From positions 3,224,001 through 3,288,000 of the forward strand of contig OZ218961.1 in the NCBI GenBank assembly GCA_965112735.1: a DNA stretch of 64,000 nucleotides, given 5' to 3'. Shown piece after piece: positions 1 through 64,000 of this stretch. The translations under genes were made by a program, and so were the position numbers. Origin of the DNA: Phaeosaccion multiseriatum. Taxonomy: Eukaryota; Protista; Ochrophyta, other classes. Each line of letters begins with the position of its first letter. Within the stretch, counting starts at the first letter, position 1. The notes beneath the pieces were generated by a model. That model was not told the DNA's origin, ran no database searches, and saw only the letters and a list, made by a program, of their open reading frames with translations.

Positions 1-177
1 AGAGAGAGAGGGAGGGGGGAAGGGGGGGGGGGGGGTTCATGGGCGAGGGCCGAGAGGCGCGAGTTCGTAGCAGTACGTAGCAGTATTGGCCCCCCTTCCC
101 CTTGGCTTTCATTCAGCCCCCTCCCCCCCCCCCCCTCTTCCCCCTCTTCCCCCTCTTCCCCCTCTTCCTCCTCTCAG

Positions 178-325
178 ATCGTGAAGCGGTTAGAGTTCTC
201 TAAGCGCCTGTCGGTGGCGTTTTTGGAGCATGCACAAGTAATCGCCAAATTCAAGAGGTTGGTCAGGACATGGTCAGGACAGGTCGTTGCTTTGGCCTAG
301 GCTTGGCCTTGTCACACGCACACAA

Positions 326-364
<39 letters not shown>

Positions 365-959
365 GAGAGAGAGAGAGAGACATGATACACACACGTGCAC
401 ACCTTTTGGCTTGTCTGTTTGTTAACGATCGCTTGTCTGTTTGATAACGATGGATCGCAGGTACCCGCACCGCAACAAGGCCGAGGGGAGGAGCACGTCT
501 CTTGAGGTTCGTGCTGTGCTGAGCCCTTCCTTGTCTTTCCTTTTCATTTCCTTCCCGCTCCTTCCCTTTGCCCTCCCTTCCCTTCCCTTCCCTTCGCGGG
601 TGTGAGAGTTGCTCTGTGATGATGACGTGGTGTTGTGCGTGAGAGAGTGAGTGCGTGAGTGCGTGAAAGTGCGCGTGAGTAATGTCAGCCATCTACTCCT
701 CAGTTGTGAAGTACCTCATCCACGCGTCGAAGCAAGTTTGGCTTGACCTGGCCTGGCCTGACTTGGCTTGGCTTGGCTTGGCTTGAAAGCGATAGAATGG
801 AGGCACCAACGCCCGTACCCCCCCCCTCTTGTGTCGTTGTGCCAGGAGCGCATCTGGCTCGCCAGCGACATCGTGCCGATCTGGGCCAAGAGCCAAAACC
901 CCAGCGACGCCAAGTCCCTGCTCCCTGCCATCCCCCTCAAGAAGCTCATCAAGCGCTAA
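178..959 (+). CDS. DUF924 family protein, 3' exons only (5' part lies before the window)
   Basis: GT-AG exons 178-257, 461-506 and 846-959 join in frame to EHAQVIAKFKRYPHRNKAEGRSTSLEERIWL, matching the DUF924 signature H..II.RFGRFPHRN..LGR.ST.EE. Confidence 0.75.
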
Positions 960-2370
960 AGTGACGTCATGTCATCTCATCTCATCAAGCGTCAACAAGT
1001 CAATGGCCCAGGCCTAGGCCATTTTCCAACCACAGACAGGCGTTACTGTTGTTACTGTCGTTTAGTAGGTAGGTAGGTTAGGACCGATAGAAAGGAGCAC
1101 TTACAAGTGGGTTTAGCGCATGATTGAAAAGCAAGGACGCAAGCGTAACTGTAGCAGAGGGAGGGGAGAGGCTGCTGCCAGGCAGTAATCCTTACGTGCT
1201 ATTAAGTAATCTTTACGTGCTATTACGTGTATGTGTACGTGCCGTACGTAACTAGCACCGCATCCCAGCGACGGCAGCAGAAGGCGTGGGAACTGCTGCG
1301 CGGCTGGGGGAGAGGATGGCAGTGGATGGAGGTGCGTTCCTCCTTCCTCGCTGCGATGAGAGGCAGGGCTCCTGAGCCCTGTGCTTAACCTTCCTTCCTC
1401 CTCCATCCACTCCCCCTTTCTTCTTTCCATTTCTTCTTCCTTCTCTTCTTTATTCTTTACTGTAATAGAACTATGAGGTTAGATTGGTGACCTTCCCCTC
1501 TTCTTTCAATCCGACCCTCTAAAGCTTGCCCCCTTCCCCCCCCCTAAAGCATGGCAAGGTGTGGAGCTGTTCGTCGCCCACCCCTGTGCCCATACGCCTT
1601 TGTGCTCTCTGTTGCTGTCCAAGTACATACTCAAAACTGCCTTGGCAAACGCACGCCTGTGCCCTATCCTAACAACTACCCTGTATCACCAACTGCCCTG
1701 CCTAAGTCTGCGCTCTCAACTCGCCTTGTCCGTGTTTGCATGTGTAGGTTGGTCCCATGCCCGTATTCCCTTGGATGAACAGGCCTTGTCTCACGCGTGT
1801 TCATCAACACAGGACAGACGTACGGCTAAAGTTCAAGTTCCAAACGCAAACATGAGCTCTTCAAAGGAGCTTCTTCCTCAATCAAGGTGACACAGCAGAA
1901 CATCTTTTTTTCCTTCTGTGTATCCGCCACCCCCTTGGAGGCTTCATTACAGCCCCTCCCCTCCCTTCGAATCGCACACGCGCACTCACGCCGCCATAGT
2001 GATACGTGAAACTCAGACTTGTGAGGAGCGGAGCCTTCTTCCCTTCACCCTCCCTCTTCCCAATGTGCCGTGTTTCGCTCCGTCCCTCCCTGCCTCTCTC
2101 TGTACATCCCCCCCCCCCCCCGACCCATCCCCTCCCCGGGGGGTGCGGCGGTTGGGTGTGCCCGCCCGCCCCCTCCCTTCTTTTAAAAACAAGGGTACTT
2201 GTTTTAAATCCTTCCTCTTTCATCCTATAAACAAAACAAAAACCCAAATTGTATCCCTCTCCCAAACGCCATCCAATGCCATCGAATGTCCGTCCACTTT
2301 GGAGAGTCGCTCTCGTCCGAAGAGGAAACAATCGGAGCCTTTCAGCTGCACCTCCCTCCCACCACCTTGG

Positions 2371-2494
2371 GCAGCCAAGCTGAGCAGCCAAGCTGAGCAG
2401 CCAAGCTGAGCAGCCAAACTGAGCAGCCAAGCTGAGCAGCCAAGCTGAGCAGCCAAGCTGAGCAGCCAAACTGAGCAGCCAAGCTGAGCAGCCA
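2371..2494. repeat. 13-bp minisatellite (GCAGCCAAGCTGA) x ~9.5, downstream of the CCT gene stop
   Basis: Direct reading; the variant GCAGCCAAACTGA occurs at copies 4 and 8. Confidence 0.95.
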
Positions 2495-2579
2495 ACCTCG
2501 CCCCCACTCCGTCCGTCTCCGTCCTCAGCTGAAACAAACACTTTGGCAAAGAAGCAAAGGCAGTGCTCTGCTGCTCAGC

Positions 2580-5147
2580 TCAGTAGGCGATGGAATGTCG
2601 CCTCACGCGATGCGGCCTCCTCTCTCCGTCCCCGTCTCCTTCTCCATGTGCCCCCCCCTCGCCAGGGTCGTCGCCCTCGTCGCCCTCCTCGTCGCCGTCT
2701 TCCTCCTCCTCTTCGTCCTCCTCCTCGTCGTCCTCGTCCTCGTCGTCCACCGCCCCCCCCTGCTGCAGCCCCTCTTGAGCGCTTCCCATGCTCGCCCCCC
2801 GTCTCCTCTTGTCCGCCACCGGCCTTCGCTTGGCCCCTGCCCCCGCCTTGGAGCCTGCCCTTGACCCTGCCCTCTTCCCCCCTCCCCTGGACGAAGGCGA
2901 TGCCATCCCACCGCTACTCCCACTGATGCTCCCACCCCCACCAGCCCGCTCCGCCTCGAGCACGGCCTTCTGCTGCGGAGACATTTTGACGAAGCGCCCC
3001 TTGACTCGCAGGCGCTTGTCGGCGAGGTTCTTGCGGCAGTTGTAGCGGATCTTTTTCCGCCACACGCGGCGAGTGCGCTTGTCTCTGTAGCGAGCGATGA
3101 TGGCCTCTCGTTCGCCCTTGGTGTAGATGCCGATGCGGCCGTTGCGGTTGTACACGTGGCAGTACTTGGGCAGCAGGTGTGGGAGGGAAGTGCTCGCTGC
3201 CCCCTCCCCTGCCCCCTCCCCTGCCCCCTCCCCTGCCCCCTCCCCGACCCCCCCCTGGCCGTCCTCCCCTCCCTCTCCCAGCTCCCCCCTTAGCGGCCTC
3301 AGATGCGCCCCCCTGCCCCCCCCTACCCCTGCCCCACCACCAATGTCACCGCCGCTGCCCATATGACTGGCGCTGCCCGCCTCTCCGCCGCCGCTGCCCC
3401 ACGCGAGGGTCCGCGCCCCCCCTGCCCCCGCCCCCCCTGGGACCCCGAACCCCCCTGGGACGCCGCCGCCCCCTGGAGCGAAGCTGCCGAGCTCCTTGGC
3501 GGCCTTCATGGACCTGAGCTCCTGAATGGCAAAGTCTTCGCTTACAGTCCTCCCTCCCGCTCCCCCGCCACCCCCCTCGCCCTCCGTGGTGTCCTGCTCC
3601 TCATCGATGGAGGCGAAGGTGCTAATGATGGCTCCTATCCCGCCCCCCACCTCCCCCCCGGCCCCCCTGCCTCGCATGAAGCTGCGAATGCCGTCCTTCT
3701 CCATGCCCTCCGGACAGGAGATGGAGCGGGGCCGTCTGGGGGGGAGGCGGAACTCCTCCTCCATCTTGTTGTTGTTCACCTCCGCGTCGTCGCCATCGAG
3801 GGTGCCCTCACCACGGCCCCTCCCAAGCTGGCTGCTGCTGGCTCTCGTGCCCCGCCTGCGCGTGTTGTGTCCATGTTGCTGCGGCTGCTGCTGCTGCTGC
3901 TGTTGCTGACCCTGCCCCTGCTGCTGCTGTACCACCAACTGCCGCGGTCTCGGCACTCGCTCCGTGGCGTTGGCCCTAGTGGCCGTCCCCCCCGTCCCCC
4001 CCGTCCCGCCTTCCCTGAGGCCGAGCAGCTCCTGCGTGGCAAGGTGCGCCAAAGAGCTCAGCATACCGCCGAAAGGGCTCAGTGGCGACGGAGTGGCAGC
4101 CGCAGCCCCAGCGCCAGTCTCAATGTCGGCGGTGTCGACTCCCCGCGCCCCTCCGTCCCCTTCCCTCTTTACAACGCCAACGCCTCCGCCGCTCCCTTCA
4201 CTCGGCTTGTCGGCCGCCCCGCTGCTGTCGGTCAGTCTGCTGCTGCCGCTGTCCACGGCCATGTCCACGTCCCCGTCTTCCTTGTAGGCCTGCGTGTCTG
4301 TACCTGAGCCCGCCACACCAGCAGTCCCCACAGGGGCAGTCGCCATGAGCCCCCCTGCCCCCCCTGCCCCCCCTGCCCCTGCGGCAGCCCCCGCGCCCAA
4401 GGCCCTCTGTCCCTTCCCTTCCCACAAGGGCTCCGAACTCGGAGCGGCCCTCTCCGCCGCTGCCTGAAATAGACAGCCCAGCGGCCCTTTGGGCTCGGGC
4501 CCGGCCCACTCCTGCCCAGCCCATGGCCTTGCAGCCACCGCAGCCGTCGGAGTCCCTAATGGAGCTCCCCCGTGCTCTTGGCTGTGCTCTTGGCTACCGC
4601 CGCTGCTACTTGTACTGCCAGCGTTCGCACCACTTTGATGTGCCACCGCGTGCCCCGCTGCCAGCGTGGTGCTGGGGTCGTCCGTCTCCATCTCACTCGA
4701 CCCCTCGTGCTGCTGCAGAAGCTGCTGCTGCTGCTGCTGCTGTTGCAATTGCTGCAATTGCTGCTGTGCGGGGCCGCGCGCTGCTAGGTCGTCTTCCATC
4801 TTCTGCCCGGCCTGGGCCAGGGCGGCCGCGAAGCTTCCATGGTGCGTCTCGTGGGGAGACATGCTCGGGGGCGAGGGCGACAGAGAGGAGCACGCACGAG
4901 AGGCGCCTCTGCTGCAATCGCCATCGCCGGCGGTGCTGCTGTCGCTCACGCTCTCCGTGGCGCTGCTGTTCTCAATCACGCCCCGGATCCCTCCCTCAGC
5001 CCCCACTTTGGCCACTGATTCTGCCACCCCGTGCTCTCTCACGCGGCCGTGGGGTGGCGGTGGTCCATTTCCTTCCCCGCTGCTTGTCGCAGGATTCACC
5101 TGCGGTGCACTGGGGAGGTTCCCCAGTGCTGCCGGTTCTTGCGTCAT
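2580..5147 (-). CDS. CCT-domain protein, intronless, otherwise low complexity
   Basis: 855-aa ORF with IGIYTKGEREAIIARYRDKRTRRVWRKKIRYNCRKNLADKRLRVKGRFVK, a CCT (CO/COL/TOC1) motif. Confidence 0.88.
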   Translation of the reverse strand: MTQEPAALGNLPSAPQVNPATSSGEGNGPPPPHGRVREHGVAESVAKVGAEGGIRGVIENSSATESVSDSSTAGDGDCSRGASRACSSLSPSPPSMSPHETHHGSFAAALAQAGQKMEDDLAARGPAQQQLQQLQQQQQQQQLLQQHEGSSEMETDDPSTTLAAGHAVAHQSGANAGSTSSSGGSQEHSQEHGGAPLGTPTAAVAARPWAGQEWAGPEPKGPLGCLFQAAAERAAPSSEPLWEGKGQRALGAGAAAGAGGAGGAGGLMATAPVGTAGVAGSGTDTQAYKEDGDVDMAVDSGSSRLTDSSGAADKPSEGSGGGVGVVKREGDGGARGVDTADIETGAGAAAATPSPLSPFGGMLSSLAHLATQELLGLREGGTGGTGGTATRANATERVPRPRQLVVQQQQGQGQQQQQQQQPQQHGHNTRRRGTRASSSQLGRGRGEGTLDGDDAEVNNNKMEEEFRLPPRRPRSISCPEGMEKDGIRSFMRGRGAGGEVGGGIGAIISTFASIDEEQDTTEGEGGGGGAGGRTVSEDFAIQELRSMKAAKELGSFAPGGGGVPGGFGVPGGAGAGGARTLAWGSGGGEAGSASHMGSGGDIGGGAGVGGGRGAHLRPLRGELGEGGEDGQGGVGEGAGEGAGEGAGEGAASTSLPHLLPKYCHVYNRNGRIGIYTKGEREAIIARYRDKRTRRVWRKKIRYNCRKNLADKRLRVKGRFVKMSPQQKAVLEAERAGGGGSISGSSGGMASPSSRGGGKRAGSRAGSKAGAGAKRRPVADKRRRGASMGSAQEGLQQGGAVDDEDEDDEEEDEEEEEDGDEEGDEGDDPGEGGAHGEGDGDGERRPHRVRRHSIAY

Positions 5148-5892
5148 AGTGCAGCTCTTGCCCTCTGCATCGCCACTTCACAGCAGCAGAGGAGCGACCA
5201 GTAGCGATCGCTTAGCTCTTTTGTGAGAGAAGACGTGCCAATGCGCGTTGCCCCGGAGACAGTCTGTGGCGTGATGCTCGCCGGGCACCGCCTCCTCGTC
5301 CTCCCCCACCCACGCTGCTGCCGCAGTGAGCGTGAAGAGCACGCTTCCTAGGGTGGAAGGAACATGCCGGCCAAGAGATGGACGGGGGCGAAATATAAAG
5401 TAAGGGTTAAGAAAGCGCGGGGTCGAGGGCACGAACGAAGAAAAGAGACGGAGCAAAGGCGGAAAACGCGGAAAGTTTGCTGCACAGAGGAACATCCACC
5501 TCAGGATCTCTTCCCTGGCCAGGAGGCGGCGAAGTTGGGGCTCGAGGAGCGGGCTCATCAGGCGTGAACGGCTTTGAAACAGGAGGGAAAGAGATTCAAT
5601 TGTGGCCAATTCCACACAAATATTCTTCTGAACAAACGGCCCGTCCACGCCAGTAAACTATGCACACCTTACTCACTTGCTTTCCCTCTTTCTCCTTCTC
5701 TCTCCCTCTCTTTCTTTTGTTCAAAGGCTCCCGTTCTGCTGCTATGGGCTCGATTTTCATATTTCCCGATTCTCCCAAGGGGGGCTGCCGATATGCTGCC
5801 AAATTGGACTATCCCCCGGTGGGTATGCAGCCAATTTGTGGGCGCGGCTCGTCTGGGCTTGGCGTGCTCAGTTTGCTTGCTCTTGTTGCAAG

Positions 5893-7364
5893 ATGGGTAA
5901 GGTCATCAGAGGATGCCGTAAGGGCAAGGGCGGCATTTTCAAGTCGCACACGCGGCTTCGCGTTGGGGCCCAAAAGATGCGCAAGTACGACTACGCTGAG
6001 AGGCACGGGTACATCAAGGGCGTGGTGAAGGAGATTGTGCACGAGCCCGGAAGGGGCGCTCCCCTGGCCAAGGTCCAGTTCCAGAACCCCTACGTGTTCA
6101 AGCGCGACAACGAGCTCATGGTGGCGGCAGAGGGCATGTACAGCGGACAGTTCATCTACTGCGGACAGAAGGGTCAGTCGACAAAGGAGGGTGACGGGGC
6201 GAGGGGGGGAGGGCTCGCTGCTGTAACGGCGCGAGCTCTCTTCCCTGCGCCCTTGTTACGATGTTCATGTATGCACCTTGCGCTTATGGGTGGCTCCCGA
6301 TAAGGCGCCTGCAACCCCGGCAGGGAAGGGCCCCGCTCAGACTCTTGTGGCATGACTCGCTCGCGCTCTGCCACAGAGCAGAGGGCCCTAGCGACGCTCG
6401 CTAGTGTGTTTCGTCGGGCCGCAGGCCGCATGCACTAGCGACACTTGCCGGTGGTGAAGTTTTGATGGGTGGCTCCCGACAACAGCTGGTGCTGTGAACG
6501 GCGGAGTGTTTGGCGAGAGAGGGGGGAGGGGCGATGCGAATGAGGCACACGAGGGGAGGACCAGCAGTTTCCGACCTTTCCAGTGTGAGGGGCAGGGCTG
6601 CTGGCCGCCTCGCATGCTGATCTTGCCGCTGCTTTCCCCGGATCTCGCTTTCCTCCAGCCCACTCGATGGATGGCACCCGATAACAGCCTGGACTTTTGT
6701 GATGTAGGGGGTGGGGGCGGCAGGGAGAAGTGGAGATATGTGTCATGGGATGCCGTCTGTGAAGTGAAGGAAATTCGGGTGGTCGCTCCGTGCGTGATTC
6801 TCCCTCCTCGGCATCCCCCCTCCCCCACTCCCTCACGCCTTCTCTCTCCCTTTACGCCCTCCCCCCTTTCCCTCCACAGCCCAGCTCAACGTGGGCAACA
6901 TCATGCCCATCGGCCACATGCCCGAGGGGTCCGTGTGCTGCAACCTCGAGGCCTCGCCTGGAGACCGCGGCACCTTCGCCCGCGCCTCTGGAGACTACGT
7001 CGTGATCATCACCCACGACGAGGACCGCGGAACTTCCCGAGTCCGCCTGCCCTCCGGCAACAAGAAGACCATCAAGAGCACTTGCCGCGCCATGGTGGGA
7101 ATCGTCGCCGGCGGAGGAAGGACTGACAAGCCCATCCTCAAGGCGGGCCGTGCCTACCACAAGTACCGCGTCAAGCGCAACGAGTGGCCCAAGGTGCGAG
7201 GAGTTGCCATGAACCCTGTGGAGCACCCCTTCGGAGGAGGTAACCATCAGCATATCGGCCACCCCTCGACGAGCAACCGTCTGGCCTCGGCCGGGCAGAA
7301 GGTCGGTCTCATTGCCGCCCGCCGCACCGGTCGCCTTCGCGGCACCAAGAAGGAGGAGGCCTAG
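5893..7364 (+). CDS. RPL8: 60S ribosomal protein L8 (uL2); exons 5893-6172 and 6880-7364
   Basis: [16 protein letters not shown]...[10 protein letters not shown]...[25 protein letters not shown]...[11 protein letters not shown]; phase-1 GT-AG intron 6173-6879. Confidence 0.98.
6191..6693 (+). ncRNA. Putative structured intronic RNA element(s) in the RPL8 intron
   Basis: Several long imperfect hairpins and three copies of ATGG(G/A)TGGC(T/A)CCCGA at 6286, 6465 and 6667; the intron lacks the microsatellites typical of other introns here. Confidence 0.5.
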
Positions 7365-7955
7365 AGCAGCTCAGCGAGCAGAGCGGACGAAGGCCCAGCC
7401 ACAAGCGACAAGCATAAGTACGGCCCTGGCCCTGCTAACTAAAAGGAATCAAGGCCTTGGTTGCAAGCAAAACGAAACGAAACGAAACGAAAGGAGTGTG
7501 TCTCTCTGGCCATGATGAGAGATGTGTCATCTTCATCTTCATCTTCATAAGCGAAGTGAAGCTGCAATCATGCGTGGGGCCGACCGCAATAGCAGCTCTG
7601 TGTGTGGGGGCGTCCGTGAAGGGCTCTGAGCCGTTACTACTCGCACTTAACTCGTGCGTAGTTGACTATCCCTTTTTTTTATCTCTTTACTTGAAAGCTG
7701 TGTGGATGTGTGTGTGTAGAGCGCTCTTCCTTTAGCGTCTCCTCAACCTCACCATCGTACCGTGCAGGGCAAGTGTGATCGTATCGGACAGGGCACGTGT
7801 GACTAACGGGCCCAGTGCGTTGGTGGCCGAGACAGCAAGAGAGCTCCCTCAACGGCCAGTCAGCCAGTCAGTCAGTCAGTCAGTCAGTCAGGCGCTTCCC
7901 TACTGCCTTCGAGTGGGGGGCAGTACTTCACAGCACGCAAGCGCCCGTCTCTCTC

Positions 7956-8655
7956 TCATTCGCAGTTGAGTAGGCCCTTGAACCTGTGAGTAGTGTGCGA
8001 GAGGCGAGAGGGAGCAAGAGGGCGGACGGAGGAAGGAGAATGCGGCGCGGCGCAAGCGGTGCGTCCGGTAAGAGACCGTACCACACACAAAGAGTACACA
8101 TTCATTTCATGTCAGCCCATGCCTACACACTCAACGCCGTGCACAAAAGCCATGGAATGGAACAGTCTCCCCCCCCCCTGCGCTCCCCCTCCTCACCCCC
8201 CTGCCTGCTCTGACCTGTCCGTCATCATGAGCGGGTTGGCGAGCTCCCTGCAGATCTCCTTGGTGAGCACGATGGGAGTGTGCAGCCCCGACCCCTTGCT
8301 GTGCCGGCCCACCCCCGCCTTGCCGAGCGGACTGAGGGGTGAAGGCATGCGACGCCCCTCCAGTCCCACCACTGTCACCACACGCGGGCTGCTTAGGCCT
8401 GGGCCCCGGCCGTAGGAGGGCTGAGGAGAGGAAGGGCACGAGTAAGGGCTACAGCAGCTGCTGTTGGCACTGGAGCTCTTTCTCCGCCGTCCAGGACTTT
8501 TGCTGGCCCGCCTGCTGCTGCCGCCGGTGCTGCTCCCCCTCGATGCGGCACCTCCTCTTGTGCCTGCTTTCTCTGCTCTCGGCCGCGCCCTCGTTGTTCG
8601 CTCCTCGCGCGTCTCAGGCCTTTCGCTACGAACACTCCACTGGCCTGGACCCAAG

Positions 8656-8703
<48 letters not shown>

Positions 8704-9030
8704 ATCACCAACTGCTGCTGCTGCGTGTCGTCGTTCAGAGGGCCCTCAGCAGCGTCGAGGCTGAGGGGCTGCGGCTCTCCCGCTGGCCCTCCTCCTGCTC
8801 CTGCTCCTGCTGCTCCTGCTCCTTTCCCTCTTTCTCGTGCTTCTTTCTCTGCATGTCCTTCACTGCTCTGCTGCTGCCCCTGCGCTCCCCCCCCCGGGGA
8901 GTCGCCCCCCTGGGCCTGCTGCAGCACGAGCTCCGAGGGGTTACGAAGGATGGACAGAGAGGCGGAGGGGTTGAGAAGGATGGACAAAGGCGCACCCACG
9001 CTCACGCCCGGGGCTGCTGCTGTATCACCA

Positions 9031-9062
<32 letters not shown>

Positions 9063-10073
9063 CTCACCGCTGACCAGGGACGTGTTCTCTGATGCTACTT
9101 GTCTGTTCTGCTCCACCTCCACCACCATGGGAAGGGTAGGCTCCGAGACCATGGAGTCCTCGCCACTCAGTCCTCCCGTTGATGTTACTCCTACGGCTGC
9201 TGCTGATGATGATGCTGCTTCTCCTGCACCTTCTTCGAGTGCGGCCGGCAAGACCGCAATGGTCAGCTGCGGTAGGGGTGGGCACTGCTCGGGAGGAGGA
9301 AGCGTGCCCTCCCCAACCTCGCCATCCTCCCCCTCCTCCCCCTCCTCCCGACCAAGGTCAACGCGGGCAACATTGCTGGCGCCCTCCTTTCCTGCCATCT
9401 CCTCCCCCCCGAAGCGCTCCTCCTTCTCCCGCGTAGGAGCACTCGCAGTCTCGAGGCGGAAGCCCTCCTCCTTGTCCCCCCCCCGATAGTGCTCCACCAC
9501 CTGCACGACTTGTTGGTGGCTCGCCAAGCCCTTGAACTGCTGCCGACCCATCTCGAGCACGTCCGCGAGGACCGTCCCGTACGAGGCTCCCGCCTCCATG
9601 ACGGGTCTCGCTCGCTTCCTCTTGGCAGCGTCGAGCTTGGCCGTGGACACGCTGACAGCCAACTCCCCGGAGATGGGGTGGTCGGTGGTGGGGGCGATCC
9701 ACGTCAGCCCAACGCGGTCCTGGAGAAGCCACGCGTCGTCGCGGCCCTTCTTGGCGATGCGCGCCCGCCCCAGCAGAGCCCTCTCCTGCGTGCCCACCTC
9801 CTTGGCGGCGGGGCCCTGCAGCAGCTGCGCCGTCTTCAGGTGCATCTCCTCGAGGTTTCCAAACTCACCGGAGGAGAGAGGGTGGGCGAAGGCGCGAGTG
9901 ATCGTCTGCGTGCCCACGCCGCCCTTGCTGCTTCTGCCCCCCGCCCTCCCAAAGCCGTGTGTAAAGCCCGGCAAGAGAGGGCCGGGGCTTAGCCTCAGGA
10001 TATGTCTGGCATTGTACAGAGGCGCGTCCAAGGGGACCACACGCTCCCCCGTACCACTCTTGGTGGGATCCAT
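7956..10073 (-). CDS. Hypothetical protein (~630 aa) with a possibly globular N-terminal third and an acidic/Q/S-rich remainder
   Basis: 626-aa ORF 8193-10073; a likely phase-2 intron 7984-8214 gives a terminal exon 7956-7983 (...MMTDRFKGLLNCE*). Confidence 0.65.
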
Positions 10074-10250
10074 GATGGCAGCAGTGGCCGCTACCGGAAG
10101 GTTCAGTTCGGATGAGTGAGTTGCGGGGGAAAAGGAGAAAACTCACGGTTTCGTCGTCGCCAACCCCGGCGTCAAAAGGGACATCGGGTGCCGTCCGCCG
10201 TCCATCCAAAAAGTCGTTACGTTTCTGGGATAGGATTGGCAAAAACAAGC

Positions 10251-10391
10251 GGACGTCCCAAGGACGCGTCGGGGTGTTCGGACGTCCCGGGACGTCCGAG
10301 CGGCGCCCGTCCGAGGCACGTACATTAGACGGGTCGTGCTTTGGCCGAGAACGCGTGCGGACGTCCCCCGTACGGGCGCAAGTGGACGTCC
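10251..10391. promoter_or_regulatory. Cluster of five GGACGTCC palindromes upstream of the 10073 start codon
   Basis: Copies at 10251, 10280, 10290, 10359 and 10384; 10278-10299 is a perfect 22-bp palindrome. The regulatory role is inferred. Confidence 0.45.
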
Positions 10392-10521
10392 CGTGGGCGT
10401 GTGCGTGGGCCGGGCGGCGGAGGGGCGTGAAGCCGAGAACAGCGGGCGCGGTGTCTGGTTGGGTTTGGATAATACATTGACTTTCAAAACAATACACAGC
10501 GGTTGTGTACGTCCCACTATA

Positions 10522-10617
10522 CTACCTGCTAGTATCGCCGGCTGCTTCCAGCCGGCGTGCTATCTGCTACCAGCCGGCTTCAGGCGACGTGCTACCTGCT
10601 ACCAGCCGGCGGCCAGT
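10522..10617 (-). repeat. GGTAGCAGGTAGCA-type intergenic element, copy 1
   Basis: Repeated TGCTA(C/T)CTGCTACCAGCCGGC units; the reverse complement of 10590-10617 matches 36462-36489 at 26/28. Confidence 0.7.
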
Positions 10618-10863
10618 GGCGTGTTACTGGGCCCTGCGGGCCCGGTAGATATTGAAAGGAAAATTCAATTAAATATCTACTGGAACACCAACTGGATGGA
10701 ACCCGACAGGCATCCGACAACCGACCAACCTTCTGCTGCCGCCCCCCCTCCCCAGCTTCTACAGTTGTATGCCTCCTCCCTTCTGCCCGCCCGCCGTGTA
10801 TGTACACACCGCCTCCCGCGCACTCACGAGGTGACACTCTCACCCCTCTGAATATATAGTATC

Positions 10864-12021
10864 TCAATTGCCCTGTGCATTTGAGTTTGCGTGGCGGCTG
10901 GGCGCGGCCTGCACAAGTGGGGCGGCGCTCCCCGACTTGGTGTTGATCTCGTTCATCTCCTTGACGGGCTGCGAGAAGTCTCCCATCACACTCTGGGCCT
11001 GCGCGGCGGCAGCAGGGGCGTTGTTAACCTCCTTGGCCTTGCTGCTGCTGACCTCGCCTTTTCCGCCCTTGCCCCCCCCCACGAGCTTGAGCACAGTGGC
11101 CTCGATGTGGCCGGTGCTGAGGCCGGCCTCCTCGTACTGCTCCGTCTGCGTACCCGCCTCGATGAAGCCCTCGGGCAGCACCATGGGCCGCACCTGACAA
11201 GAGAGGAGAGAGGCACAGAGTAACACACAGGGAGGGAGGGCACACAAGATTGGTTCAGAAGGCGATCGATCGCGACATGACATCACGGAACAAGACAAGA
11301 CGCGGGAGCAAAATCCCCGCCCCCCCACCGGCAAGAGCTGCTCAGGACAGAGTGCAGCAGCGCAGCTTAGAGCAGATGAGAGAGAGAGCGAGAGAGAGAG
11401 AGAGAGAGAGGCATAGCCAAAAGCCCCTATCCCCAGCCCTGCCCATACGCCTTCGCATACGCCTTCCTCCGTGAGCCCCTTTTACCTTGATGCCTCCATC
11501 GTCGAGCAGCCCATCGTGTGCCATGAAGTGAAGCACGTGCTCTCCGAAGCCTCCCACCGTGCCCTCCTCCAGCGTGACCAGCGCCTCGTGCCCCTCTGCA
11601 AGCTCTCGGATCATGTCCTCATCGAGGGGGCGCATGAATCTCGCGTCGGCCACCGTCACGCCCAAGTCGGGATCACTCTCCTCCAAGTGGGCAGCTGCCT
11701 CCTGTTGGGGGGGGGGGGGATTTAGAGGCGTACGGGGAGGAGGACGAGGACGAGGAGGAGGGCAGGGGGTGAGAAAGGTGGACATGGAATGAATCCAATC
11801 CCAAACTCGGCAAGTCTACTTTTTCAATGGACCGTACGCAGTCAGCAGCGGCAGAGCAGCAGCATATGGGCCGGCAGGCAGGCGGCAACGAGCCGAGGTC
11901 GAGCGCGTAGACCACCCCATACGTGGATCACCTACCGTACCACCTCGCCCCCATCCACTGCCATCTACCACCTCGCCCCCCCCCTCCCTGCCGCACACCT
12001 CTGGTCTGCTCCAACCCAACG

Positions 12022-12055
<34 letters not shown>

Positions 12056-13156
12056 CACACACATGCACGCACCAGGCATGACGCCGTTCTTGTGCCCAAG
12101 CTGAGCAGCGCCACCTTTCTCTTGGCCCCCTCCCTGGCCTTCTTGAGGTACCGCCCCTTGCCGATCTCGAGGGCCTGCCCCTTGCTGGGCATCTCGGTGA
12201 TGTCGTAACCGAACAGGTCCTGGAGTTTCTTCAGCCCGTACCCAGCGCCTCGAGGGTAACGCAGCACCGACGGCCTGAGGGGTGCACACACGCACACGCA
12301 CACGGACGGGATGGCAGCACGCACTTGGAGGTTAGTACGGTATACATTGACTGCGGGCTGCCTCCTCCGTCGGACACAACACACAGACACAGACACCCCT
12401 TTGGGCCCCTCTCCTCCTCTTCGAGTGGATGGGTGGGTAAGCCGAGGGTAGAGAGGGCCGAGTGCTGCCCTAACCAACCCGTGGGTGTCTGCCGAGCAAA
12501 GAACCAGGCAGGCAGGCAAGCAGGCAAGCAGGCAAGCAAGCAGGCACGGCCTGACACGGCTCACACCGTCTCTGCATTGCCCACAGCTAACCCTGTGCCT
12601 GTGCTGTGCTGTGCTGTGCTGTGCTGTGCTGTGCTTCCAGGCCAAGACGAGCCCCTCTGCCCTCTCTCCATGAAGGGGAGCAGAGCAGCCCACTGCCCAC
12701 ACATATGGCTGGCTTCGTGGCACGCACGCACGCACCCACACTCTCACTGTCCTAACACTCACACTCACACACTGTCCTTAGGCCTCCCTCTCCTCTTTAC
12801 TCACATGTCGTCTATCGCGTAGCAGGTCTGCAGCATGTTCATGAGCTCTATCTCGTCACTCGGGGCCATGATGACGATGCCCGGAAGGGTGCCCAAGTAA
12901 GCGAGGTCGTAGGACCCGTGGTGTGTGGGGCCTGACAGATACATAGAGTCACAGAGAGTCACAGAGAATAGCAGGGCGAAGCGGGGCATAGCGGGGCATA
13001 GCAGGGCACTCGTGAGCCCTCACTCAAGCACGGGCGGCGGAAGAGAGAGCGCCCAACAAACGTTTCTTGCTCGGCCCTTTGGCTTGCCTTGCCAACCACC
13101 TACCGCCTCTCTCTCTCTCTTTGTTGCGTGTGTCTTACTATCTCTGCCCCCCCCTT

Positions 13157-13188
<32 letters not shown>

Positions 13189-16100
13189 CTTCCTCACTCA
13201 CCGTCGTTGCCCACCAGTCCCGCTCTGTCCATGATTAACCTCACAGGCAGCTTCTGAATCACCACATCGTGCACAATCTGGTCGTAGGCCCTCTGCATGA
13301 AGGTGCTGTAGATGCAGCAGAAGGGCTTGAGGCCTTCCACTGCCATCCCTGCGGCGAAGGTCACGGCGTGTTGCTCCGCAATACCCACATCGTAGGTGCG
13401 CTTAGGAAAGCGACTGAGGACCGCAACAGAGGGACAGCGGGACAGAGGAAGGGACGGGCAGACAGACAGGCAGGCAGGCAGACAGACAGACGAAGGCCAG
13501 GGTCAGAGGGCGCGAGGGAGATGGGAAGTACGGCTCGGGGCACACACACATACACATACACATGCACATGCATGAGGAGGGCATGAGGAGGGCAGAGAGA
13601 ACAGCTTGGACCTTAAGGTTCAGGCAGTGGAGGACGGCACAGGAGGAGAAGAGAGGGCGGCTCCGCCCAGCCCCTCCACATCATTCACCCATCTGAGCAC
13701 CTCCGACCTTCGAATACCGACCCAACCCAACTCACCCCACCCCACCCCACCCCCAACACTCACCGTCCGAACATGTCCATGCCCGTTCCTCCCGGCATGG
13801 CCGCGGTGATGCCCACGACGTCCTTGTCCTCCGCAGCGATGCCGATGAGCGTGTTGGCGAACACAGACGTCAAGGAAGGGTGCTTGGAGGGCGACTGGGC
13901 GGACGGAGGGAAGGAAGAGTGAGGCATCGAGCGTTGTGATGAGATGGAGTGAGGGGATGGGGAAGAGGGGGCTAAAGGACGCGTGCTTGAACGGCAGCTT
14001 GGGAGGGAGGGAGGGAGGGAGGGAGGGACGAGTGGTTTGTGCTAGGAGGGGTACAAGGTAGGCCAGGAAGGGACCCTCCCCTCCCACCCACCCACCCACC
14101 CACCCACGCTCTCTCTCTGTGTCTCTCTCTCACCTTGAACTGCTTGCCCGAGGCGACATCGAACTTGGCTACACCGTGGTACTTGTCAGAGGCGGCCATG
14201 GCGGGGGGGTAGCCCATGCCCTGTGTGTGCGTGCGTGCGTGTGTGCGTCAGCGGTCGGAGTAGTGTAGAGGCACACGGGGCGAGCATGAGAAAGTGAGGT
14301 GAGTGAGTGAGTGAGTGAGTGAGTCCCTCAGTGGATGAGTGAGTGCTTGCGTGCCTGCGCCGCCCACCTTCTCTGTCTTGACGTGCAGCAGCACGGGCTT
14401 GTTGGAGGGGCTGTCTCTGATGTTCTGCAGAATGGGCACGAGGTTGTCAAGGTCGTGACCGTCCACAGGCCCGACATAGAAGTAGCCCAGCTCCTCGAAC
14501 AGGGTGCCACCCGTCACGATTCCTGGAGGGGATGGAGCACGGTGGGAGAGAGGGGGACGAGGAGGGGGAGAGGGTGAGGGTGAGGGCGAGGGTGTGTGGG
14601 TATGCGTGCTAGCTCAGAGGAGTGTGAGCGGTATGAGCAAGGTTCTAACAAGGGGGGGGGCTGTGTGTGTGCGCGCGTGTGCGTGTGCGTATGTATGCGT
14701 CAGAGAGAGAGAGGAAGGAGGTGGGCAGCGAGCGGCTTGTCCTGGCTTGCTAGCGCTGGAGTCCGATACCTCAGTCTATCCCTCCCCTGCCTCACTCACC
14801 CCTGGCGTACTGGTCGATCTTGGCGTTGGCGTTTCGGATGTTCTCCGGGAAGAGCTTGTTAAGCGCCTTGACGGTGTCCCGCACGTTCTTGAAGGGCTTG
14901 GAAGAGATGAGGCGCCCCGTGTAGGAAGATAGCGCCCCCGCAGGCACCACGCCGCCCGCAGAGTGCGTTCCAGTGGGCAGGGACACCTAAGAGAGCAACA
15001 GAGAGTTGATTGTTGTGTTGTCGCGTGTCAGGTGCCATCTCTTCGTTTCGTTTGATCGTCCGCAGCCCATCACACCACACCGCCCCTCCCACCCTCCCCA
15101 CCCCTTCCAACGGTACGTTAACGGTAACGGTACCTGTCCGTTGTCGTTGAGGATGACAAGGCTGCGCTGGTGCAGATAGCCCGCGTTGTTCATGGCCTCG
15201 AAGGCCATGCCGCCCGTGATGGCCCCGTCCCCGATGACAGCGATGCAGTTGTTATCCTCGGGCTTGCGGCCCTTCATCTGCTTGCCCACGGACATGCCCA
15301 ATGCGGCGCTGATGGAGGTGGTGCTGTGCCCAGCGCCGAAGCAATCGTACTCACTCTCGGACCTGCACGTGTTAGGTGGAGATGGAGGAAGATGGGTCGG
15401 GAGGGGAGGCGGGAGAGGGGGTGGCGCAAAGGGGTGAGGAGAGAGGAGGGTGAAGACGCAAAGCATCACCCAACCCCGTATGGTTGCTCCGATGGCAGTC
15501 GATGGCGGTGGCAAACCCCCCAGCCGGCACCCATCCGAAGGGGTTTGCAGAGGGTCGGTAGAGCAGCCCCCTTCCCCGTCCCCTTCCCCTTCCCCTGCAG
15601 CCCTCCTCAGTCGGATTGGAGACGCCGGTGCTGCTCCGCGCTTCCCTCGCCTGCCCTCGCTTCCGGGGTGAGTGGGGCCTTCTCTTCACCCTCTTCCCTC
15701 TCTCCCCACTAAGGGCCCTCCCTCTGACGCCTCAGTCTCACCACGGAATACCCCAAACGTGCTCCTCGGCAGCAAAGCGACCACAGAATGCACAGACACT
15801 TCGACACTTACCGCTTGGCAAAGCCGCTGAGCCCCCCCGACTGCCTAAGCGAGTGCATGCGGTCCCTCCTGCCCGTGAGGATCTTGTGGGGGTACACTTG
15901 GTGGGACACATCCCTGGGAGGGGAGGGAGGGGAGGGAGAGGGGGGGTTAGGGCGGTGTGGTTCCTCACTAGCACCTCGGCTGTGGCAGCAACGCTGGCTG
16001 TGCACACAACCGACTTGACTTGACTTCTAACTCAAGCTTAACTATCGAGTGAGTGACTGGTTGACTGCGCTGCTGAGGCAAATGATGGCACTTACCAAAT

Positions 16101-17059
16101 GATCTTGTCCTCTGGTGCGTTATACACGTGGTGCAGCGCCACGGTGAGCTCAATGACTCCCAAGGAAGAGCCCAAATGCCCCCCTGTCTTGGACACAGCC
16201 TGGTGCCAAACAGCAACAATCAGTTACGTCCCGACAAGAGAGAGGGCAGAGGCAAGTCCAACAGAGGGGGTGAGATGGTGATTCGGGAGAATTCAGTGGG
16301 AGGCCACAGCGGAGAGCTGCACTTCACCAGCCTTCCTTCCTTGCGCCCTTGAGCAGAGTGCAGAGGAGGGAGGGGACGCGTGGAAGGACTACCGTGCTCC
16401 ACTTCACTTGGTGCAAGGGTGCACCGAGTGAGTGCAGCCAAGATGCATGAAGATACCTTCAAGGGGGCTGAGCTGAGCTGCACCCCCACGGGTTGTGCTA
16501 CCCCACAAGTTGAACCTTGCACAACCCACGTGCGGTGCACCCCCTGCATTTCCCCTATACGCCTGAGAAGGGCCCTTCCTAGTCCCAATCCCGGCACCCA
16601 CCAGCCCCAGGGTCACGCAGTGAGTGAGTCCCACGCACGCACCTCCAGAGTCTCCCACCGGAGCTCGTGGGCGAGCTGCTTGAGTTCCGCGATGGACAAG
16701 TTGTTCATGTCCGAGGGACTGTTGACCTTGTCCAGCAGGGGCTTGCTGGCGGGGCCATAGTAGCCCCCCTCGCTGGCCGCCGCCAGCACAGGGCCGGCCC
16801 GGCTTCGCCTCTGCAGTACACCCGGCTGTCCTCGCCACCGACAAGCGGAACCCCCCCTCGCCCTGACCTGAGACTGCCTGCCATGCCTACCGCCACTGCA
16901 GCTGCTGATGCTACTGCTGCTGCTACCGCAGTCGCCTTTATGTGCGTGTTGGAGGCCCGAAGTGCTTCCCCCCACTGAGCCAGACACTGAGAAGGCGGCG
17001 ACTGAGGTCGTGCCCGCGATGGCAGCAACCCCCACCGCCAACGCACTCGCCTTAACCAT
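10864..17059 (-). CDS. DXS: 1-deoxy-D-xylulose 5-phosphate synthase, plastid-targeted, ~13 coding exons
   Basis: Exons encode [104 protein letters not shown] and DARFMRPLD; N-terminal signal peptide followed by VAAF. Confidence 0.97.
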
Positions 17060-17529
17060 TGCTGCGGCCTGCAGAGGGAAATCCGGTGATGGCGGAGAGG
17101 AGAGAGTAGATCTACCTGGTTATTTGACTTCGCAGCGGGTGGCAGCAGAGTATTGGGCCGCAGAGGTATCACACAACGAGCGTAAGTGAGCAACGAACGT
17201 GTTAAATCAGAGCTTTTGTTCGTCAAGCAGCGGCCCCGCCAAGACTTACCAAGGATCCTCCCTACTCTCCTGCCCTTTTTCTCGTCCTCTCTCTCTTCTA
17301 TGCGGCCTGTCCTCCCTTACTTGTACCCTCTCCTCATCAATCTCCCTCTGTAGGATTCAGGGCAAGAAAATCATGTAACGAAAGTCCACCCCGGGGGAGT
17401 TGCATGGGCCAGGGCCACCCCTCGGGTTGCCTCCCTTAGCCGCAGAGTTAACTTCCTCGAAAAAAAACACCCACTGAACGACTGGAGAGGCTCACACTCC
17501 CTTCTCGTCTTCATCACTGCATAGAGAAC

Positions 17530-19444
17530 ATGGCTAACTTCGACCTCTCCACGGAGGAGCAGTGCCTCGCTTTGTAAGTGGCAAAGAGCGGCGCTCCAAA
17601 GGGTTGTGACTCCCCTCTCTTTCCCTCTCTCTCTCTGCAGCAACCTGCACCCATGCTTCGCTGTGCAGCTCTCTTGTGTGGAGTTATCCACCATGCGGCT
17701 TTCACTGTTGGCTGAGTGATTCTCTGCGCTTCCCAGGATGGCGAATTCCGTACGTGGAGTGAGAGCGAGACACCCCTCCCCCCCAAGGGCCCCACCTCCC
17801 GCTGTCAAGCACCCTAATGTTCACCCCTCTTCTGCTGCTGTGTGTTGCGTTGGATCCGCAGGAGCTTCGCTCTGGGCCAGGCTGGAGGGGCAGCGGGGGG
17901 AGCAGCAGGAGGGGGGAAGGGGAAGAAGGCCAAGGCACCAAAGCCCGCCAAGAAGGATGATGACGATGTAAGTCGGTCTCTTACTCCCTTTAGCCAGTGC
18001 CTGTCTCTGTCTCTGCTTCCCTTCACAGGGTGACTCGCAGCCATATCAGCATCTTTTTCTCTCGTACACCCGAGGTGCTGTGTGTTCAGCCACTTATCCC
18101 CCCGCTCTGCTCTTGACTTCACCGAGTGATCACTCACAGCCGTCTCCATGCTCAGCCACCCTGACGCCCGCCTCCCTCCCCCCCCTTCCCACGTCCACTC
18201 ACTCAGATGGATGACCTGTTCGGCGATGACGACGCCCCTGCCGAGGGTGCCGACAAGGGCCCGAGCCGCGCTGAGAAGATTGCCGCTGCCAAGGCAGCCA
18301 AGGACGCTGCCAAGAAGCCCGAGAAGGTGAGGACTGGCAGTGAGCGGGGACTGACAGTGGGCCGAGCACGTCCCCAAACAGGGAGTTATCCTCCTCATGG
18401 CCATCCCCTCCTCCTTCTCCTCCCACCACCTACCCACCACTTGTCCGAATCTGAACTCCCGAGGGCGCCCAACTCTCTTGACCGTGCACTCAATTCCGAA
18501 ACGGAAACCTGTCCCGCTCTCTACTGTTTCTGCCTTGCTCTCTCTGCTGTCTCTCCCTTGTTTCCCACCCTCCCGCCCCTCGCAGGTGCAAAAGACACAG
18601 ATTGTGTTCGAGGTGAAGCCCTGGGACACCGAAATCGACCTGCTGGCGATGTACGAGAAGGTTCGGGCAACCAAGTGCATGGAGGGCATGCAGTGGGGAG
18701 AGGCAGCGAAGCTCGTGCCCGTGGCCTTCGGCATCAAGAAGCTGGTCGTCTCATGCGTAAGTGCAAGCAGACGGACAGACAGGGAGGAAAGGACGGGAGG
18801 AAAGGAAGGAAGGAAGGAGGGAGGGAGGGCTATTCTCTCCTCTCTTGCGCCAATGGCCTGACTTTCTACCCCGTGCCCGCGGCTCTGTCAACCTCTCCCC
18901 ATCCATCCACTGCCCCCCCCCCCCTCAGGTGGTGGTAGACGACTTGGTCGGCGTGGACGACTGCACGGACTGTGAGTGGAGTGGAGTGGAGTGCCATCCT
19001 ACCCACATATCTGCTTCAGAGGCTGGCAGTGGGGTGTGGGGTCCTTGCGTGACTACTCTTGGCTCGTGTTTACGTGCTTTGTCTGTGCTCGTAGTGCACT
19101 CGCCGCTGGGCATGCTCGGCTCGGCTCTGTTTCTTGTGTCTGGCCCCGTGTTTGCATCCCTGACACGCTCTCGCCCCTCTGCCGCCTTGGTGTTTTGTTT
19201 TGTTGTGCTGTTGTGCCTATGTCGTCGCCATTTGACAGTGCTGGAGTCCTTCACGGAGGAGGTGCAATCGGTTGAGATGACAACAATGAACAGGTGAGAT
19301 ACGGCATCAGAGAACTCGGCCTCGATTTTGTGCCTGTTGCGGTCTGCTCCACTTGTCGGTCCCGCTACATAGCCCACTCACTCCCCGTGTTGCTCCACGC
19401 TTGCTTCGTCCTCGCCCCTCGTCATCCACAAACACAGGCTCTAG
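17530..19444 (+). CDS. EEF1B: Translation elongation factor 1-beta (short N-terminus form)
   Basis: Approximate exons 17530-17573, 17862-17967, 18207-18326, 18586-18756, 18929-18971, 19239-19293 and 19438-19444 give DDDMDDLFGDDD...QIVFEVKPWDTE...KLVPVAFGIKKL...EEVQSVEMTTMNRL. Confidence 0.92.
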
Positions 19445-19853
19445 ATTTATATTAATTTTAACATCAGCAGTGAACATGAAAAAAAAGAAAAAAAGTTTAA
19501 CCCGCTGAGGAGTGTTGCTTTGGTCGGCGGATGGCCGTGTGCCCAGGCAGAACAGATTACAGCCCCCTTTATAGCCCTTGTGGAGGACTCTGAGTGTCCA
19601 TGGACCAGAGGGAGTGGTCACGTTCTGGGGCCCTCACCGGAAATAAGAACCCTCTCCTCTGCGTCCCCCGAGCGAAGGAGCAGGGCCGTCTTTGCACCTC
19701 CTTTGCACCCCCCTCCCGCACCCATGCACCAAAGACCACCGTGGGGCCGGGCCGGGCAGCCCCGTCCGTCCTGTCTCCCGAGGCAGAACGTAATGCTCCG
19801 CCACTGCTGCTCCTGCCCCAGGCCTCATAGCTTGTATAGCCGTGCACGCCTGC

Positions 19854-20363
19854 TCAGGGGGCGAGGCGCTCCACTTCACTGACGTATTCCGTCATGGCGT
19901 CCTCCTTGCTCTTGCCCTCCTTGCCCTTCCACGTATCCCACTTGGCCTTGCCCTTGGCGTCGAAGAAGCCTAGCAGCAGCCACAGTCGCGTAGGGGGGGA
20001 GGTTGGGAGCGAAAGAGGGAAGCAGAGGGACGTAAGAGATGGGTGGTGGTATTGCTTTTGCTCGAAGGGCCCGAGAAAATGGGACGGAATCCTCACCTGG
20101 TCGCTCGGTGTTCACATCTCCGACTGTGGCTTGCTTGTACAGGGCGTAGAGGTTCTGGCATGGAAGGAGAGAGAGAGGGAGAGACGGGAAGGAGAGAGAG
20201 AAGAGATGGAGAGAGGCGAAGCAGAAAATGAGAAGAGAGGGAGAGAGGACAGACGACGGAAGAAATGCTGATTGCACGGGCTTACCAGCTTATCCTCATT
20301 GGAGGGCACGTCCACGGTCTTGATCTTCTCCGCGGACGCGTTGAACTTCTCCTCCAAAGACAT
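19854..20363 (-). CDS. ACBP: Acyl-CoA-binding protein, 3 coding exons
   Basis: [15 protein letters not shown]...SNEDKL|[19 protein letters not shown]|[30 protein letters not shown]. Confidence 0.95.
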
Positions 20364-20636
20364 GAGGAAGCAGGGGCAAGAAGTGGTGAGGGGGAGAGGG
20401 GGAGAAGGGCAAGAGAGGAGAAAGAAGGAAGAGAAATATATAGAGCAAGTCGAATTTATTTTTCGACGTACGAGGTCTTCTACAACACAAATCATACACA
20501 CCTCTCTTCACTTTTTAGGGGTTTGATTGTTGTGTTTGTGCCCTCCCCACACCACTTCAGCCCCACCACCGTTCTATCTGTCTCTTATTGTTTGCTGCTT
20601 GTGAAGGCGGAGCGAAGAGGCCCGGGGTGCGGTAGA

Positions 20637-22489
20637 ATGGCCAAAGGAGGGAAGAAGAAGGGAGGGAAGGGGGGAGGAGGCAAGGACAGACATACAAATG
20701 GAGCCAACGCGGAGAACCTGGACGGACTTGATGCCCTTCTAGAAGAGCACATGGCGAGGGTGGAGAAGGAAGTGGCCGAGGAGGAGGAGAAGAAGAGGGA
20801 AGAGGAGAAGAAGCGGCCACCACTGACGGGGGCCGAGAATGCCATGATCGGCATGCGTGGCTTCACGCAAGCGACGGAGAACCCGCAGGTTGGTCCGGTG
20901 AAGAGCAGACGGGGAACAAGGGGGAGGAGAGAGATTGTTGTGGGCTCGAGCGACTCCTCCCCCGAGAGGGAGTCGTGAAAGGCGCCGAGACGGTGTGAAG
21001 GGGCACAGGGACGAAGAGACCGGAGGAAGCTCAGACTCTCGCGGGTGGATAGCTTTGGTGCGACAGGGTGATACTGGCCCACGTCAGGTGTTACGGATCA
21101 ATTAGGCCCGCTTCTGACCCTCTTGCCCAGTCGGAGAGCAACAGGGGGGTGTATATGGACGAGGGAACGAAGGTCCGGCAGTCCACAAAGGACGCAGTTA
21201 GGGCAGCCGGCCACACACTCGGTACACACTCGGCTGCTGTTTGAGCTGCAGAATGGATCCTTGCTTGAGCGAGAGGGCGTATCCTACGCGGGGGGGGCGG
21301 GGGCGGAGGGGTGAAACTGCGCTCGAGTGAGGCAGCCAACGCGTGTCCGTGGAGGAGATAGGTACAGCCCTTCAGTAGAAATGACCCCAACCCCCTCCCC
21401 CACCCTCTCCTCCCCACTTCCCTTGCGCACTGTGTGTGCGCAGATGTTCGCGGAGGCGCTCGGCATGCTCAACGACCCCGAGGCCGTGAAGGAGGCGGAG
21501 ACCATGATGAACGACCCGGAGTTCAAGGCCTCCATTCAGCAGTACATGGGCCAGGTGAGTGGCGAGGGGCGGGTGGGGGGGGTGAGGCCGATGCTGTGAG
21601 TGTGCGCTGTGCGTGTGTGTGCGCGCATCTGTATGTGCTTGAGTGTGCGCTGTGCGTGTGTGTGCGCGCATCTGTATGTGCTTGAGTGTGCGCTGTGCGT
21701 GTGTGTGCGCGCATCTGTATGTGCTTGAGTGTGCGCTGTGCGTGTGTGTGTGTGTGCGCGCGCGTGTGTGTGAATATTTGTATGCGTGTGTTTGTGTTTG
21801 TGTGTCTGAGTGCTGGAACCATGCTATGCCCGGTACTCCGTCTCAGCAGTAGTGCTGCCCTCCGCCCCCTCGTCCACACTACGGTTGGTCTGCTCTGGTC
21901 TGGTCTGGTCTGGTCTACTATGCCCCGCTCTGCTCTGGTTTGGGCCTGTTTGGGCCTCTCTTGTCGCTGACTCCCTCCCCCTCCCCCCCCCCCTCTGTGT
22001 GCCCCGCAGCTGAAGCAGAACCCCGGCTTCGTGCAGGCCATGGCACAGGCACAGACCAAGTACCAGGTAGGGTAGCACGGTACCGCATGGGAACTGCACG
22101 CCCATATGCTCTTTGCTGTGCACGAGATCGATCCCACCAGGCCCTTTCATCTCCTGTCGCCATGCCTCCCTCCCTCCCTCCCTCCCTCCCTCCCTCCCTC
22201 CCTCCCTTTCTCACTCCCTCTCTTCCTCCTCCCTCCCTCCCTTCCCCTCCTCCCTCGACCCCTCCGCCCCCAGGAGCTTGTGCAGGATCCCGACAAGCTG
22301 TCTGAGATCCAAGAGCAGTACTCCACACTGCTCAAGGGTGGTGAGGGGGCGGACGAGGCGGCGAAAGCACTGGCAGCTCATCGCCATGGAGTCCCGGCGG
22401 CCGAGGGCAGCGAGACCGGGGGGGAGGCCGGGGTAGCAGCAGCGGCAGCATCAGCAGCGCAAGGTGTGGAGGCTCCCACAGTGGACTGA
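20637..22489 (+). CDS. STI1/DP-repeat domain protein, 4 exons
   Basis: Phase-0 exons join ENPQ|MFAEALGMLNDPEAVKEAETMMNDPEFKASIQQYMGQ|LKQNPGFVQAM...|ELVQDPDKL; Met-rich DP/NP repeats. Confidence 0.7.
21598..21750. repeat. 43-bp intronic tandem repeat x ~3.5
   Basis: GAGTGTGCGCTGTGCGTGTGTGTGCGCGCATCTGTATGTGCTT at 21598, 21641, 21684 and partially at 21727. Confidence 0.95.
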
Positions 22490-23325
22490 GCAGGACAGCT
22501 GAAGAGAAGAAGGCTGGAGGGAAGACAGCTGACGAGAAGGCAGCTGAAGACAGCTTCACAGGGAGAGTCAAGCAGGGCCGGAGGAGACGAGGAGAGGAGA
22601 TGTGTGTGCCCTATGTGCTGTGCCAAGGCTCTCTGCTGCGCTGCACGGCGCCGCACGGCAGTGATGGGATGGCACCGGATGGCACCGGTGGGAGGGCGTT
22701 TATTTAATCAGCCCCCAGAAAATGTAAGTTAGTTTCAACTTAGTTTCTTAACAGATAGACATTCTAAAATACAGTATTTCTTGGAGAAGAAGATGGAAGG
22801 GAATGGCCGACTGCTGCCCCCATCCGTCGGTAGTCGGTAGTCGCTACACCGCCATGGCAGGGAATTGGCCTAGCCTTGCTCTGCCTTGCTCTGCCGTGCC
22901 TTACACATGTTCACACAGATAGGCCTTTCTTCTCTCCTTCCTTTCTTCTTTTCGTTCATTCTTCCTTGCTCCCCGTGTACGTTTGTCCTTTCCCTACAAG
23001 AGTGCCCTTGCCCTGGCCCTAACACCGTTACATTCATTTTCTAAGTCATGTGGGGGCGAGCAAGAGAGGAGAAGAGTGTCGCTTCGTCGCTTGCCCCCCC
23101 CCCTTAGCAAGGAGGCCACACACACCATAAGTTACCATCGAGAGTGACGGAACGTCGCGCCGATCGATACCTTTCCTACCCACCACCTATCTACCCACCT
23201 ACCTACCTATCTACCGTCCACCCAGGGCCGCACTCAACCCCACCCCACCAAGTCCCGCACTCCGGTCCTCAGTGACCACAGGTACGTAAGAGAAATACGT
23301 AATAGTTAGGCACATTCTATCGTCC

Positions 23326-26300
23326 TCAGGACCACACATCGAGGACGTATCTGCCGCGCCCCTTCATGTCCTTCAGCAAGAGGTCCACCTCCGCCCCGCT
23401 CATGCCTGCGGGCCGTGACCCTGCCCCTGCCCCTGTATCACCAACTGCTGGGCTGTGGCTGTCACTTGGAGGCTCCATGAGCAAGTCCCTGAGTGCCACG
23501 TGCACGTCCTGCGCCATGCGGTTTCCGTCTCCACATACGAACACATAGGCGTTCTGCGTGAGGATGAGGTCCCTGAGCTCTGCCCCTGCCTCCCTGATCA
23601 AGGACGTCACATACACCTTGTCAGCGCTCGCGTCGGCCTCCTTACCGCCGCGCAATTGCTTAGGGTTGGGATTGCTTGCAGACCACAGCCCGTCGCCACC
23701 ATCAGCTCCACCCGCACCCGCCCCCCCTTCTCCTGCTCCTCCTCCTCCTCCTCCCTCTCCCGGCGCCTGCGCCCCCTGCACGGCGTCTCTGGAGAAGGCG
23801 AGCTGCAAGTGGTCAAGCACTCCCTCCTCACGGAACCGCTGCATCTCCCCCTCGAAGATCCAGTCCTGCGAGCGGTGCCTGCAGCCAAAGAAGAGCCACA
23901 CCTGCCCCCTTCCCTCCCCGTCCTTGTACTCTCCCAGCCCATCCGCCTCGCCCTGCAGATCAAGTTCGAAGCCCCCCCTCCACACGCCCTCACACACACT
24001 GGCCTGCAGCTCCTCCTCGCGCCTCAGCAGGGCCTGGCGGTGCTGCAGGAAGCCGATGAAGGGCGCCACTCCTGTGCCCGGCCCGATGAGGATGATGGGC
24101 CACTTGCTGTTGCCCGGCAGCTGGAACTCCTTCGTGGGGCGGAGGAAGAGCGGCACCACAATCTCACTCGCACCGGGAGGAGGAGCGGGGACAGCAAGCC
24201 CAGCAGCGCCGGCCCCGGCTGCGGCAGCGACAGCACCAGAACCCACAGGGGGTGGTGACAGCGATCGCCCCGACTCCAACCCGCCCCTTGCACCCGGATA
24301 CCCCAGTCCCTCCCTCGAGAGGCGCCGGTGCTTGATGAAGGGAGCTGCGAGGCCCTCGAGCCAATTGGTGCACACGCCGTGTCGCACCACATGGCCGTGC
24401 GTCTTGCCGAGCGCCTGCTGCTGCTCCTCTGAGAAGGGCGGCTCCAGTTGGAACTTGACCACGCTGAAGGCGATGGCGAGGTGGTTGCCCAGCGCCAACT
24501 GTGACGAGCACACGGAGTAGAATCGAGCACGCTGCAGGGGGAGGAGCGCCAGCAGAGACTCCAGCGGGGGTTGACACGCGGGGAACATCTCGAGCAGCTC
24601 GGGGATGGTCAGGCCTGATCAAGGATGGCAGTGGACGGAATGGTGTATATGGTGTTCGATATTGTTAAGGGCCCACACACTTAAAACTGAAATCTGGCTC
24701 TAGAATGGGCGGACGGGGAGTACGGCGCTCACTCATGCCATGCCTCGACGCGACAAGAAGAAAGGACACTCACTTCCTCTTCCTCCCCTCCCCCACGATT
24801 GAACTAACGCATCTATCCCTGACTCTCGACACGGCCGCGTGGCACGTCTTACCTTGGCCCTCGACGAAGCTTGAGTACTCCTTGCTGCCCGCCTGGCGGC
24901 TGCACAGAAGCAGCAACCGTCTGCGGGGGGACGGCAGCAGATGGCAGTGACGAGGGGAGAGTCGAGATTGAGCAAATTTACTTACTTACACACTTACACA
25001 CACTTGATCGCCTTCCGCCCCCCCCCCCCCTCCCCTCCTCTTCCCTTCTCCTCCTCCGCCCCACCCACCTCTTCTGCTCCTTGTCGCCCTTGGTGTAGTG
25101 CGCCAATACGCGCAGCTGTCTCTTCAGTGGCACGGAGCACAGGTCCAGATGTGACGTGAGGGCGTCCCTCACAGTTACAGGGGAGGGCAGTCCCGAAGCG
25201 TCGTGCGTGAAGAGAGAGTCCACGCCCTCGCCTTGGGGCAGCAGAGAGGCCACGCGGTGCAGCATGAATGCCACCACAGGGGCGGGGTTGGGGCACCTGC
25301 AACAGCAGCAGCAGCAGTTGGTGATACGGGATACGTGGGTCAAGGGCAGCAGCAGCAGGAGCAACATTGAGGGGTGCGGTGGCTTAGCAAGCGGACTCTC
25401 TCTCTATCTCTCACACACACAAACACACACAAACACACACACACAGAAGGAGCGAGCCGAAGCTGTTGAGCCCCCCCCCCCCCACCCCACTCCCCTCACT
25501 CTGGCGATTCATCAAGTCAATGGATGCCTACCCTCTCTCGCCGCCGCACTGTAGCCCCCACCCCCCACACTTCCCTCAATCTTGTCACTCTCGCCACTCA
25601 CCGGATGCCGATGGCGTCCCCTGGGGTGTATCGAATGGCAGAGTGTCCCAGCGCGAGCTCCAGGTGAAGCACGCGACGCTCGGCCTTGGCCCCTCCCCCA
25701 GTGAGGTACCGGGCGGCGCTGAGGGTGGCTGGAAAGGGGCTGCTTGCTGTGTAGGGACTCTCGATGGACATGGAGCGGCCCCGGCCCCAGCCAAAGCGGG
25801 GACTCTTCATCCCGTTGGCGGGCGCCTCCTGCTCAGCCTCTCCGTTAAGAAGACCCAGTCCGGCTCCCCCTCCGGCTCCCTTCCCGCCCCCCTTCTCCCC
25901 TCCTCCGCCTCCTCCTGCCCCCTTTGGCAGCCACTGCAGCGCCCACTTCTTGTCCCTTAGCCTGGGGATCTCCTCCTCGTGCAAGAGCGACTCGGGATCC
26001 AAAGTGTGGGGCCGCAGGAACAGGTTCAGGCCCATCACCCCCACAGCCAATATCGACCCCGAGGGCTTGGGAGGGGGCGCGGGCGTGCAGGGCTCTAAAG
26101 CAAGGGCGTCGTCGCCATCATCCTTGGCCAAGGCCTCTGCCTGCTTCATGCCCTCCTCTGCCAAGGCCTTCGCCTTTGCCTTGGCCTTGAGCAGCAGCGC
26201 GTGCTCCTCGGGGAATTCCTCCTCCGTCATGATCGCTTGGGCCAAAGAGAAGCACTTCACCGCCTCCGCGCCGCCAGCGCGATACACATCACGGGCAGCA

Positions 26301-28421
26301 CTGGCCTTGCTCTTAGTGCCGCTACTCTCATCATCGTCGAAGTACTGCTCGCACACCTGCTTTTCAAGCCGCGCCAGGAGCAGGTTTCCGAGCAGCCTCT
26401 GCAGCCTCGCCCACTCCTGTGGCTGTTCCTCGGCGCTCAGCCCCTTCAGTGCCTGCCTTAGCTTGTCGATGCTTTCCTCCCCTCCATCTCCGTCTCCGGC
26501 TGCGCCGGCCGACCCTGGCTTGGCCTGTATCACCAACTGTTCCTCCTTGCCCTGCTCCGCCCACGCTGTGTCCAGCGCCGGCCACAGCCCCTTTAACCAC
26601 GGCTCCACCACGTCCTCGAGCCCCGTGCCCTCGTCCGCGCTGCCCGTGGCGTAGAAGCGCTTGCCCCCCAGCTCCATGAGCCGGGTGTCGATGCTCTTGC
26701 CCATGTAACAGAACTTGTCGTAGTTGGTGTCCCCAAGGCCCAGCATGCAATACCCCAAGCCCTCGTACAGCGTCTTGGAGTGAGTACGCTTCCTCAGAAA
26801 CCGCCAGAACTTGGCGCAGTTGTCGGGCGGGTCGGCATTGCCTGCGCTCCATCGACACGATAACCACCATACATGGTCGCAGATGGCAGCAAATGGCCAC
26901 AGATGGCAGACGATTGACACCCACAACGCGCACCAACATCCAGGAGAGAGGACAGGAGCAAGAGAAGCAAGAGAAGCAAGAGAGGCGTGTATCAGGGGTT
27001 GTCAGTACCAGGGGGAAGGGGGATCAGCACAGCACAGGAGGGACAGACAGACAGGCAGGCAGACAGGCAGACAGACAGACAGGCAATGGGCAGCAGCACA
27101 CCGCCAAGTGCCAAACAACACAGCACACACAGGGCACACACCTGTGGTGGAGCACACCATGACCGCCAGCCCACCCTCCTGGGCGTTCTTGTGCTGATCG
27201 AGGCCCATGCCTGCCGCCTCCAGCTTCTGCCAGTCGTTCATGGCCAGCAGCGTGGACTCGATGCCTCTGCCTTTGCTTTCCTCGTGAATGCCCTCCGCTA
27301 TACTCTGCGCGTTGCCCGTCTCCGAGCCGTACATAACCACGAGCCTCCTCTTCCTACTCGTTCTAGCCGCCTTTGCCTTTTCGCTCACCATTGCTGCCTG
27401 CTGCTCCTGGTCCTGCCCGACCGCCCCTTGTTCCTCCTTTACCGGTGGGGGCTTCTCGACTGCCCCCAGCTCGCGCACAGCCGCCTCCAGCGCGGGCCAC
27501 ACCCCCTCCAGCCACGGCTCCACCACATCCTCCAGCCCCGTGCCCTCGTCCGCCCAGCCCGGCTCGTAGAAGCGCTTAGCCCCGAGCTCTCTGAGGCGCA
27601 GATCGATGCCCTTGCCCATGGGACAGAACTTGTCGTAGTTGGAGTCCCCAAGGCCCAGCATGGCGAAGTGCAGGCCGTCGTAGAGCGTCTTGGAGTGCGT
27701 GCGCTTCCTGAGAAAGCGCCAGAACTTGGCGCAGTTGTCGGGCGGATCAGCGTTACCTGCGTAGTGGGGACGCTCTGTTGGGTGAGATGGCGGGAGGCGG
27801 CCCTGACCCTGCGAGCAGTGGCGTCCAGCACTGCGCTTGTGCGTGGGAAGAGCAAGGCCTACAGCTGCCTACTTGCCAAAACGAGCACCGGCATATGGAA
27901 GAACAGTGCCACTAGAGGTGGGTGCATAGGTTAGAGGGCGACGCGACACACCTGTGGTGGAGCACACCATCACCGCGAGGCCCGGGGCGTTCTTGTGCTG
28001 ATCGAGGCCCATGCCTGCCGCCTCCAGCTTCTGCCAGTCGTTCATGGCCAGCAGCGTGGAGTCGTAGCCTTTACCTTTGCAGTCCTCGTGGAAGGCCTCT
28101 GCTATGCTCTGCGCGTTGCCCGTCTCCGAGCCGTACATAACCACGAGCCTGTGTCAGCACCGGAGGCAGCGGAATGATTGGGTCAGGAAAAGCACAACGA
28201 CTTCTTGAGAGAGACAGCGAGAGGGCATCTCCATCGAGCGAGAAAGCAGTCAGCGAGAGAGAAAGGGAGGGGGCGTCTTCAGCGAGCGGGAGATAGGGCA
28301 AGTGGGCGGGTCGAAGCTGGGGCCCAAGGAAAAAGCAGATGATGTCCGACCCACGTGAATCTAACCGATTCCGAGCACACCACAGATACAACCTGAACTG
28401 TCCGCATGCTCACCTTCTCAT
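23326..28421 (-). CDS. MTRR: Methionine synthase reductase-like diflavin oxidoreductase with two flavodoxin domains
   Basis: Approximate exons 28414-28421, 27952-28148, 27142-27756, 25601-26841, 25061-25297, 24853-24920 and 23326-24614; motifs YGSETGNAQSIAE (x2), LGLGD.NYDKFC (x2), RFYSVCSS, GVCTNWL, IGPGTGVAPFIGFLQHR and RYVLDVWS. MTRR is preferred over CPR/NDOR1 from motif flavour and the absence of a membrane anchor. Confidence 0.8.
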
Positions 28422-28811
28422 GTTTCCCTCTCCCTCCTGGTCACACGCAACCATTACGCAGCTTCTTCTATACTCTCTATACTGCGGTTTTTGCGGCCAT
28501 TGTACAAAAATCTACCTCGCGAGGAGCGCGCGCAAAACCCTATGAAGCTGAAACTGAAACTGACTCTGACCCCACAAATTTGCGCCTGTAACCGCCATCG
28601 TGCTTACCTCAGCGGGGCGTTTGCTTCATTATTTGGCTCTCGCGTGCTGTGCTTTGCAATTGCTTGGGGGGGGGAGAATATGAATGCAAGCGCAAGGGTA
28701 AAGGGCGCAGAGATCTAGGAAGGGAACAAGGCAGATGAGAGAGAAAAGGAGGAAATTCCCGCCTGACGGGCCTTGAGGCTCTCTCTCTCTTTTGCCGGAA
28801 ACTCAAGAAGA

Positions 28812-30779
28812 ATGTCGATGCAGCAATCGCGGCCGGGGGAGAAGCGGGGGCGGAATGTGGGGACTAGCGCGGAGGTTTGGACGGTGTTGGAGCTTCTGGA
28901 GTGGCTAAACGGCCTCCTGCAGCTGTCCGCCATGGATGGGGACGACCCCCTCGTTTCCCTCAAGGAGACGTGCAGCGGCGCCCACTTCTGCGCGGTGCTG
29001 GATGGCATGCTGCCCGGCAAGATGAACATGCGCTCCATCATCTGGGGCAAGAAGGACCAGGTGTTGGAGCAGGAGGCCGCATCCAACTTCCGCAGGCTGG
29101 ACGAGGTGATGCATAGACACGGCCTCGACTGTCCCCTGGACTATAGCACCATGCTTGCTGCAAAGCCTTCCTCGGTGCTGGAGCTGTGGAACTGGTTCAA
29201 GAACACGAGTAACCAGCCCCAGTACGGCCTCCTCAGGGACTACAAGGCCAAGGCAAGGCGGAGGCTATGCAAGAGGAGCAAAATGACCAAAAAGAGGGGC
29301 GACAACCTCTTAGGGAGACCAATAGGAATGCAGCAGCAGCAGCAACAGCAGCAACAGCAGCAACAGCAGCAGCAGCGGGGCCAGGACAAGGGCCAGGGTC
29401 AACAGAGGGGAGACGCTCACAGCGGAAGAAGCCGGAGGCAGCAGCTGCAGCTGACGCAGGAGCTAACGACCAAAGGGGTTCGGAGTATGTCTCACTCGCC
29501 AGTCCCGGGTGCGAGCAGCTTACGGCAGGCGGGCGGGCGGGGCAGGGTGCTGTCCCCCCGAGCGGTCAGCGACTCGCACGCGCCCACAAGGGTCAGGGCC
29601 ACCTTCGGAGCCTTCGAGCAAGGGGTAATAGGCCAGGCCGTGGACGGGGGTGATGGAGAAAAGAAGCAGGGGGAGCGAGGGGAGGAGAAGCGGGAGGAGG
29701 AGGAGGAGGAGGGGAATATGGATGGCAGTTTCGACAGCAGCCGGGACTGGGATGTGACGGGAGAGGGCGGCGGCAAAGCCAGTGCTGTGTCACCCGCCTC
29801 TGTCTCCCCAACCCGGCCTGCCAACTTGCCCAACAGCGGGCGAAGGCGACCAGCTCCCACTTCGCGCGCACACACGCAGCTGGGGCAGAGCAACGGCAGG
29901 CTGGGCCGGAAGGGCGGAGGAGGTGACATGTCTTCGTCAGAGAGGCCAGTGGGAAGAAAGGTAGAGGTGCCTTCGCTGGTGCCGCCGGACGTGGGTCTCA
30001 TGGCCAAGGCTCTGTTAGGGTATCACCCAAAAGTTCCGCATGGGAGTGTGCTGCACACGGAGCTAACAGCGTTGGGCCTCGCGGGGCCCAAACAGGCGCT
30101 AACTGCGCTGGTGCTAGCGGAGGAAGAGGAGGAGGAGGAGAGGGCGGGGCCAGAGATACCGAGGGGGGATGATTATTGCGGAGCGGGGCGAAGGGGGCGA
30201 GAGGAGGAGGAGGCCGGCGGGGAGCCTCAGAAGCAGCAGGTGCGGGGGTTGGTGGTCCAGGCGAAGGGTTTACAGATGGGCATAGTGCAGTCGCAGAGGT
30301 ACCAGTACCAGCAGGAGCACCTTGTTCCTGCCCCGGTCTTGCAGCGGAATCGGCACGGAGGCGGTAACGGCAGGGTTGGGGGAGGAGGAGGAGGAGGAGG
30401 AGGAGGCTCACGGAGTGTTGCCGAGGGGCACGACGAGGCAGGAGGGGGGGGGAGTGGTAAAGCTCTGACTTCAGCTCAGGCCGCGGAGAGGGCGGAGCGG
30501 GAACTGAAGGAGGGCCTGAAGCGGCTCGACAAGGGGTTGCACGAGCGAGGCAGGGGGGCGGACAAGGGGAGGGGCAAAGAGGCAAGGGGAGGGGGAGGGG
30601 GAGGGGGAGGGGGAGGGGGAGGCTCAACAGGGGGCCGCGGCGCCAAGGGCTCGCTGCTCAATACGAAGGGGAGCATGGGCAGTATGGCGAGCATGGGTAG
30701 CAGTAGAGGAAGCATCACAAGCCTCGGGTCGTCGCGGGAGCCTACGCGAGGAGGAGGAGGAGGAGAAGAAGGAGGGTGA
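28812..30779 (+). CDS. Protein with an N-terminal EB1-type calponin-homology domain and a long low-complexity tail
   Basis: ELLEWLNGLLQL...ETCSGAHFCAVLDGMLPGKMNMRSIIW...SNFRRLDEVM...LELWNWFK...DYKAKARR resembles the EB1/RP CH domain. Confidence 0.72.
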   Translation: MSMQQSRPGEKRGRNVGTSAEVWTVLELLEWLNGLLQLSAMDGDDPLVSLKETCSGAHFCAVLDGMLPGKMNMRSIIWGKKDQVLEQEAASNFRRLDEVMHRHGLDCPLDYSTMLAAKPSSVLELWNWFKNTSNQPQYGLLRDYKAKARRRLCKRSKMTKKRGDNLLGRPIGMQQQQQQQQQQQQQQQRGQDKGQGQQRGDAHSGRSRRQQLQLTQELTTKGVRSMSHSPVPGASSLRQAGGRGRVLSPRAVSDSHAPTRVRATFGAFEQGVIGQAVDGGDGEKKQGERGEEKREEEEEEGNMDGSFDSSRDWDVTGEGGGKASAVSPASVSPTRPANLPNSGRRRPAPTSRAHTQLGQSNGRLGRKGGGGDMSSSERPVGRKVEVPSLVPPDVGLMAKALLGYHPKVPHGSVLHTELTALGLAGPKQALTALVLAEEEEEEERAGPEIPRGDDYCGAGRRGREEEEAGGEPQKQQVRGLVVQAKGLQMGIVQSQRYQYQQEHLVPAPVLQRNRHGGGNGRVGGGGGGGGGGSRSVAEGHDEAGGGGSGKALTSAQAAERAERELKEGLKRLDKGLHERGRGADKGRGKEARGGGGGGGGGGGGSTGGRGAKGSLLNTKGSMGSMASMGSSRGSITSLGSSREPTRGGGGGEEGG

Positions 30780-31058
30780 GCGGCGACAGAGAGCGTCGGA
30801 CACAGGCGGGGAAGGAAGCCCTCCTCTGTTGAGATGGGAACTGAAACTGCCAGTAGAACTGGCGGGGCTTGCGGCTCCTCCGCACCCGCCAGTCACTCGC
30901 CGCTTTGCTAAGTAAGCGCAATAGCAACAGACTGACGTTGACTCTGCCCCGCCGAGGCCTCTCTATCGTATGTATATATATATAACTATGTACGTCGCTC
31001 GTCGAGATTCTGTGGGAAAGAACCCTTCCCAATGTATGTATGCACAGTGCTGATGACT

Positions 31059-33724
31059 TCAGAGATCGGGAATCTCAGTGGGTGACGCTGCCGCTGCTGC
31101 TGCTGCTGCTGCTGCTGCTGCGGATGCTGCCCCCTCCTCGCCCCCCCCCCCCCCCTCCTCGCCCTCCCCCAACTGCTGCTGCGTCGGCCCCGCGTCGCTC
31201 TCCCTCCTGCAACGCACCCTCCTCACGGGGGGCTCCTCAGCCGTAAGCTTGGGGTGGCCACACAGCGTGGGGCTGGCGACGACCAATTGGTAGTGGCACG
31301 AGTGGTCCTCCATCACCGAGAGCACCTCCGCCCTCCTGCCGCACTGCATGGTCACAGTGGTGCTGCGCCGCACAGACGACACATCACAGGGTGTGCCCAG
31401 CGTGTATTCGACTTCGTACACCTTTCCCGCCTGCCCGTCCCTGCGCTCCACCACGTGGCGGGCCTCATCCCCAGGGAGGAATTCGCTCTCATCGAAGCTG
31501 CCCAGCCAGAAGGAGTCGTCCGCTGCCATCGCCTCGCTCTGGCGCTGCCCGTTCTTGTCGCGGATGTGCGTCGCGTGGTACTGCTTGACGCCCTCCCACG
31601 GGCAGAACTCGTAGGTCCACCAACCCTCAGGACGGGGCGGGAAGCACTTGCCATGCCAGGCGAGCAGGTCCAGCACGCTGCCGTGCTTCTGTAGCTGCAA
31701 GTGTGCGTGGGCCGCTTCTCGACTCTGTGTGTCGCCCCCCCCGTCCGTCGTGGTGGGAGGCGCAGGGGCAGCGGCGGAGGAAGAAGGTACTTGTATGATG
31801 CCCCCGTCCGTCCCGTATCTCTGCTGTGCTTTGCCCGCTCCCGCTCCCGCTGTTGCTCCTCCTCCTCCTCCTCCTCCTCCTCCTCCTCCTCCGGCTACAG
31901 CTGCTGCAGCTCCTGCCGCTCCGTCCATCATCCCTTGGAACTCTCTCGCCACCGCCGCCGCCGCGGCAGGAGGTGGGGAAGCAGTGTTGCCTTTGGCTGT
32001 GGCTTTGGCTAACGCCGGTGCTCCGGGCGCAGGGCACAGCGCATCTGTGCACATGTGCAGGTCGTAGTGGCACTGGTCCTCCGTGCCCTCCGCCCCCTCC
32101 ACTAAGCTCACCAGGTGCAGCTTCATCTCTCCACCGCTTGAGCCCCCTTGCCCCATACGCTCCTCCCCCCCCTCTCCCTCTCCATCGCAGCAACTGTATG
32201 TGACGGTGGTCCGTCGGGGCCTTCCCGTCTCGTCGCACATCTGCCCGTTCTCGTACTCGTCCCGCACAGACAACACCGAGGAGAGGGGCGGGTCGAAGGA
32301 TAATGATCCGGCGGTGGTGGTGGCGTCTGCCTGAGACCCGTGCATCGGCTCCTCCTCTGCTGCTGCTGCTGCTGCTGCTGCCACCGCTGCTGCTACCGCT
32401 GCTGCCGCTGCTGTCTCCCCCTCATCGGGGTAACGGTATGGAGTCTCCCCCAGGTCCAGCTCGAGCAACCCCCCCTCCTCTTCGGAGAGTGCTTCCCCTC
32501 CTGTCTGCTTCTGCACCAGCGCCACCGTCCGCTGATACACCCCGAGGCTGTACACAGGCTCGTTCTTCACCTCCGCCCCCTCTGCAGCTGCCGAGACGGA
32601 CGCGCCCTCCTCGGACACCTCGACCGCCACCGCCACGGGCTCTGCGTGGAACTGCACCACATGTCTCCTGTGGCACCACTCGTAGCTCCAGTAGCCCTGG
32701 TTGATCACCGCGCACATGCCCCGAAGACTAGCCAGTGTCTTCCGCAGCCCCTCCACGGTCGTGGGCCCGTGCCCGTGGCTGGGGCCAAGACTCGGACGCT
32801 GCGGGTGTTGCGCGCTCTCGTGCTCCACTGCCAGGAAGCGCTTCTCTTTGGCTCCTCTCGCGAGCTCCCCCCCTGCGCCAATCACACGCTCCTCACGCTC
32901 CTCACTCTCGTCATACACCACCTCACACACGTACTCCTCTCCGTCGGAGTCTCTGAGGCTGTAGCTGTAGCTCGTCGGCTCCTGCTCAACCTCCCCCCCC
33001 CCCTCCTGCTCCTCCTCCTGGTCCCGGTCGGCCCCTCTCGGCCCCTCATCCGGCAGGTAGCCTACACCAGGGAGGCAACAGAAAGCAGCAAGGGCGTGGG
33101 GAGTGGTGCACAGTACGGGTCACACAAACAGAAATATTCCCATCTACAGAGCGCGGGTCCAGCTGGGGGGAAAGGGACCTTGGACGCAAAGCAACGGCTC
33201 GAGGGAGCCCAAGCCGCCAATCAAACGCGTGCACTGGGGAACAGCCGCGAGAGGCCAGGGGTGCTCTCTCGCTCCTCCCCGCCTGCCATCCATCCGACCG
33301 TCCTGTATTCGTCTCCTACCGGCATTCATCTAGAGGGACAGGTCTCCCTCCTTGGCGAATGCCACAACGTACACGTGGCAAAAGTTGCTGTACCCTTCCA
33401 GCCCCCCCTCGTTGGTGCATTTTGCTTCCACAACTCTCGCCCAGTCTACCCTTGCCACAACAGTCGTCCCCAGGCCTGCTCCTCACCTCCCTCCAGCAGG
33501 CTTTCCTCCAGTAGCGTGAGCGTCCGCTGCTGCCGTAGGGCGTGCAGGATGGAGTTGGTTCTGCTCTGGAGGTCCCCGAGCTTTCCTTCCGTGTCCAGCG
33601 GGAAAAGCGCGCCACCGCCCCCGCCCCCGCCACCGCCCGCCACTCCTACTAGTCCTGCACTAATGAGGACTCCATCCACCCCTCCGAGGAGGAGCAGAGG
33701 GGCAGCGCCGAGCACCAGCCGCAT
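31059..33724 (-). CDS. OS-9/XTP3-B (ERLEC1)-like ER lectin with two MRH domains; exons 33487-33724 and 31059-33061
   Basis: Signal peptide MRLVLGAAPLLLLGG; GYWSYEWCHRRHVVQFH...YENGQMCDETGRPRRTTVTYSC and GWWTYEFCPWEGVKQYH...YTLGTPCDVSSVRRSTTVTMQC; phase-1 GT-AG intron. Confidence 0.88.
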
Positions 33725-33872
33725 CGGAAGGCTTGCTTCTTCCCCTAAAAACTCCCTTCCCTCTCTCAGATGGAGGAAAAACTAAGTCAACGAATTTGAG
33801 CGCGCCCCCCCCTGATAATCCTTCTTCTCCTCTCCTCTTTCCCGACAAGAAGGCCTTGCCCTCTACGCTGTG

Positions 33873-35384
33873 ATGGCACTATGGGCGGTATCTGATCCAC
33901 ATCTGTCCACCCTCTTCAAGACGAAGGGGAGGGGAGGCAGGGAGAAACAGCCGGCTCCGGCCCACCTCCTGAAGAAGGAGCTAGAGGAAAAGGAGCAGCA
34001 GCAGGAGGAGGAGGCGGAGGAGGAGCAGAAGCAGCAGAAGAAGAATCAGGCAGAGAGAAAGAGGAGCTCCGTTCCCACCGTAAAGGTATGTGGAGTCAAG
34101 CCACAGTTTCTGTGCCGTTCCCCTTCCCCTCCCCTCCACCCCCTTATCCCGCGCACTCTGTCATGTCCTACTACCTCAGGAAAGGTTGGAGAGGAAGCTG
34201 CAGCAAAATAGGAAGGAGTTTGCGTTTGGCTTCGCAGAGTTCGAGCTGCACGAGGAGGGGGGGGACGTGACGGGCGCCAAGGAGGAGGAGGGTGGGCACG
34301 GCGCCGGCGCGACGCAAAAGAAGGGCAAGAAAAAGAAAAAGAAGAAGCAAAAGACGAGCAGCGAGACGGAGCCACAGACGGGCCCTGAGAAGGGCGAAGG
34401 AGACGCGGCGCCCAGCAGTGCATGCGAGGGTGGACTCCGGGAGAGTGCAGAGGAGGGGAAGGAGGACGAGGACTTGCTTCGTGAGACGGCCAATCTCGCA
34501 CTCGACGGAGGCAGGCCACGGTCACCAGCGCCAGCAGCAGCACCTCCCGTAGTAGCACCTCCAGCAGCCGCACGCGCTGCCGCCGCGGCCGCAGCAGCTA
34601 GCAGGGCCAAGAAGAAGAACAAGAAGAAGGGGAGTAAGAAGAAGAAGAATAAGGAGGGCTCAGTGTCGTCGTCCTCGGAAGCTCTCGAGGCGGTACGAGC
34701 CGCGCAGCAGGAGGCAGGCAGGCGTAAGGCTGTCGGTCTGGGTCTGGGGCCTCCGCCGGGCCTGCCGCACCCGCCGCAAGGGCTCAAGCTGGTCAGTGCA
34801 GTGCCTCGGGCCTCTCGTGTGCCTCTCGTGTGCCTCTCTCAGCACCCGACTCTCTCTCCCCTTTCCCCCCTCCCCTGAGCAAATTCGCGAGTTTTCCTCC
34901 CCGTTGACCAGCGCCTCCCTTCCCTCCCTCGCCTGGTGTGTGTGTGTGTGTGTGTGTGCAGGAGAGCTGGAAGGACCCCACCCTAAGCGACAAGGAGCGG
35001 CAGAGGCGCAGGTACGGGCAGGGCTTCCGCAACATGGCCGCCATCCACAAGAGGGCTATCAACAGCAGCAACGTTAAGGCCATAGACACCGCCTGGGGCT
35101 CCTCCTCCTCCTCCTCCCGCTCCCCCGCGGAGGGCGATGAGCGTCCTTCGGATGCAACAGGTACAACAGGTACAACAGGTACAACAGGTACAACAGGTAC
35201 AACAGGTACAACAGGTATATGTATGCCTGTGAGCAACACGAGCCCCGCTACGGCCCGGGCCTTGCCGCCCCCCGGATTGCCGCCGCCCGGATTCCCCAAG
35301 GGGGCCGGGGGGGCGCAGGCTCCTCCTCCCTCGACGCAGCAGCTGTTTTCCTTCGGCTTTGACCTCGGAGGGGCGGTGTGGTGA
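33873..35384 (+). CDS. Hypothetical Lys/Glu-rich protein, 3 exons (approx. 33873-34085, 34180-34791, 34962-35384)
   Basis: Phase-0 GT-AG introns join three ORF segments; contains FAFGF and FSFGF motifs. Confidence 0.6.
35155..35216. repeat. 9-bp coding repeat (CAACAGGTA) x ~7 encoding (TGT)n
   Basis: Direct reading. Confidence 0.95.
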
Positions 35385-35518
35385 CCCGCCCCCACAGTGT
35401 GACCTTAACCCTAACCACCCACCCGAGCACTGAGAGGACTGACGCCTCTGGAGGGCAGCACGGACCACTGCCTGTGTGCCTTCGGCAGTGCTGAGGCAGT
35501 GTACCGTCGAGACAGCCA

Positions 35519-35602
35519 CGCAGTGGGCAATGGATAGTCAGAAGGAACGGAGCATCTCCGCAGTGGGCAATGGATAGTCAGAAGGAACGGAGCATCTCCG
35601 CA
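35519..35602. repeat. 40-bp tandem duplication
   Basis: CGCAGTGGGCAATGGATAGTCAGAAGGAACGGAGCATCTC x2. Confidence 0.95.
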
Positions 35603-36420
35603 GGAGGTTAGGCTGTTCTGCGCAAGGCTCTCTCTCTCTCTCCCGAGAGGCTGCCTTGCCTCTCTCGGCCTCCCCACCTGTCCCTGCCCCCACCCCACAG
35701 CGCATTGGCCTGCTGCGGGCCAAGTGTCTCCTCCTGTGCAGGGCCTGCTCTCGGCGGGACGAGTGGGTAGGACTGAGTGAGTAGGACTGAGTGGGAGACT
35801 ACCCCACTGCCCGACGGTGGTGCCCGACGGAGCCTCTGCCCAGTGACTATCCGCCTGCACGTGAGCTGCCATCGTCTCGTGGCGAGCTCGACGGATACAG
35901 TCAGTATCAACGGCGGTTGCAGCAAGCGCCTTTTACTGACTCGTGGCCCCGGAGGGAGGAGGGGCGGCGAGACGATGCGGCTCTCGCTCGGCCAGTGCAC
36001 AGGAGAGCTGTTGGACTGTTGTTGGACTGTTGGTTTGACTACAAGAGTGCAGTGCAATGGAACGGAGAGCAAGCTGTTGGACTGACGCGTGCAGCAAGCG
36101 GAGGGGTAAGGATGGGCTGCGAGAGCCGGTCCGGCCCCGGGGGGACGTGCAATGTGCTGCACTTCACCCCACGCACTCGAGCTGACCCCGTCTGCTGCTC
36201 CCCACCACTCTCCGCTACAATTATCCTCCGAGGTGGGGCAAGTACCCCCCTACCCCTTTGGATTGCACTGCACTGCACTTGCTGACCGGGATCCGTCTCT
36301 CAGGGTGCGCTACTCCGCACTCCGCGCATGAGGCACAAGCAGGCTGGGAGGCTTTCAGGCTGGGCCAAGGGGACAAGGGTCGACCCCTGACGTGCTAATG
36401 ACATTGTACGGAGCGATTCT

Positions 36421-36555
36421 CGGTAGCATGCTACCGGGCCCTCCGGACCCGGCAGCACGCTACTGGCGGCCGGCCGGTAGCAGGTAGCAGCTGGCTCACG
36501 CCGCCGGTAGCAGGTAGCACACCGGCTGGCGCCGACGGTAGCAGTCGATAGCAGG
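36421..36555 (+). repeat. GGTAGCAGGTAGCA-type intergenic element, copy 2
   Basis: Two CCGGTAGCAGGTAGCA units (36474, 36504), palindrome CGGTAGCATGCTACCG (36421-36436) and degenerate units to 36555. Confidence 0.7.
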
Positions 36556-37086
36556 GCGATGTATATTAGAGCTTATGGGCTCAGTATTTGCGCGCTTGAG
36601 GTGAGTGGTAACCATGAAAAGACGTGTGTGTGTGTGGTGTGGTGATGGAGAGTGATGTGCATGAGGAGAGGAGGGCGATGGTGGTAGGGGGGGGAGTAAA
36701 GGATAAAAGGGGAGTGGGAAGGGAGTGACGTGGACCGTAGGGTGAGTAACGTGTAAGCTACCCTCATGTCGGCCCCTGACATGGTTCTGAGCGACCCTGG
36801 TTCCTGGTTCTGGGCTGGCCTGTCTCAAAACCATGTCAGGGGCCGACTAATGTGGATGGTGTGGCGGACAGGTCGTTGACTAACCGTTGGTGCTATGCCG
36901 TGTGCTGATGGTCTCTATGTCTGCTGTCGTGCCTACTCCTACTCCTCAGGCGTCCGCTCCGTCGATGGCTCCCATGAGCCCCCAGTCGAGGGTTTCCAAA
37001 GAAGAAAAAGTCTGCGTTGTTGATCTGCCTAATAGTAAAAAGTGTAAAAGTGCCGTTTCGGAAAAAGGGAATCATTAGCCACGCGA

Positions 37087-38746
37087 ATGCGAGAAAAGGC
37101 CTTCCTGGAAGCAGCGGGTAGGCTGGGGAGCGGCAACAGCGAGCCAGAGAGGAGCACCGCAATCTTGACACTAAGTAAAGTCGTGCGGAATCTGCTTGAC
37201 CATCCGCAAAAGCCCAAGTACAGGAGGCTGAGGGCGGACAGCCTCGAGCTTCGAAGGAGGCTGTTTCATGCGGTGGGATCGGGACACTGCCTGCAGGCCC
37301 TGGGCTTCACCATCAATGACGGCGAGGGCAAGACGTTGGTCCTGCCAGGCACCAGGGGGAGGAACGAATGTTGCTGTGGTGGCCAGCAAGAAGAGCTTAG
37401 CACCAAGGGGGGAATGCCAAGGCCAACCTGCCAATTCTGTAGTGAAGAGAGAGAGCTTTTCTCGAAAGCGCACGACATTTTGCAGCAGCTGCTACAAGAT
37501 GAGCCATCCACAGCAGCAGCAGCTCGTCTAGGAGGAGTGGGGTTGCAGCCGCAGCGGCAGCAGGGGACAGTGGAGCTTGATGGGGAGCTGAGGGAGTGGG
37601 CTGCTCTGACCATCCAGAGTCAGTGGAAGAAGTTCCAGTGGAAGCAGGAGATGCGCGGATTCGTGAGTAGGAGGACAGCGTGGCATGGACACCAGCGAAC
37701 AAGACAGCTAGGGAGGGGAGGGCTGGAAGTTGCGGCCCAGCCGGAATCAGAGGGCGGTAGACAAGAACAACAACAACAGCAACAGGCCCAGCAGCAGCAG
37801 CAGGAGGACGAGAGTGAGCACGAGCAGGAGGAGCCACAGCATGGCATCGGGGAGGAGGAAAGCCAGCATACCTTCGTCACCCTCGCATGCGGCGGTGCAG
37901 AGGGCGAAGAAGGCAGTGAGGAGGGCGAAGGGGGCTCTGTGAGCAGGAGCAGTGGCGCCAGTGAGCGCGCCAGTGAGAGCGCGAGTGAGAGCAAGTGCGG
38001 CACAGCAGGGGGGCAGGGGGTGCGGATTGAGGTAGAGAGCTCCTCCCTGACCGTCCAGGTAATCATGTCCGAGGTGAGCACTAAATCAGCGACACTTGCC
38101 ATGCCTGCTGAAGCTCATCGCCTGCTGTCCCTCTTCTCCCTCCCTACCTGTTTTTGTGTCGCTCTCTCCTTCTGTCTCTATCGTGTAGCTATCGCCAAGC
38201 CCCCACGGAAGGGTGCAGGCCCGAGAACAGTCAGGGCAGGCCTTACAGAGGAGGTCCCTCGCCCTGCCCTGCGTCCCTGTCCGAAGACGAGCAGCGTCCC
38301 GCCGTGCTGCCCGAGAGAGCTCGACACGACGGCCATCCCACCGAGAGGAGGAAGAGAGGGGGGCAAAGTTGGGCTCCTCTGCAGCGGCGGGGGGTGGGAG
38401 AGCAGGTAGAGTTGGTCCAGTGAAGCAGGAGCGGGTAGATGCAGGTAGAGTCAAGCCCTTGGAAGGCAACAGATGCAGCAGGAGCCCCCTACCGGGCCGG
38501 AGCTCTCCTGAGGGGCACAGCCAGCACGGGCCTCTCTGGGGCAAGGTCAAAGGCGCCTCCACCTCGACCGACGTCAGCGAAGGAGGGCGCTGTTCGGGCT
38601 GCGGGGCGGGCGGAGGCGGGCGGGTGGTGGAGCTGCTCGCTCAGCAGCGCAGGAGGTGGGCCGCGGTGCCCTTGGCCGCCCATCTTCATCTGCACGCAGA
38701 GGGGAAGCCATTGCCACAGAGGGCACCCTCCCGAGCCGCCGCCTGA
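37087..38746 (+). CDS. PUB-domain plus IQ-motif protein (probable intron ~38073-38188)
   Basis: TLSKVVRNLLDHPQKPKYRRLR...CLQALGF (PUB) and AALTIQSQWKKFQWKQ (IQ-like). Confidence 0.7.
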
Positions 38747-39102
38747 GCAGGCGTGGCAGCCGGCGTCGAGGCGAGGCGAGTCCGGGTCATCCCCACTGAT
38801 CAAAGCTGATGAGCTGAGGCTCCTCCTCCTCCTCCTCCTCGCTCCTGTCTCGCTCCTGTGAGCAGTCGGGCCAGTTTCAGTTTCAGTTTCAGAGCATTTA
38901 CGAAGGTGACTTTACGAAGTTGATCCGGTGCCGTCGTGATTGCAGGCGGTCAGCGGTGTCGTCGCCACCGGGTCATTGTTGGAGGCCGCTTGTTATAATT
39001 GATACGGAGACACGGATGCCTCAGCAAGGCACCGAAGACAGTAACTCAGCATCGTATTGTCACTCGGACCGCAGACACAAGGTAGGGCAAGGGCTCCATC
39101 TT

Positions 39103-39150
<48 letters not shown>

Positions 39151-39890
39151 AAGAGTGAGAGGCGCAGTGAGTCCAGCGAATGGCGTCATGACTGACGCTC
39201 TTCCTCGGTTCTTATTCGTAGCTCACTCACGCGTACACAAGTCGCTCAGGCATCTGCATCTCACGCAAACACGCCCCCGGCAGTGTGACACGCCCACACA
39301 TCCACCCTCACTACCTCCCTCCCTCCCTCACTCCCTCACTCTCCTCGTACTCACTCACGCACGTGGTCACTCATACACCTCACTCACCCACGCACCTACG
39401 CACCCACTCAACCACCTAAACACGCGCGCACCCACCCATCCACCCATGCTACACGCAAGTGTCGGCCCCATGCACGCCTGCGGTTTTGCTCTAGGCCGCT
39501 AGGCCGCTAGGCCTTCGGTCGATCTAGGCCTAGGCCGGCGGCCTATATAGCCCGCCTCTAGGCAGCCTCCCAGTGACCGTGGGCGCGTGCGTGGTGCCGC
39601 CCAGCCAGTGGGTAGCAGCGTAGCAGCACACCTGTAGGTCTGCACTCCTCGTAGGGCCAGCGAGACAACACGAACTAAGTCTACTCCTCACTTCCAATCC
39701 CATGCAATGAAATTGACTACTCTTTGCACTTTGGGCACTCCCACCGTCGCTAAAAAGGAATTTGAAGACATGCAGCAGTTGTCATCCGCGGCCATCTGTG
39801 AGGCGGTGGTCTGGCCCTGCTCTGCGCCTCTTTCCTCCTCCTTTCCACCCTGCCCGTACACCCCGCCCGGAGAACTCGCTGTATGCTCGG

Positions 39891-42731
39891 ATGAGGAGAC
39901 CATACAGTAGTAGCAGAAGCGGGGGAAGAAGGCATAGGTACGGGAGGCGGCGGAGAGCTCCTGGTGGAAGAGATGCTCCGTCTGGCGCAGCCCCAGCCCC
40001 TGCCTGTGGTGTCGCTCCAGCGTATCTGGCAGCCTTCCACGCCACGGCGCGCCAGCGGTGCTTGTCAAGCGGGTGGGGTGTAACTATCGGGGTGAGGAGT
40101 ACCAGTGGGGGGGCTTGTTTCTCAACAAGTAGTATCCCCCCTGCTGAGGACGAGGAGGGGGTCCCAGCGCCCTCGTTGTGGCTCGCGACACTGGAGCGTT
40201 TGGAGGCCGCGCGGGAGGCCAGGGACTGGGAGAGAGTGCGCGGCGAGTGGGAGGCGGCGGTGCGGTCGCCACTGCCCATTGACGCGCCTCTTCTCGACAC
40301 AGTCGTGGAGGCTTTGGGCCACTGCGGCCGATGGGAAGAGACGCTTGGATTGCTGAGGGAGATCCAGACGCAGAAGTACGGAGCGTTGATACCACACGTT
40401 GCCCACTACAATGCCGCCATTAACGCCTGCGGTCGGGCTCGGAGATACGATGAAGCCATGGATCTCCTTCGGGAGATGCCTGTAGTGGGATTGCAGCCGG
40501 ACTGCCGAACGTACTCGGCTGCGATTGTGGCGTGTGGCTTCGCGGGGAGGGCAGACCAGGCACTGCAGCTTCTCAAGGACATGCAAGCACAGGGCCTTCC
40601 ACCCGACAATCGCAATTTGAGCGCCGCTATCGCCGCTGTGGGTAGAGCTGGCCAGCCTGAAGAAGCGCTGCGGCTGCTGGAAAGAGTACCCGAGTACGGC
40701 TTGGAGGCCGATGCCGGCAACTTCGAGGCCGCCATCCAGGTGTGCAGTCGGGCGGGATGGTTGGACGCGGCATGGGACCTGTGGGAGGAGGTGCTGGCAG
40801 GAGACATGGTCCTGGATGTGTACCTGTACTCTGCGGCCTTGAGTCTCTGTGTCGCGTCGAGGAGATGGGACAGGGCTTTGGAGCTGCTGAGGGGCATGGA
40901 AGGGGAAGGCGTCATACCCAATCGATACCACTATAGTATTGCGATGGATGCCTGCATCAAGAGCGGGGAGTACGACAAACCTCTGGAGCTGCTAAAGAGT
41001 ATGAAGAAGGAGGGACCCGCTCCGAATGTAGTGAGCTACAACACTGCCATTAATGCATGTGCCAAGGCCGGTCGACACGTGGAAGCGTTGAGGTTGTTGA
41101 GGGAGATGAAGGAAGGAGGACCCGCTCCGGATGTAAGGAGCTACAACGCCGCCATTGATGCATGCGCCAAGGCCGGTGAACACGTGGAAGCGTTGAGGTT
41201 GTTGAGGGAGATGAAGGAAGAAGGACCCGCTCCGGATGTAAGGAGCTACAACACGGCCATTGATGCATGCGCCAAGGCCGGTGAACACGTGGAAGCGTTG
41301 AGGTTGTTGAGGGAGATGAAGGAAGGAGGACCCGCTCCGGATGTAAGGAGCTACAACACGGCCATTGATGCATGCGCCAAGGCCGGTCGACACGTGGAGG
41401 CATTGGGGTTGTTGAGGGAGATGAAGGAGGGAGGGCCCGCTCCGAATGTAGTGAGCTACACCGCCGCCATTGATGCATGCGCCAAGGCCGGTGAACACGT
41501 GGAAGCGTTGAGGTTGTTGAGGGAGATGAAGGAAGAAGGACCCGCTCCGGATGTAAGGAGCTACAACACGGCCATTGATGCATGCGCCAAGGCCGGTGAA
41601 CACGTGGAAGCGTTGAGGTTGTTGAAGGAGATGAAGGAAGGAGGACCCGCTCCGGATGTAAGGAGCTACAACACGGCCATTGATGCATGCGCCAAGGCCG
41701 GTCGACACGTGGAGGCATTGGGGTTGTTGAGGGAGATGAAGGAAGGAGGGCCCGCTCCGAATGTAGTGAGCTACACCGCCGCCATTGATGCATGCGCCAA
41801 GGCCGGTGAACACGTGGAAGCGTTGAGCTTGTTGAAGGAGATGAAGGAAGAAGGACCCGCTCCGAATGTAAGGAGCTACGCCGCCGCCATTAATGCATGT
41901 GCCAAGGGTGGTCAGTACATGGAGGCGTTGGGGTTGTTGAGGGAGATGAAGGAGGGAGGACCCGCTCCGAATGAAGTGAGCTACAATGCTGCCATTGATG
42001 CATGCGCCAAGGCCGGTCGACACGTGGATGCGTTGAGGTTGCTGAGGGAGATGAAGGAAGAAGGACCCGCTCCGAATGAAGTGAGCTACGCCGCCGCCAT
42101 TAATGCATGCGCCAAGGCCGGTCAATACATGGAGGCGTTGAGGTTGTTGAGAGAGAGAAAGGAAGAAGGACCCGCTCCGAACGTAAGGAGCTACAACGCT
42201 GCTATTAACGCATGCGCCAAGGCCGGTCGACACGTGGATGCGTTGGGGTTGTTGGGGGAGATGAAGGAGGGAGGACCATCTCCGGATGAAGTGAGCTATA
42301 ATGCTGCCATTCATGCGTGCGCCAATGCTTGTCAGCACTTGGAGGCGTTGGGGCTCTTCAGGGAGATGAAGGCTGAAGGACTGGTTCCGGACTCAGTCAC
42401 CTATACCGTCACCATTGACGCTTTGCAGGAAGGCGGCGACGAGGAGGCTGCTGACGAGGTGTACGCAGAGGCCGTGTCGCTGGGGATGTTTAAACATTGG
42501 GTGGTACCGGGGACGGACATGGACTTGACACGCTTTGGCAAGGGAGTGGGCAAGGCAGCGCTTCGTCACGTGCATTCAGAGGCGAAGGTGGAGAGTGTGA
42601 TCAACGTCATCACAGGCAGAGGAAGGCTGCCCGCGGTGCTGGCCTACTTGCAGGAGAGAGCAGGAGTCGAAGTGTGGGAAGACAAACACCACCCCGGGAG
42701 AGTGGTGATGCGAGTCGCTGGTACGAAGTAG
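39891..42731 (+). CDS. PPR-SMR protein, paralog 1 (intronless; ~7 divergent + 13 near-identical + 1 terminal PPR; C-terminal Smr-like domain)
   Basis: 35-aa repeats VxSY(N/T/A)xAIDACAKAG...MKExGPAP(D/N); C-terminus DMDLTRF...VINVITGRG...HPGRVVM; Arg/Ser-rich N-terminus resembling a mitochondrial presequence. Confidence 0.92.
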   Translation: MRRPYSSSRSGGRRHRYGRRRRAPGGRDAPSGAAPAPACGVAPAYLAAFHATARQRCLSSGWGVTIGVRSTSGGACFSTSSIPPAEDEEGVPAPSLWLATLERLEAAREARDWERVRGEWEAAVRSPLPIDAPLLDTVVEALGHCGRWEETLGLLREIQTQKYGALIPHVAHYNAAINACGRARRYDEAMDLLREMPVVGLQPDCRTYSAAIVACGFAGRADQALQLLKDMQAQGLPPDNRNLSAAIAAVGRAGQPEEALRLLERVPEYGLEADAGNFEAAIQVCSRAGWLDAAWDLWEEVLAGDMVLDVYLYSAALSLCVASRRWDRALELLRGMEGEGVIPNRYHYSIAMDACIKSGEYDKPLELLKSMKKEGPAPNVVSYNTAINACAKAGRHVEALRLLREMKEGGPAPDVRSYNAAIDACAKAGEHVEALRLLREMKEEGPAPDVRSYNTAIDACAKAGEHVEALRLLREMKEGGPAPDVRSYNTAIDACAKAGRHVEALGLLREMKEGGPAPNVVSYTAAIDACAKAGEHVEALRLLREMKEEGPAPDVRSYNTAIDACAKAGEHVEALRLLKEMKEGGPAPDVRSYNTAIDACAKAGRHVEALGLLREMKEGGPAPNVVSYTAAIDACAKAGEHVEALSLLKEMKEEGPAPNVRSYAAAINACAKGGQYMEALGLLREMKEGGPAPNEVSYNAAIDACAKAGRHVDALRLLREMKEEGPAPNEVSYAAAINACAKAGQYMEALRLLRERKEEGPAPNVRSYNAAINACAKAGRHVDALGLLGEMKEGGPSPDEVSYNAAIHACANACQHLEALGLFREMKAEGLVPDSVTYTVTIDALQEGGDEEAADEVYAEAVSLGMFKHWVVPGTDMDLTRFGKGVGKAALRHVHSEAKVESVINVITGRGRLPAVLAYLQERAGVEVWEDKHHPGRVVMRVAGTK
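41028..42392 (+). repeat. 13 x 105-bp coding tandem array (PPR)
   Basis: Exact 105-bp period with near-identical units. Confidence 0.97.
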
Positions 42732-43382
42732 AACTGGAGATAAGCCCTTTCACAACAATATATCCAGTGTTTTTGTTTTTATTTTACATGTCACAGCAGC
42801 TTCAACCTGATGTGACGCTCTCTGCCTGTGTGACCTCAACACGGCTGATGGCGAAGATTGCCCGGCCTTCCTCACTTTATTCAGCTGTTTCTCTCCAAAG
42901 TAGGTGGCGGAGCAGGCGGTGTAGACGGGTGCAGTGCTGTCGGTGTCGATGGTGTCAGCGCTCTACGGGCCAGCTTTGCCTCCACCCTCGCATGCTCGAC
43001 TATCAATTCCTTGCTGACGCGATTAAAGACGCGAAGAAGTTCCGTTTTCCCTGCACAACCTTCGCCAGCGTCAGCGCATCGGGAGCCGACACAAGAGCCG
43101 AGCACAAGGATGCGAGTCTCGCTTCGCTCGAGGTCTATTAATTCGGCGAGGACGCATCGCGCAGGGCGGCGAGAACTGCACGGCAAGCGACAGGATCGGC
43201 GGGGTCGAGGCGCCCGTGCTTGCTGGGGACGTTGGCCAGGCGCTGAGGCGTCACTAAAGCGAGCACTTTGTACCGCGCCGCCAAACCAAGGGAACATCAC
43301 GTGTTGGTACTCCACAGCCCATTTGAGCTAATGGCGCTGGCCTTAATAGAGCTAATACGTCGTACGATTGTTTGCTCTTCAG

Positions 43383-46328
43383 ATGAGGAGAGTATGCAGC
43401 AGCAGTAGAAGCGGGGGGAGGAGGCACAGGTACGGGAAGCAGCGGATAGCTCTTGGTGGAAGAGATGCTCCATCTGGTGCAGCCCCAGCCCCTGCCTGTG
43501 CTATCACTCAAGCGTATCTGGCAGCCTTCCACGCCACGGCGCGCCAGCGGTGCTTGTCAAGCGGGTGGGGTGTAACTATCGGGGTGAGGAGTACCAGTGG
43601 GGGGGCTTGTTTCTCAACAAGTAGTATCCCCCCTGCTGAGGACGAGGAGGGGGTCCCAGCGCCCTCGTTGTGGCTCGCGACACTGGAGCGTTTGGAGGCC
43701 GCGCGGGAGGCCAGGGACTGGGAGAGAGTGCGCGGCGAGTGGGAGGCGGCGGTGCGGTCGCCACTGCCCATTGACGCGCCTCTTCTCGACACAATCGTGG
43801 AGGCTTTCGGCCACTGCGGCCGATGGGAAGAGACGCTTGGATTGCTGAGGGAGATCCAGACGCAGAAGTACGGAGCGTTGATACCACACGTTGCCCACTA
43901 CAATGCCGCCATTGACGCCTGCGGTCGGGCTCGGAGATACGATGAAGCCATGGATCTCCTTCGGGAGATGCCTGTAGTGGGATTGCAGCCGGACTGCCGA
44001 ACGTACTCGGCAGCGATTGTGGCGTGTGGTTTCGGGGGGAGGGCAGACCAGGCACTGCAGCTTCTTAGGGACATGCAAGCGCAGGGGCTTCCACCCGACA
44101 ATCGCAATTTGAGCGCCGCAATCGCCGCTGTGGGTAGAGCTGGCCAGCCTGAAGAAGCGCTGCGGCTGCTGGAAAGAGTACCCGAGTACGGCTTGGAGGC
44201 CCATGCCGGCAACTTCGCTGCCGCCATCGAGGTGTGCCGTCGGGCGGGATGGTTGGACGCGGCATGGGACCTGTGGGACGAGGTGGTGGCAGGAGACATG
44301 GTCCTGGATGCGTACCTGTACTCTGCGGCCTTGCGTCTCTGTGTCGCGTCGAGGAGATGGGACAGAGCTTTGGAGCTGCTGAGGGGCATGGAAGGGGAAG
44401 GCGTCATACCCGATCGATACCACTATAGTATAGCGATGGATGCCTGCATCAAGAGCGGGGAGTACGACAAACCTCTGGAGCTGCTAAAGAGTATGAAGAA
44501 GGAGGGACCCGCTCCGAATGTAGTGAGCTACAACGCTGCCATTAATGCATGTGCCAAGGCCGGTCGACACGTGGAGGCGTTGGGGTTGTTGAAGGAGATG
44601 AAGGAAGAAGGACTCCCTCCGAATGTAGTGAGCTACAACACTGCCATTGATGCATGCGCCAAGGCCAGTCGACACGTGGAGGCATTGGGGTTGTTGAGGG
44701 AGATGAAGGAGGGAGGGCCCGCTCCGAATGTAGTGAGCTACACCGCCGCCATTGATGCATGCGCCAAGGCCGGTGAACACGTGGAAGCGTTGAGGTTGTT
44801 GAGGGAGATGAAGGAAGGAGAACCCGCTCCGGATGTAAGGAGCTACAACGCTGCTATTAACGCATGCGCCAAGGCCGGTCGACACGTGGAGGCATTGGGG
44901 TTGTTGAAGGAGATGAAGGAAGAAGGACTCCCTCCGGATGTAAGGAGCTACAACACGGCCATTGATGCATGCGCCAAGGCCGGTCGACACGTGGAGGCGT
45001 TGGGGTTGTTGAAGGAGATGAAGGAAGAAGGACTCCCTCCGAATGTAGTGAGCTACAACGCTGCCATTGATGCATGCGCCAAGGCCGGTCGACACGTGGA
45101 GGCGTTGAGCTTGTTGAGGGAGATGAAGGAAGGAGGACCCGCTCCGGATATAGTGAGCTACAACGCTGCCATTGATGCATGCGCCAAGGCCGGTCGACAC
45201 GTGGAGGCGTTGAGGTTGTTGAGGGAGATGAAGGAAGGAGGACCCGCTCCGGATGTAAGGAGCTACAACACGGCCATTGATGCATACGCCAAGGTCGGTC
45301 GACACGTGGAGGCATTGAGGTTGCTGAGGGAGATGAAGGAAGAAGGACCCGCTCCGGATGTAAGGAGCTACAACACTGCCATTGATGCATGCGCCAAGGC
45401 CAGTCGACACGTGGAGGCATTGGGGTTGTTGAGGGAGATGAAGGAGGGAGGGCCCGCTCCGAATGTAGTGAGCTACACCGCCGCCATTGATGCATGCGCC
45501 AAGGCCGGTGAACACGTGGAAGCGTTGAGGTTGTTGAAGGAGATGAAGGAAGAAGGACCCGCTCCGAATGTAAGGAGCTACGCCGCCGCCATTAATGCAT
45601 GTGCCAAGGGTGGTCAGTACATGGAGGCGTTGGGGTTGTTGAGGGAGATGAAGGAGGGAGGGCCCGCTCCGAATGTAGTGAGCTACACCGCCGCCATTGA
45701 TGCATGCGCCAAGGCCGGTGAACACGTGGAAGCGTTGAGGTTGTTGAGGGAGATGAAGGAAGGAGGACCCGCTCCGGATGTAAGGAGCTACAACACGGCC
45801 AATGATGCATGCGCCAAGGCCGGTCGACACGTGGAGGCATTGAGGTTGCTGAGGGAGATGAAGGAAGAAGGACCCGCTCCGGATGTAAGGAGCTACACCG
45901 CCGCGATTGATGCATGCGCCAAGGCCGGTCAGTACATGGAGGCGTTGAGGTTGTTGAGGGAGATGAAGGAAGAAGGACTGGTTCCGGACTCAGTCACCTA
46001 CACCGTCACCATTGACGCTTTGCAGGAAGGCGGCGACGAGGAGGCTGCTGACGAGGTGTACGCAGAGGCCGTGTCGTGGGGGGTGTTCAAACATTGGGTG
46101 GGGCTGGGGACGGACGTGGAGTTAAGACGCTTCGGCATGGGAGTGGGCAAGGCAGCGCTTCGTCACGTGCATTCAGAGGCGAAGGTGGAGAGTGTGATCA
46201 ACGTCATCACAGGCAGAGGAAGGCTGCCCGCGGTGCTGGCCTACTTGCAGGAGAGAGCAGGAGTCGAAGTGTGGGAAGACAAACACCACCCCGGGAGAGT
46301 GGTGATGCGAGTCGCTGGTACGAAGTAG
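43383..46328 (+). CDS. PPR-SMR protein, paralog 2 (intronless; 14 near-identical repeats)
   Basis: Near-identical to paralog 1 outside the array and exactly 105 bp longer. Confidence 0.92.
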   Translation: MRRVCSSSRSGGRRHRYGKQRIALGGRDAPSGAAPAPACAITQAYLAAFHATARQRCLSSGWGVTIGVRSTSGGACFSTSSIPPAEDEEGVPAPSLWLATLERLEAAREARDWERVRGEWEAAVRSPLPIDAPLLDTIVEAFGHCGRWEETLGLLREIQTQKYGALIPHVAHYNAAIDACGRARRYDEAMDLLREMPVVGLQPDCRTYSAAIVACGFGGRADQALQLLRDMQAQGLPPDNRNLSAAIAAVGRAGQPEEALRLLERVPEYGLEAHAGNFAAAIEVCRRAGWLDAAWDLWDEVVAGDMVLDAYLYSAALRLCVASRRWDRALELLRGMEGEGVIPDRYHYSIAMDACIKSGEYDKPLELLKSMKKEGPAPNVVSYNAAINACAKAGRHVEALGLLKEMKEEGLPPNVVSYNTAIDACAKASRHVEALGLLREMKEGGPAPNVVSYTAAIDACAKAGEHVEALRLLREMKEGEPAPDVRSYNAAINACAKAGRHVEALGLLKEMKEEGLPPDVRSYNTAIDACAKAGRHVEALGLLKEMKEEGLPPNVVSYNAAIDACAKAGRHVEALSLLREMKEGGPAPDIVSYNAAIDACAKAGRHVEALRLLREMKEGGPAPDVRSYNTAIDAYAKVGRHVEALRLLREMKEEGPAPDVRSYNTAIDACAKASRHVEALGLLREMKEGGPAPNVVSYTAAIDACAKAGEHVEALRLLKEMKEEGPAPNVRSYAAAINACAKGGQYMEALGLLREMKEGGPAPNVVSYTAAIDACAKAGEHVEALRLLREMKEGGPAPDVRSYNTANDACAKAGRHVEALRLLREMKEEGPAPDVRSYTAAIDACAKAGQYMEALRLLREMKEEGLVPDSVTYTVTIDALQEGGDEEAADEVYAEAVSWGVFKHWVGLGTDVELRRFGMGVGKAALRHVHSEAKVESVINVITGRGRLPAVLAYLQERAGVEVWEDKHHPGRVVMRVAGTK
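44520..45989 (+). repeat. 14 x 105-bp coding tandem array (PPR)
   Basis: Exact 105-bp period; unit order differs from the first array. Confidence 0.97.
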
Positions 46329-47061
46329 AATTAGAGGTCGTGGGTTTGGAGGGCAAGGAGGCAATGAGAGCAGCCCTGAGACTAGCGGAGCGGGGAAGGG
46401 GATGAGCAGAGGCAGTGACAACAGCAGAGAGAAGCTGAGACAACTGACAACTCCACCGCAGCGCCTGCCCACCCCGGACGCATCACGGCACTTCACGGCC
46501 AAGTGTATTTTCCCATCGCAAGAAGGAGGTAGCGGCAAGAGCCAGGCAGGTGGACAATCTTGCCCTGTTGCCTGTGGACGGCAGCTGGAGCTGAAGTTGG
46601 ACGGACAAGAGGGGGTGGTGCTTCCCTGCCTTTATTGCCAGCAGGAGCAGTTACGGCAGAGCTAGACGGGAATCGTTTCCCCAGCAGGGATAACAGAAGG
46701 AGCGAACCGTTCTGATGGACTTGGAACCCATTCTGTGGGTAGCGGGGCTGACCTTGTAAGCTCCTCAGTCACCCGCTACAACCACCATCCGTGTGGGTAC
46801 TCGTTGCAGTGTGTCGAAATCACGTCTCGAGCTTGTACGACCAACTCGTCCTCCTCAAGTGCTGTGTGTGGGGGGGAAGATGCTGCGGTACCATTTTATA
46901 TATATTGTATACAATTGCGAGTGAGATTCGTTCTCGAGGGCTCTTAGAAACGAACCCGAACCCAAACCTCCCCGCCACGGGTGGCGGGGCTCCCACTCAT
47001 GACCTACCCCTGCTTGTCTGCCTGTTTGCCTGCCCGATGTCCTGCTTATCAACCATCTCTC

Positions 47062-47470
47062 TTATCTATTGGCCCTGGCCTGTATGTTGCTGGCGACGGC
47101 GCTACCGATGAGCAACTGGAGGGGGTGTATGATGAGCAGCGGGGTGGTGAGCAGGCCGAGGTGAGGGCTTCCCTCGAACATTGTGGTGAGGAGGGGGATG
47201 CCCAGCGCAAGTGTCTTATGAGAGCCCGCAAACAGCAGAGCGATGCGGTCCTCGCGGGCAAGCTGTGAAATGGGGGTGTAGGGTAGGGTATCGGAGGGTA
47301 TCGGGCATACAAAGGGATAGGGGTGGTGAGCTGAGAGAGGGGCGATCCGGGCATATGGGGCACGGCTTGGCATCGATGGTCGGGAGTGTCCTCGCGTTGT
47401 GAGGGCAAGCCGTTACACGTGCAGCCCACCCCTTGGCCAAGACACGCCGAGACAGAGAGGGAGAGAGAGA

Positions 47471-47510
<40 letters not shown>

Positions 47511-49484
47511 ACCGAGAGACGGAGGGAGCCCCCCCCCCCCCCCCCTGCTGCTACACTTGCCTTGAGCTGCGGGATGCTCGTCAAGGCGTGCACGGCCCCC
47601 AGAGTGGCGAGGTGCAGCACAGGCAACAGCCCGAACATGAGCGCTACTCCCTGCCCGGCCCCGCTCCCCGCCGCCACCGCCGCCCCGAAGCTGTCACAGA
47701 AGAAGTTAAAGGCGATGGCGATGAGGGTGAGCTCGTTCACTCGGCCGAACACCTTCTTGTGTCTCAAATAGCCCTCGCGGACTGGCCGCCACAGACGCAG
47801 CAGCTGCCCGAGGGAGAGGGGGAGCAGCACCTAAGGAGGAGGAGCGGCATGCGGTCATACGGGTAGAGGCGGGGAGAGGAGGAACAGTTTCAACGGAACA
47901 GAAAGTTTGGCATTACATTTCATTCCGTTTGATGTCAGAGGACAGAGAGTAGGAGAGCTCGGTCAGGAGAGGTCAGACAGACCTTCATGGCCAGTTTACG
48001 CACGACGGAGAGAAAGGGCAGCGTCATGCTCTCGCCCATGTACAGCAGGATGAGTGCGGGAGTGAACACCACGCCGAGCAGGTTTCCGAGGGTGGCCTGC
48101 AGCAGGGCCGCGGAGGTGTTGCCGCCCGCTGCCTGCGTCAGGATCACGCACATGTTTAGAGTGGTGGGGAGGCTGGAGGGGAGGGGAGGGAGGGAGGGAG
48201 ACACACACAAAGAGAGCGGGAGGGTGATGGGCCAGGTAGGCAGAAGGGGGGACGGCAGAAGTCCGTCAGGGGGTGGATCAATACACGCGAGGTAATCGCG
48301 GGGAGCAAGGAGCTTGAGCAGAAGCGCCCCCCGCCGGAGGCAGACAAATGAAAAAAAAGCCTCAAATGCCTCTGTCCTTCCTCACCACATCTGCGCAGGG
48401 CCGCGCCGGTCCCAGCGGTTCAAGCGCCCCGCGTGATATTTGGACAGGCAAAAGGCGTGCCGCCGGGGGGGCGAGAGAGAGAGAGGGCGAAACGGGGGGC
48501 GAAGCGGCAGCAAGAGCAGCAAGCTCCCGTCAAGTTCTGTACATAAAATGGCATTTGTTCGGCATATACACGTACGCACGCACCATGACGACGAGGCCCT
48601 TGAGCAGCGCTGGGTGAAAGAGAGCGGTGAGCTCCAGCGCCTTAGCCAGCCCCGCGCCCAGAAGGGGCAGAAAGCCGAACGTCATGGCCTGAGAGAGCAC
48701 GTTCACCTTCAGGTTTCCGGCGGCGGCCGCGAGGTCTCGGCTGGTCACGGACAGCCCCACCAAGAAGAAAATGAGGCGGACGCCTGCAGTGAGTGCAGTG
48801 CAGTGTAGTGCCGTGCAGCACAGCGCGGTCAAGGGGGGGGGGGGGGAGCAGCAGCCCGGCTTAGGACCAAACACACCAAAGCGTGGGGGAGTCAGAAAAA
48901 GGAGGCACACAAGCCACGCACGCACGCATGCACGCACCGAAGACGCCGACAGTGTACTCGGGTCTGAGAGGTCCCCCGGTGGCCCCAATGCCCGGCCTCA
49001 GCCGCGCCAGAGAGATGGCGCCCGCCATGACGAGGATGAAGAAGCGCTTGTCCACGAAGCTCCTGACGCGGGAGAGCAGCGCGGGCCGCCCGTCTGAGCC
49101 GTTGCTGCCCCCCCCCCCCCTTGCAGCTCCTCCGCGTATTCTCAGTGCGTCTTGGCGAAGTTTAAGAGCGTAAGGGGCTGCCTTCCGGGCCGTCGAAAGG
49201 GCAGCCTCACCACTGGGACCGCCCTCGCGTCCAGAGCAGCGCCATTTCCCCTCTTCCAGACTCGAAGGGCGGCTACCGCTGCGGCTACTGGTGGTAGCAC
49301 CCCAACTACCCCGACTACAGCTGTTGTGGCTAATCCTGCCGCTACTGCTACTGCTCCTTCGCCCACGCAGAGCCGCGGTGGAAGTAGGAGGTGGCGCGCT
49401 CTGCGGGAATGCCATGCTGGTGCTGCTGGTACTGCTGCTGCTGCATATCATGTACAACCCTATGCATAATCTCCGGTACCTCAT
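47062..49484 (-). CDS. Bile acid:Na+ symporter family transporter (SLC10A7/BASS4-like), probably plastid-targeted, 5 exons
   Basis: IFFLVGLSV, SLPTTLNMCVILTQAAGGN...ATLGNLLGVVFTP, LPLSLGQLLR, LFAGSHKTLALGIPL and PLLIIHPLQL; N-terminal extension with SMAFP. Confidence 0.88.
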
Positions 49485-49621
49485 GTTCGCTGTGGAGTGC
49501 GCTTGATCTTTTCCCTCCTCCTGATCATCACCCCTGTGAATAATCCTAGCGTGTTGGTACACCACTGCCAACCGTTACCCCCCCCCACTCCATATTATTA
49601 CAGCCAGGCGCAGCCAGCATC

Positions 49622-52570
49622 ATGGCGAGGGGCATAGTGAACCCGTACGGAGGAGGAGGCGCGAGAGGTGGGCGGAGGGGAGGCAGCAGGGACCTCGAGG
49701 CTGGAGCGCTGTTGGGGGCCGAGTGCCCCTCTGTGGACTGCATCAATGCCTGCCAGGTGGGGAGGAGGGGCACCTTCTTCAAGAGGCTCGTTCTGCTCGT
49801 GCTGCTGCTCACAGCCGTGGTGCTCCTTATGGGGGCACACACTGAGATCGCTGATGTGCGCGTGGTGCCCAGCCCTATGCTCTCACGGCAGGAGGAGGAG
49901 GCAGGGGCGGCTGGAGTCGCCGTACTGCACCCTTCCGGGTTGGGGATGAAGGCGCCTACAGATGCGCAGTCTTCTGGCGCCAGACAGCGGGCGAAGGAGA
50001 GCTTCGAGCAGATCACTGAGCCGGCGCACGCACACTTGGAGGAGAGGGAGGCAGACAGGAAGCTCAACATGGACAAGGACAGCAACGCCGAGGAGAGCCT
50101 GCTGCAAAGGCAAAGAGAGGAGGAAGCCGAGGCTATGCAGGAGCATGAAAAGATGCAAGCTCAAGAGCGCATGGAAGCCGAGAAGCAGGCACTGATTGAG
50201 CACGCGGAAGCAGTGAAAGCAGCAGCAGAGCAGGACGAGCAGCAGCTGCGACAGGCACAGGAGGCCGAGGTGCAGGCGCAATCTCAAAGGGAGAGGGAGG
50301 AGGAGGAGCAAAAGCAGGAGCAGCAGCAGGCAGAAATGGTTCGGAGGAAGAAGCAGAAGGCAGAGGAGGAAGAGGAGGAGGAAAAGGGGCGCCAAGAGGC
50401 AGAGAAGCGCCGACAGAAGCAGAAGGAAGAGGCCAAGGCGGAGCTGGAGGCAGAGGCATCACGCGCCCTGGCAGAGCGTGAGCAGCGCAAGAGGGACGAG
50501 GAACAGCAGCAGGAGCAGGCCCGGAAGGCCGTGGAGGTGGCCCTCGCCGCGGCAGCAGCTCAAGAGGCCGCAAAAGAATCGGCAGAGGTGGCTCCACCGC
50601 AGAGAGAGGAGGAAGAAGCACAAGCACCACCGAGCCCCCCCTCACCACAGCCAGAGGTCAGCGGCAGCAGTGAGTCCATGCCCTCAGCCCTGTCCTCGGG
50701 CTTGTCCTCGGCTCTGGCGGGCAAGTTGGCGCTGTGGCTGAGGGCCGACGAAGGAGTGGAGGCGGACCCCTCCACCGGCGCTGTACTGCGCTGGAGAGAC
50801 ATGTCGGGCCGGGGCAGGCACTTCTCGCCCCCTGCCAGTACGGCGCTCAGAGCACAGGGCCTCTCCAAGCTCGCAGACGAGGTCAGAGACTTTCGGGACG
50901 AGCACGGGGTGCCCGCCATTGGAGAAGGGCTGCCCCCCGGGGTCAAGTCGCTCCTGGCCGAGCTGGTCACGCAGGGCAAGGCCCAAGGCGGGCAGGTCCC
51001 GGGGGGGGTGGCGGAGGGGCCCCTCTTGGAGGATATGGGCAGGGTGGCCCCGGGGGGGAGGCGCCGACTGCCGCTGGTGCGCTTCCCCGGGGGGCCGCTG
51101 GTGTGCTCCGACGCCTCTCTCGTGCTGCAGAGGGACGGAATGACGCTCTTCTTCGCGCTGGCACCCCACCTCCTCGCAGACGGGGACCACGCCCCCGGCC
51201 AGCGCTTCTTCGGTACGTACCCGAGTGGGCAGTTTCGCTTCCGAGACGGGCTACCCGGTCTCAAGCTCGGCAAGCAAGACTACACGCTGCCTGCCACGGC
51301 CCGAGCAGAGGAGGGAGGGCTCCGAGCCGAGATGGAGGTGCGCCACGGAAGGCACATGCACGACGAGGCCGTCTTCTCACAACTGGCGTACCGCCTGGAC
51401 GCACAAGGCGTGCACATGTCCAGAGACGGCGCGGCGTGGCAGGAGGCGTTGTCGAGGATGGGGCAGGCGGCACCCCCTCTCTCGGCCTCCGGCGGCGGCG
51501 GTAACGGCGGTGGGGGCTTCTCAGAGCGTGTGGCCGTCGTGCTCGGGGGTGCGCAGATCAGCGGGGGGGGCTTCCTGGGGGATGTGGGGGAGGTGCTCGT
51601 GTTCGACTCCGCGCTCCCAGATGGCGATGCTCGGGCGGTACAGGCCTACCTCGCGGACAAGTGGGGGACCACCCTACAGGGCGGAGCGTGGCATGGGGCA
51701 GGGGGAGGGGAGGAGGAGGGGAAGGAGAAGAGGGGGGTGAGGGAGGTGGGAGAGGCTGCTGCTTTGGCTCTAGGGGGGGCACAAGAGGGACAGGAGGTCC
51801 AGGAGCAAGCACGGAGGAAGGAACAGGAGGGCCCAGGGGTGGACGCCGAGGTGCCCCTTGGGATTGGCGGGGGGAAGCACGACAAGGTAGCAGCCCCCGG
51901 GGTGGCAGAGGGTGTCCGAGTCGGGGAGGAGGCGGACGAGGCGGAGATTCACCTGAGCAGGAGGGAGAAGCAATACCTGCGGCAGCAGAAGGCCAAGGAC
52001 GAGCAGAAGAAGCAGACCCAGCAGCAGCGGGAGGAACACGAGGCGAGGGAGGAGGAGGACAAGAAGCGGCGAGCGCGAGAAGAAGAGGAGGAGCGGCGGC
52101 AGCACCAAGAGAGCGAGGCCTTGGACAAGAAGGAGCGAAAGAAGAAGGGGCAGGGCAACAAGAACAAGCCCGATGTGCCCCCTTCCAAGCACCACATAGG
52201 CTCACCAGACGCCCGGCACCGGCACCAGGGCGCAGCAGGGGCAGCAGGGGCAGCAGGAGGAGCGAAAGCACACGACAGCGACGCCTCGAACCCTGCACCC
52301 CCACTCCCCGCAGACAAAGTGGAGGCAGCCGCAGCAGTTGGTGATACAGCGGGCGAGGAGGGAGGGTGCGTGGTGGACGACGATGCCCGCGTGGAGAACT
52401 GGAAGCCACCCCCTGGCGCCGCCCTTCGGCCCAAGCTGCAGTGGACAGACGAGCAGGCCGCCTCCATGGGGCGCATCCGGGCCTTCGAGAAGGGCGGCAA
52501 GCAGCTCAAGGACCTCATCCACGCTGAAGTCACGCGTCTCAAGATACTTCGGCACGACCTCTTCTGCTAA
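49622..52570 (+). CDS. Type II membrane protein with coiled coils and a LamG/concanavalin-like domain, intronless
   Basis: TM segment LVLLVLLLTAVVLLM; LALWLRADEGV...VLRWRDMSGRGRHF...FLGDVGEVLVFDSAL...VQAYLADKWG. Confidence 0.72.
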   Translation: MARGIVNPYGGGGARGGRRGGSRDLEAGALLGAECPSVDCINACQVGRRGTFFKRLVLLVLLLTAVVLLMGAHTEIADVRVVPSPMLSRQEEEAGAAGVAVLHPSGLGMKAPTDAQSSGARQRAKESFEQITEPAHAHLEEREADRKLNMDKDSNAEESLLQRQREEEAEAMQEHEKMQAQERMEAEKQALIEHAEAVKAAAEQDEQQLRQAQEAEVQAQSQREREEEEQKQEQQQAEMVRRKKQKAEEEEEEEKGRQEAEKRRQKQKEEAKAELEAEASRALAEREQRKRDEEQQQEQARKAVEVALAAAAAQEAAKESAEVAPPQREEEEAQAPPSPPSPQPEVSGSSESMPSALSSGLSSALAGKLALWLRADEGVEADPSTGAVLRWRDMSGRGRHFSPPASTALRAQGLSKLADEVRDFRDEHGVPAIGEGLPPGVKSLLAELVTQGKAQGGQVPGGVAEGPLLEDMGRVAPGGRRRLPLVRFPGGPLVCSDASLVLQRDGMTLFFALAPHLLADGDHAPGQRFFGTYPSGQFRFRDGLPGLKLGKQDYTLPATARAEEGGLRAEMEVRHGRHMHDEAVFSQLAYRLDAQGVHMSRDGAAWQEALSRMGQAAPPLSASGGGGNGGGGFSERVAVVLGGAQISGGGFLGDVGEVLVFDSALPDGDARAVQAYLADKWGTTLQGGAWHGAGGGEEEGKEKRGVREVGEAAALALGGAQEGQEVQEQARRKEQEGPGVDAEVPLGIGGGKHDKVAAPGVAEGVRVGEEADEAEIHLSRREKQYLRQQKAKDEQKKQTQQQREEHEAREEEDKKRRAREEEEERRQHQESEALDKKERKKKGQGNKNKPDVPPSKHHIGSPDARHRHQGAAGAAGAAGGAKAHDSDASNPAPPLPADKVEAAAAVGDTAGEEGGCVVDDDARVENWKPPPGAALRPKLQWTDEQAASMGRIRAFEKGGKQLKDLIHAEVTRLKILRHDLFC

Positions 52571-53455
52571 AGGAGGGAGCAAGTCCTGAAGGGGCTCTGG
52601 GCACCTGCTTCATCAGGCACGGCCTCTTTGCTTCTGCTGAGGGAGGGCCTTCCTTGTTGTGAGGCAGGGGGGCGGGCGCAGTGCGCTTGGGGGGGGGATG
52701 GAAGGGCACCTGTCCAGCCCCCTTCCTCTCCTTCCTCTCCTCTCCTGTCCTGGCTGCTGAAGCTGCTACCTCCCGTGCCGCTTGGCACAGCTTCAGGAGC
52801 CGCAGCCTCAGACCTCAGCCCACAGTCTCACAGTCGCCTTCACGCACTCACTCACAGCTGCACCAACAGCCTCGGCAGGGGGGACCGTCAGACGCAACAA
52901 CAGAGACACAGAGTCACAGATGGCTGCTTCCAAGAGAGTCTCCGTGACGAGGTGCCCACACGGGGGAAGGGCAAGTGCCGACCAGTCAGTCAGTCAGTCA
53001 GTCAGTCAGACAGGCAAATGGGCAGTCAGTCGGGCAGCTCTGCAGCACTCCCTTCGAGGGGCGTAACGGACTGGATGGATGCTGAGCGACTATCCAAACA
53101 GAGCGGCCTCTGTTGGACACGTCAGCACCATCTGCTGCCATCCCCTCGTCAGCACCAGCACGTACAAGAAGAGAGACACACAAGCGAAGTAAAGTCATCT
53201 GTGACTGCGACCTGTCACAAGCGAAGTCATCTGTGACTGCGGCCTGTCACAAGCGACGAAACGGTGAAACGGTGGTCCGGTGATGCCAGCCAGCCCGGCG
53301 GTCCATTCGCCCGCATCGCTGGTGGCAAGTGGGGTGTGCAGAGCTCTTCAGCTCTTCTCAGCAATGCAATGGGGCGGGCGAGGCCGTGCGCCACACGCCG
53401 ACACGGCGGAGCGTCGACAGAGCACCACAGACAAAGAAGCATGGCAAGAGGCAAG

Positions 53456-53556
53456 AGGCTCAAGGCTCAAGGCTCAAGGCTCAAGGCTCAAGGCTCAAGG
53501 CTCAAGGCTCAAGGCTCAAGGCTCAAGGCTCAAGGTTCAAGACTCAAGACTCAAGG
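53456..53556. repeat. (CAAGGCT)n heptamer array, ~13.5 copies
   Basis: Ten perfect copies from 53461, then degenerate copies. Confidence 0.95.
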
Positions 53557-54663
53557 AAGGACAGGGCAGAACATGTCTCTTTGGGTGGACATTTACGGAC
53601 TTGGGGGTGGAGTGGTGCCGTTATTGCGGGTCATTCCCCTCCCCTTTCAAGTACATCTACAACTAATGCACAACAACACGGGAAAGAGGGTCCGCCCGTC
53701 CGTCCAGCCCAATCGCCAGCGTCAGCTCTGCTCCGGCGCCTCCCCATTGCGCCACAGCTCCTCACGGAGTCTGTTTCTGTCCTGGCGTAGCGGTGCTGTC
53801 TGGTGTCTGGTGCTGGTGTGTGGTATCCTCCATATGCCTCTGCTTCTCCCCATATGTATGCTCTGCTGCTTGTAACCGATGCCAGCGCCCCCAACCTCGC
53901 TGCCTCACGAAAGGCTCTGAATAGACTTCATGGACTCCAGCCCACAGCACATCCCTCCACGCCCATCCACTGCCATCCACTGGCAGCGCTGTCCTGCACT
54001 GCTGGAGATCTCTGAGCGAGGCGCTGCGAAGAGTCATGGGCCCCAATGGATAGCAAGCGCAAGCGCAAATTCCCTCCGGCAAAGTCTGCCGCACACGGCG
54101 AAGACCAGCCGCATGCTGTGCGATTGCGCTCTACTGTATCCGGGCCGAGAGGCAGCCACATGGGCAGGAATACGGGCAGGCACGCAGACACATAGGCAGG
54201 CAGGCACACCACAAGAAGGCAGCAGAGCCCATGCTGCAGCAGAGCCGCCTCCCCCTTCCCCTCCCTCCAGCTTGGCAGTCAGAGCTCCTCCAGCTTGGCA
54301 GTCAGAGCTCGTCGTGTGAGCGAGCGCTGTGTGCGAGGCTCGTCAGCGGTCGTCGCCAACACGGGGAGGCGCGTCGAAGCCCTCCCCCCTCCCCCCCCCT
54401 GGGCTTGAATGGGGGCACTGCCCTGCGCTGCAAAGTCTCAAAAGTCCGGTCCAAGTCGTCCTTTGCAGTGACGAGGACACGGGCCGTTCGTGCCTCGACA
54501 GCGCTCGGCAGCAAACCCCAAGCCGGCAGCGAAGAAAGCACAACAGCACAACAGCAGCACAGCAGCAGACGGCTCCCTCTCCATCTCCATCTCTCTTTTC
54601 AGGCCCCTTGGCAGCAGCACAGCAGCCCGGAGAGATCATGAGGAGCACAGACCTTGGCGAGCA

Positions 54664-55845
54664 TTACAGCATGCCGAAGAGGGGAACACGCGCCCACACC
54701 ACGTACAGCACGGTGAGGAAGAAGAGGCCCGTAGAGGCGTACATAGTAAGCACGTCAAGCGCGTCTGACACCTTGAGCCGCCGCAGAGCGCCCCCCGCGC
54801 CCTTCACCACGCCCCCTAGGCTGACATGCTCCTCCAGTGTACGCGTGAGGATGGAGTCCTGCTCCTGTAGGGTGCCCGACACGAGCGACACGCGCTCAAG
54901 CTGCTCAGCCATCATACGCCGCGTGCGTCCCAGGCTCGCCGTAATCTCCGCAGCCTGCCTCTGCTGCTGCTGTTGCCCCTGCCCCTGTCCCTGCTGTCCT
55001 GGTTGCTGGTTTCCCCCTGCCGCCCGACCCGCCACCCGCAGCCGGAGGAGCTCCTGCCGTGCGTCGGCCGCATCTGGCTGATGCTTGTGACTGTGCAAGG
55101 CCATGATGCGGCGCCGTATGTCCCTCTGCACACTTGTGGCTGTGGTCTGCAGGTGCTGCAGCTGACTCCTCTGCAGAGCTCGGGCCCTGGCGCTTCCTGC
55201 GTGCTCCGCCTCCAGCTCGGCCTCTGTCAGGGCGGCCTTGAGTGAGCTCACCGACCTGATGAGGGAGCGGTTGTGCGCCTGAGCGGCGCGCATCGTGAGG
55301 GGGGGAGGGGTGGGATGAGAGAAAAAGAGGGTAAGGAAGAGAGAGAGATGTAAAGGAGGAGACAAAGACGGAGAGCGTGAGGAGAGGAAGGGAGAGGGAG
55401 GGAGAGGGAGAGAGCGAGAGGGAGAGGGAGGGAGGGATGGAGAGAGCAGAGAGAGGGAGAAAAGAGAGAAAGGGGTCGATAAGAGAGAGGGAGAGAGTGA
55501 CACGAGGGAGAGAGAGAGAGGGAGGGAAAGAGGCGAAAGAGGGAGAGGGAGAGGGAGAGAGAGAGAGAGACGATAAGAGGGAGAGGGAGAGAGAAGAGAG
55601 AGACAGAGGCAAAGAAGGGGAGAGAAGAGAGAGAAAGAGGCAAAGAAGAGAGACATGGAGAGGGAGAGGGGGAGAGAGAGAGAGGCAAAGAAGAAAGACA
55701 TGGATGGACTCCCTTTTTATTTGTTGCTCACCTCGATGCTGACCGTCCTGGAGTGCGGTTGCTGCTGCAGCTGCCGCTGAAGCTGCTGCAGTTCACTCAA
55801 CAAGCGCTCTGATCTCCTCAGCGCGGGCGGAGAGGAGGCCGACAT
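54664..55845 (-). CDS. SEC20: Sec20-like ER SNARE; exons approx. 55732-55845 and 54664-55278
   Basis: AEITASLGRTRRMMAEQLERVS...TLQEQDSILTRT...C-terminal TM GLFFLTVLYVVWARV. Confidence 0.8.
55296..55700. repeat. ~400-bp polypurine/polypyrimidine tract filling most of the Sec20 intron
   Basis: Almost exclusively G/A on the + strand. Confidence 0.9.
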
Positions 55846-56213
55846 GCCCCTGCCTCGAAATCAATGAGAAATGAAGTTGCTTTTTTTCGGTTTCCCCTTC
55901 AGTCGTGTTTCGCTACCTTGGGGCGGTTCGGTTCACACTCTATTACGGCATTCTTTCATTCTTTCCTTCTCCTACATATCTCTCTCTGAAGTGGACGTGT
56001 ATCGGTCAGTCAGGAGTGGAAGGAAAGTAGGGGATTGGGCCTATTGATTAAGAAGAAGCTTTGGCCATGTATGATTGGGTGAGGTATTTGCACCGAGTGG
56101 GAAGGGGAAGGAAGTAATCAGGCGTTGTAGCGAGATCGGCTGCATCTTCTACTGCGCTGCGGCGACTTGTTCGCCGGGTGTGCAGCAGCAAGACGGCACC
56201 CTGGTGGGAGACG

Positions 56214-57716
56214 ATGGCCGAGCTGCTGGAGAAGCAGCAGAGGGGGCAGAGGCAGCGAGCCCCCGTGGGAGCGGCCGACAAGGTGAGGCATTGGAGAGGG
56301 ATGGGGCGTCTTGGCCTTTCTTGCTGCGCCTGGCTGCTTCGTGGTTGTCCTGGCTGCGGGCTGGCTGTTGGCTTGTGTTGGCTTGCTGTGCCCGAGACCT
56401 CCGAGCACCAGAAGGAACAAAGCGAAGGAAGGGGGGGGGGCGGCGGGAGGAGAGAGGTAGAGGGGACACGTCCCTTCGGCCACTGTCTGGGGACGGGACC
56501 ACCCTTGTGTCCCTCTGTGTGAACAGACCGCTCTCCTCTGTCGCCTCGTCATTCTACACGGAAGGCCTCTGCCCCCCCCCCCTCTCAACCCCCCCCCCCT
56601 CCTCACAATCCTCACCCTCCACAGTTCGACAGCACGGTGGAGGCTCAGGCGGGCCTCTGGATTGAGAGCGTGACAGGAGAGCCCTTCCCCCCTCACAGCA
56701 CCTACACCTTTGCCAGACACCTCAAGAGCGGCGTGGTGCTGTGTCGCCTTGCCAACAAGCTCCGCCCCGGCTGCGTGCAAGAGGTGAGAAAGAGAGGCGA
56801 GGCGAGGCGAGCTTTGCCCAAGGCAGTCTGCCCCACTGCAGCTGAGAGAGGGTGGATGGCAGTGGATGGCGGTGGTGTTCTTGTGGGTGTGTTGGTGCTT
56901 ACCCTGTGTGTGCGCCCAACCGGCCCCTCTGCCTTTGCCTCTGTGCGATCGGTGTGCAGATTCACGAGTCCCCCCTGGGCTATCTGCAGATGCAGAACAT
57001 CTCTAACTTCCGCTGCGCGGCGCTGCAGCTCGGAGTGGGCAGAATGGCCCTCTTCCACATGGAGGAACTCTTCGAGATGAAGGTGAGTGAGTGGGCCGTG
57101 GAGTGCCATCTTTTATGCATGTATGGTAGGCCGGAACACGTGGAAGGGGGCTGTTCCTACGCTAACTTTTCTGTAACTGTCACCTCCCTCCCTCCTCCCC
57201 CCCCAGGATCTCTTCGCCGTGGCGACGTGCGTGTGTGCCTTGGCCCGTGCCGTGGAGCGCTCCTGCCCGACCTTCCAGGGGCCATTCCTGCCTGCAGCCG
57301 CTGAAGTGGCGGCCAAGGAGCAGCAGTTGGTGATACAGAGGCAAGGTGGGCAGCGAGACGGAGAAGAGGACGTCGGCATGGTCTCTGACGAGGGAACAGA
57401 GGGGGCAGAGGGGGCAGAGGGGGCAGAGGGCGCCGCTGACAGGAAAGACTCTGCTCTCGCCATGACCTTGGCCATGGAGGGGGATGAGGGGGAGGAGGGG
57501 GAGGGCGACGAGGGGGAGGGGGAGGGGGAAGGGGAGCAAGAGCACAGGCAGGAGGGGCGTCCCACCCTCGACATGACCATGATCGCGGAGGGGGGGCTCG
57601 CGGGGGAGGGCATGGAGCCCGTCAAGGTGAGAACACAGGCTGAGGGAGGCAGGAAGCGGAAACTCGCAACTGCCCGCGTGGGGCCATGGGATGGGCGGCG
57701 CAGTAGAAAAGTATAG
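56214..57716 (+). CDS. Calponin/transgelin-like CH-domain protein with an acidic tail, 4 exons
   Basis: WIESVTGEPF...FARHLKSGVVLCRLANKLRPG|IHESPLGYLQMQNISNF...LF..EELFEMK|DLFAVATCVCALAR. Confidence 0.85.
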
Positions 57717-58217
57717 AAGCTCCCCAATGTCATTCTTCTCCACGGACGGCCATATCACATCGAGAATACCCGAACCCGTCCGATCTCGGAAGTCAAGCGA
57801 TGTCGAGCCGATTTAGTACTACGGTGGGGGACCACGTGGGAATCGTCGGTGCTGTCTGTTTTTTGCTGGCGAGAAGGAGCTTGGGACATAACTGGAAGGG
57901 CGGGGCGAGAGAGATTGGCTCCTGTTTTTTTTTCCTATGAATAGGTGTGCGTCGTGTGATCGAAGGAAGGCAGTGGAAGGCTACTGATGCCATCTGTGGA
58001 GCTCTGCGGGCAAGAGCACAGAGGGGGGAGACTTTCCCGTGTTGACAGCCCCCTATTGGCCCACGTGCTTCTCCTCTCCTCTCCTCTCCTCTCCTCTGCT
58101 CTCCTCTCCTCTCCTCTGCTCTGCTCTCCTCTCCTCTCCTCTCCTCTCCTCCCGTCCCCTCCCCGGCATCCACTGCCATCCACTGCCATCCACTGCCACC
58201 CTCCCCTCCCGCAGCCC

Positions 58218-59372
58218 ATGTCTGCGCGAGCTCGCTTGCTGTTGCCCGAAGCCGCCACACACTCTCCGAGAGCTCTCGCTGTGGATTCGGACCCCATCAG
58301 GTGAGGGAATAAGTTAGTGAGTGAGTAAGTAATTGAGTGTGAGTGAGAGAGATCAGACAGACAGGCGGACAGGCAGGCAGACAGGCAGACAGGCAGACAG
58401 AAAGACAGATAGGTAGGTAGGTAGGCAGACAGACAGGTAGGCAGGCAGACAGACAGGTAGACAGACCGGCAGGCAGACAGGCAGGCAATCAGGCAGACAG
58501 ACAGACAGGCAGGCAGACAGACAGACAGACAGGCAGGATGCAGACAGGCAGGCAGACAGACAGGCAGGCAACAGGCAGCCCTACTCGACCCCTCGGTACC
58601 CATTGAGCACACGAAACCACACCCTGCCGATGCCTCCAACTGTTGCTGACATACTGACACCCCTGACACCAGGCACCAACCACGCACTCCGAAGCTGCAG
58701 CACCTGCCCACACCGGGGAGCCGCTCTCTCGCACACGGGGAGTGGACCTACGCCGGCTACATGGACGCCATGGGCCACCATCTCGAGCAAGGCCTGGGCA
58801 TGAGCAGCACGGGAGGCTCCGCCTACTCGCTGGGGGAGAGTGTGTCGAGCACGCAGCACCACGACATGGCCTTGGCGGCAACGGCGAATAACAACGGCAG
58901 CATCAGCAGCAGCGGCAGCAGCAAAAGCAACCCCAACGCGGTGTTTACATCGTCGCCCCTCTCGCGCCCCTCTTCGGCGAGGCAAAGGCGGCAGCAGCAA
59001 GACAAGGACAGGCAGCAGCAGCAGCAGCAGCAGCAGCCCCAGCAGCTCCAGCAGCCCCAGCAGCAGCAGCGGCGGCGGAAGAGCTCCGGGCTGGCGGCGG
59101 GGTCGGGGACGGGATCCTTCCGGGTGGACTTTGGGGAGAGGTTGGAGGAGGAAGAGGGAGGGGAGGAGCAGCTGGTGATGCAGCAGCAGCCGCCGCCGCC
59201 GCCGCCGCCGCAGCAGCAGCAGCAGCAGCCGGCACCGCAGCCACATGCGGCCCCATCTGTGGAGGCGGACAAGGCCCAGGACGGGCTCGTCATAAAGGCT
59301 CAGGACGGGCTCGTCATAAAGGCGCAGGACAGGCTCGCCAACGACGGACTCGGAGAGCGAGAGCAGCGATAA
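58218..59372 (+). CDS. Hypothetical low-complexity Q/S-rich protein (exons 58218-58300 and 58673-59372)
   Basis: A phase-2 GT-AG intron containing a GACA/GGCA microsatellite joins an upstream ATG exon in frame with ORF 58761-59372. Confidence 0.5.
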
Positions 59373-59848
59373 CGCAAAACCGTCCTCTCGTTTTTAGAGA
59401 TCAGACATGAAGAAATACTGACAAGTAGGGAAGGGAAAAAGCTATGAAAGCCGAAGATTATGGATCGACAGGCATCTCATAGAGCTACACGAAGAGCGAT
59501 AGCGCTTCTCCCAGCGCGCGCGTCATTTTGCTGCGTTTTTTTTTTCTGTAACGATATCAATATCGACTGTCTATAAAATATCGATGCGTCATCTCTCTCT
59601 CTCTCCCACATTCTCTCTCTTTCCCCTGCCCTTCTTCCCCCCTTTCCTTCCCTCATATTATGGGAACTCGCCTCTGATGTCTGCTTTGCCAAGACAGCTA
59701 TCGAGCATCGAAAGGCAGAGAGAGGGATCCTCTTTCACTTTTCACGAGAGCAGGTGGGAGGGATGAGGGAGATGGTGGGGTTGGGCAGTTAGGCCGCAGA
59801 GAGAAGAAGAGGGGGCTCAAGGGACGGAGGGCAGGAGGAGGAGGAGTT

Positions 59849-62800
59849 ATGTCTTCAGCAGAGATGGCGGACGGAGCTGCAGCGGCGGGCGAGGAAGGAG
59901 TAGCTGCAACGGGAAGTGCTGTACATGTTGCAACACCGCCAGCACCCCCGTCTGATGCGCAGGAGAAGGGGCAAAAGGCCGTTTTAACAGCAGATCAAGC
60001 AGGATTGGGAGGAGGAGGAGGAGGAGGAGTACTGTCAGTAGCAGCAGCACCAGCAACGGTCGCAGCGGGAGGTTCTGCAGCCCTCAGCACGGCAAGCAAA
60101 GTAGACAGTGCGACAGAGTCGGCAAGGGGAAATGGAGAAAGCGCCACCCCACAGAGCTTGCCAGGCGCCAACAACGGGAGCAGTAGCAGCAGCAGCAGCA
60201 GCAGCAGCACCAGCCCCCCGAAGGTGGCCTTCGACGCCTCCACCCAAAGAGGTGGCGAGCAGTTGGTGATACAGGATGCCGTCTCTCTGAGTTCTTTGGC
60301 TGCGGGGTCTGTGGCTTCTGTTGCTGATGGTGGCGGTGGCAGCGTGTCCTTTGACGCGCCTGCCGTGGAGGGGGGCGTAGGAGGGACCGGAGAGGCGAAG
60401 GCGTCACTCCCCGCCAACACGAACAACCTCAGCCCCACCAGGAGAGGGGCAGGAGCGGACGCAATGGCAGGGCGGCCCCTCAGCCGCCCCGTCAGTCTGG
60501 CGAACGCCATCTCTGCCACGGCTCATCAGCTTCTCGGTCGTGCTGCGGAGAGGGAGAGGGGCAGAGAAGCCGGGGCGGGGGGCGGCCCGGGCTCCCCGTC
60601 CCTATCCCCCCATGGGGCACCCGCGGCTGGCTCTACTCCAGGAGGGAGCAAGAGAGGAGGGGCCTCCGGCGCTGGGGGGGGGGGGGCCTCCAGCGGCGGC
60701 AATGGCAATAAAACTCTAAAGAATTTCCTCCGGGGGGAGGGGGCGCCTTCCTCGGCCCCCGCCGCCATTCCGGTCCCTCTGTTCACCCGCTCCTTCACGG
60801 AAGGCCGCATTCTGGGCATGACGGGCCTGAGGCACCCCCCGGCGGGCAGCGGATGGGGGGAAGGAGGGGGGGAAGGAGGGGGGGAAGGTCAAGTGTCTCC
60901 GCCGGACGCGGCAGGGGTGGCGGATGTATCGGGTGGGGCAGGGCAGCAGCTGGCGCTTCTCAAGCCCAAGAGGCACAAGCAGCACTTCGGGAAGTCCAAG
61001 GAGGAGCCCGAGGTGCGAAGGGGCAGAAGGAGCGGCATGACTGACTATGGAAGGAAGGAAGGAATGCTCTCTGATTGACTCCTGCAGGGCTTGTGGGTGA
61101 CTCCTGTGTGCTCCTTGCGTCAAATCCATGTGGGGCGGCACCCGTCCCAGCCATGTATTCACTCGCTACCTTTTCTTAGCAGACTCCATCCTCCCTCCCT
61201 CCGTCCCTCCTTCGCTCCCATCCTTCCTCCCTCCCTCCCGCCTTCCCGCCCTCCCTTCCTCCCTTCCTCCCGTTCGCCCGCATGGTGTGTATGTATGGTG
61301 TCTATCATATCAGGTCATTTGGTCGGACCAAGTCGACCTCCCGAATGCGAGTGGCATCGAGATCAGCAATTACTCCCTCACCATCTGGGACAAGGACAAG
61401 CACAAACACAGGGACAAAGACAAAGACAAAGACAAAGAGAAAGACAAAGACAAAGACCGGCACCAGCAGCAGCAAGAAGAGGGGGGGGAGGGCGGAGCAG
61501 GGGAGGAAGGGGCGGAAGGAGAGGGGGGGGGGGACTCTGCAGCGGAGGGCAAAACGGCAGAGGGCAAGGGGAAGGGGAGCGGATCCGATCAGCAGGGCGG
61601 GGGAGATGGACCCCTCACAGATGGCGAGGGGGTGGGGGGAGAGGGGCGAGAAGGGGGGCACCGCAGCGGGGAGGAGAAGGAGGGGGCGGCAGGGGGGGCA
61701 GCGGGGCTCTCCACGACAAGGCCAGAGGGGGGGCAGGCAGTGGAGGAGCGGACGGCAAGGAGGGAGAGGCACCGCCGCAGCAGGTCCTCCGGAGTGGGCA
61801 AAGATGGCCACAAGCTAAGGAAAAGCAGCAAGGGGCGGAGGGGCAAGGGCAGAAAGAAGATACCCAAACCCAAGCCCAAGACCAAGCGGGACGTGCGCTT
61901 CGGGAAAGAGATGCAGCCCGGCAGCGGCGGAGTGGAGTACGAGCTCTCACTCGGGATGATGCTTGGCCTCAGGGTGGCGGTGGGCAGGCAGCCCAGGCCT
62001 ACTGAGGACAAGACCCTCTTGATGGAGGTGAGGAGGGAGGGAGGAAGCTGAAAGGAGGGGAGGGAAGGAGCCTTCGAAAGGCCTTCGAAAGGGGTCGCAG
62101 AAGGGGCCAGGGAGAAGAAGAGAGGAGAGGAGGAGGGGGGAGAGGATTGCAAGCTGTGCTGTGCTGCAGCTGTTCCCCTGTGCGTGCGTGTCGTCACCCA
62201 TCCCGTCTGCTGCCTTCCCTTCCCTTGCCTTGCCTTGCCTTGCCTGCCCATGTGCCTGCCCATGTGCCTGCCCTGCCCCGTCTTATATGTCATCCCAGAA
62301 CTTCTACCAGTGCGACAAGTACCTGTTCCCCCCCGCGGGGTCTGCGCAGGGCCCGCTCCGCACCCCCTCGCACAACCTCACGCACAAGTTCAAGTTCAAG
62401 GACTACTCCGCCAAGGTCAGGCAGTCCGGCAGCGCTTGACTTGATTTGATGCCTCTGCTTGCTTGACGTACCTGTTTTCATCCTTCTGTTGCTTGACACG
62501 TCTTGCATAACACCTCTGTTGCTTGACACCTCCTCCCCTCCCTCAGGTGTTTAAGCGCATCCGCGAGCACTTCGGGGTGGATAGGCTGGGCTACATGCTC
62601 AGCGTGGCCGGGGACTACAACTTCCTCAAGTTTATCTCCAACGCCAAGAGCGGTGAGTGCGTCTTGCATCTCTTACGTCGTGCCATATTGTCTTACGTAA
62701 TGCTCTCTTTTCTTTGTCGTTAGGCGAATTCTTCTTCTTCAGCCACGACGAGCGCTTCCTCATCAAGACAATGAGTTCCGCGGAGGTGAAGTTCTTCCGC

Positions 62801-64000
62801 CGCATTCTGCCGCACTACTACGAACACGTCAAGACCAATCCGGACACCTTCCTCGTCAGGTTCTACGGTGAGTCATTGTGGTACAGCAGTTGGTCATACC
62901 GCAGCAGTTACGTGGTACAGCAGTTGGTCATACCGCAGCAGTTATGTGGTACAGCAGTAGGGCGCGTCCGACCGACTGAAGGGGTCCATTCTTGTCATTT
63001 CGCGTCGAACGATGGCCTCACCTGTGGTGAATCAAACGAAACGAAAATGACCCCCCTCCTTCTACCATCCACTGCCATACCCCCCCCCCTCCCCCCCCCC
63101 GCAGGCATGTACCGGGTGAAGATGCACCACATCCACCGGCAGGTGCACTTCATTGTGATGAACAGTGTGCTAGACACGCCCAAGGACATTCACCACACCT
63201 TCGACCTCAAGGGAAGCACCTACGGACGGGTCACGCCCAAAGACTCCAAGGTCAGTGATGTTGTAAGTCGGTGCCAGTTGTGATCTGGCCCCGGTGGGCA
63301 CGTGAGTCTCTCACGTCAGGAGCTCCGACTCCTCTCTCAGAGTGTCTCTCAGAGTCTGCTTTGTGTACAGTTACGGACAGAGCGGCCAGCAGCCTTGTTG
63401 TAGGGTTAAGCGATGCTAATGCACATACCAACAAGACCACACTTGTCTAGTAGTCTAAGTGACTATTAACAGTGAGGGCAGTGAGGGCAGGGCAGGTAGG
63501 CGGGGGGGGGGCACCTCCCGACGGGTCTTGGTGAGGGAGTGAGTAACGACAACGACGCGGGAGAGGAGCAACATCCCCCCAACCCTTTTTCGTATGTGGA
63601 GAGTTTCGGCGTTGTGTGGCTTTGAACCAGTACTGATGTATCACCAACTGCTGTGCTGTGCTGTGGTGTGCTGTGCCGTACCAACAGGTGCGAAAGGACC
63701 TCAACTTCATCGAGGAGGGGCGCAAGCTGCACCTCGGGCCACAAAGAGACGCTTTCCTACACATCATGCGCAAAGACGCGCTCTTCCTGGCCTCCATGAA
63801 GATCATGGACTACAGCCTACTGGTGGGCATACACGACAGGCAGGCGGGGCAGGCCGGGGGGGGCAATGGGGGGGAGGAACAGGCCTCGCCGCACCCAGGG
63901 GGGGAGGAGGGAGGGGGCTCGGGGGGTAAGGGCCCCGCGGTGCTGCAGGATCTGGGCCTGTTGGGGGGCGATGACGACGACGACGACGACGAGGAGGAGG
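59849..64000 (+). CDS. PIP5K: Phosphatidylinositol-phosphate 5-kinase, truncated by the window end
   Basis: Exons encode KFKFKDYSAK|VFKRIREHFG, NAKSG|EFFFFSHDERFLIKTM, FLVRFYG|MYRV, FDLKGSTYGR, KDLNF and IMDYSLLVGIH. Confidence 0.95.

Follow-up and report, generated by a model that had tools for sequence, protein, structure and literature searches.

The gene for the ribosomal protein uL2 (human name RPL8), in the stretch of 64 kb that was analysed here and is called the window, contains a single intron, and inside this intron a short sequence occurs three times. The locus raises the question of what the repeated sequence is: part of a noncoding RNA, a site on the DNA, or an element of the pre-mRNA through which the gene is regulated. 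An earlier note, written from the letters of the window, had read the intron as a folded RNA carrying a triplicated stem-loop, and had proposed two identities for it, namely an element by which uL2 controls its own gene or a cluster of intronic noncoding RNAs.

The uL2 gene and the motif copies in its intron

The gene, its parts and the elements of the intron are the following, with positions given in the window and bit scores given for R1, a covariance model built from all motif copies:

5893-7364, + strand: uL2/RPL8 gene, with a single intron
5893..6172, + strand: exon 1, from reading of the sequence; ATG at 5893, last base the first of an Ala codon
6173..6879, + strand: the only intron, GT..AG, phase 1, 707 nt, with the motif copies inside
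6880..7364, + strand: exon 2, from its translation; stop codon at 7362-7364
6191..6259, + strand: long stable hairpin, -54.1 kcal/mol, z -7.2
6285..6308, + strand: motif copy 1, core UAUGGGUGGCUCCCGAUAA intact, 30.0 bits
6464..6487, + strand: motif copy 2, type I with G at position 5, 44.1 bits
6666..6689, + strand: motif copy 3, type II with A at position 5, 39.5 bits

The splice junction 6172/6880, at which 707 letters are skipped, is present in contigs of three public RNA runs (X5, X6 and X7). With exon 2 alone as the query, the protein shows 84-89% identity to ochrophyte uL2 (Chrysoparadoxa, the Tribonema cluster, the Ectocarpus cluster and pelagophytes), and exon 2 also matches the Pfam family Ribosomal_L2_C; by this likeness the organism belongs to the ochrophyte stramenopiles. 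In the 3' untranslated region of the gene, a short (GAAAC)n-type repeat occupies window positions 7465-7489 (+ strand).

A motif search of the 64 kb found the three copies exactly where the earlier note had reported them: ATGGGTGGCTCCCGA starts at 6286 and at 6465, and ATGGATGGCACCCGA at 6667, all on the sense strand of the uL2 intron. With two mismatches allowed, the same 64-kb window yielded one further match, at 10692, which is unrelated, and no fourth copy. Searched with R1, the window gives 30-44 bits for the three copies and 10.6 bits for the next best place. When 135 nt around each copy were aligned, only ~20 nt proved to be in common. Copy 1 carries GGCGCC instead of the tail ACAGCC, and this GGCGCC pairs with the 5' flank. 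Copy 2 is identical over its first letters (23/23) to the copy in an intron-bearing transcript contig, L001, and copy 3 shows one difference in 24 letters from the copy in a Heterosigma-like transcript, L004.

Each copy had been thought to cap a flanking stem of its own, and the combination of a conserved loop with differing stems had been taken to suggest structural selection. This architecture did not hold up. Compared with shuffled sequences, the local fold is slightly better for copy 1 (z -1.0) and no better for copies 2 and 3 (+0.2 and +1.2), the stretches that carry the motif in other species fold slightly less well than shuffled ones, and no flanking stem around the motif is conserved in any relative compared. 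Since the flanks vary, and since the units of Tribonema stand in tandem every 26 nt with 3 nt between them, conservation concerns the motif as such and not a loop on species-specific stems. Among the additional hairpins that had been pointed out, the one at 6191-6259 is real; it is near-perfect and begins 18 nt past the 5' splice site. The corresponding part of the intron shows no counterpart in five relatives, and the hairpin is, by this comparison, apparently specific to this lineage; it may have arisen by a recent inverted duplication, or it may be a structure for splicing that is peculiar to the lineage. The hairpins at 6328-6388 and 6388-6404 are only modest, with z about -2.

Conservation, letters and fold of the motif

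The uL2 loci of relatives were retrieved by exact protein look-up. Seven other algal sources carry the motif in this intron:

L001, an intron-bearing transcript contig: 1 copy; the intron is AT-rich and 153 nt long
L004, a contig encoding a protein that falls into one cluster with a Heterosigma akashiwo protein: 1 copy
Tribonema minus (L008): 3 copies, repeated in tandem every 26 nt
L012, a contig: 3 copies in tandem, 26 nt apart
Ectocarpus (L013): 3 copies, the same three in a second assembly (L014)
Discosporangium (L015): 3 copies
Sphacelaria (L016): 3 copies

Together with the window, the total is 20 distinct copies from eight sources, a count to which the second Ectocarpus assembly adds none. 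Every gene has one to three copies, all in sense orientation (20/20) and all in the same intron, the position of which agrees with that of the window: phase 1, splitting the codon after ...YCGKK. The carriers span three named classes, the brown, yellow-green and raphidophyte algae. Outside the motif, the carrier introns (153 to 1136 nt) do not align; judged from these sequences, the motif has been kept in the brown, yellow-green and raphidophyte lineages and the remainder of the intron has been replaced. Chrysoparadoxa, Pelagophyceae CCMP2097 and the loci L005 and L006 have neither an intron at the site nor the motif. Phaeothamnion, of whose intron only the final 160 nt were seen, stands outside this comparison of presence and absence. 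The earlier note had named conservation and covariation in relatives as the check on its proposal, and the motif is indeed found in the same intron of the seven other sources, with some covariation.

The subtypes with G or A at position 5 occur together in several genes. In the window as well as in each of the three brown algae, the A type stands third, and it is the sole copy in the Heterosigma-like transcript; this recurrence across lineages suggests that the presence of at least two copies is old.

R1 scores 30-45 bits for each reported copy; two Tribonema copies and one L012 copy of the tandem arrays overlap reported matches and are not separately listed. Over 113 kb, comprising the window and the relatives' loci, nothing besides the copies scores above 15.2 bits, and within these 113 kb the motif is exclusive to the uL2 intron. 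Weaker likenesses were noted at the following places:

L013 5524-5557 and L014 5511-5544, + strand: weak motif-like sequence GAUGGUAGCUCAGCAAACAGCC, 15.2 bits
L029 10042-10088 and 10244-10290, + strand: motif-like pair, 21.5 bits with R1, rough E 0.002

The former lies ~1.4 kb past the uL2 stop of Ectocarpus and is present in both assemblies. The latter belongs to the rDNA spacer of an AT-rich eukaryote (L029), in which a 200-nt subrepeat contains GAUGGGU, 15 letters and then CCCGAAGACAGCC. A strict motif scan of JGI metagenome contigs gave 0 matches, which does not inform on the breadth of the motif, as no such algal DNA is present there.

The motif is ~24 nt long and has the consensus (G/U)AUGGRUGGCNYCCG(A/C)NRACAGCY (alignment A2, 20 copies). 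In this alignment, 10 of the 24 positions never vary, and conservation reaches 90% or more at a further seven. The conservation of letters is stronger than that of any fold, and, as far as the alignment tells, recognition at the level of letters is the firm fact about the motif.

For the fold, pairs were counted in a hairpin (N0-N16, U2.G14, G3-C13, G4-C12 and R5-Y11) and in a helix between loop and tail (G7-Y23, G8-C22 and Y9-R21). Over the 20 copies, 91.9% of the cells of these counted pairs are paired, with 90% for the hairpin and 95% for the loop-tail helix. The wobble U2.G14 is invariant. Changes on both sides occur in four pairs (GU/GC to UG, GC to AU, GC to AU, and CG to UA); those of the loop-tail helix are few, with GC to AU in two copies and CG to UA in one. 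Mismatches are of two kinds, A.C at pair 5-11 (four copies) and C.A at pair 9-21 (one copy). Compared with 0.124 +/- 0.022 in shuffles (1/500), the covariation score reaches 0.201; it is also well above all slid controls, and it rests on few independent events among related copies. Single units fold at -3 to -5 kcal/mol with z about -0.5 to +1.3 (nearest-neighbour model, without pseudoknots), and RNAalifold retains only 3 pairs. On these sequences, a small hairpin of 4-5 bp is plausible, possibly extended to a mini pseudoknot by 3 bp between GGC of the loop and GCY of the tail. We take this topology to be akin to that of the preQ1-I riboswitch aptamer, in which a short hairpin is followed by a 6-nt A-rich stretch and by three tail letters that pair with the loop. 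Conservation of nearly every position and tandem copies are found in both; unlike the preQ1-I type, the motif is eukaryotic and intronic, has only 4+3 pairs and shows thin covariation. We consider it very probable that the motif is a functional cis element acting at the level of RNA, and a previously undescribed one.

Readings other than control by uL2

A cis element in RNA need not be read by uL2. The reader could be another RNA-binding protein or splicing regulator, or the mini pseudoknot could bind a small ligand and control splicing in the manner of a riboswitch. The near-complete conservation of letters, which extends to the loop, the tail and the A-rich linker, would fit such a reader, as would the weak likeness of the motif to the rRNA site of uL2; the hairpin-plus-tail topology presumably resembles that of small pseudoknots binding ligands or proteins (preQ1-I-type folds). 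However, the tie to one gene and one intron across three classes is what autogenous control predicts. A small ligand would, moreover, have no metabolic logic with respect to uL2, and the fold is marginal for a ligand-binding pseudoknot. Recognition by a factor or ligand other than uL2 is thus possible, if rather unlikely.

The motif could also act as DNA, as an intronic enhancer or a site for a transcription factor, for instance as a TGGC...GCC inverted-repeat dimer or a Myb-type YAACNG site. Such a site would agree with letters being conserved more than the fold, with a tail that often reads YAACAG, and with the motif-like sequence that appears twice in the rDNA spacer subrepeat of L029 at 21.5 bits. 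Against this stand the sense orientation of 20/20 copies, and the invariant U.G together with the swaps of GU to UG, which are sensible only as RNA. Further, the motif is lost along with the intron and has not moved to the promoter, and the 5' flanks scanned within the window and the relatives' loci contain no copy. An action as DNA is accordingly improbable.

A more specific version of control by uL2 holds that the motif structurally imitates the site bound by uL2 (L8e) in helix 66 (H66) of the large-subunit rRNA, to the internal loop of which the earlier note had likened it. According to Kitahara et al. (2007), L2/L8e contacts positions 1799-1800 and 1817-1820, the eukaryotic form being a class II triple A1800-U1817-A1819, and L2 has been argued to read architecture and not exact letters (PMC1919495), a point in favour of mimicry. 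For comparison, 116 eukaryotic LSU rDNA stretches were taken from metagenomes with a 35-letter yeast-type pattern chosen not to match human. H66 was readable in 105/116 of these, which represent the rRNA of other eukaryotes and not the LSU of these algae themselves, and it mostly reads GCAUUGCG-AUGG-(4-5-bp stem, 4-6-nt loop)-GUUGA-CGCAAUG.

Both the motif and the class II site of H66 place a 4-bp stem with a 5-nt loop between a 5' GAUGG and a 3' GA(C/U), so that G0 A1 U2 G3 G4 would correspond to 1799-1803 and G14 A15 Y16 to 1818-1820; in both, an A-A opposition and then U.G come after the closing pair, and N0-N16 of the motif pairs as G1799-C1820 would. A mimic would thus retain equivalents of G1799, A1800, G1818, A1819 and C1820. 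Unlike the H66 site, the motif has no equivalent of U1816/U1817 (the UU of GUUGA) and no outer helix, and since these uridines are missing, the triple A1800-U1817-A1819 of the class II site cannot form. The conserved tail ACAGCC has no counterpart in H66, and both G0 and A15 are changed in the yellow-green algal copies (U0 and C15). R1 did not match H66 in 33 rDNA loci, and ungapped matches of the motif to 49 rDNA loci, sense or antisense, were not above shuffles. The shared 5-mer and 3-mer are close to chance level. What is left of the earlier likeness is GAUGG...GA(C/U), in our assessment a weak resemblance, and mimicry of H66 is doubtful.

The reading in which small RNA genes (C/D or H/ACA snoRNAs, or miRNA-like hairpins) reside in the intron, with the motif as a shared box or guide, is hardly credible and close to refuted. 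In its favour, introns of ribosomal protein genes are frequent hosts of snoRNAs, ANANNA can be read at motif positions 15-20, UGAUGG...CCGA is reminiscent of C and D boxes, and 6196-6253 gives weak matches to miRNA families. Rfam, however, returned nothing at gathering level in the window intron or in the loci of the seven relatives, and nothing relevant in either at E up to 10. A box C/D snoRNA would require a CUGA D box and a terminal stem, neither of which is present, and no antisense match to rDNA exceeds shuffles. For H/ACA, which had been suggested from ANANNA, the box lies inside the motif, units 26 nt apart in Tribonema and L012 leave no room for hairpins, and the 153-nt carrier intron is too small. 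The miRNA hits on the 6196-6253 hairpin are far below gathering scores, and this hairpin is unconserved. The proposal of an intronic noncoding-RNA cluster was abandoned on these grounds. The K-loop, another of the earlier suggestions, was dropped together with the kink-turn: no canonical stem is possible from the flanks, and GA...GA is not universal, being present in 14/20 copies and replaced by U...C in five yellow-green copies and by U...A in window copy 1.

Several smaller likenesses were tried and rejected. One concerned helix IV of 5S rRNA, for which the window itself offers a comparison:

57742-57860, + strand: 5S rRNA gene (Rfam RF00001, 107.9 bits), with a T run after it; a single copy, which does not belong to an rDNA unit in the window

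This 5S rRNA of the organism is unlike the motif. The tail does not mimic the true 3' splice junction either, because ACAG/CC matches in only 4/9 species. GGGUGGC could pair to the Gly-His-Pro codons in exon 2, but a 7-mer match of this kind is expected by chance, and the L012 copies with A7 would break it. Finally, in the mini-ORF AUG GGU GGC UCC CGA UAA, the stop is found in only about half of the copies; as the most variable positions (10 and 16) would moreover be first codon positions, the motif is not coding.

Proposed feedback of uL2 on splicing

The remaining proposal, and the one we favour, is that free uL2 acts back on the splicing of its own pre-mRNA through the intronic motif, an idea taken by analogy from other ribosomal protein genes, to which we give about an even chance. 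A trans factor would bind the motif copies in the uL2 pre-mRNA, and splicing would be slowed or diverted; by analogy, the factor would be free uL2. An excess of uL2 would thereby lead to intron-bearing transcripts with early stop codons, from which no uL2 would be made, and the presence of several copies may confer avidity or cooperativity. The pattern of autogenous control is suggested by a gene-specific sense element in one intron, by its letter conservation across three classes, by its several copies, and by the truncation that follows from retention. Of the earlier note, the autoregulatory half stays a candidate and fits an element of the gene's own pre-mRNA, conserved in the same phase-1 intron with 20 copies in 8 sources; its noncoding-RNA cluster and its stem architecture did not find support.

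Retention of the intron can be seen in RNA. In run X5, a contig across 6161-6850 has a depth of 233 compared with ~9000 or more over the exons (word depth), i.e. about 2.6% of the exon value, contig depth being a poor measure; from this contig, a low level of unspliced RNA exists. Assembled transcripts that carry the intron come from L001, from the Heterosigma-like L004 and, as judged from fragmented ORFs, from Tribonema gayanum. Several fragmentary ORFs from the Heterosigma and Tribonema gayanum transcriptomes were likewise observed to retain the intron. Contigs and ORFs that keep the intron imply that such uL2 transcripts are common enough for assembly in several species. Retained-intron contigs are usual for highly expressed genes.

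A retained intron brings an in-frame stop after 2-43 codons. In the window (6301-6303), in Ectocarpus (L013 1852-1854) and in Discosporangium (L015 1340-1342), the first in-frame stop falls within the first motif copy or on its border. Four other species have an earlier stop, and the idea that the motif supplies the first stop when the intron is retained was rejected.

Precedents for feedback on splicing are known from yeast (RPL30, RPS14, RPL22, RPS9, RPL7B, RPL18B and RPS22B) as well as from worm and human (RPL10a and RPS13) (e.g. PMC12311795, PMC13232506, PMC4937301). In addition, the intron of yeast RPL2A stimulates its own gene (PMC5755908). Like the autoregulation systems of ribosomal proteins, the uL2 intron has a conserved RNA element in its own pre-mRNA, specific to one gene, and its retention leads to early stops. 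Unlike these systems, which use one larger rRNA-like hairpin, it has a 24-nt motif that folds weakly and is present in as many as three copies, and it belongs to the ochrophyte lineage. As to what uL2 would recognise, we tentatively propose that the motif may act on its own as an aptamer-like mini pseudoknot that binds free uL2, unrelated to H66, usually present in triplicate and predating the split of brown, yellow-green and raphidophyte algae.

We know of no report of uL2 autoregulation in eukaryotes, and intron-based feedback of ribosomal proteins, known in detail from yeast and from a few animals, has hardly been studied in algae. The candidate is sharply defined and testable: it consists of 24 letters that are easily mutated, it is found in three algal classes, and it is present in Ectocarpus, for which genetic tools exist. 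The motif marks one ancient intron of the uL2 gene and would constitute a new RNA family for catalogues. If the proposed feedback is true, it would be the first such loop for uL2 among eukaryotes, and binding of uL2 to a motif other than a copy of its rRNA site, if it occurs, would bear on how ribosomal proteins gain RNA targets outside the ribosome.

Follow-up and report, generated by a model that had tools for sequence, protein, structure and literature searches.

Two neighboring PPR genes carry arrays of almost identical 105-bp units, and these units have been reshuffled by recombination. The genes lie within a 64-kb stretch of DNA, the window analyzed here. We consider it probable, with somewhat better than even confidence, that they are paralogous nuclear members of a lineage-specific, concertedly evolving and probably mitochondrial P-class PPR family with a reduced Smr-fold domain at the C-terminus. 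The pair is best read as an extreme analogue of the Rf-like (RFL) PPR clusters of plants.

To our knowledge, the repeats inside natural PPR proteins are normally strongly diverged, and arrays as uniform as these have so far characterized engineered consensus PPRs. A natural homogenized PPR family would show concerted evolution re-ordering an RNA-recognition code, and it would provide a parallel to the plant Rf-like clusters outside plants. Builders of programmable RNA-binding proteins could, in addition, draw on it for natural scaffolds and Smr variants; the value of the locus is limited in that its nuclease-type end is degenerate.

Organization of the gene pair and uniformity of the arrays

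The two PPR genes of the window are intact, single-exon ORFs on the plus strand, each with a stop codon. Both proteins are built in the same order, with an Arg-rich N-terminus, ∼7 diverged PPRs, the 105-bp units, one diverged PPR and a 77-aa tail (Table 1). The Pfam PPR models PF13041, PF01535 and PF12854 matched 14–17 stretches per protein with 394–632 bits, and the PPR register is a constant 35 aa in both. The original prediction of an intronless tandem pair, in which a shared block of diverged PPRs is followed by an array, was borne out, with the ORFs and arrays lying where it had placed them. No further family members were found by tblastn inside the window. Other ORFs include a PRKCSH-like (622 aa) and a CPR-like sequence, neither of which gave a match when searched for taxonomic placement, and the genome is GC-rich.

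Table 1. Features of the two PPR genes (positions in the window).
Feature	Position	Strand	Details and evidence
Gene 1 CDS	39891..42731	+	946 aa; ORF 39762-42731, first ATG 39891
Gene 1 presequence-like N-terminus	39891..40145	+	first 85 aa
Mismatch-free tract	40019..40301	+	283 nt; matches gene 2 43511-43793
Gene 1 ∼7 diverged PPR repeats	40293..41027	+	aa 135-379; register listing, Pfam PPR matches
Gene 1 array, 13 near-identical 105-bp PPR units (A01-A13)	41028..42392	+	TRF, unit listing, distance matrix
Units A07-A09	41658..41972	+	sole block colinear with gene 2 (B09-B11, 45360-45674)
Gene 1 last diverged PPR repeat	42393..42497	+	designer-PPR chains matched in PDB; two helices in model
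Gene 1 shortened Smr-fold tail, MDLT ... TGRG	42498..42728	+	profile, structure model
Spacer between genes	42732..43382	.	651 bp; unrelated to other flanks
Gene 2 CDS	43383..46328	+	981 aa; ORF 43368-46328, first ATG 43383
Gene 2 ∼7 diverged PPR repeats	43785..44519	+	register listing
Gene 2 array, 14 near-identical 105-bp PPR units (B01-B14)	44520..45989	+	TRF, unit listing, distance matrix
Gene 2 last diverged PPR and shortened Smr-fold tail, VELR ... TGRG	45990..46325	+	95.9% identity to gene 1; alignment

The N-terminus of the gene 1 protein contains 14 Arg/Lys against 1 Asp/Glu. Its first 30 aa have neither a hydrophobic nor a signal-peptide-like stretch, the maximum hydropathy being -1.65. 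This composition suggests a mitochondrial destination.

The period-105 arrays were delimited by TRF at 41001-42372 in gene 1 (13.1 copies, 87% matches) and at 44493-45978 in gene 2 (14.2 copies, 88% matches). TRF and the PPR register together confirmed the predicted 13 versus 14 almost identical units, whose mean DNA identity is 87.7%. With the sequence shifted by 35 residues, self-identity reaches 0.81–0.83 across 350 aa in both arrays; 130 related PPR proteins have 0.23 as their median and do not exceed 0.71. The uniformity is therefore far beyond the ordinary. Antisense ORFs of 448 aa over the arrays were rejected as genes, being a by-product of stop-free repeated units. Open frames over the repeats are weak evidence of function, since 448 codons are free of stops on the antisense strand of each array too.

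The best protein matches came from stramenopiles and dinoflagellates (30–48% identity), and plant proteins matched at 23–33%. Matches to PPR proteins include Chrysoparadoxa, Scytosiphon, Ectocarpus and Chattonella, and these point to a stramenopile alga. As no land-plant protein found exceeds ∼33% identity, the pair is an analogue of RFL genes and not a member of their clade. A mobile-element or viral island was rejected because the adjoining genes are ordinary and the GC content is even.

Recombination among units and the predicted RNA code

The original prediction had proposed mapping mosaic breakpoints as a check. Within the units, all four gametes occur in 160/300 informative site pairs, and Rm for the 105 nt is at least 9. 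Unit thirds recur in different combinations, and the units are mosaics. Among units, diversity is 0.19 at synonymous and 0.10 at nonsynonymous sites (ratio 0.55), and several of the 12 invariant amino acid positions vary synonymously. The low synonymous diversity, together with synonymous change at invariant residues, argues for homogenization at the DNA level combined with purifying selection on the scaffold. Four-gamete pairs, Rm, mosaic thirds and low synonymous diversity thus agree with the proposal that homogenized units are exchanged by recombination. The arrays had also been said to draw on a largely shared pool of unit variants. At ≤4 differences only 3/15 unit types are common to both arrays, and "largely" was generous. 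Units A07-A09 differ from B09-B11 at 3, 1 and 1 positions per 105 nt, compared with 7–19 in other same-offset pairs. Gene 1 also has an internal 3-unit duplication, in which A03-05 resembles A06-08.

Outside the arrays the coding parts of the two genes are 96% identical, with 96.3% for the N-terminus and diverged PPR block and 95.9% for the last PPR and tail. Despite these nearly identical flanking parts the order of units differs between the paralogs, as had been predicted. Since unit number and order have changed, the paralogs differ in predicted RNA code. The similarity starts 4 nt before the gene 1 ATG and stops 2 nt past the stop codon. No blastn similarity was found outside the CDS, and global alignment of the flanks gave 56–58% identity. 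In the non-repeat parts dS is 0.064 and dN/dS 0.48, a ratio of ∼0.5 that allows room for relaxed constraint. At 3.7% mean divergence, the 283-nt mismatch-free tract has a probability of ∼0.001, and dS falls from 0.30 over the 43 codons ahead of it to 0.036 beyond it. The tract is likely the product of a recent conversion.

Residues 5/35 read ND ND ND NN TD ND NN TN AN NN AN ND ND in gene 1 and NN NN TD ND NN ND ND ND NN TN AN TD ND TD in gene 2. The unit listing agreed exactly with the earlier one, both in these pairs and in the V/R alternation at position 2. Position 5 is N or T in 24/27 array units and the unusual A in 3/27, and position 35 is D or N in 27/27. Apart from the three A units, these residues are of P-class PPR type (N/T/S with D/N). 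The predicted codes are mostly U/Y and therefore carry low information. Position 2 and the position 35 that precedes it lie six bases apart and are linked (Fisher p=0.009), which means that position 2 does not toggle independently.

Positions 2, 5 and 35 contain 25% of the nonsynonymous diversity and the remaining 75% lies at other positions. Positions 16, 22, 33, 9, 30, 25 and 6 are as variable as 5, 2 and 35, which rank 3rd, 6th and 8th in entropy among the 35 positions. At codons 2, 5 and 35, pN is 0.30 and pS 0.20 (pN/pS ∼1.5), versus a pN of 0.084 and a pS of 0.187 at other codons (pN/pS 0.45). Enhanced variation at the code positions, a check proposed with the original prediction, was found for the triple 2+5+35 (enrichment p=0.006); for the a-priori pair 5+35 it was not significant (p=0.11). 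Formal site tests of selection are unreliable here because of recombination among units. With 75% of the amino acid diversity away from the code positions, the arrays are not TALE-like, contrary to what had been proposed.

The Smr-fold tail

The Pfam Smr model had no match on the tail at E values up to 10, and neither did the single tail sequence searched against the PDB. A HMMER library search with the 112-aa tail gave nine weak matches, which sufficed for an alignment though not for a deep family. When the tail was combined with six relatives into a profile, this profile matched the pTAC2 SMR region (E=5e-5) and, at E 0.06–0.16, NEDD4BP2 Smr. One relative, P0013, scored 18.4 bits against Pfam Smr, under the cut-off of 25.7. 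The AF2 model of the gene 1 tail has a pLDDT of 88.1 and a pTM of 0.81. When the model was compared with 48,161 chains (VIA), the seven best matches were all Smr domains. The pTAC2 chains had Z scores of 11.0 and 9.7, MutS2 Smr had a Z of 8.9 (rmsd 1.7 over 71 residues), and SmrB, B3BP, YdaL and human Smr had Z ∼7. Foldseek gave the same Smr placement, though only at E 0.014–0.2. From the model we are confident that the tail has the Smr fold. Its earlier description as Smr-like therefore stands by family profile and fold and fails by Pfam.

The LDxH site is MDLT in gene 1 and VELR in gene 2, and DLH or DFH in the relatives. Its His is missing in both genes and its Asp is also missing in gene 2. 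Both genes have kept TGRG but lack, relative to all six aligned relatives, the ∼11 residues that immediately follow it. The lost His and the missing residues after TGRG make the proposed RNA nuclease doubtful. In SOT1, TGXG is important for cleaving RNA and LDXH for cleaving DNA (PMC6662315). SOT1 itself carries LDVR and still cuts RNA. The DLH residues of SmrB are catalytic, and B. subtilis MutS2, which has DLR, binds ribosomes without cutting (PMC10897456). Since TGRG is kept, RNA cleavage by the tail is conceivable. A robust SOT1-type nuclease seemed to us, however, less likely than a weak one or than a module for binding or docking.

Alternative explanations and comparison with known systems

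The pair could belong to a diversifying, recombination-"programmable" family of RNA-targeting nucleases, in which the array aims and the Smr tail cuts, and which would be under selection for new specificities toward fast-changing targets such as selfish mitochondrial ORFs, mobile elements or RNA viruses. We give this a small but real chance. Unit order and number do differ between otherwise 96%-identical paralogs, pN exceeds pS (0.30 versus 0.20) at codons 2, 5 and 35 with enrichment of the triple (p=0.006), the TGRG motif needed by SOT1 for RNA cleavage is kept (PMC6662315), and plant RFL clusters act likewise (PMC5075784). The same code positions leave 75% of nonsynonymous diversity elsewhere, however, with p=0.11 for the pair 5+35; position 2 is tied to the preceding position 35 (Fisher p=0.009); and the codes, mostly U/Y, hold little information. 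The tail that should cut has lost the LDxH His in both genes, the Asp in gene 2 and ∼11 residues after TGRG. An Rf-like arms race between nucleus and organelle is improbable as well. Natural "designer" PPRs would then be kept homogenized so that unequal crossover and gene conversion below the unit level go on yielding new codes. Codes able to silence newly arisen transcripts, mitochondrial or otherwise selfish, or to process them, would be retained by selection, and the Smr tail would be an effector or docking part.

Equally improbable is a recently amplified family under neutral drift or decay, whose arrays approximate a coding minisatellite with little or no specific function and whose tail is a relic. 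A dN/dS of ∼0.5 in the non-repeat parts, degenerate Smr motifs, more so in gene 2, and similarity that does not extend from the CDS into the promoter regions, which are unrelated, would fit such a history. Yet 946 and 981 codons have stayed open, including 491 non-repeat codons each, scaffold residues are invariant in protein while varying synonymously, dN/dS is well below 1, and the tail is still modeled confidently as Smr (pLDDT 88). Mis-assembly of the unit number and order or of the tandem arrangement is very unlikely. Short-read contigs break within the arrays and cannot phase units, 2/3 of the placed contigs fit two places, and odd low-depth joints exist. On the other hand, four runs from two samples cover the stretch in every bin, and unique short-read contigs cross the end of gene 1, the spacer and the start of gene 2, among them 43239-43507, with 0 differences. 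The reading frames are unbroken in both genes, and the arrays differ too clearly to be collapsed copies. Differences in sequencing depth between the two samples were too unreliable to interpret.

Under the favored reading of a concertedly evolving PPR family, the proteins would enter an organelle, the mitochondrion being the more likely one, and their ∼21-22 repeats would bind single-stranded, pyrimidine-rich RNA. Binding may stabilize the transcript, lead to its processing or control its translation. The 105-bp units would be held at ∼88% identity by unequal crossover and gene conversion that break within units as well as between them, and the same events would change their number and order. 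The change in code would be a by-product of repeat dynamics, which selection may or may not exploit.

Among known systems, the plant PPR-SMR proteins (SOT1/PPR53, GUN1, pTAC2/PAP2, SVR7) have the same succession of a PPR tract and a C-terminal Smr domain with TGxG, and pTAC2 chains are the solved structures nearest to the tail. Our tail differs in being shorter, in going unmatched by Pfam Smr and in having MDLT/VELR instead of LDxH. The plant genes are few conserved orthologs; the genes here are paralogs with homogenized repeats, and their targeting is probably mitochondrial rather than plastidial. SOT1 has proven endonuclease activity, which in our tail is putative. PPR-SMRs in heterokont algae have received a passing mention (PMC3858433), and no description of homogenized PPR-SMR arrays in algae was found in the literature searched.

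Designer PPRs (dPPR, cPPR) also consist of near-identical, consensus-like 35-aa units with few differing positions, and they are the best sequence matches in the PDB. An array unit is ∼63% identical to a dPPR10 unit over 30 residues. The units here differ in being natural and in varying also at ∼7 non-code positions.

Chlamydomonas NCL (OPR-RAP) proteins and TALE effectors are repeat proteins with a residue code, encoded by clustered or fast-evolving genes, and recombination among their repeats alters specificity. They belong to other repeat families (OPR; TALE, which binds DNA). TALE variation is almost confined to two specificity residues, whereas 3/4 of the variation here lies elsewhere.

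The analogy drawn earlier with plant Rf-like clusters is apt. Unequal crossover and gene conversion shift single motifs in RFL clusters, producing chimeric genes and new RNA specificities (PMC5075784). RFL genes are likewise tandem, mostly intronless P-class PPR genes, with 15–20 repeats, and their products are targeted to mitochondria, as is probably the case here. Repeats within one RFL protein are well diverged, in contrast to the ∼88% identical DNA of our units, and RFL proteins are without the Smr tail present here. Diversifying selection at code positions is established in RFL and only suggested in our pair. The likeness to RFL is confined to the mode of evolution.

Layout of the gene pair

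The two tandem genes encode proteins that scored 394-632 bits with Pfam PPR models. Each protein begins with an 85-residue basic N-terminus followed by about seven diverged PPRs, the array of near-identical units, one more diverged PPR and a 77-residue tail. Residues 5/35 of consecutive units read ND ND ND NN TD ND NN TN AN NN AN ND ND in gene 1 and NN NN TD ND NN ND ND ND NN TN AN TD ND TD in gene 2, and position 2 alternates between V and R in both arrays. The original prediction had reported the same pairs and the same V/R toggle, and the unit listing in PPR register matched it exactly. No additional copy of the family was found elsewhere in the 64-kb window.

Features of the gene pair and its surroundings
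Feature	Position	Strand	Remarks
Long ORF, gene 1	39762-42731	+	first ATG 39891; 946 aa
Long ORF, gene 2	43368-46328	+	first ATG 43383; 981 aa
Period-105 array, gene 1	41001-42372		Tandem Repeats Finder: 13.1 copies, 87% matches, no indels
Period-105 array, gene 2	44493-45978		Tandem Repeats Finder: 14.2 copies, 88%
PPR-register array, gene 1	41028-42392	+	13 units
PPR-register array, gene 2	44520-45989	+	14 units
Antisense ORF across gene 1 array	40992-42338	-	448 codons
Antisense ORF across gene 2 array	44484-45830	-	448 codons
(GA)n microsatellite	39103-39161		~730 bp 5' of gene 1
(GA)n microsatellite	47449-47509		1.1 kb 3' of gene 2
Low-complexity C/A-rich repeats	39293-39452
ORF, just downstream of gene pair	49622-52567	+	982 codons; no Pfam match
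ORF	28773-30776		668 codons; no Pfam match
ORF	8193-10070		625 codons; no Pfam match
5S rRNA gene, full length	57742-57860	+	Rfam RF00001, 107.9 bits; sole Rfam match in window

The antisense ORFs were rejected as a by-product of repeated units without stops, so ORF length within the arrays is a weak sign of coding. Adjoining genes are ordinary (PUB domain, glucosidase II beta-like, CCT motif, flavodoxin/FAD reductase parts), and the window has an even GC content.

The first 85 residues contain 12-14 Arg/Lys against one acidic residue, and the first 30 lack a hydrophobic stretch. With this composition the N-terminus looks like a mitochondrial presequence, unlike the signal-peptide-led bipartite leader for secondary plastids.

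The assembly was compared with five read runs from two samples, all short-read contigs and none recorded as RNA. These contigs cover every bin, and the unique ones that cross the spacer and the start of gene 2 show no differences. Contigs end within both arrays; the unit order given here is that of the assembly. In one run (X3) contigs from the N-terminal domain (40655-40786, 43602-43756) had depths of 2375 and 2845, about 4-5 times the ~600-630 of unique contigs, which suggests that the genome holds other near-identical copies of this subfamily.

Recombination among the repeat units

Identity at lag 35 in the best 350-aa window was 0.83 and 0.81 for the two proteins, against a median of 0.23 and a maximum of 0.71 among 130 related PPR proteins of at least 500 aa. 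The 27 units average 87.7% pairwise DNA identity and are equally alike between genes (12.8 differences) and within them (14.1 and 12.1). At synonymous sites their diversity is only 0.19, so the likeness stems from shared DNA ancestry, by duplication plus conversion, and not from protein convergence. Twelve amino-acid positions are invariant, several of them varying synonymously, and the overall pN/pS is 0.55, which indicates purifying selection on the repeat scaffold.

All four gametes were present at 160/300 informative site pairs in the unit alignment, requiring at least nine recombination events within 105 nt. Thirds of units reappear in differing combinations. In A04 (A and B denote units of genes 1 and 2) the first third is exactly that of A03/A06/B05, the middle third is common to A07/B04, and the last third to B02/B09/B11. 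With unit types defined at four or fewer differences, the order is a-b-b-c-d-b-c-d-e-f-g-h-i in gene 1, which includes a 3-unit duplication, and j-c-d-k-l-m-m-n-c-d-e-d-n-o in gene 2. The c-d motif is present twice per gene. The sole colinear block is c-d-e (A07-A09 = B09-B11; 3, 1 and 1 differences), and in-register unit pairs of the two genes are no more alike than random ones.

Outside the repeats the coding sequences match at 96.3% in the N-terminal part and 95.9% in the C-terminal part; dS there is 0.064 and dN/dS 0.48. They too are mosaic: dS reaches 0.30 over the initial 43 codons, and a stretch of 283 nt free of mismatches comes next (p ~0.001). Set against this 96%-identical remainder, the four-gamete sites, mosaic units and reordered arrays amount to concerted evolution via unequal crossover and gene conversion, faster in the arrays than outside them. 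The recombination proposed in the original prediction is supported.

Similarity between the genes (39887-42733 vs 43379-46330) starts 4 nt 5' of the ATG and stops 2 nt past the stop. The stop codons are preceded by 190 identical bases and followed by unrelated sequence, and beyond these limits the genes share no flanking sequence, the 651-bp spacer included. Such a pattern fits either conversion confined to coding DNA or cassettes copied as CDS only.

Specificity-code positions

The PPR code reads T/S+N as A, T/S+D as G, N+D as U and N+N as C/U. By this code the arrays would bind the pyrimidine-rich sequences given in the original prediction, whose information content is low. Ranked by amino-acid entropy, the leading unit positions are 16, 22, 5, 33, 9, 2, 30, 35, 25 and 6. 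Codons 2, 5 and 35 have pN 0.30 and pS 0.20, against 0.084 and 0.187 for the remaining codons, and hold 25% of the nonsynonymous diversity. This triple is equalled by 0.6% of random triples, but position 2 was chosen after data inspection, and the a-priori pair 5+35 gave only p=0.11. The code positions appear to stand out in part. T at position 5 is tied to one unit type (TAAIDACAKAGEHV) in 5/6 cases, so code diversity arises chiefly from shuffling a few unit types. For this reason the arrays are not TALE-like in the strict sense.

Position 35 of a unit covaries with position 2 of the next (D to R 11, N to V 11, 7 exceptions; Fisher p=0.009). The coupled codons are six bases apart, and the covariation could reflect this physical linkage or a D-R contact of adjacent repeats.

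The C-terminal tail and related proteins

Pfam found no Smr in the tail up to E 10, and neither did a PDB search with the single tail sequence. A whole-library HMMER search returned nine weak relatives, one with a sub-threshold Smr match. A profile of both tails and six relatives matched plant pTAC2/PAP2 in its SMR region (E=5e-5) and the Smr domain of NEDD4BP2 (E 0.06-0.16). The AlphaFold model of the tail is confident (pLDDT 88.1, pTM 0.81), and in a fold search of 48,161 chains the top seven were all Smr domains: pTAC2 (two entries, Z 11.0 and 9.7), T. thermophilus MutS2 (Z 8.9, rmsd 1.7 over 71 residues), and SmrB, B3BP, YdaL and human Smr (Z about 7). Foldseek was concordant, with weak E-values. 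Together the confident model and these chains identify the fold of the tail as Smr; the Smr-like end predicted originally is supported by profile and modelled fold and not by Pfam.

At the site of the relatives' DLH or DFH, gene 1 reads MDLT and gene 2 VELR. TGRG is retained in both tails, and ~11 residues directly after it are absent. In SOT1 RNA cleavage requires TGXG and DNA cleavage LDXH (PMC6662315). The DLH residues of SmrB are catalytic, and B. subtilis MutS2, which has DLR, binds to collided ribosomes but does not cut (PMC10897456). Given these losses and motif roles, the tail may have nuclease activity, though this is doubtful, and it is no less likely to serve for docking.

No public protein exceeded 48% identity to the pair. 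The best named matches were from Chrysoparadoxa australica, Scytosiphon, Ectocarpus, Chattonella and dinoflagellates; PPR-SMRs have been mentioned in heterokonts (PMC3858433). A literature search found no description of homogenised algal PPR arrays. Fairly uniform arrays occur in dinoflagellate PPR proteins of Durusdinium trenchii (P0018, lag-35 identity 0.71) and Polarella glacialis (P0032, 0.60), so PPR repeats are homogenised in other algal lineages too. A metagenome contig (L001) carries two 546-aa genes (2922-4562, -; 10001-11641, +), each of which encodes eight nearly identical PPR units, with variation at positions 5 and 35, and ends in an Smr-like segment (LNLH ... ITGF). The contig is bacterial-looking, with 34% GC and many IS630/DDE transposases, and the genes may be PPR-SMR genes of a host-associated bacterium; a PPR-SMR has been reported for Legionella longbeachae (PMC3858433).

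The gene pair is a real and unusual feature, yet not unprecedented. Of the original interpretation, recombination is supported by the mosaic, reordered units, and the "programmable nuclease system" is a hypothesis that the Smr motif losses weaken. Rice RFL clusters gain new specificities as single PPR motifs are moved by unequal crossover and conversion (PMC5075784). The pair is best read as an extreme form of clustered PPR genes that evolves in concert and whose Smr tail is reduced.
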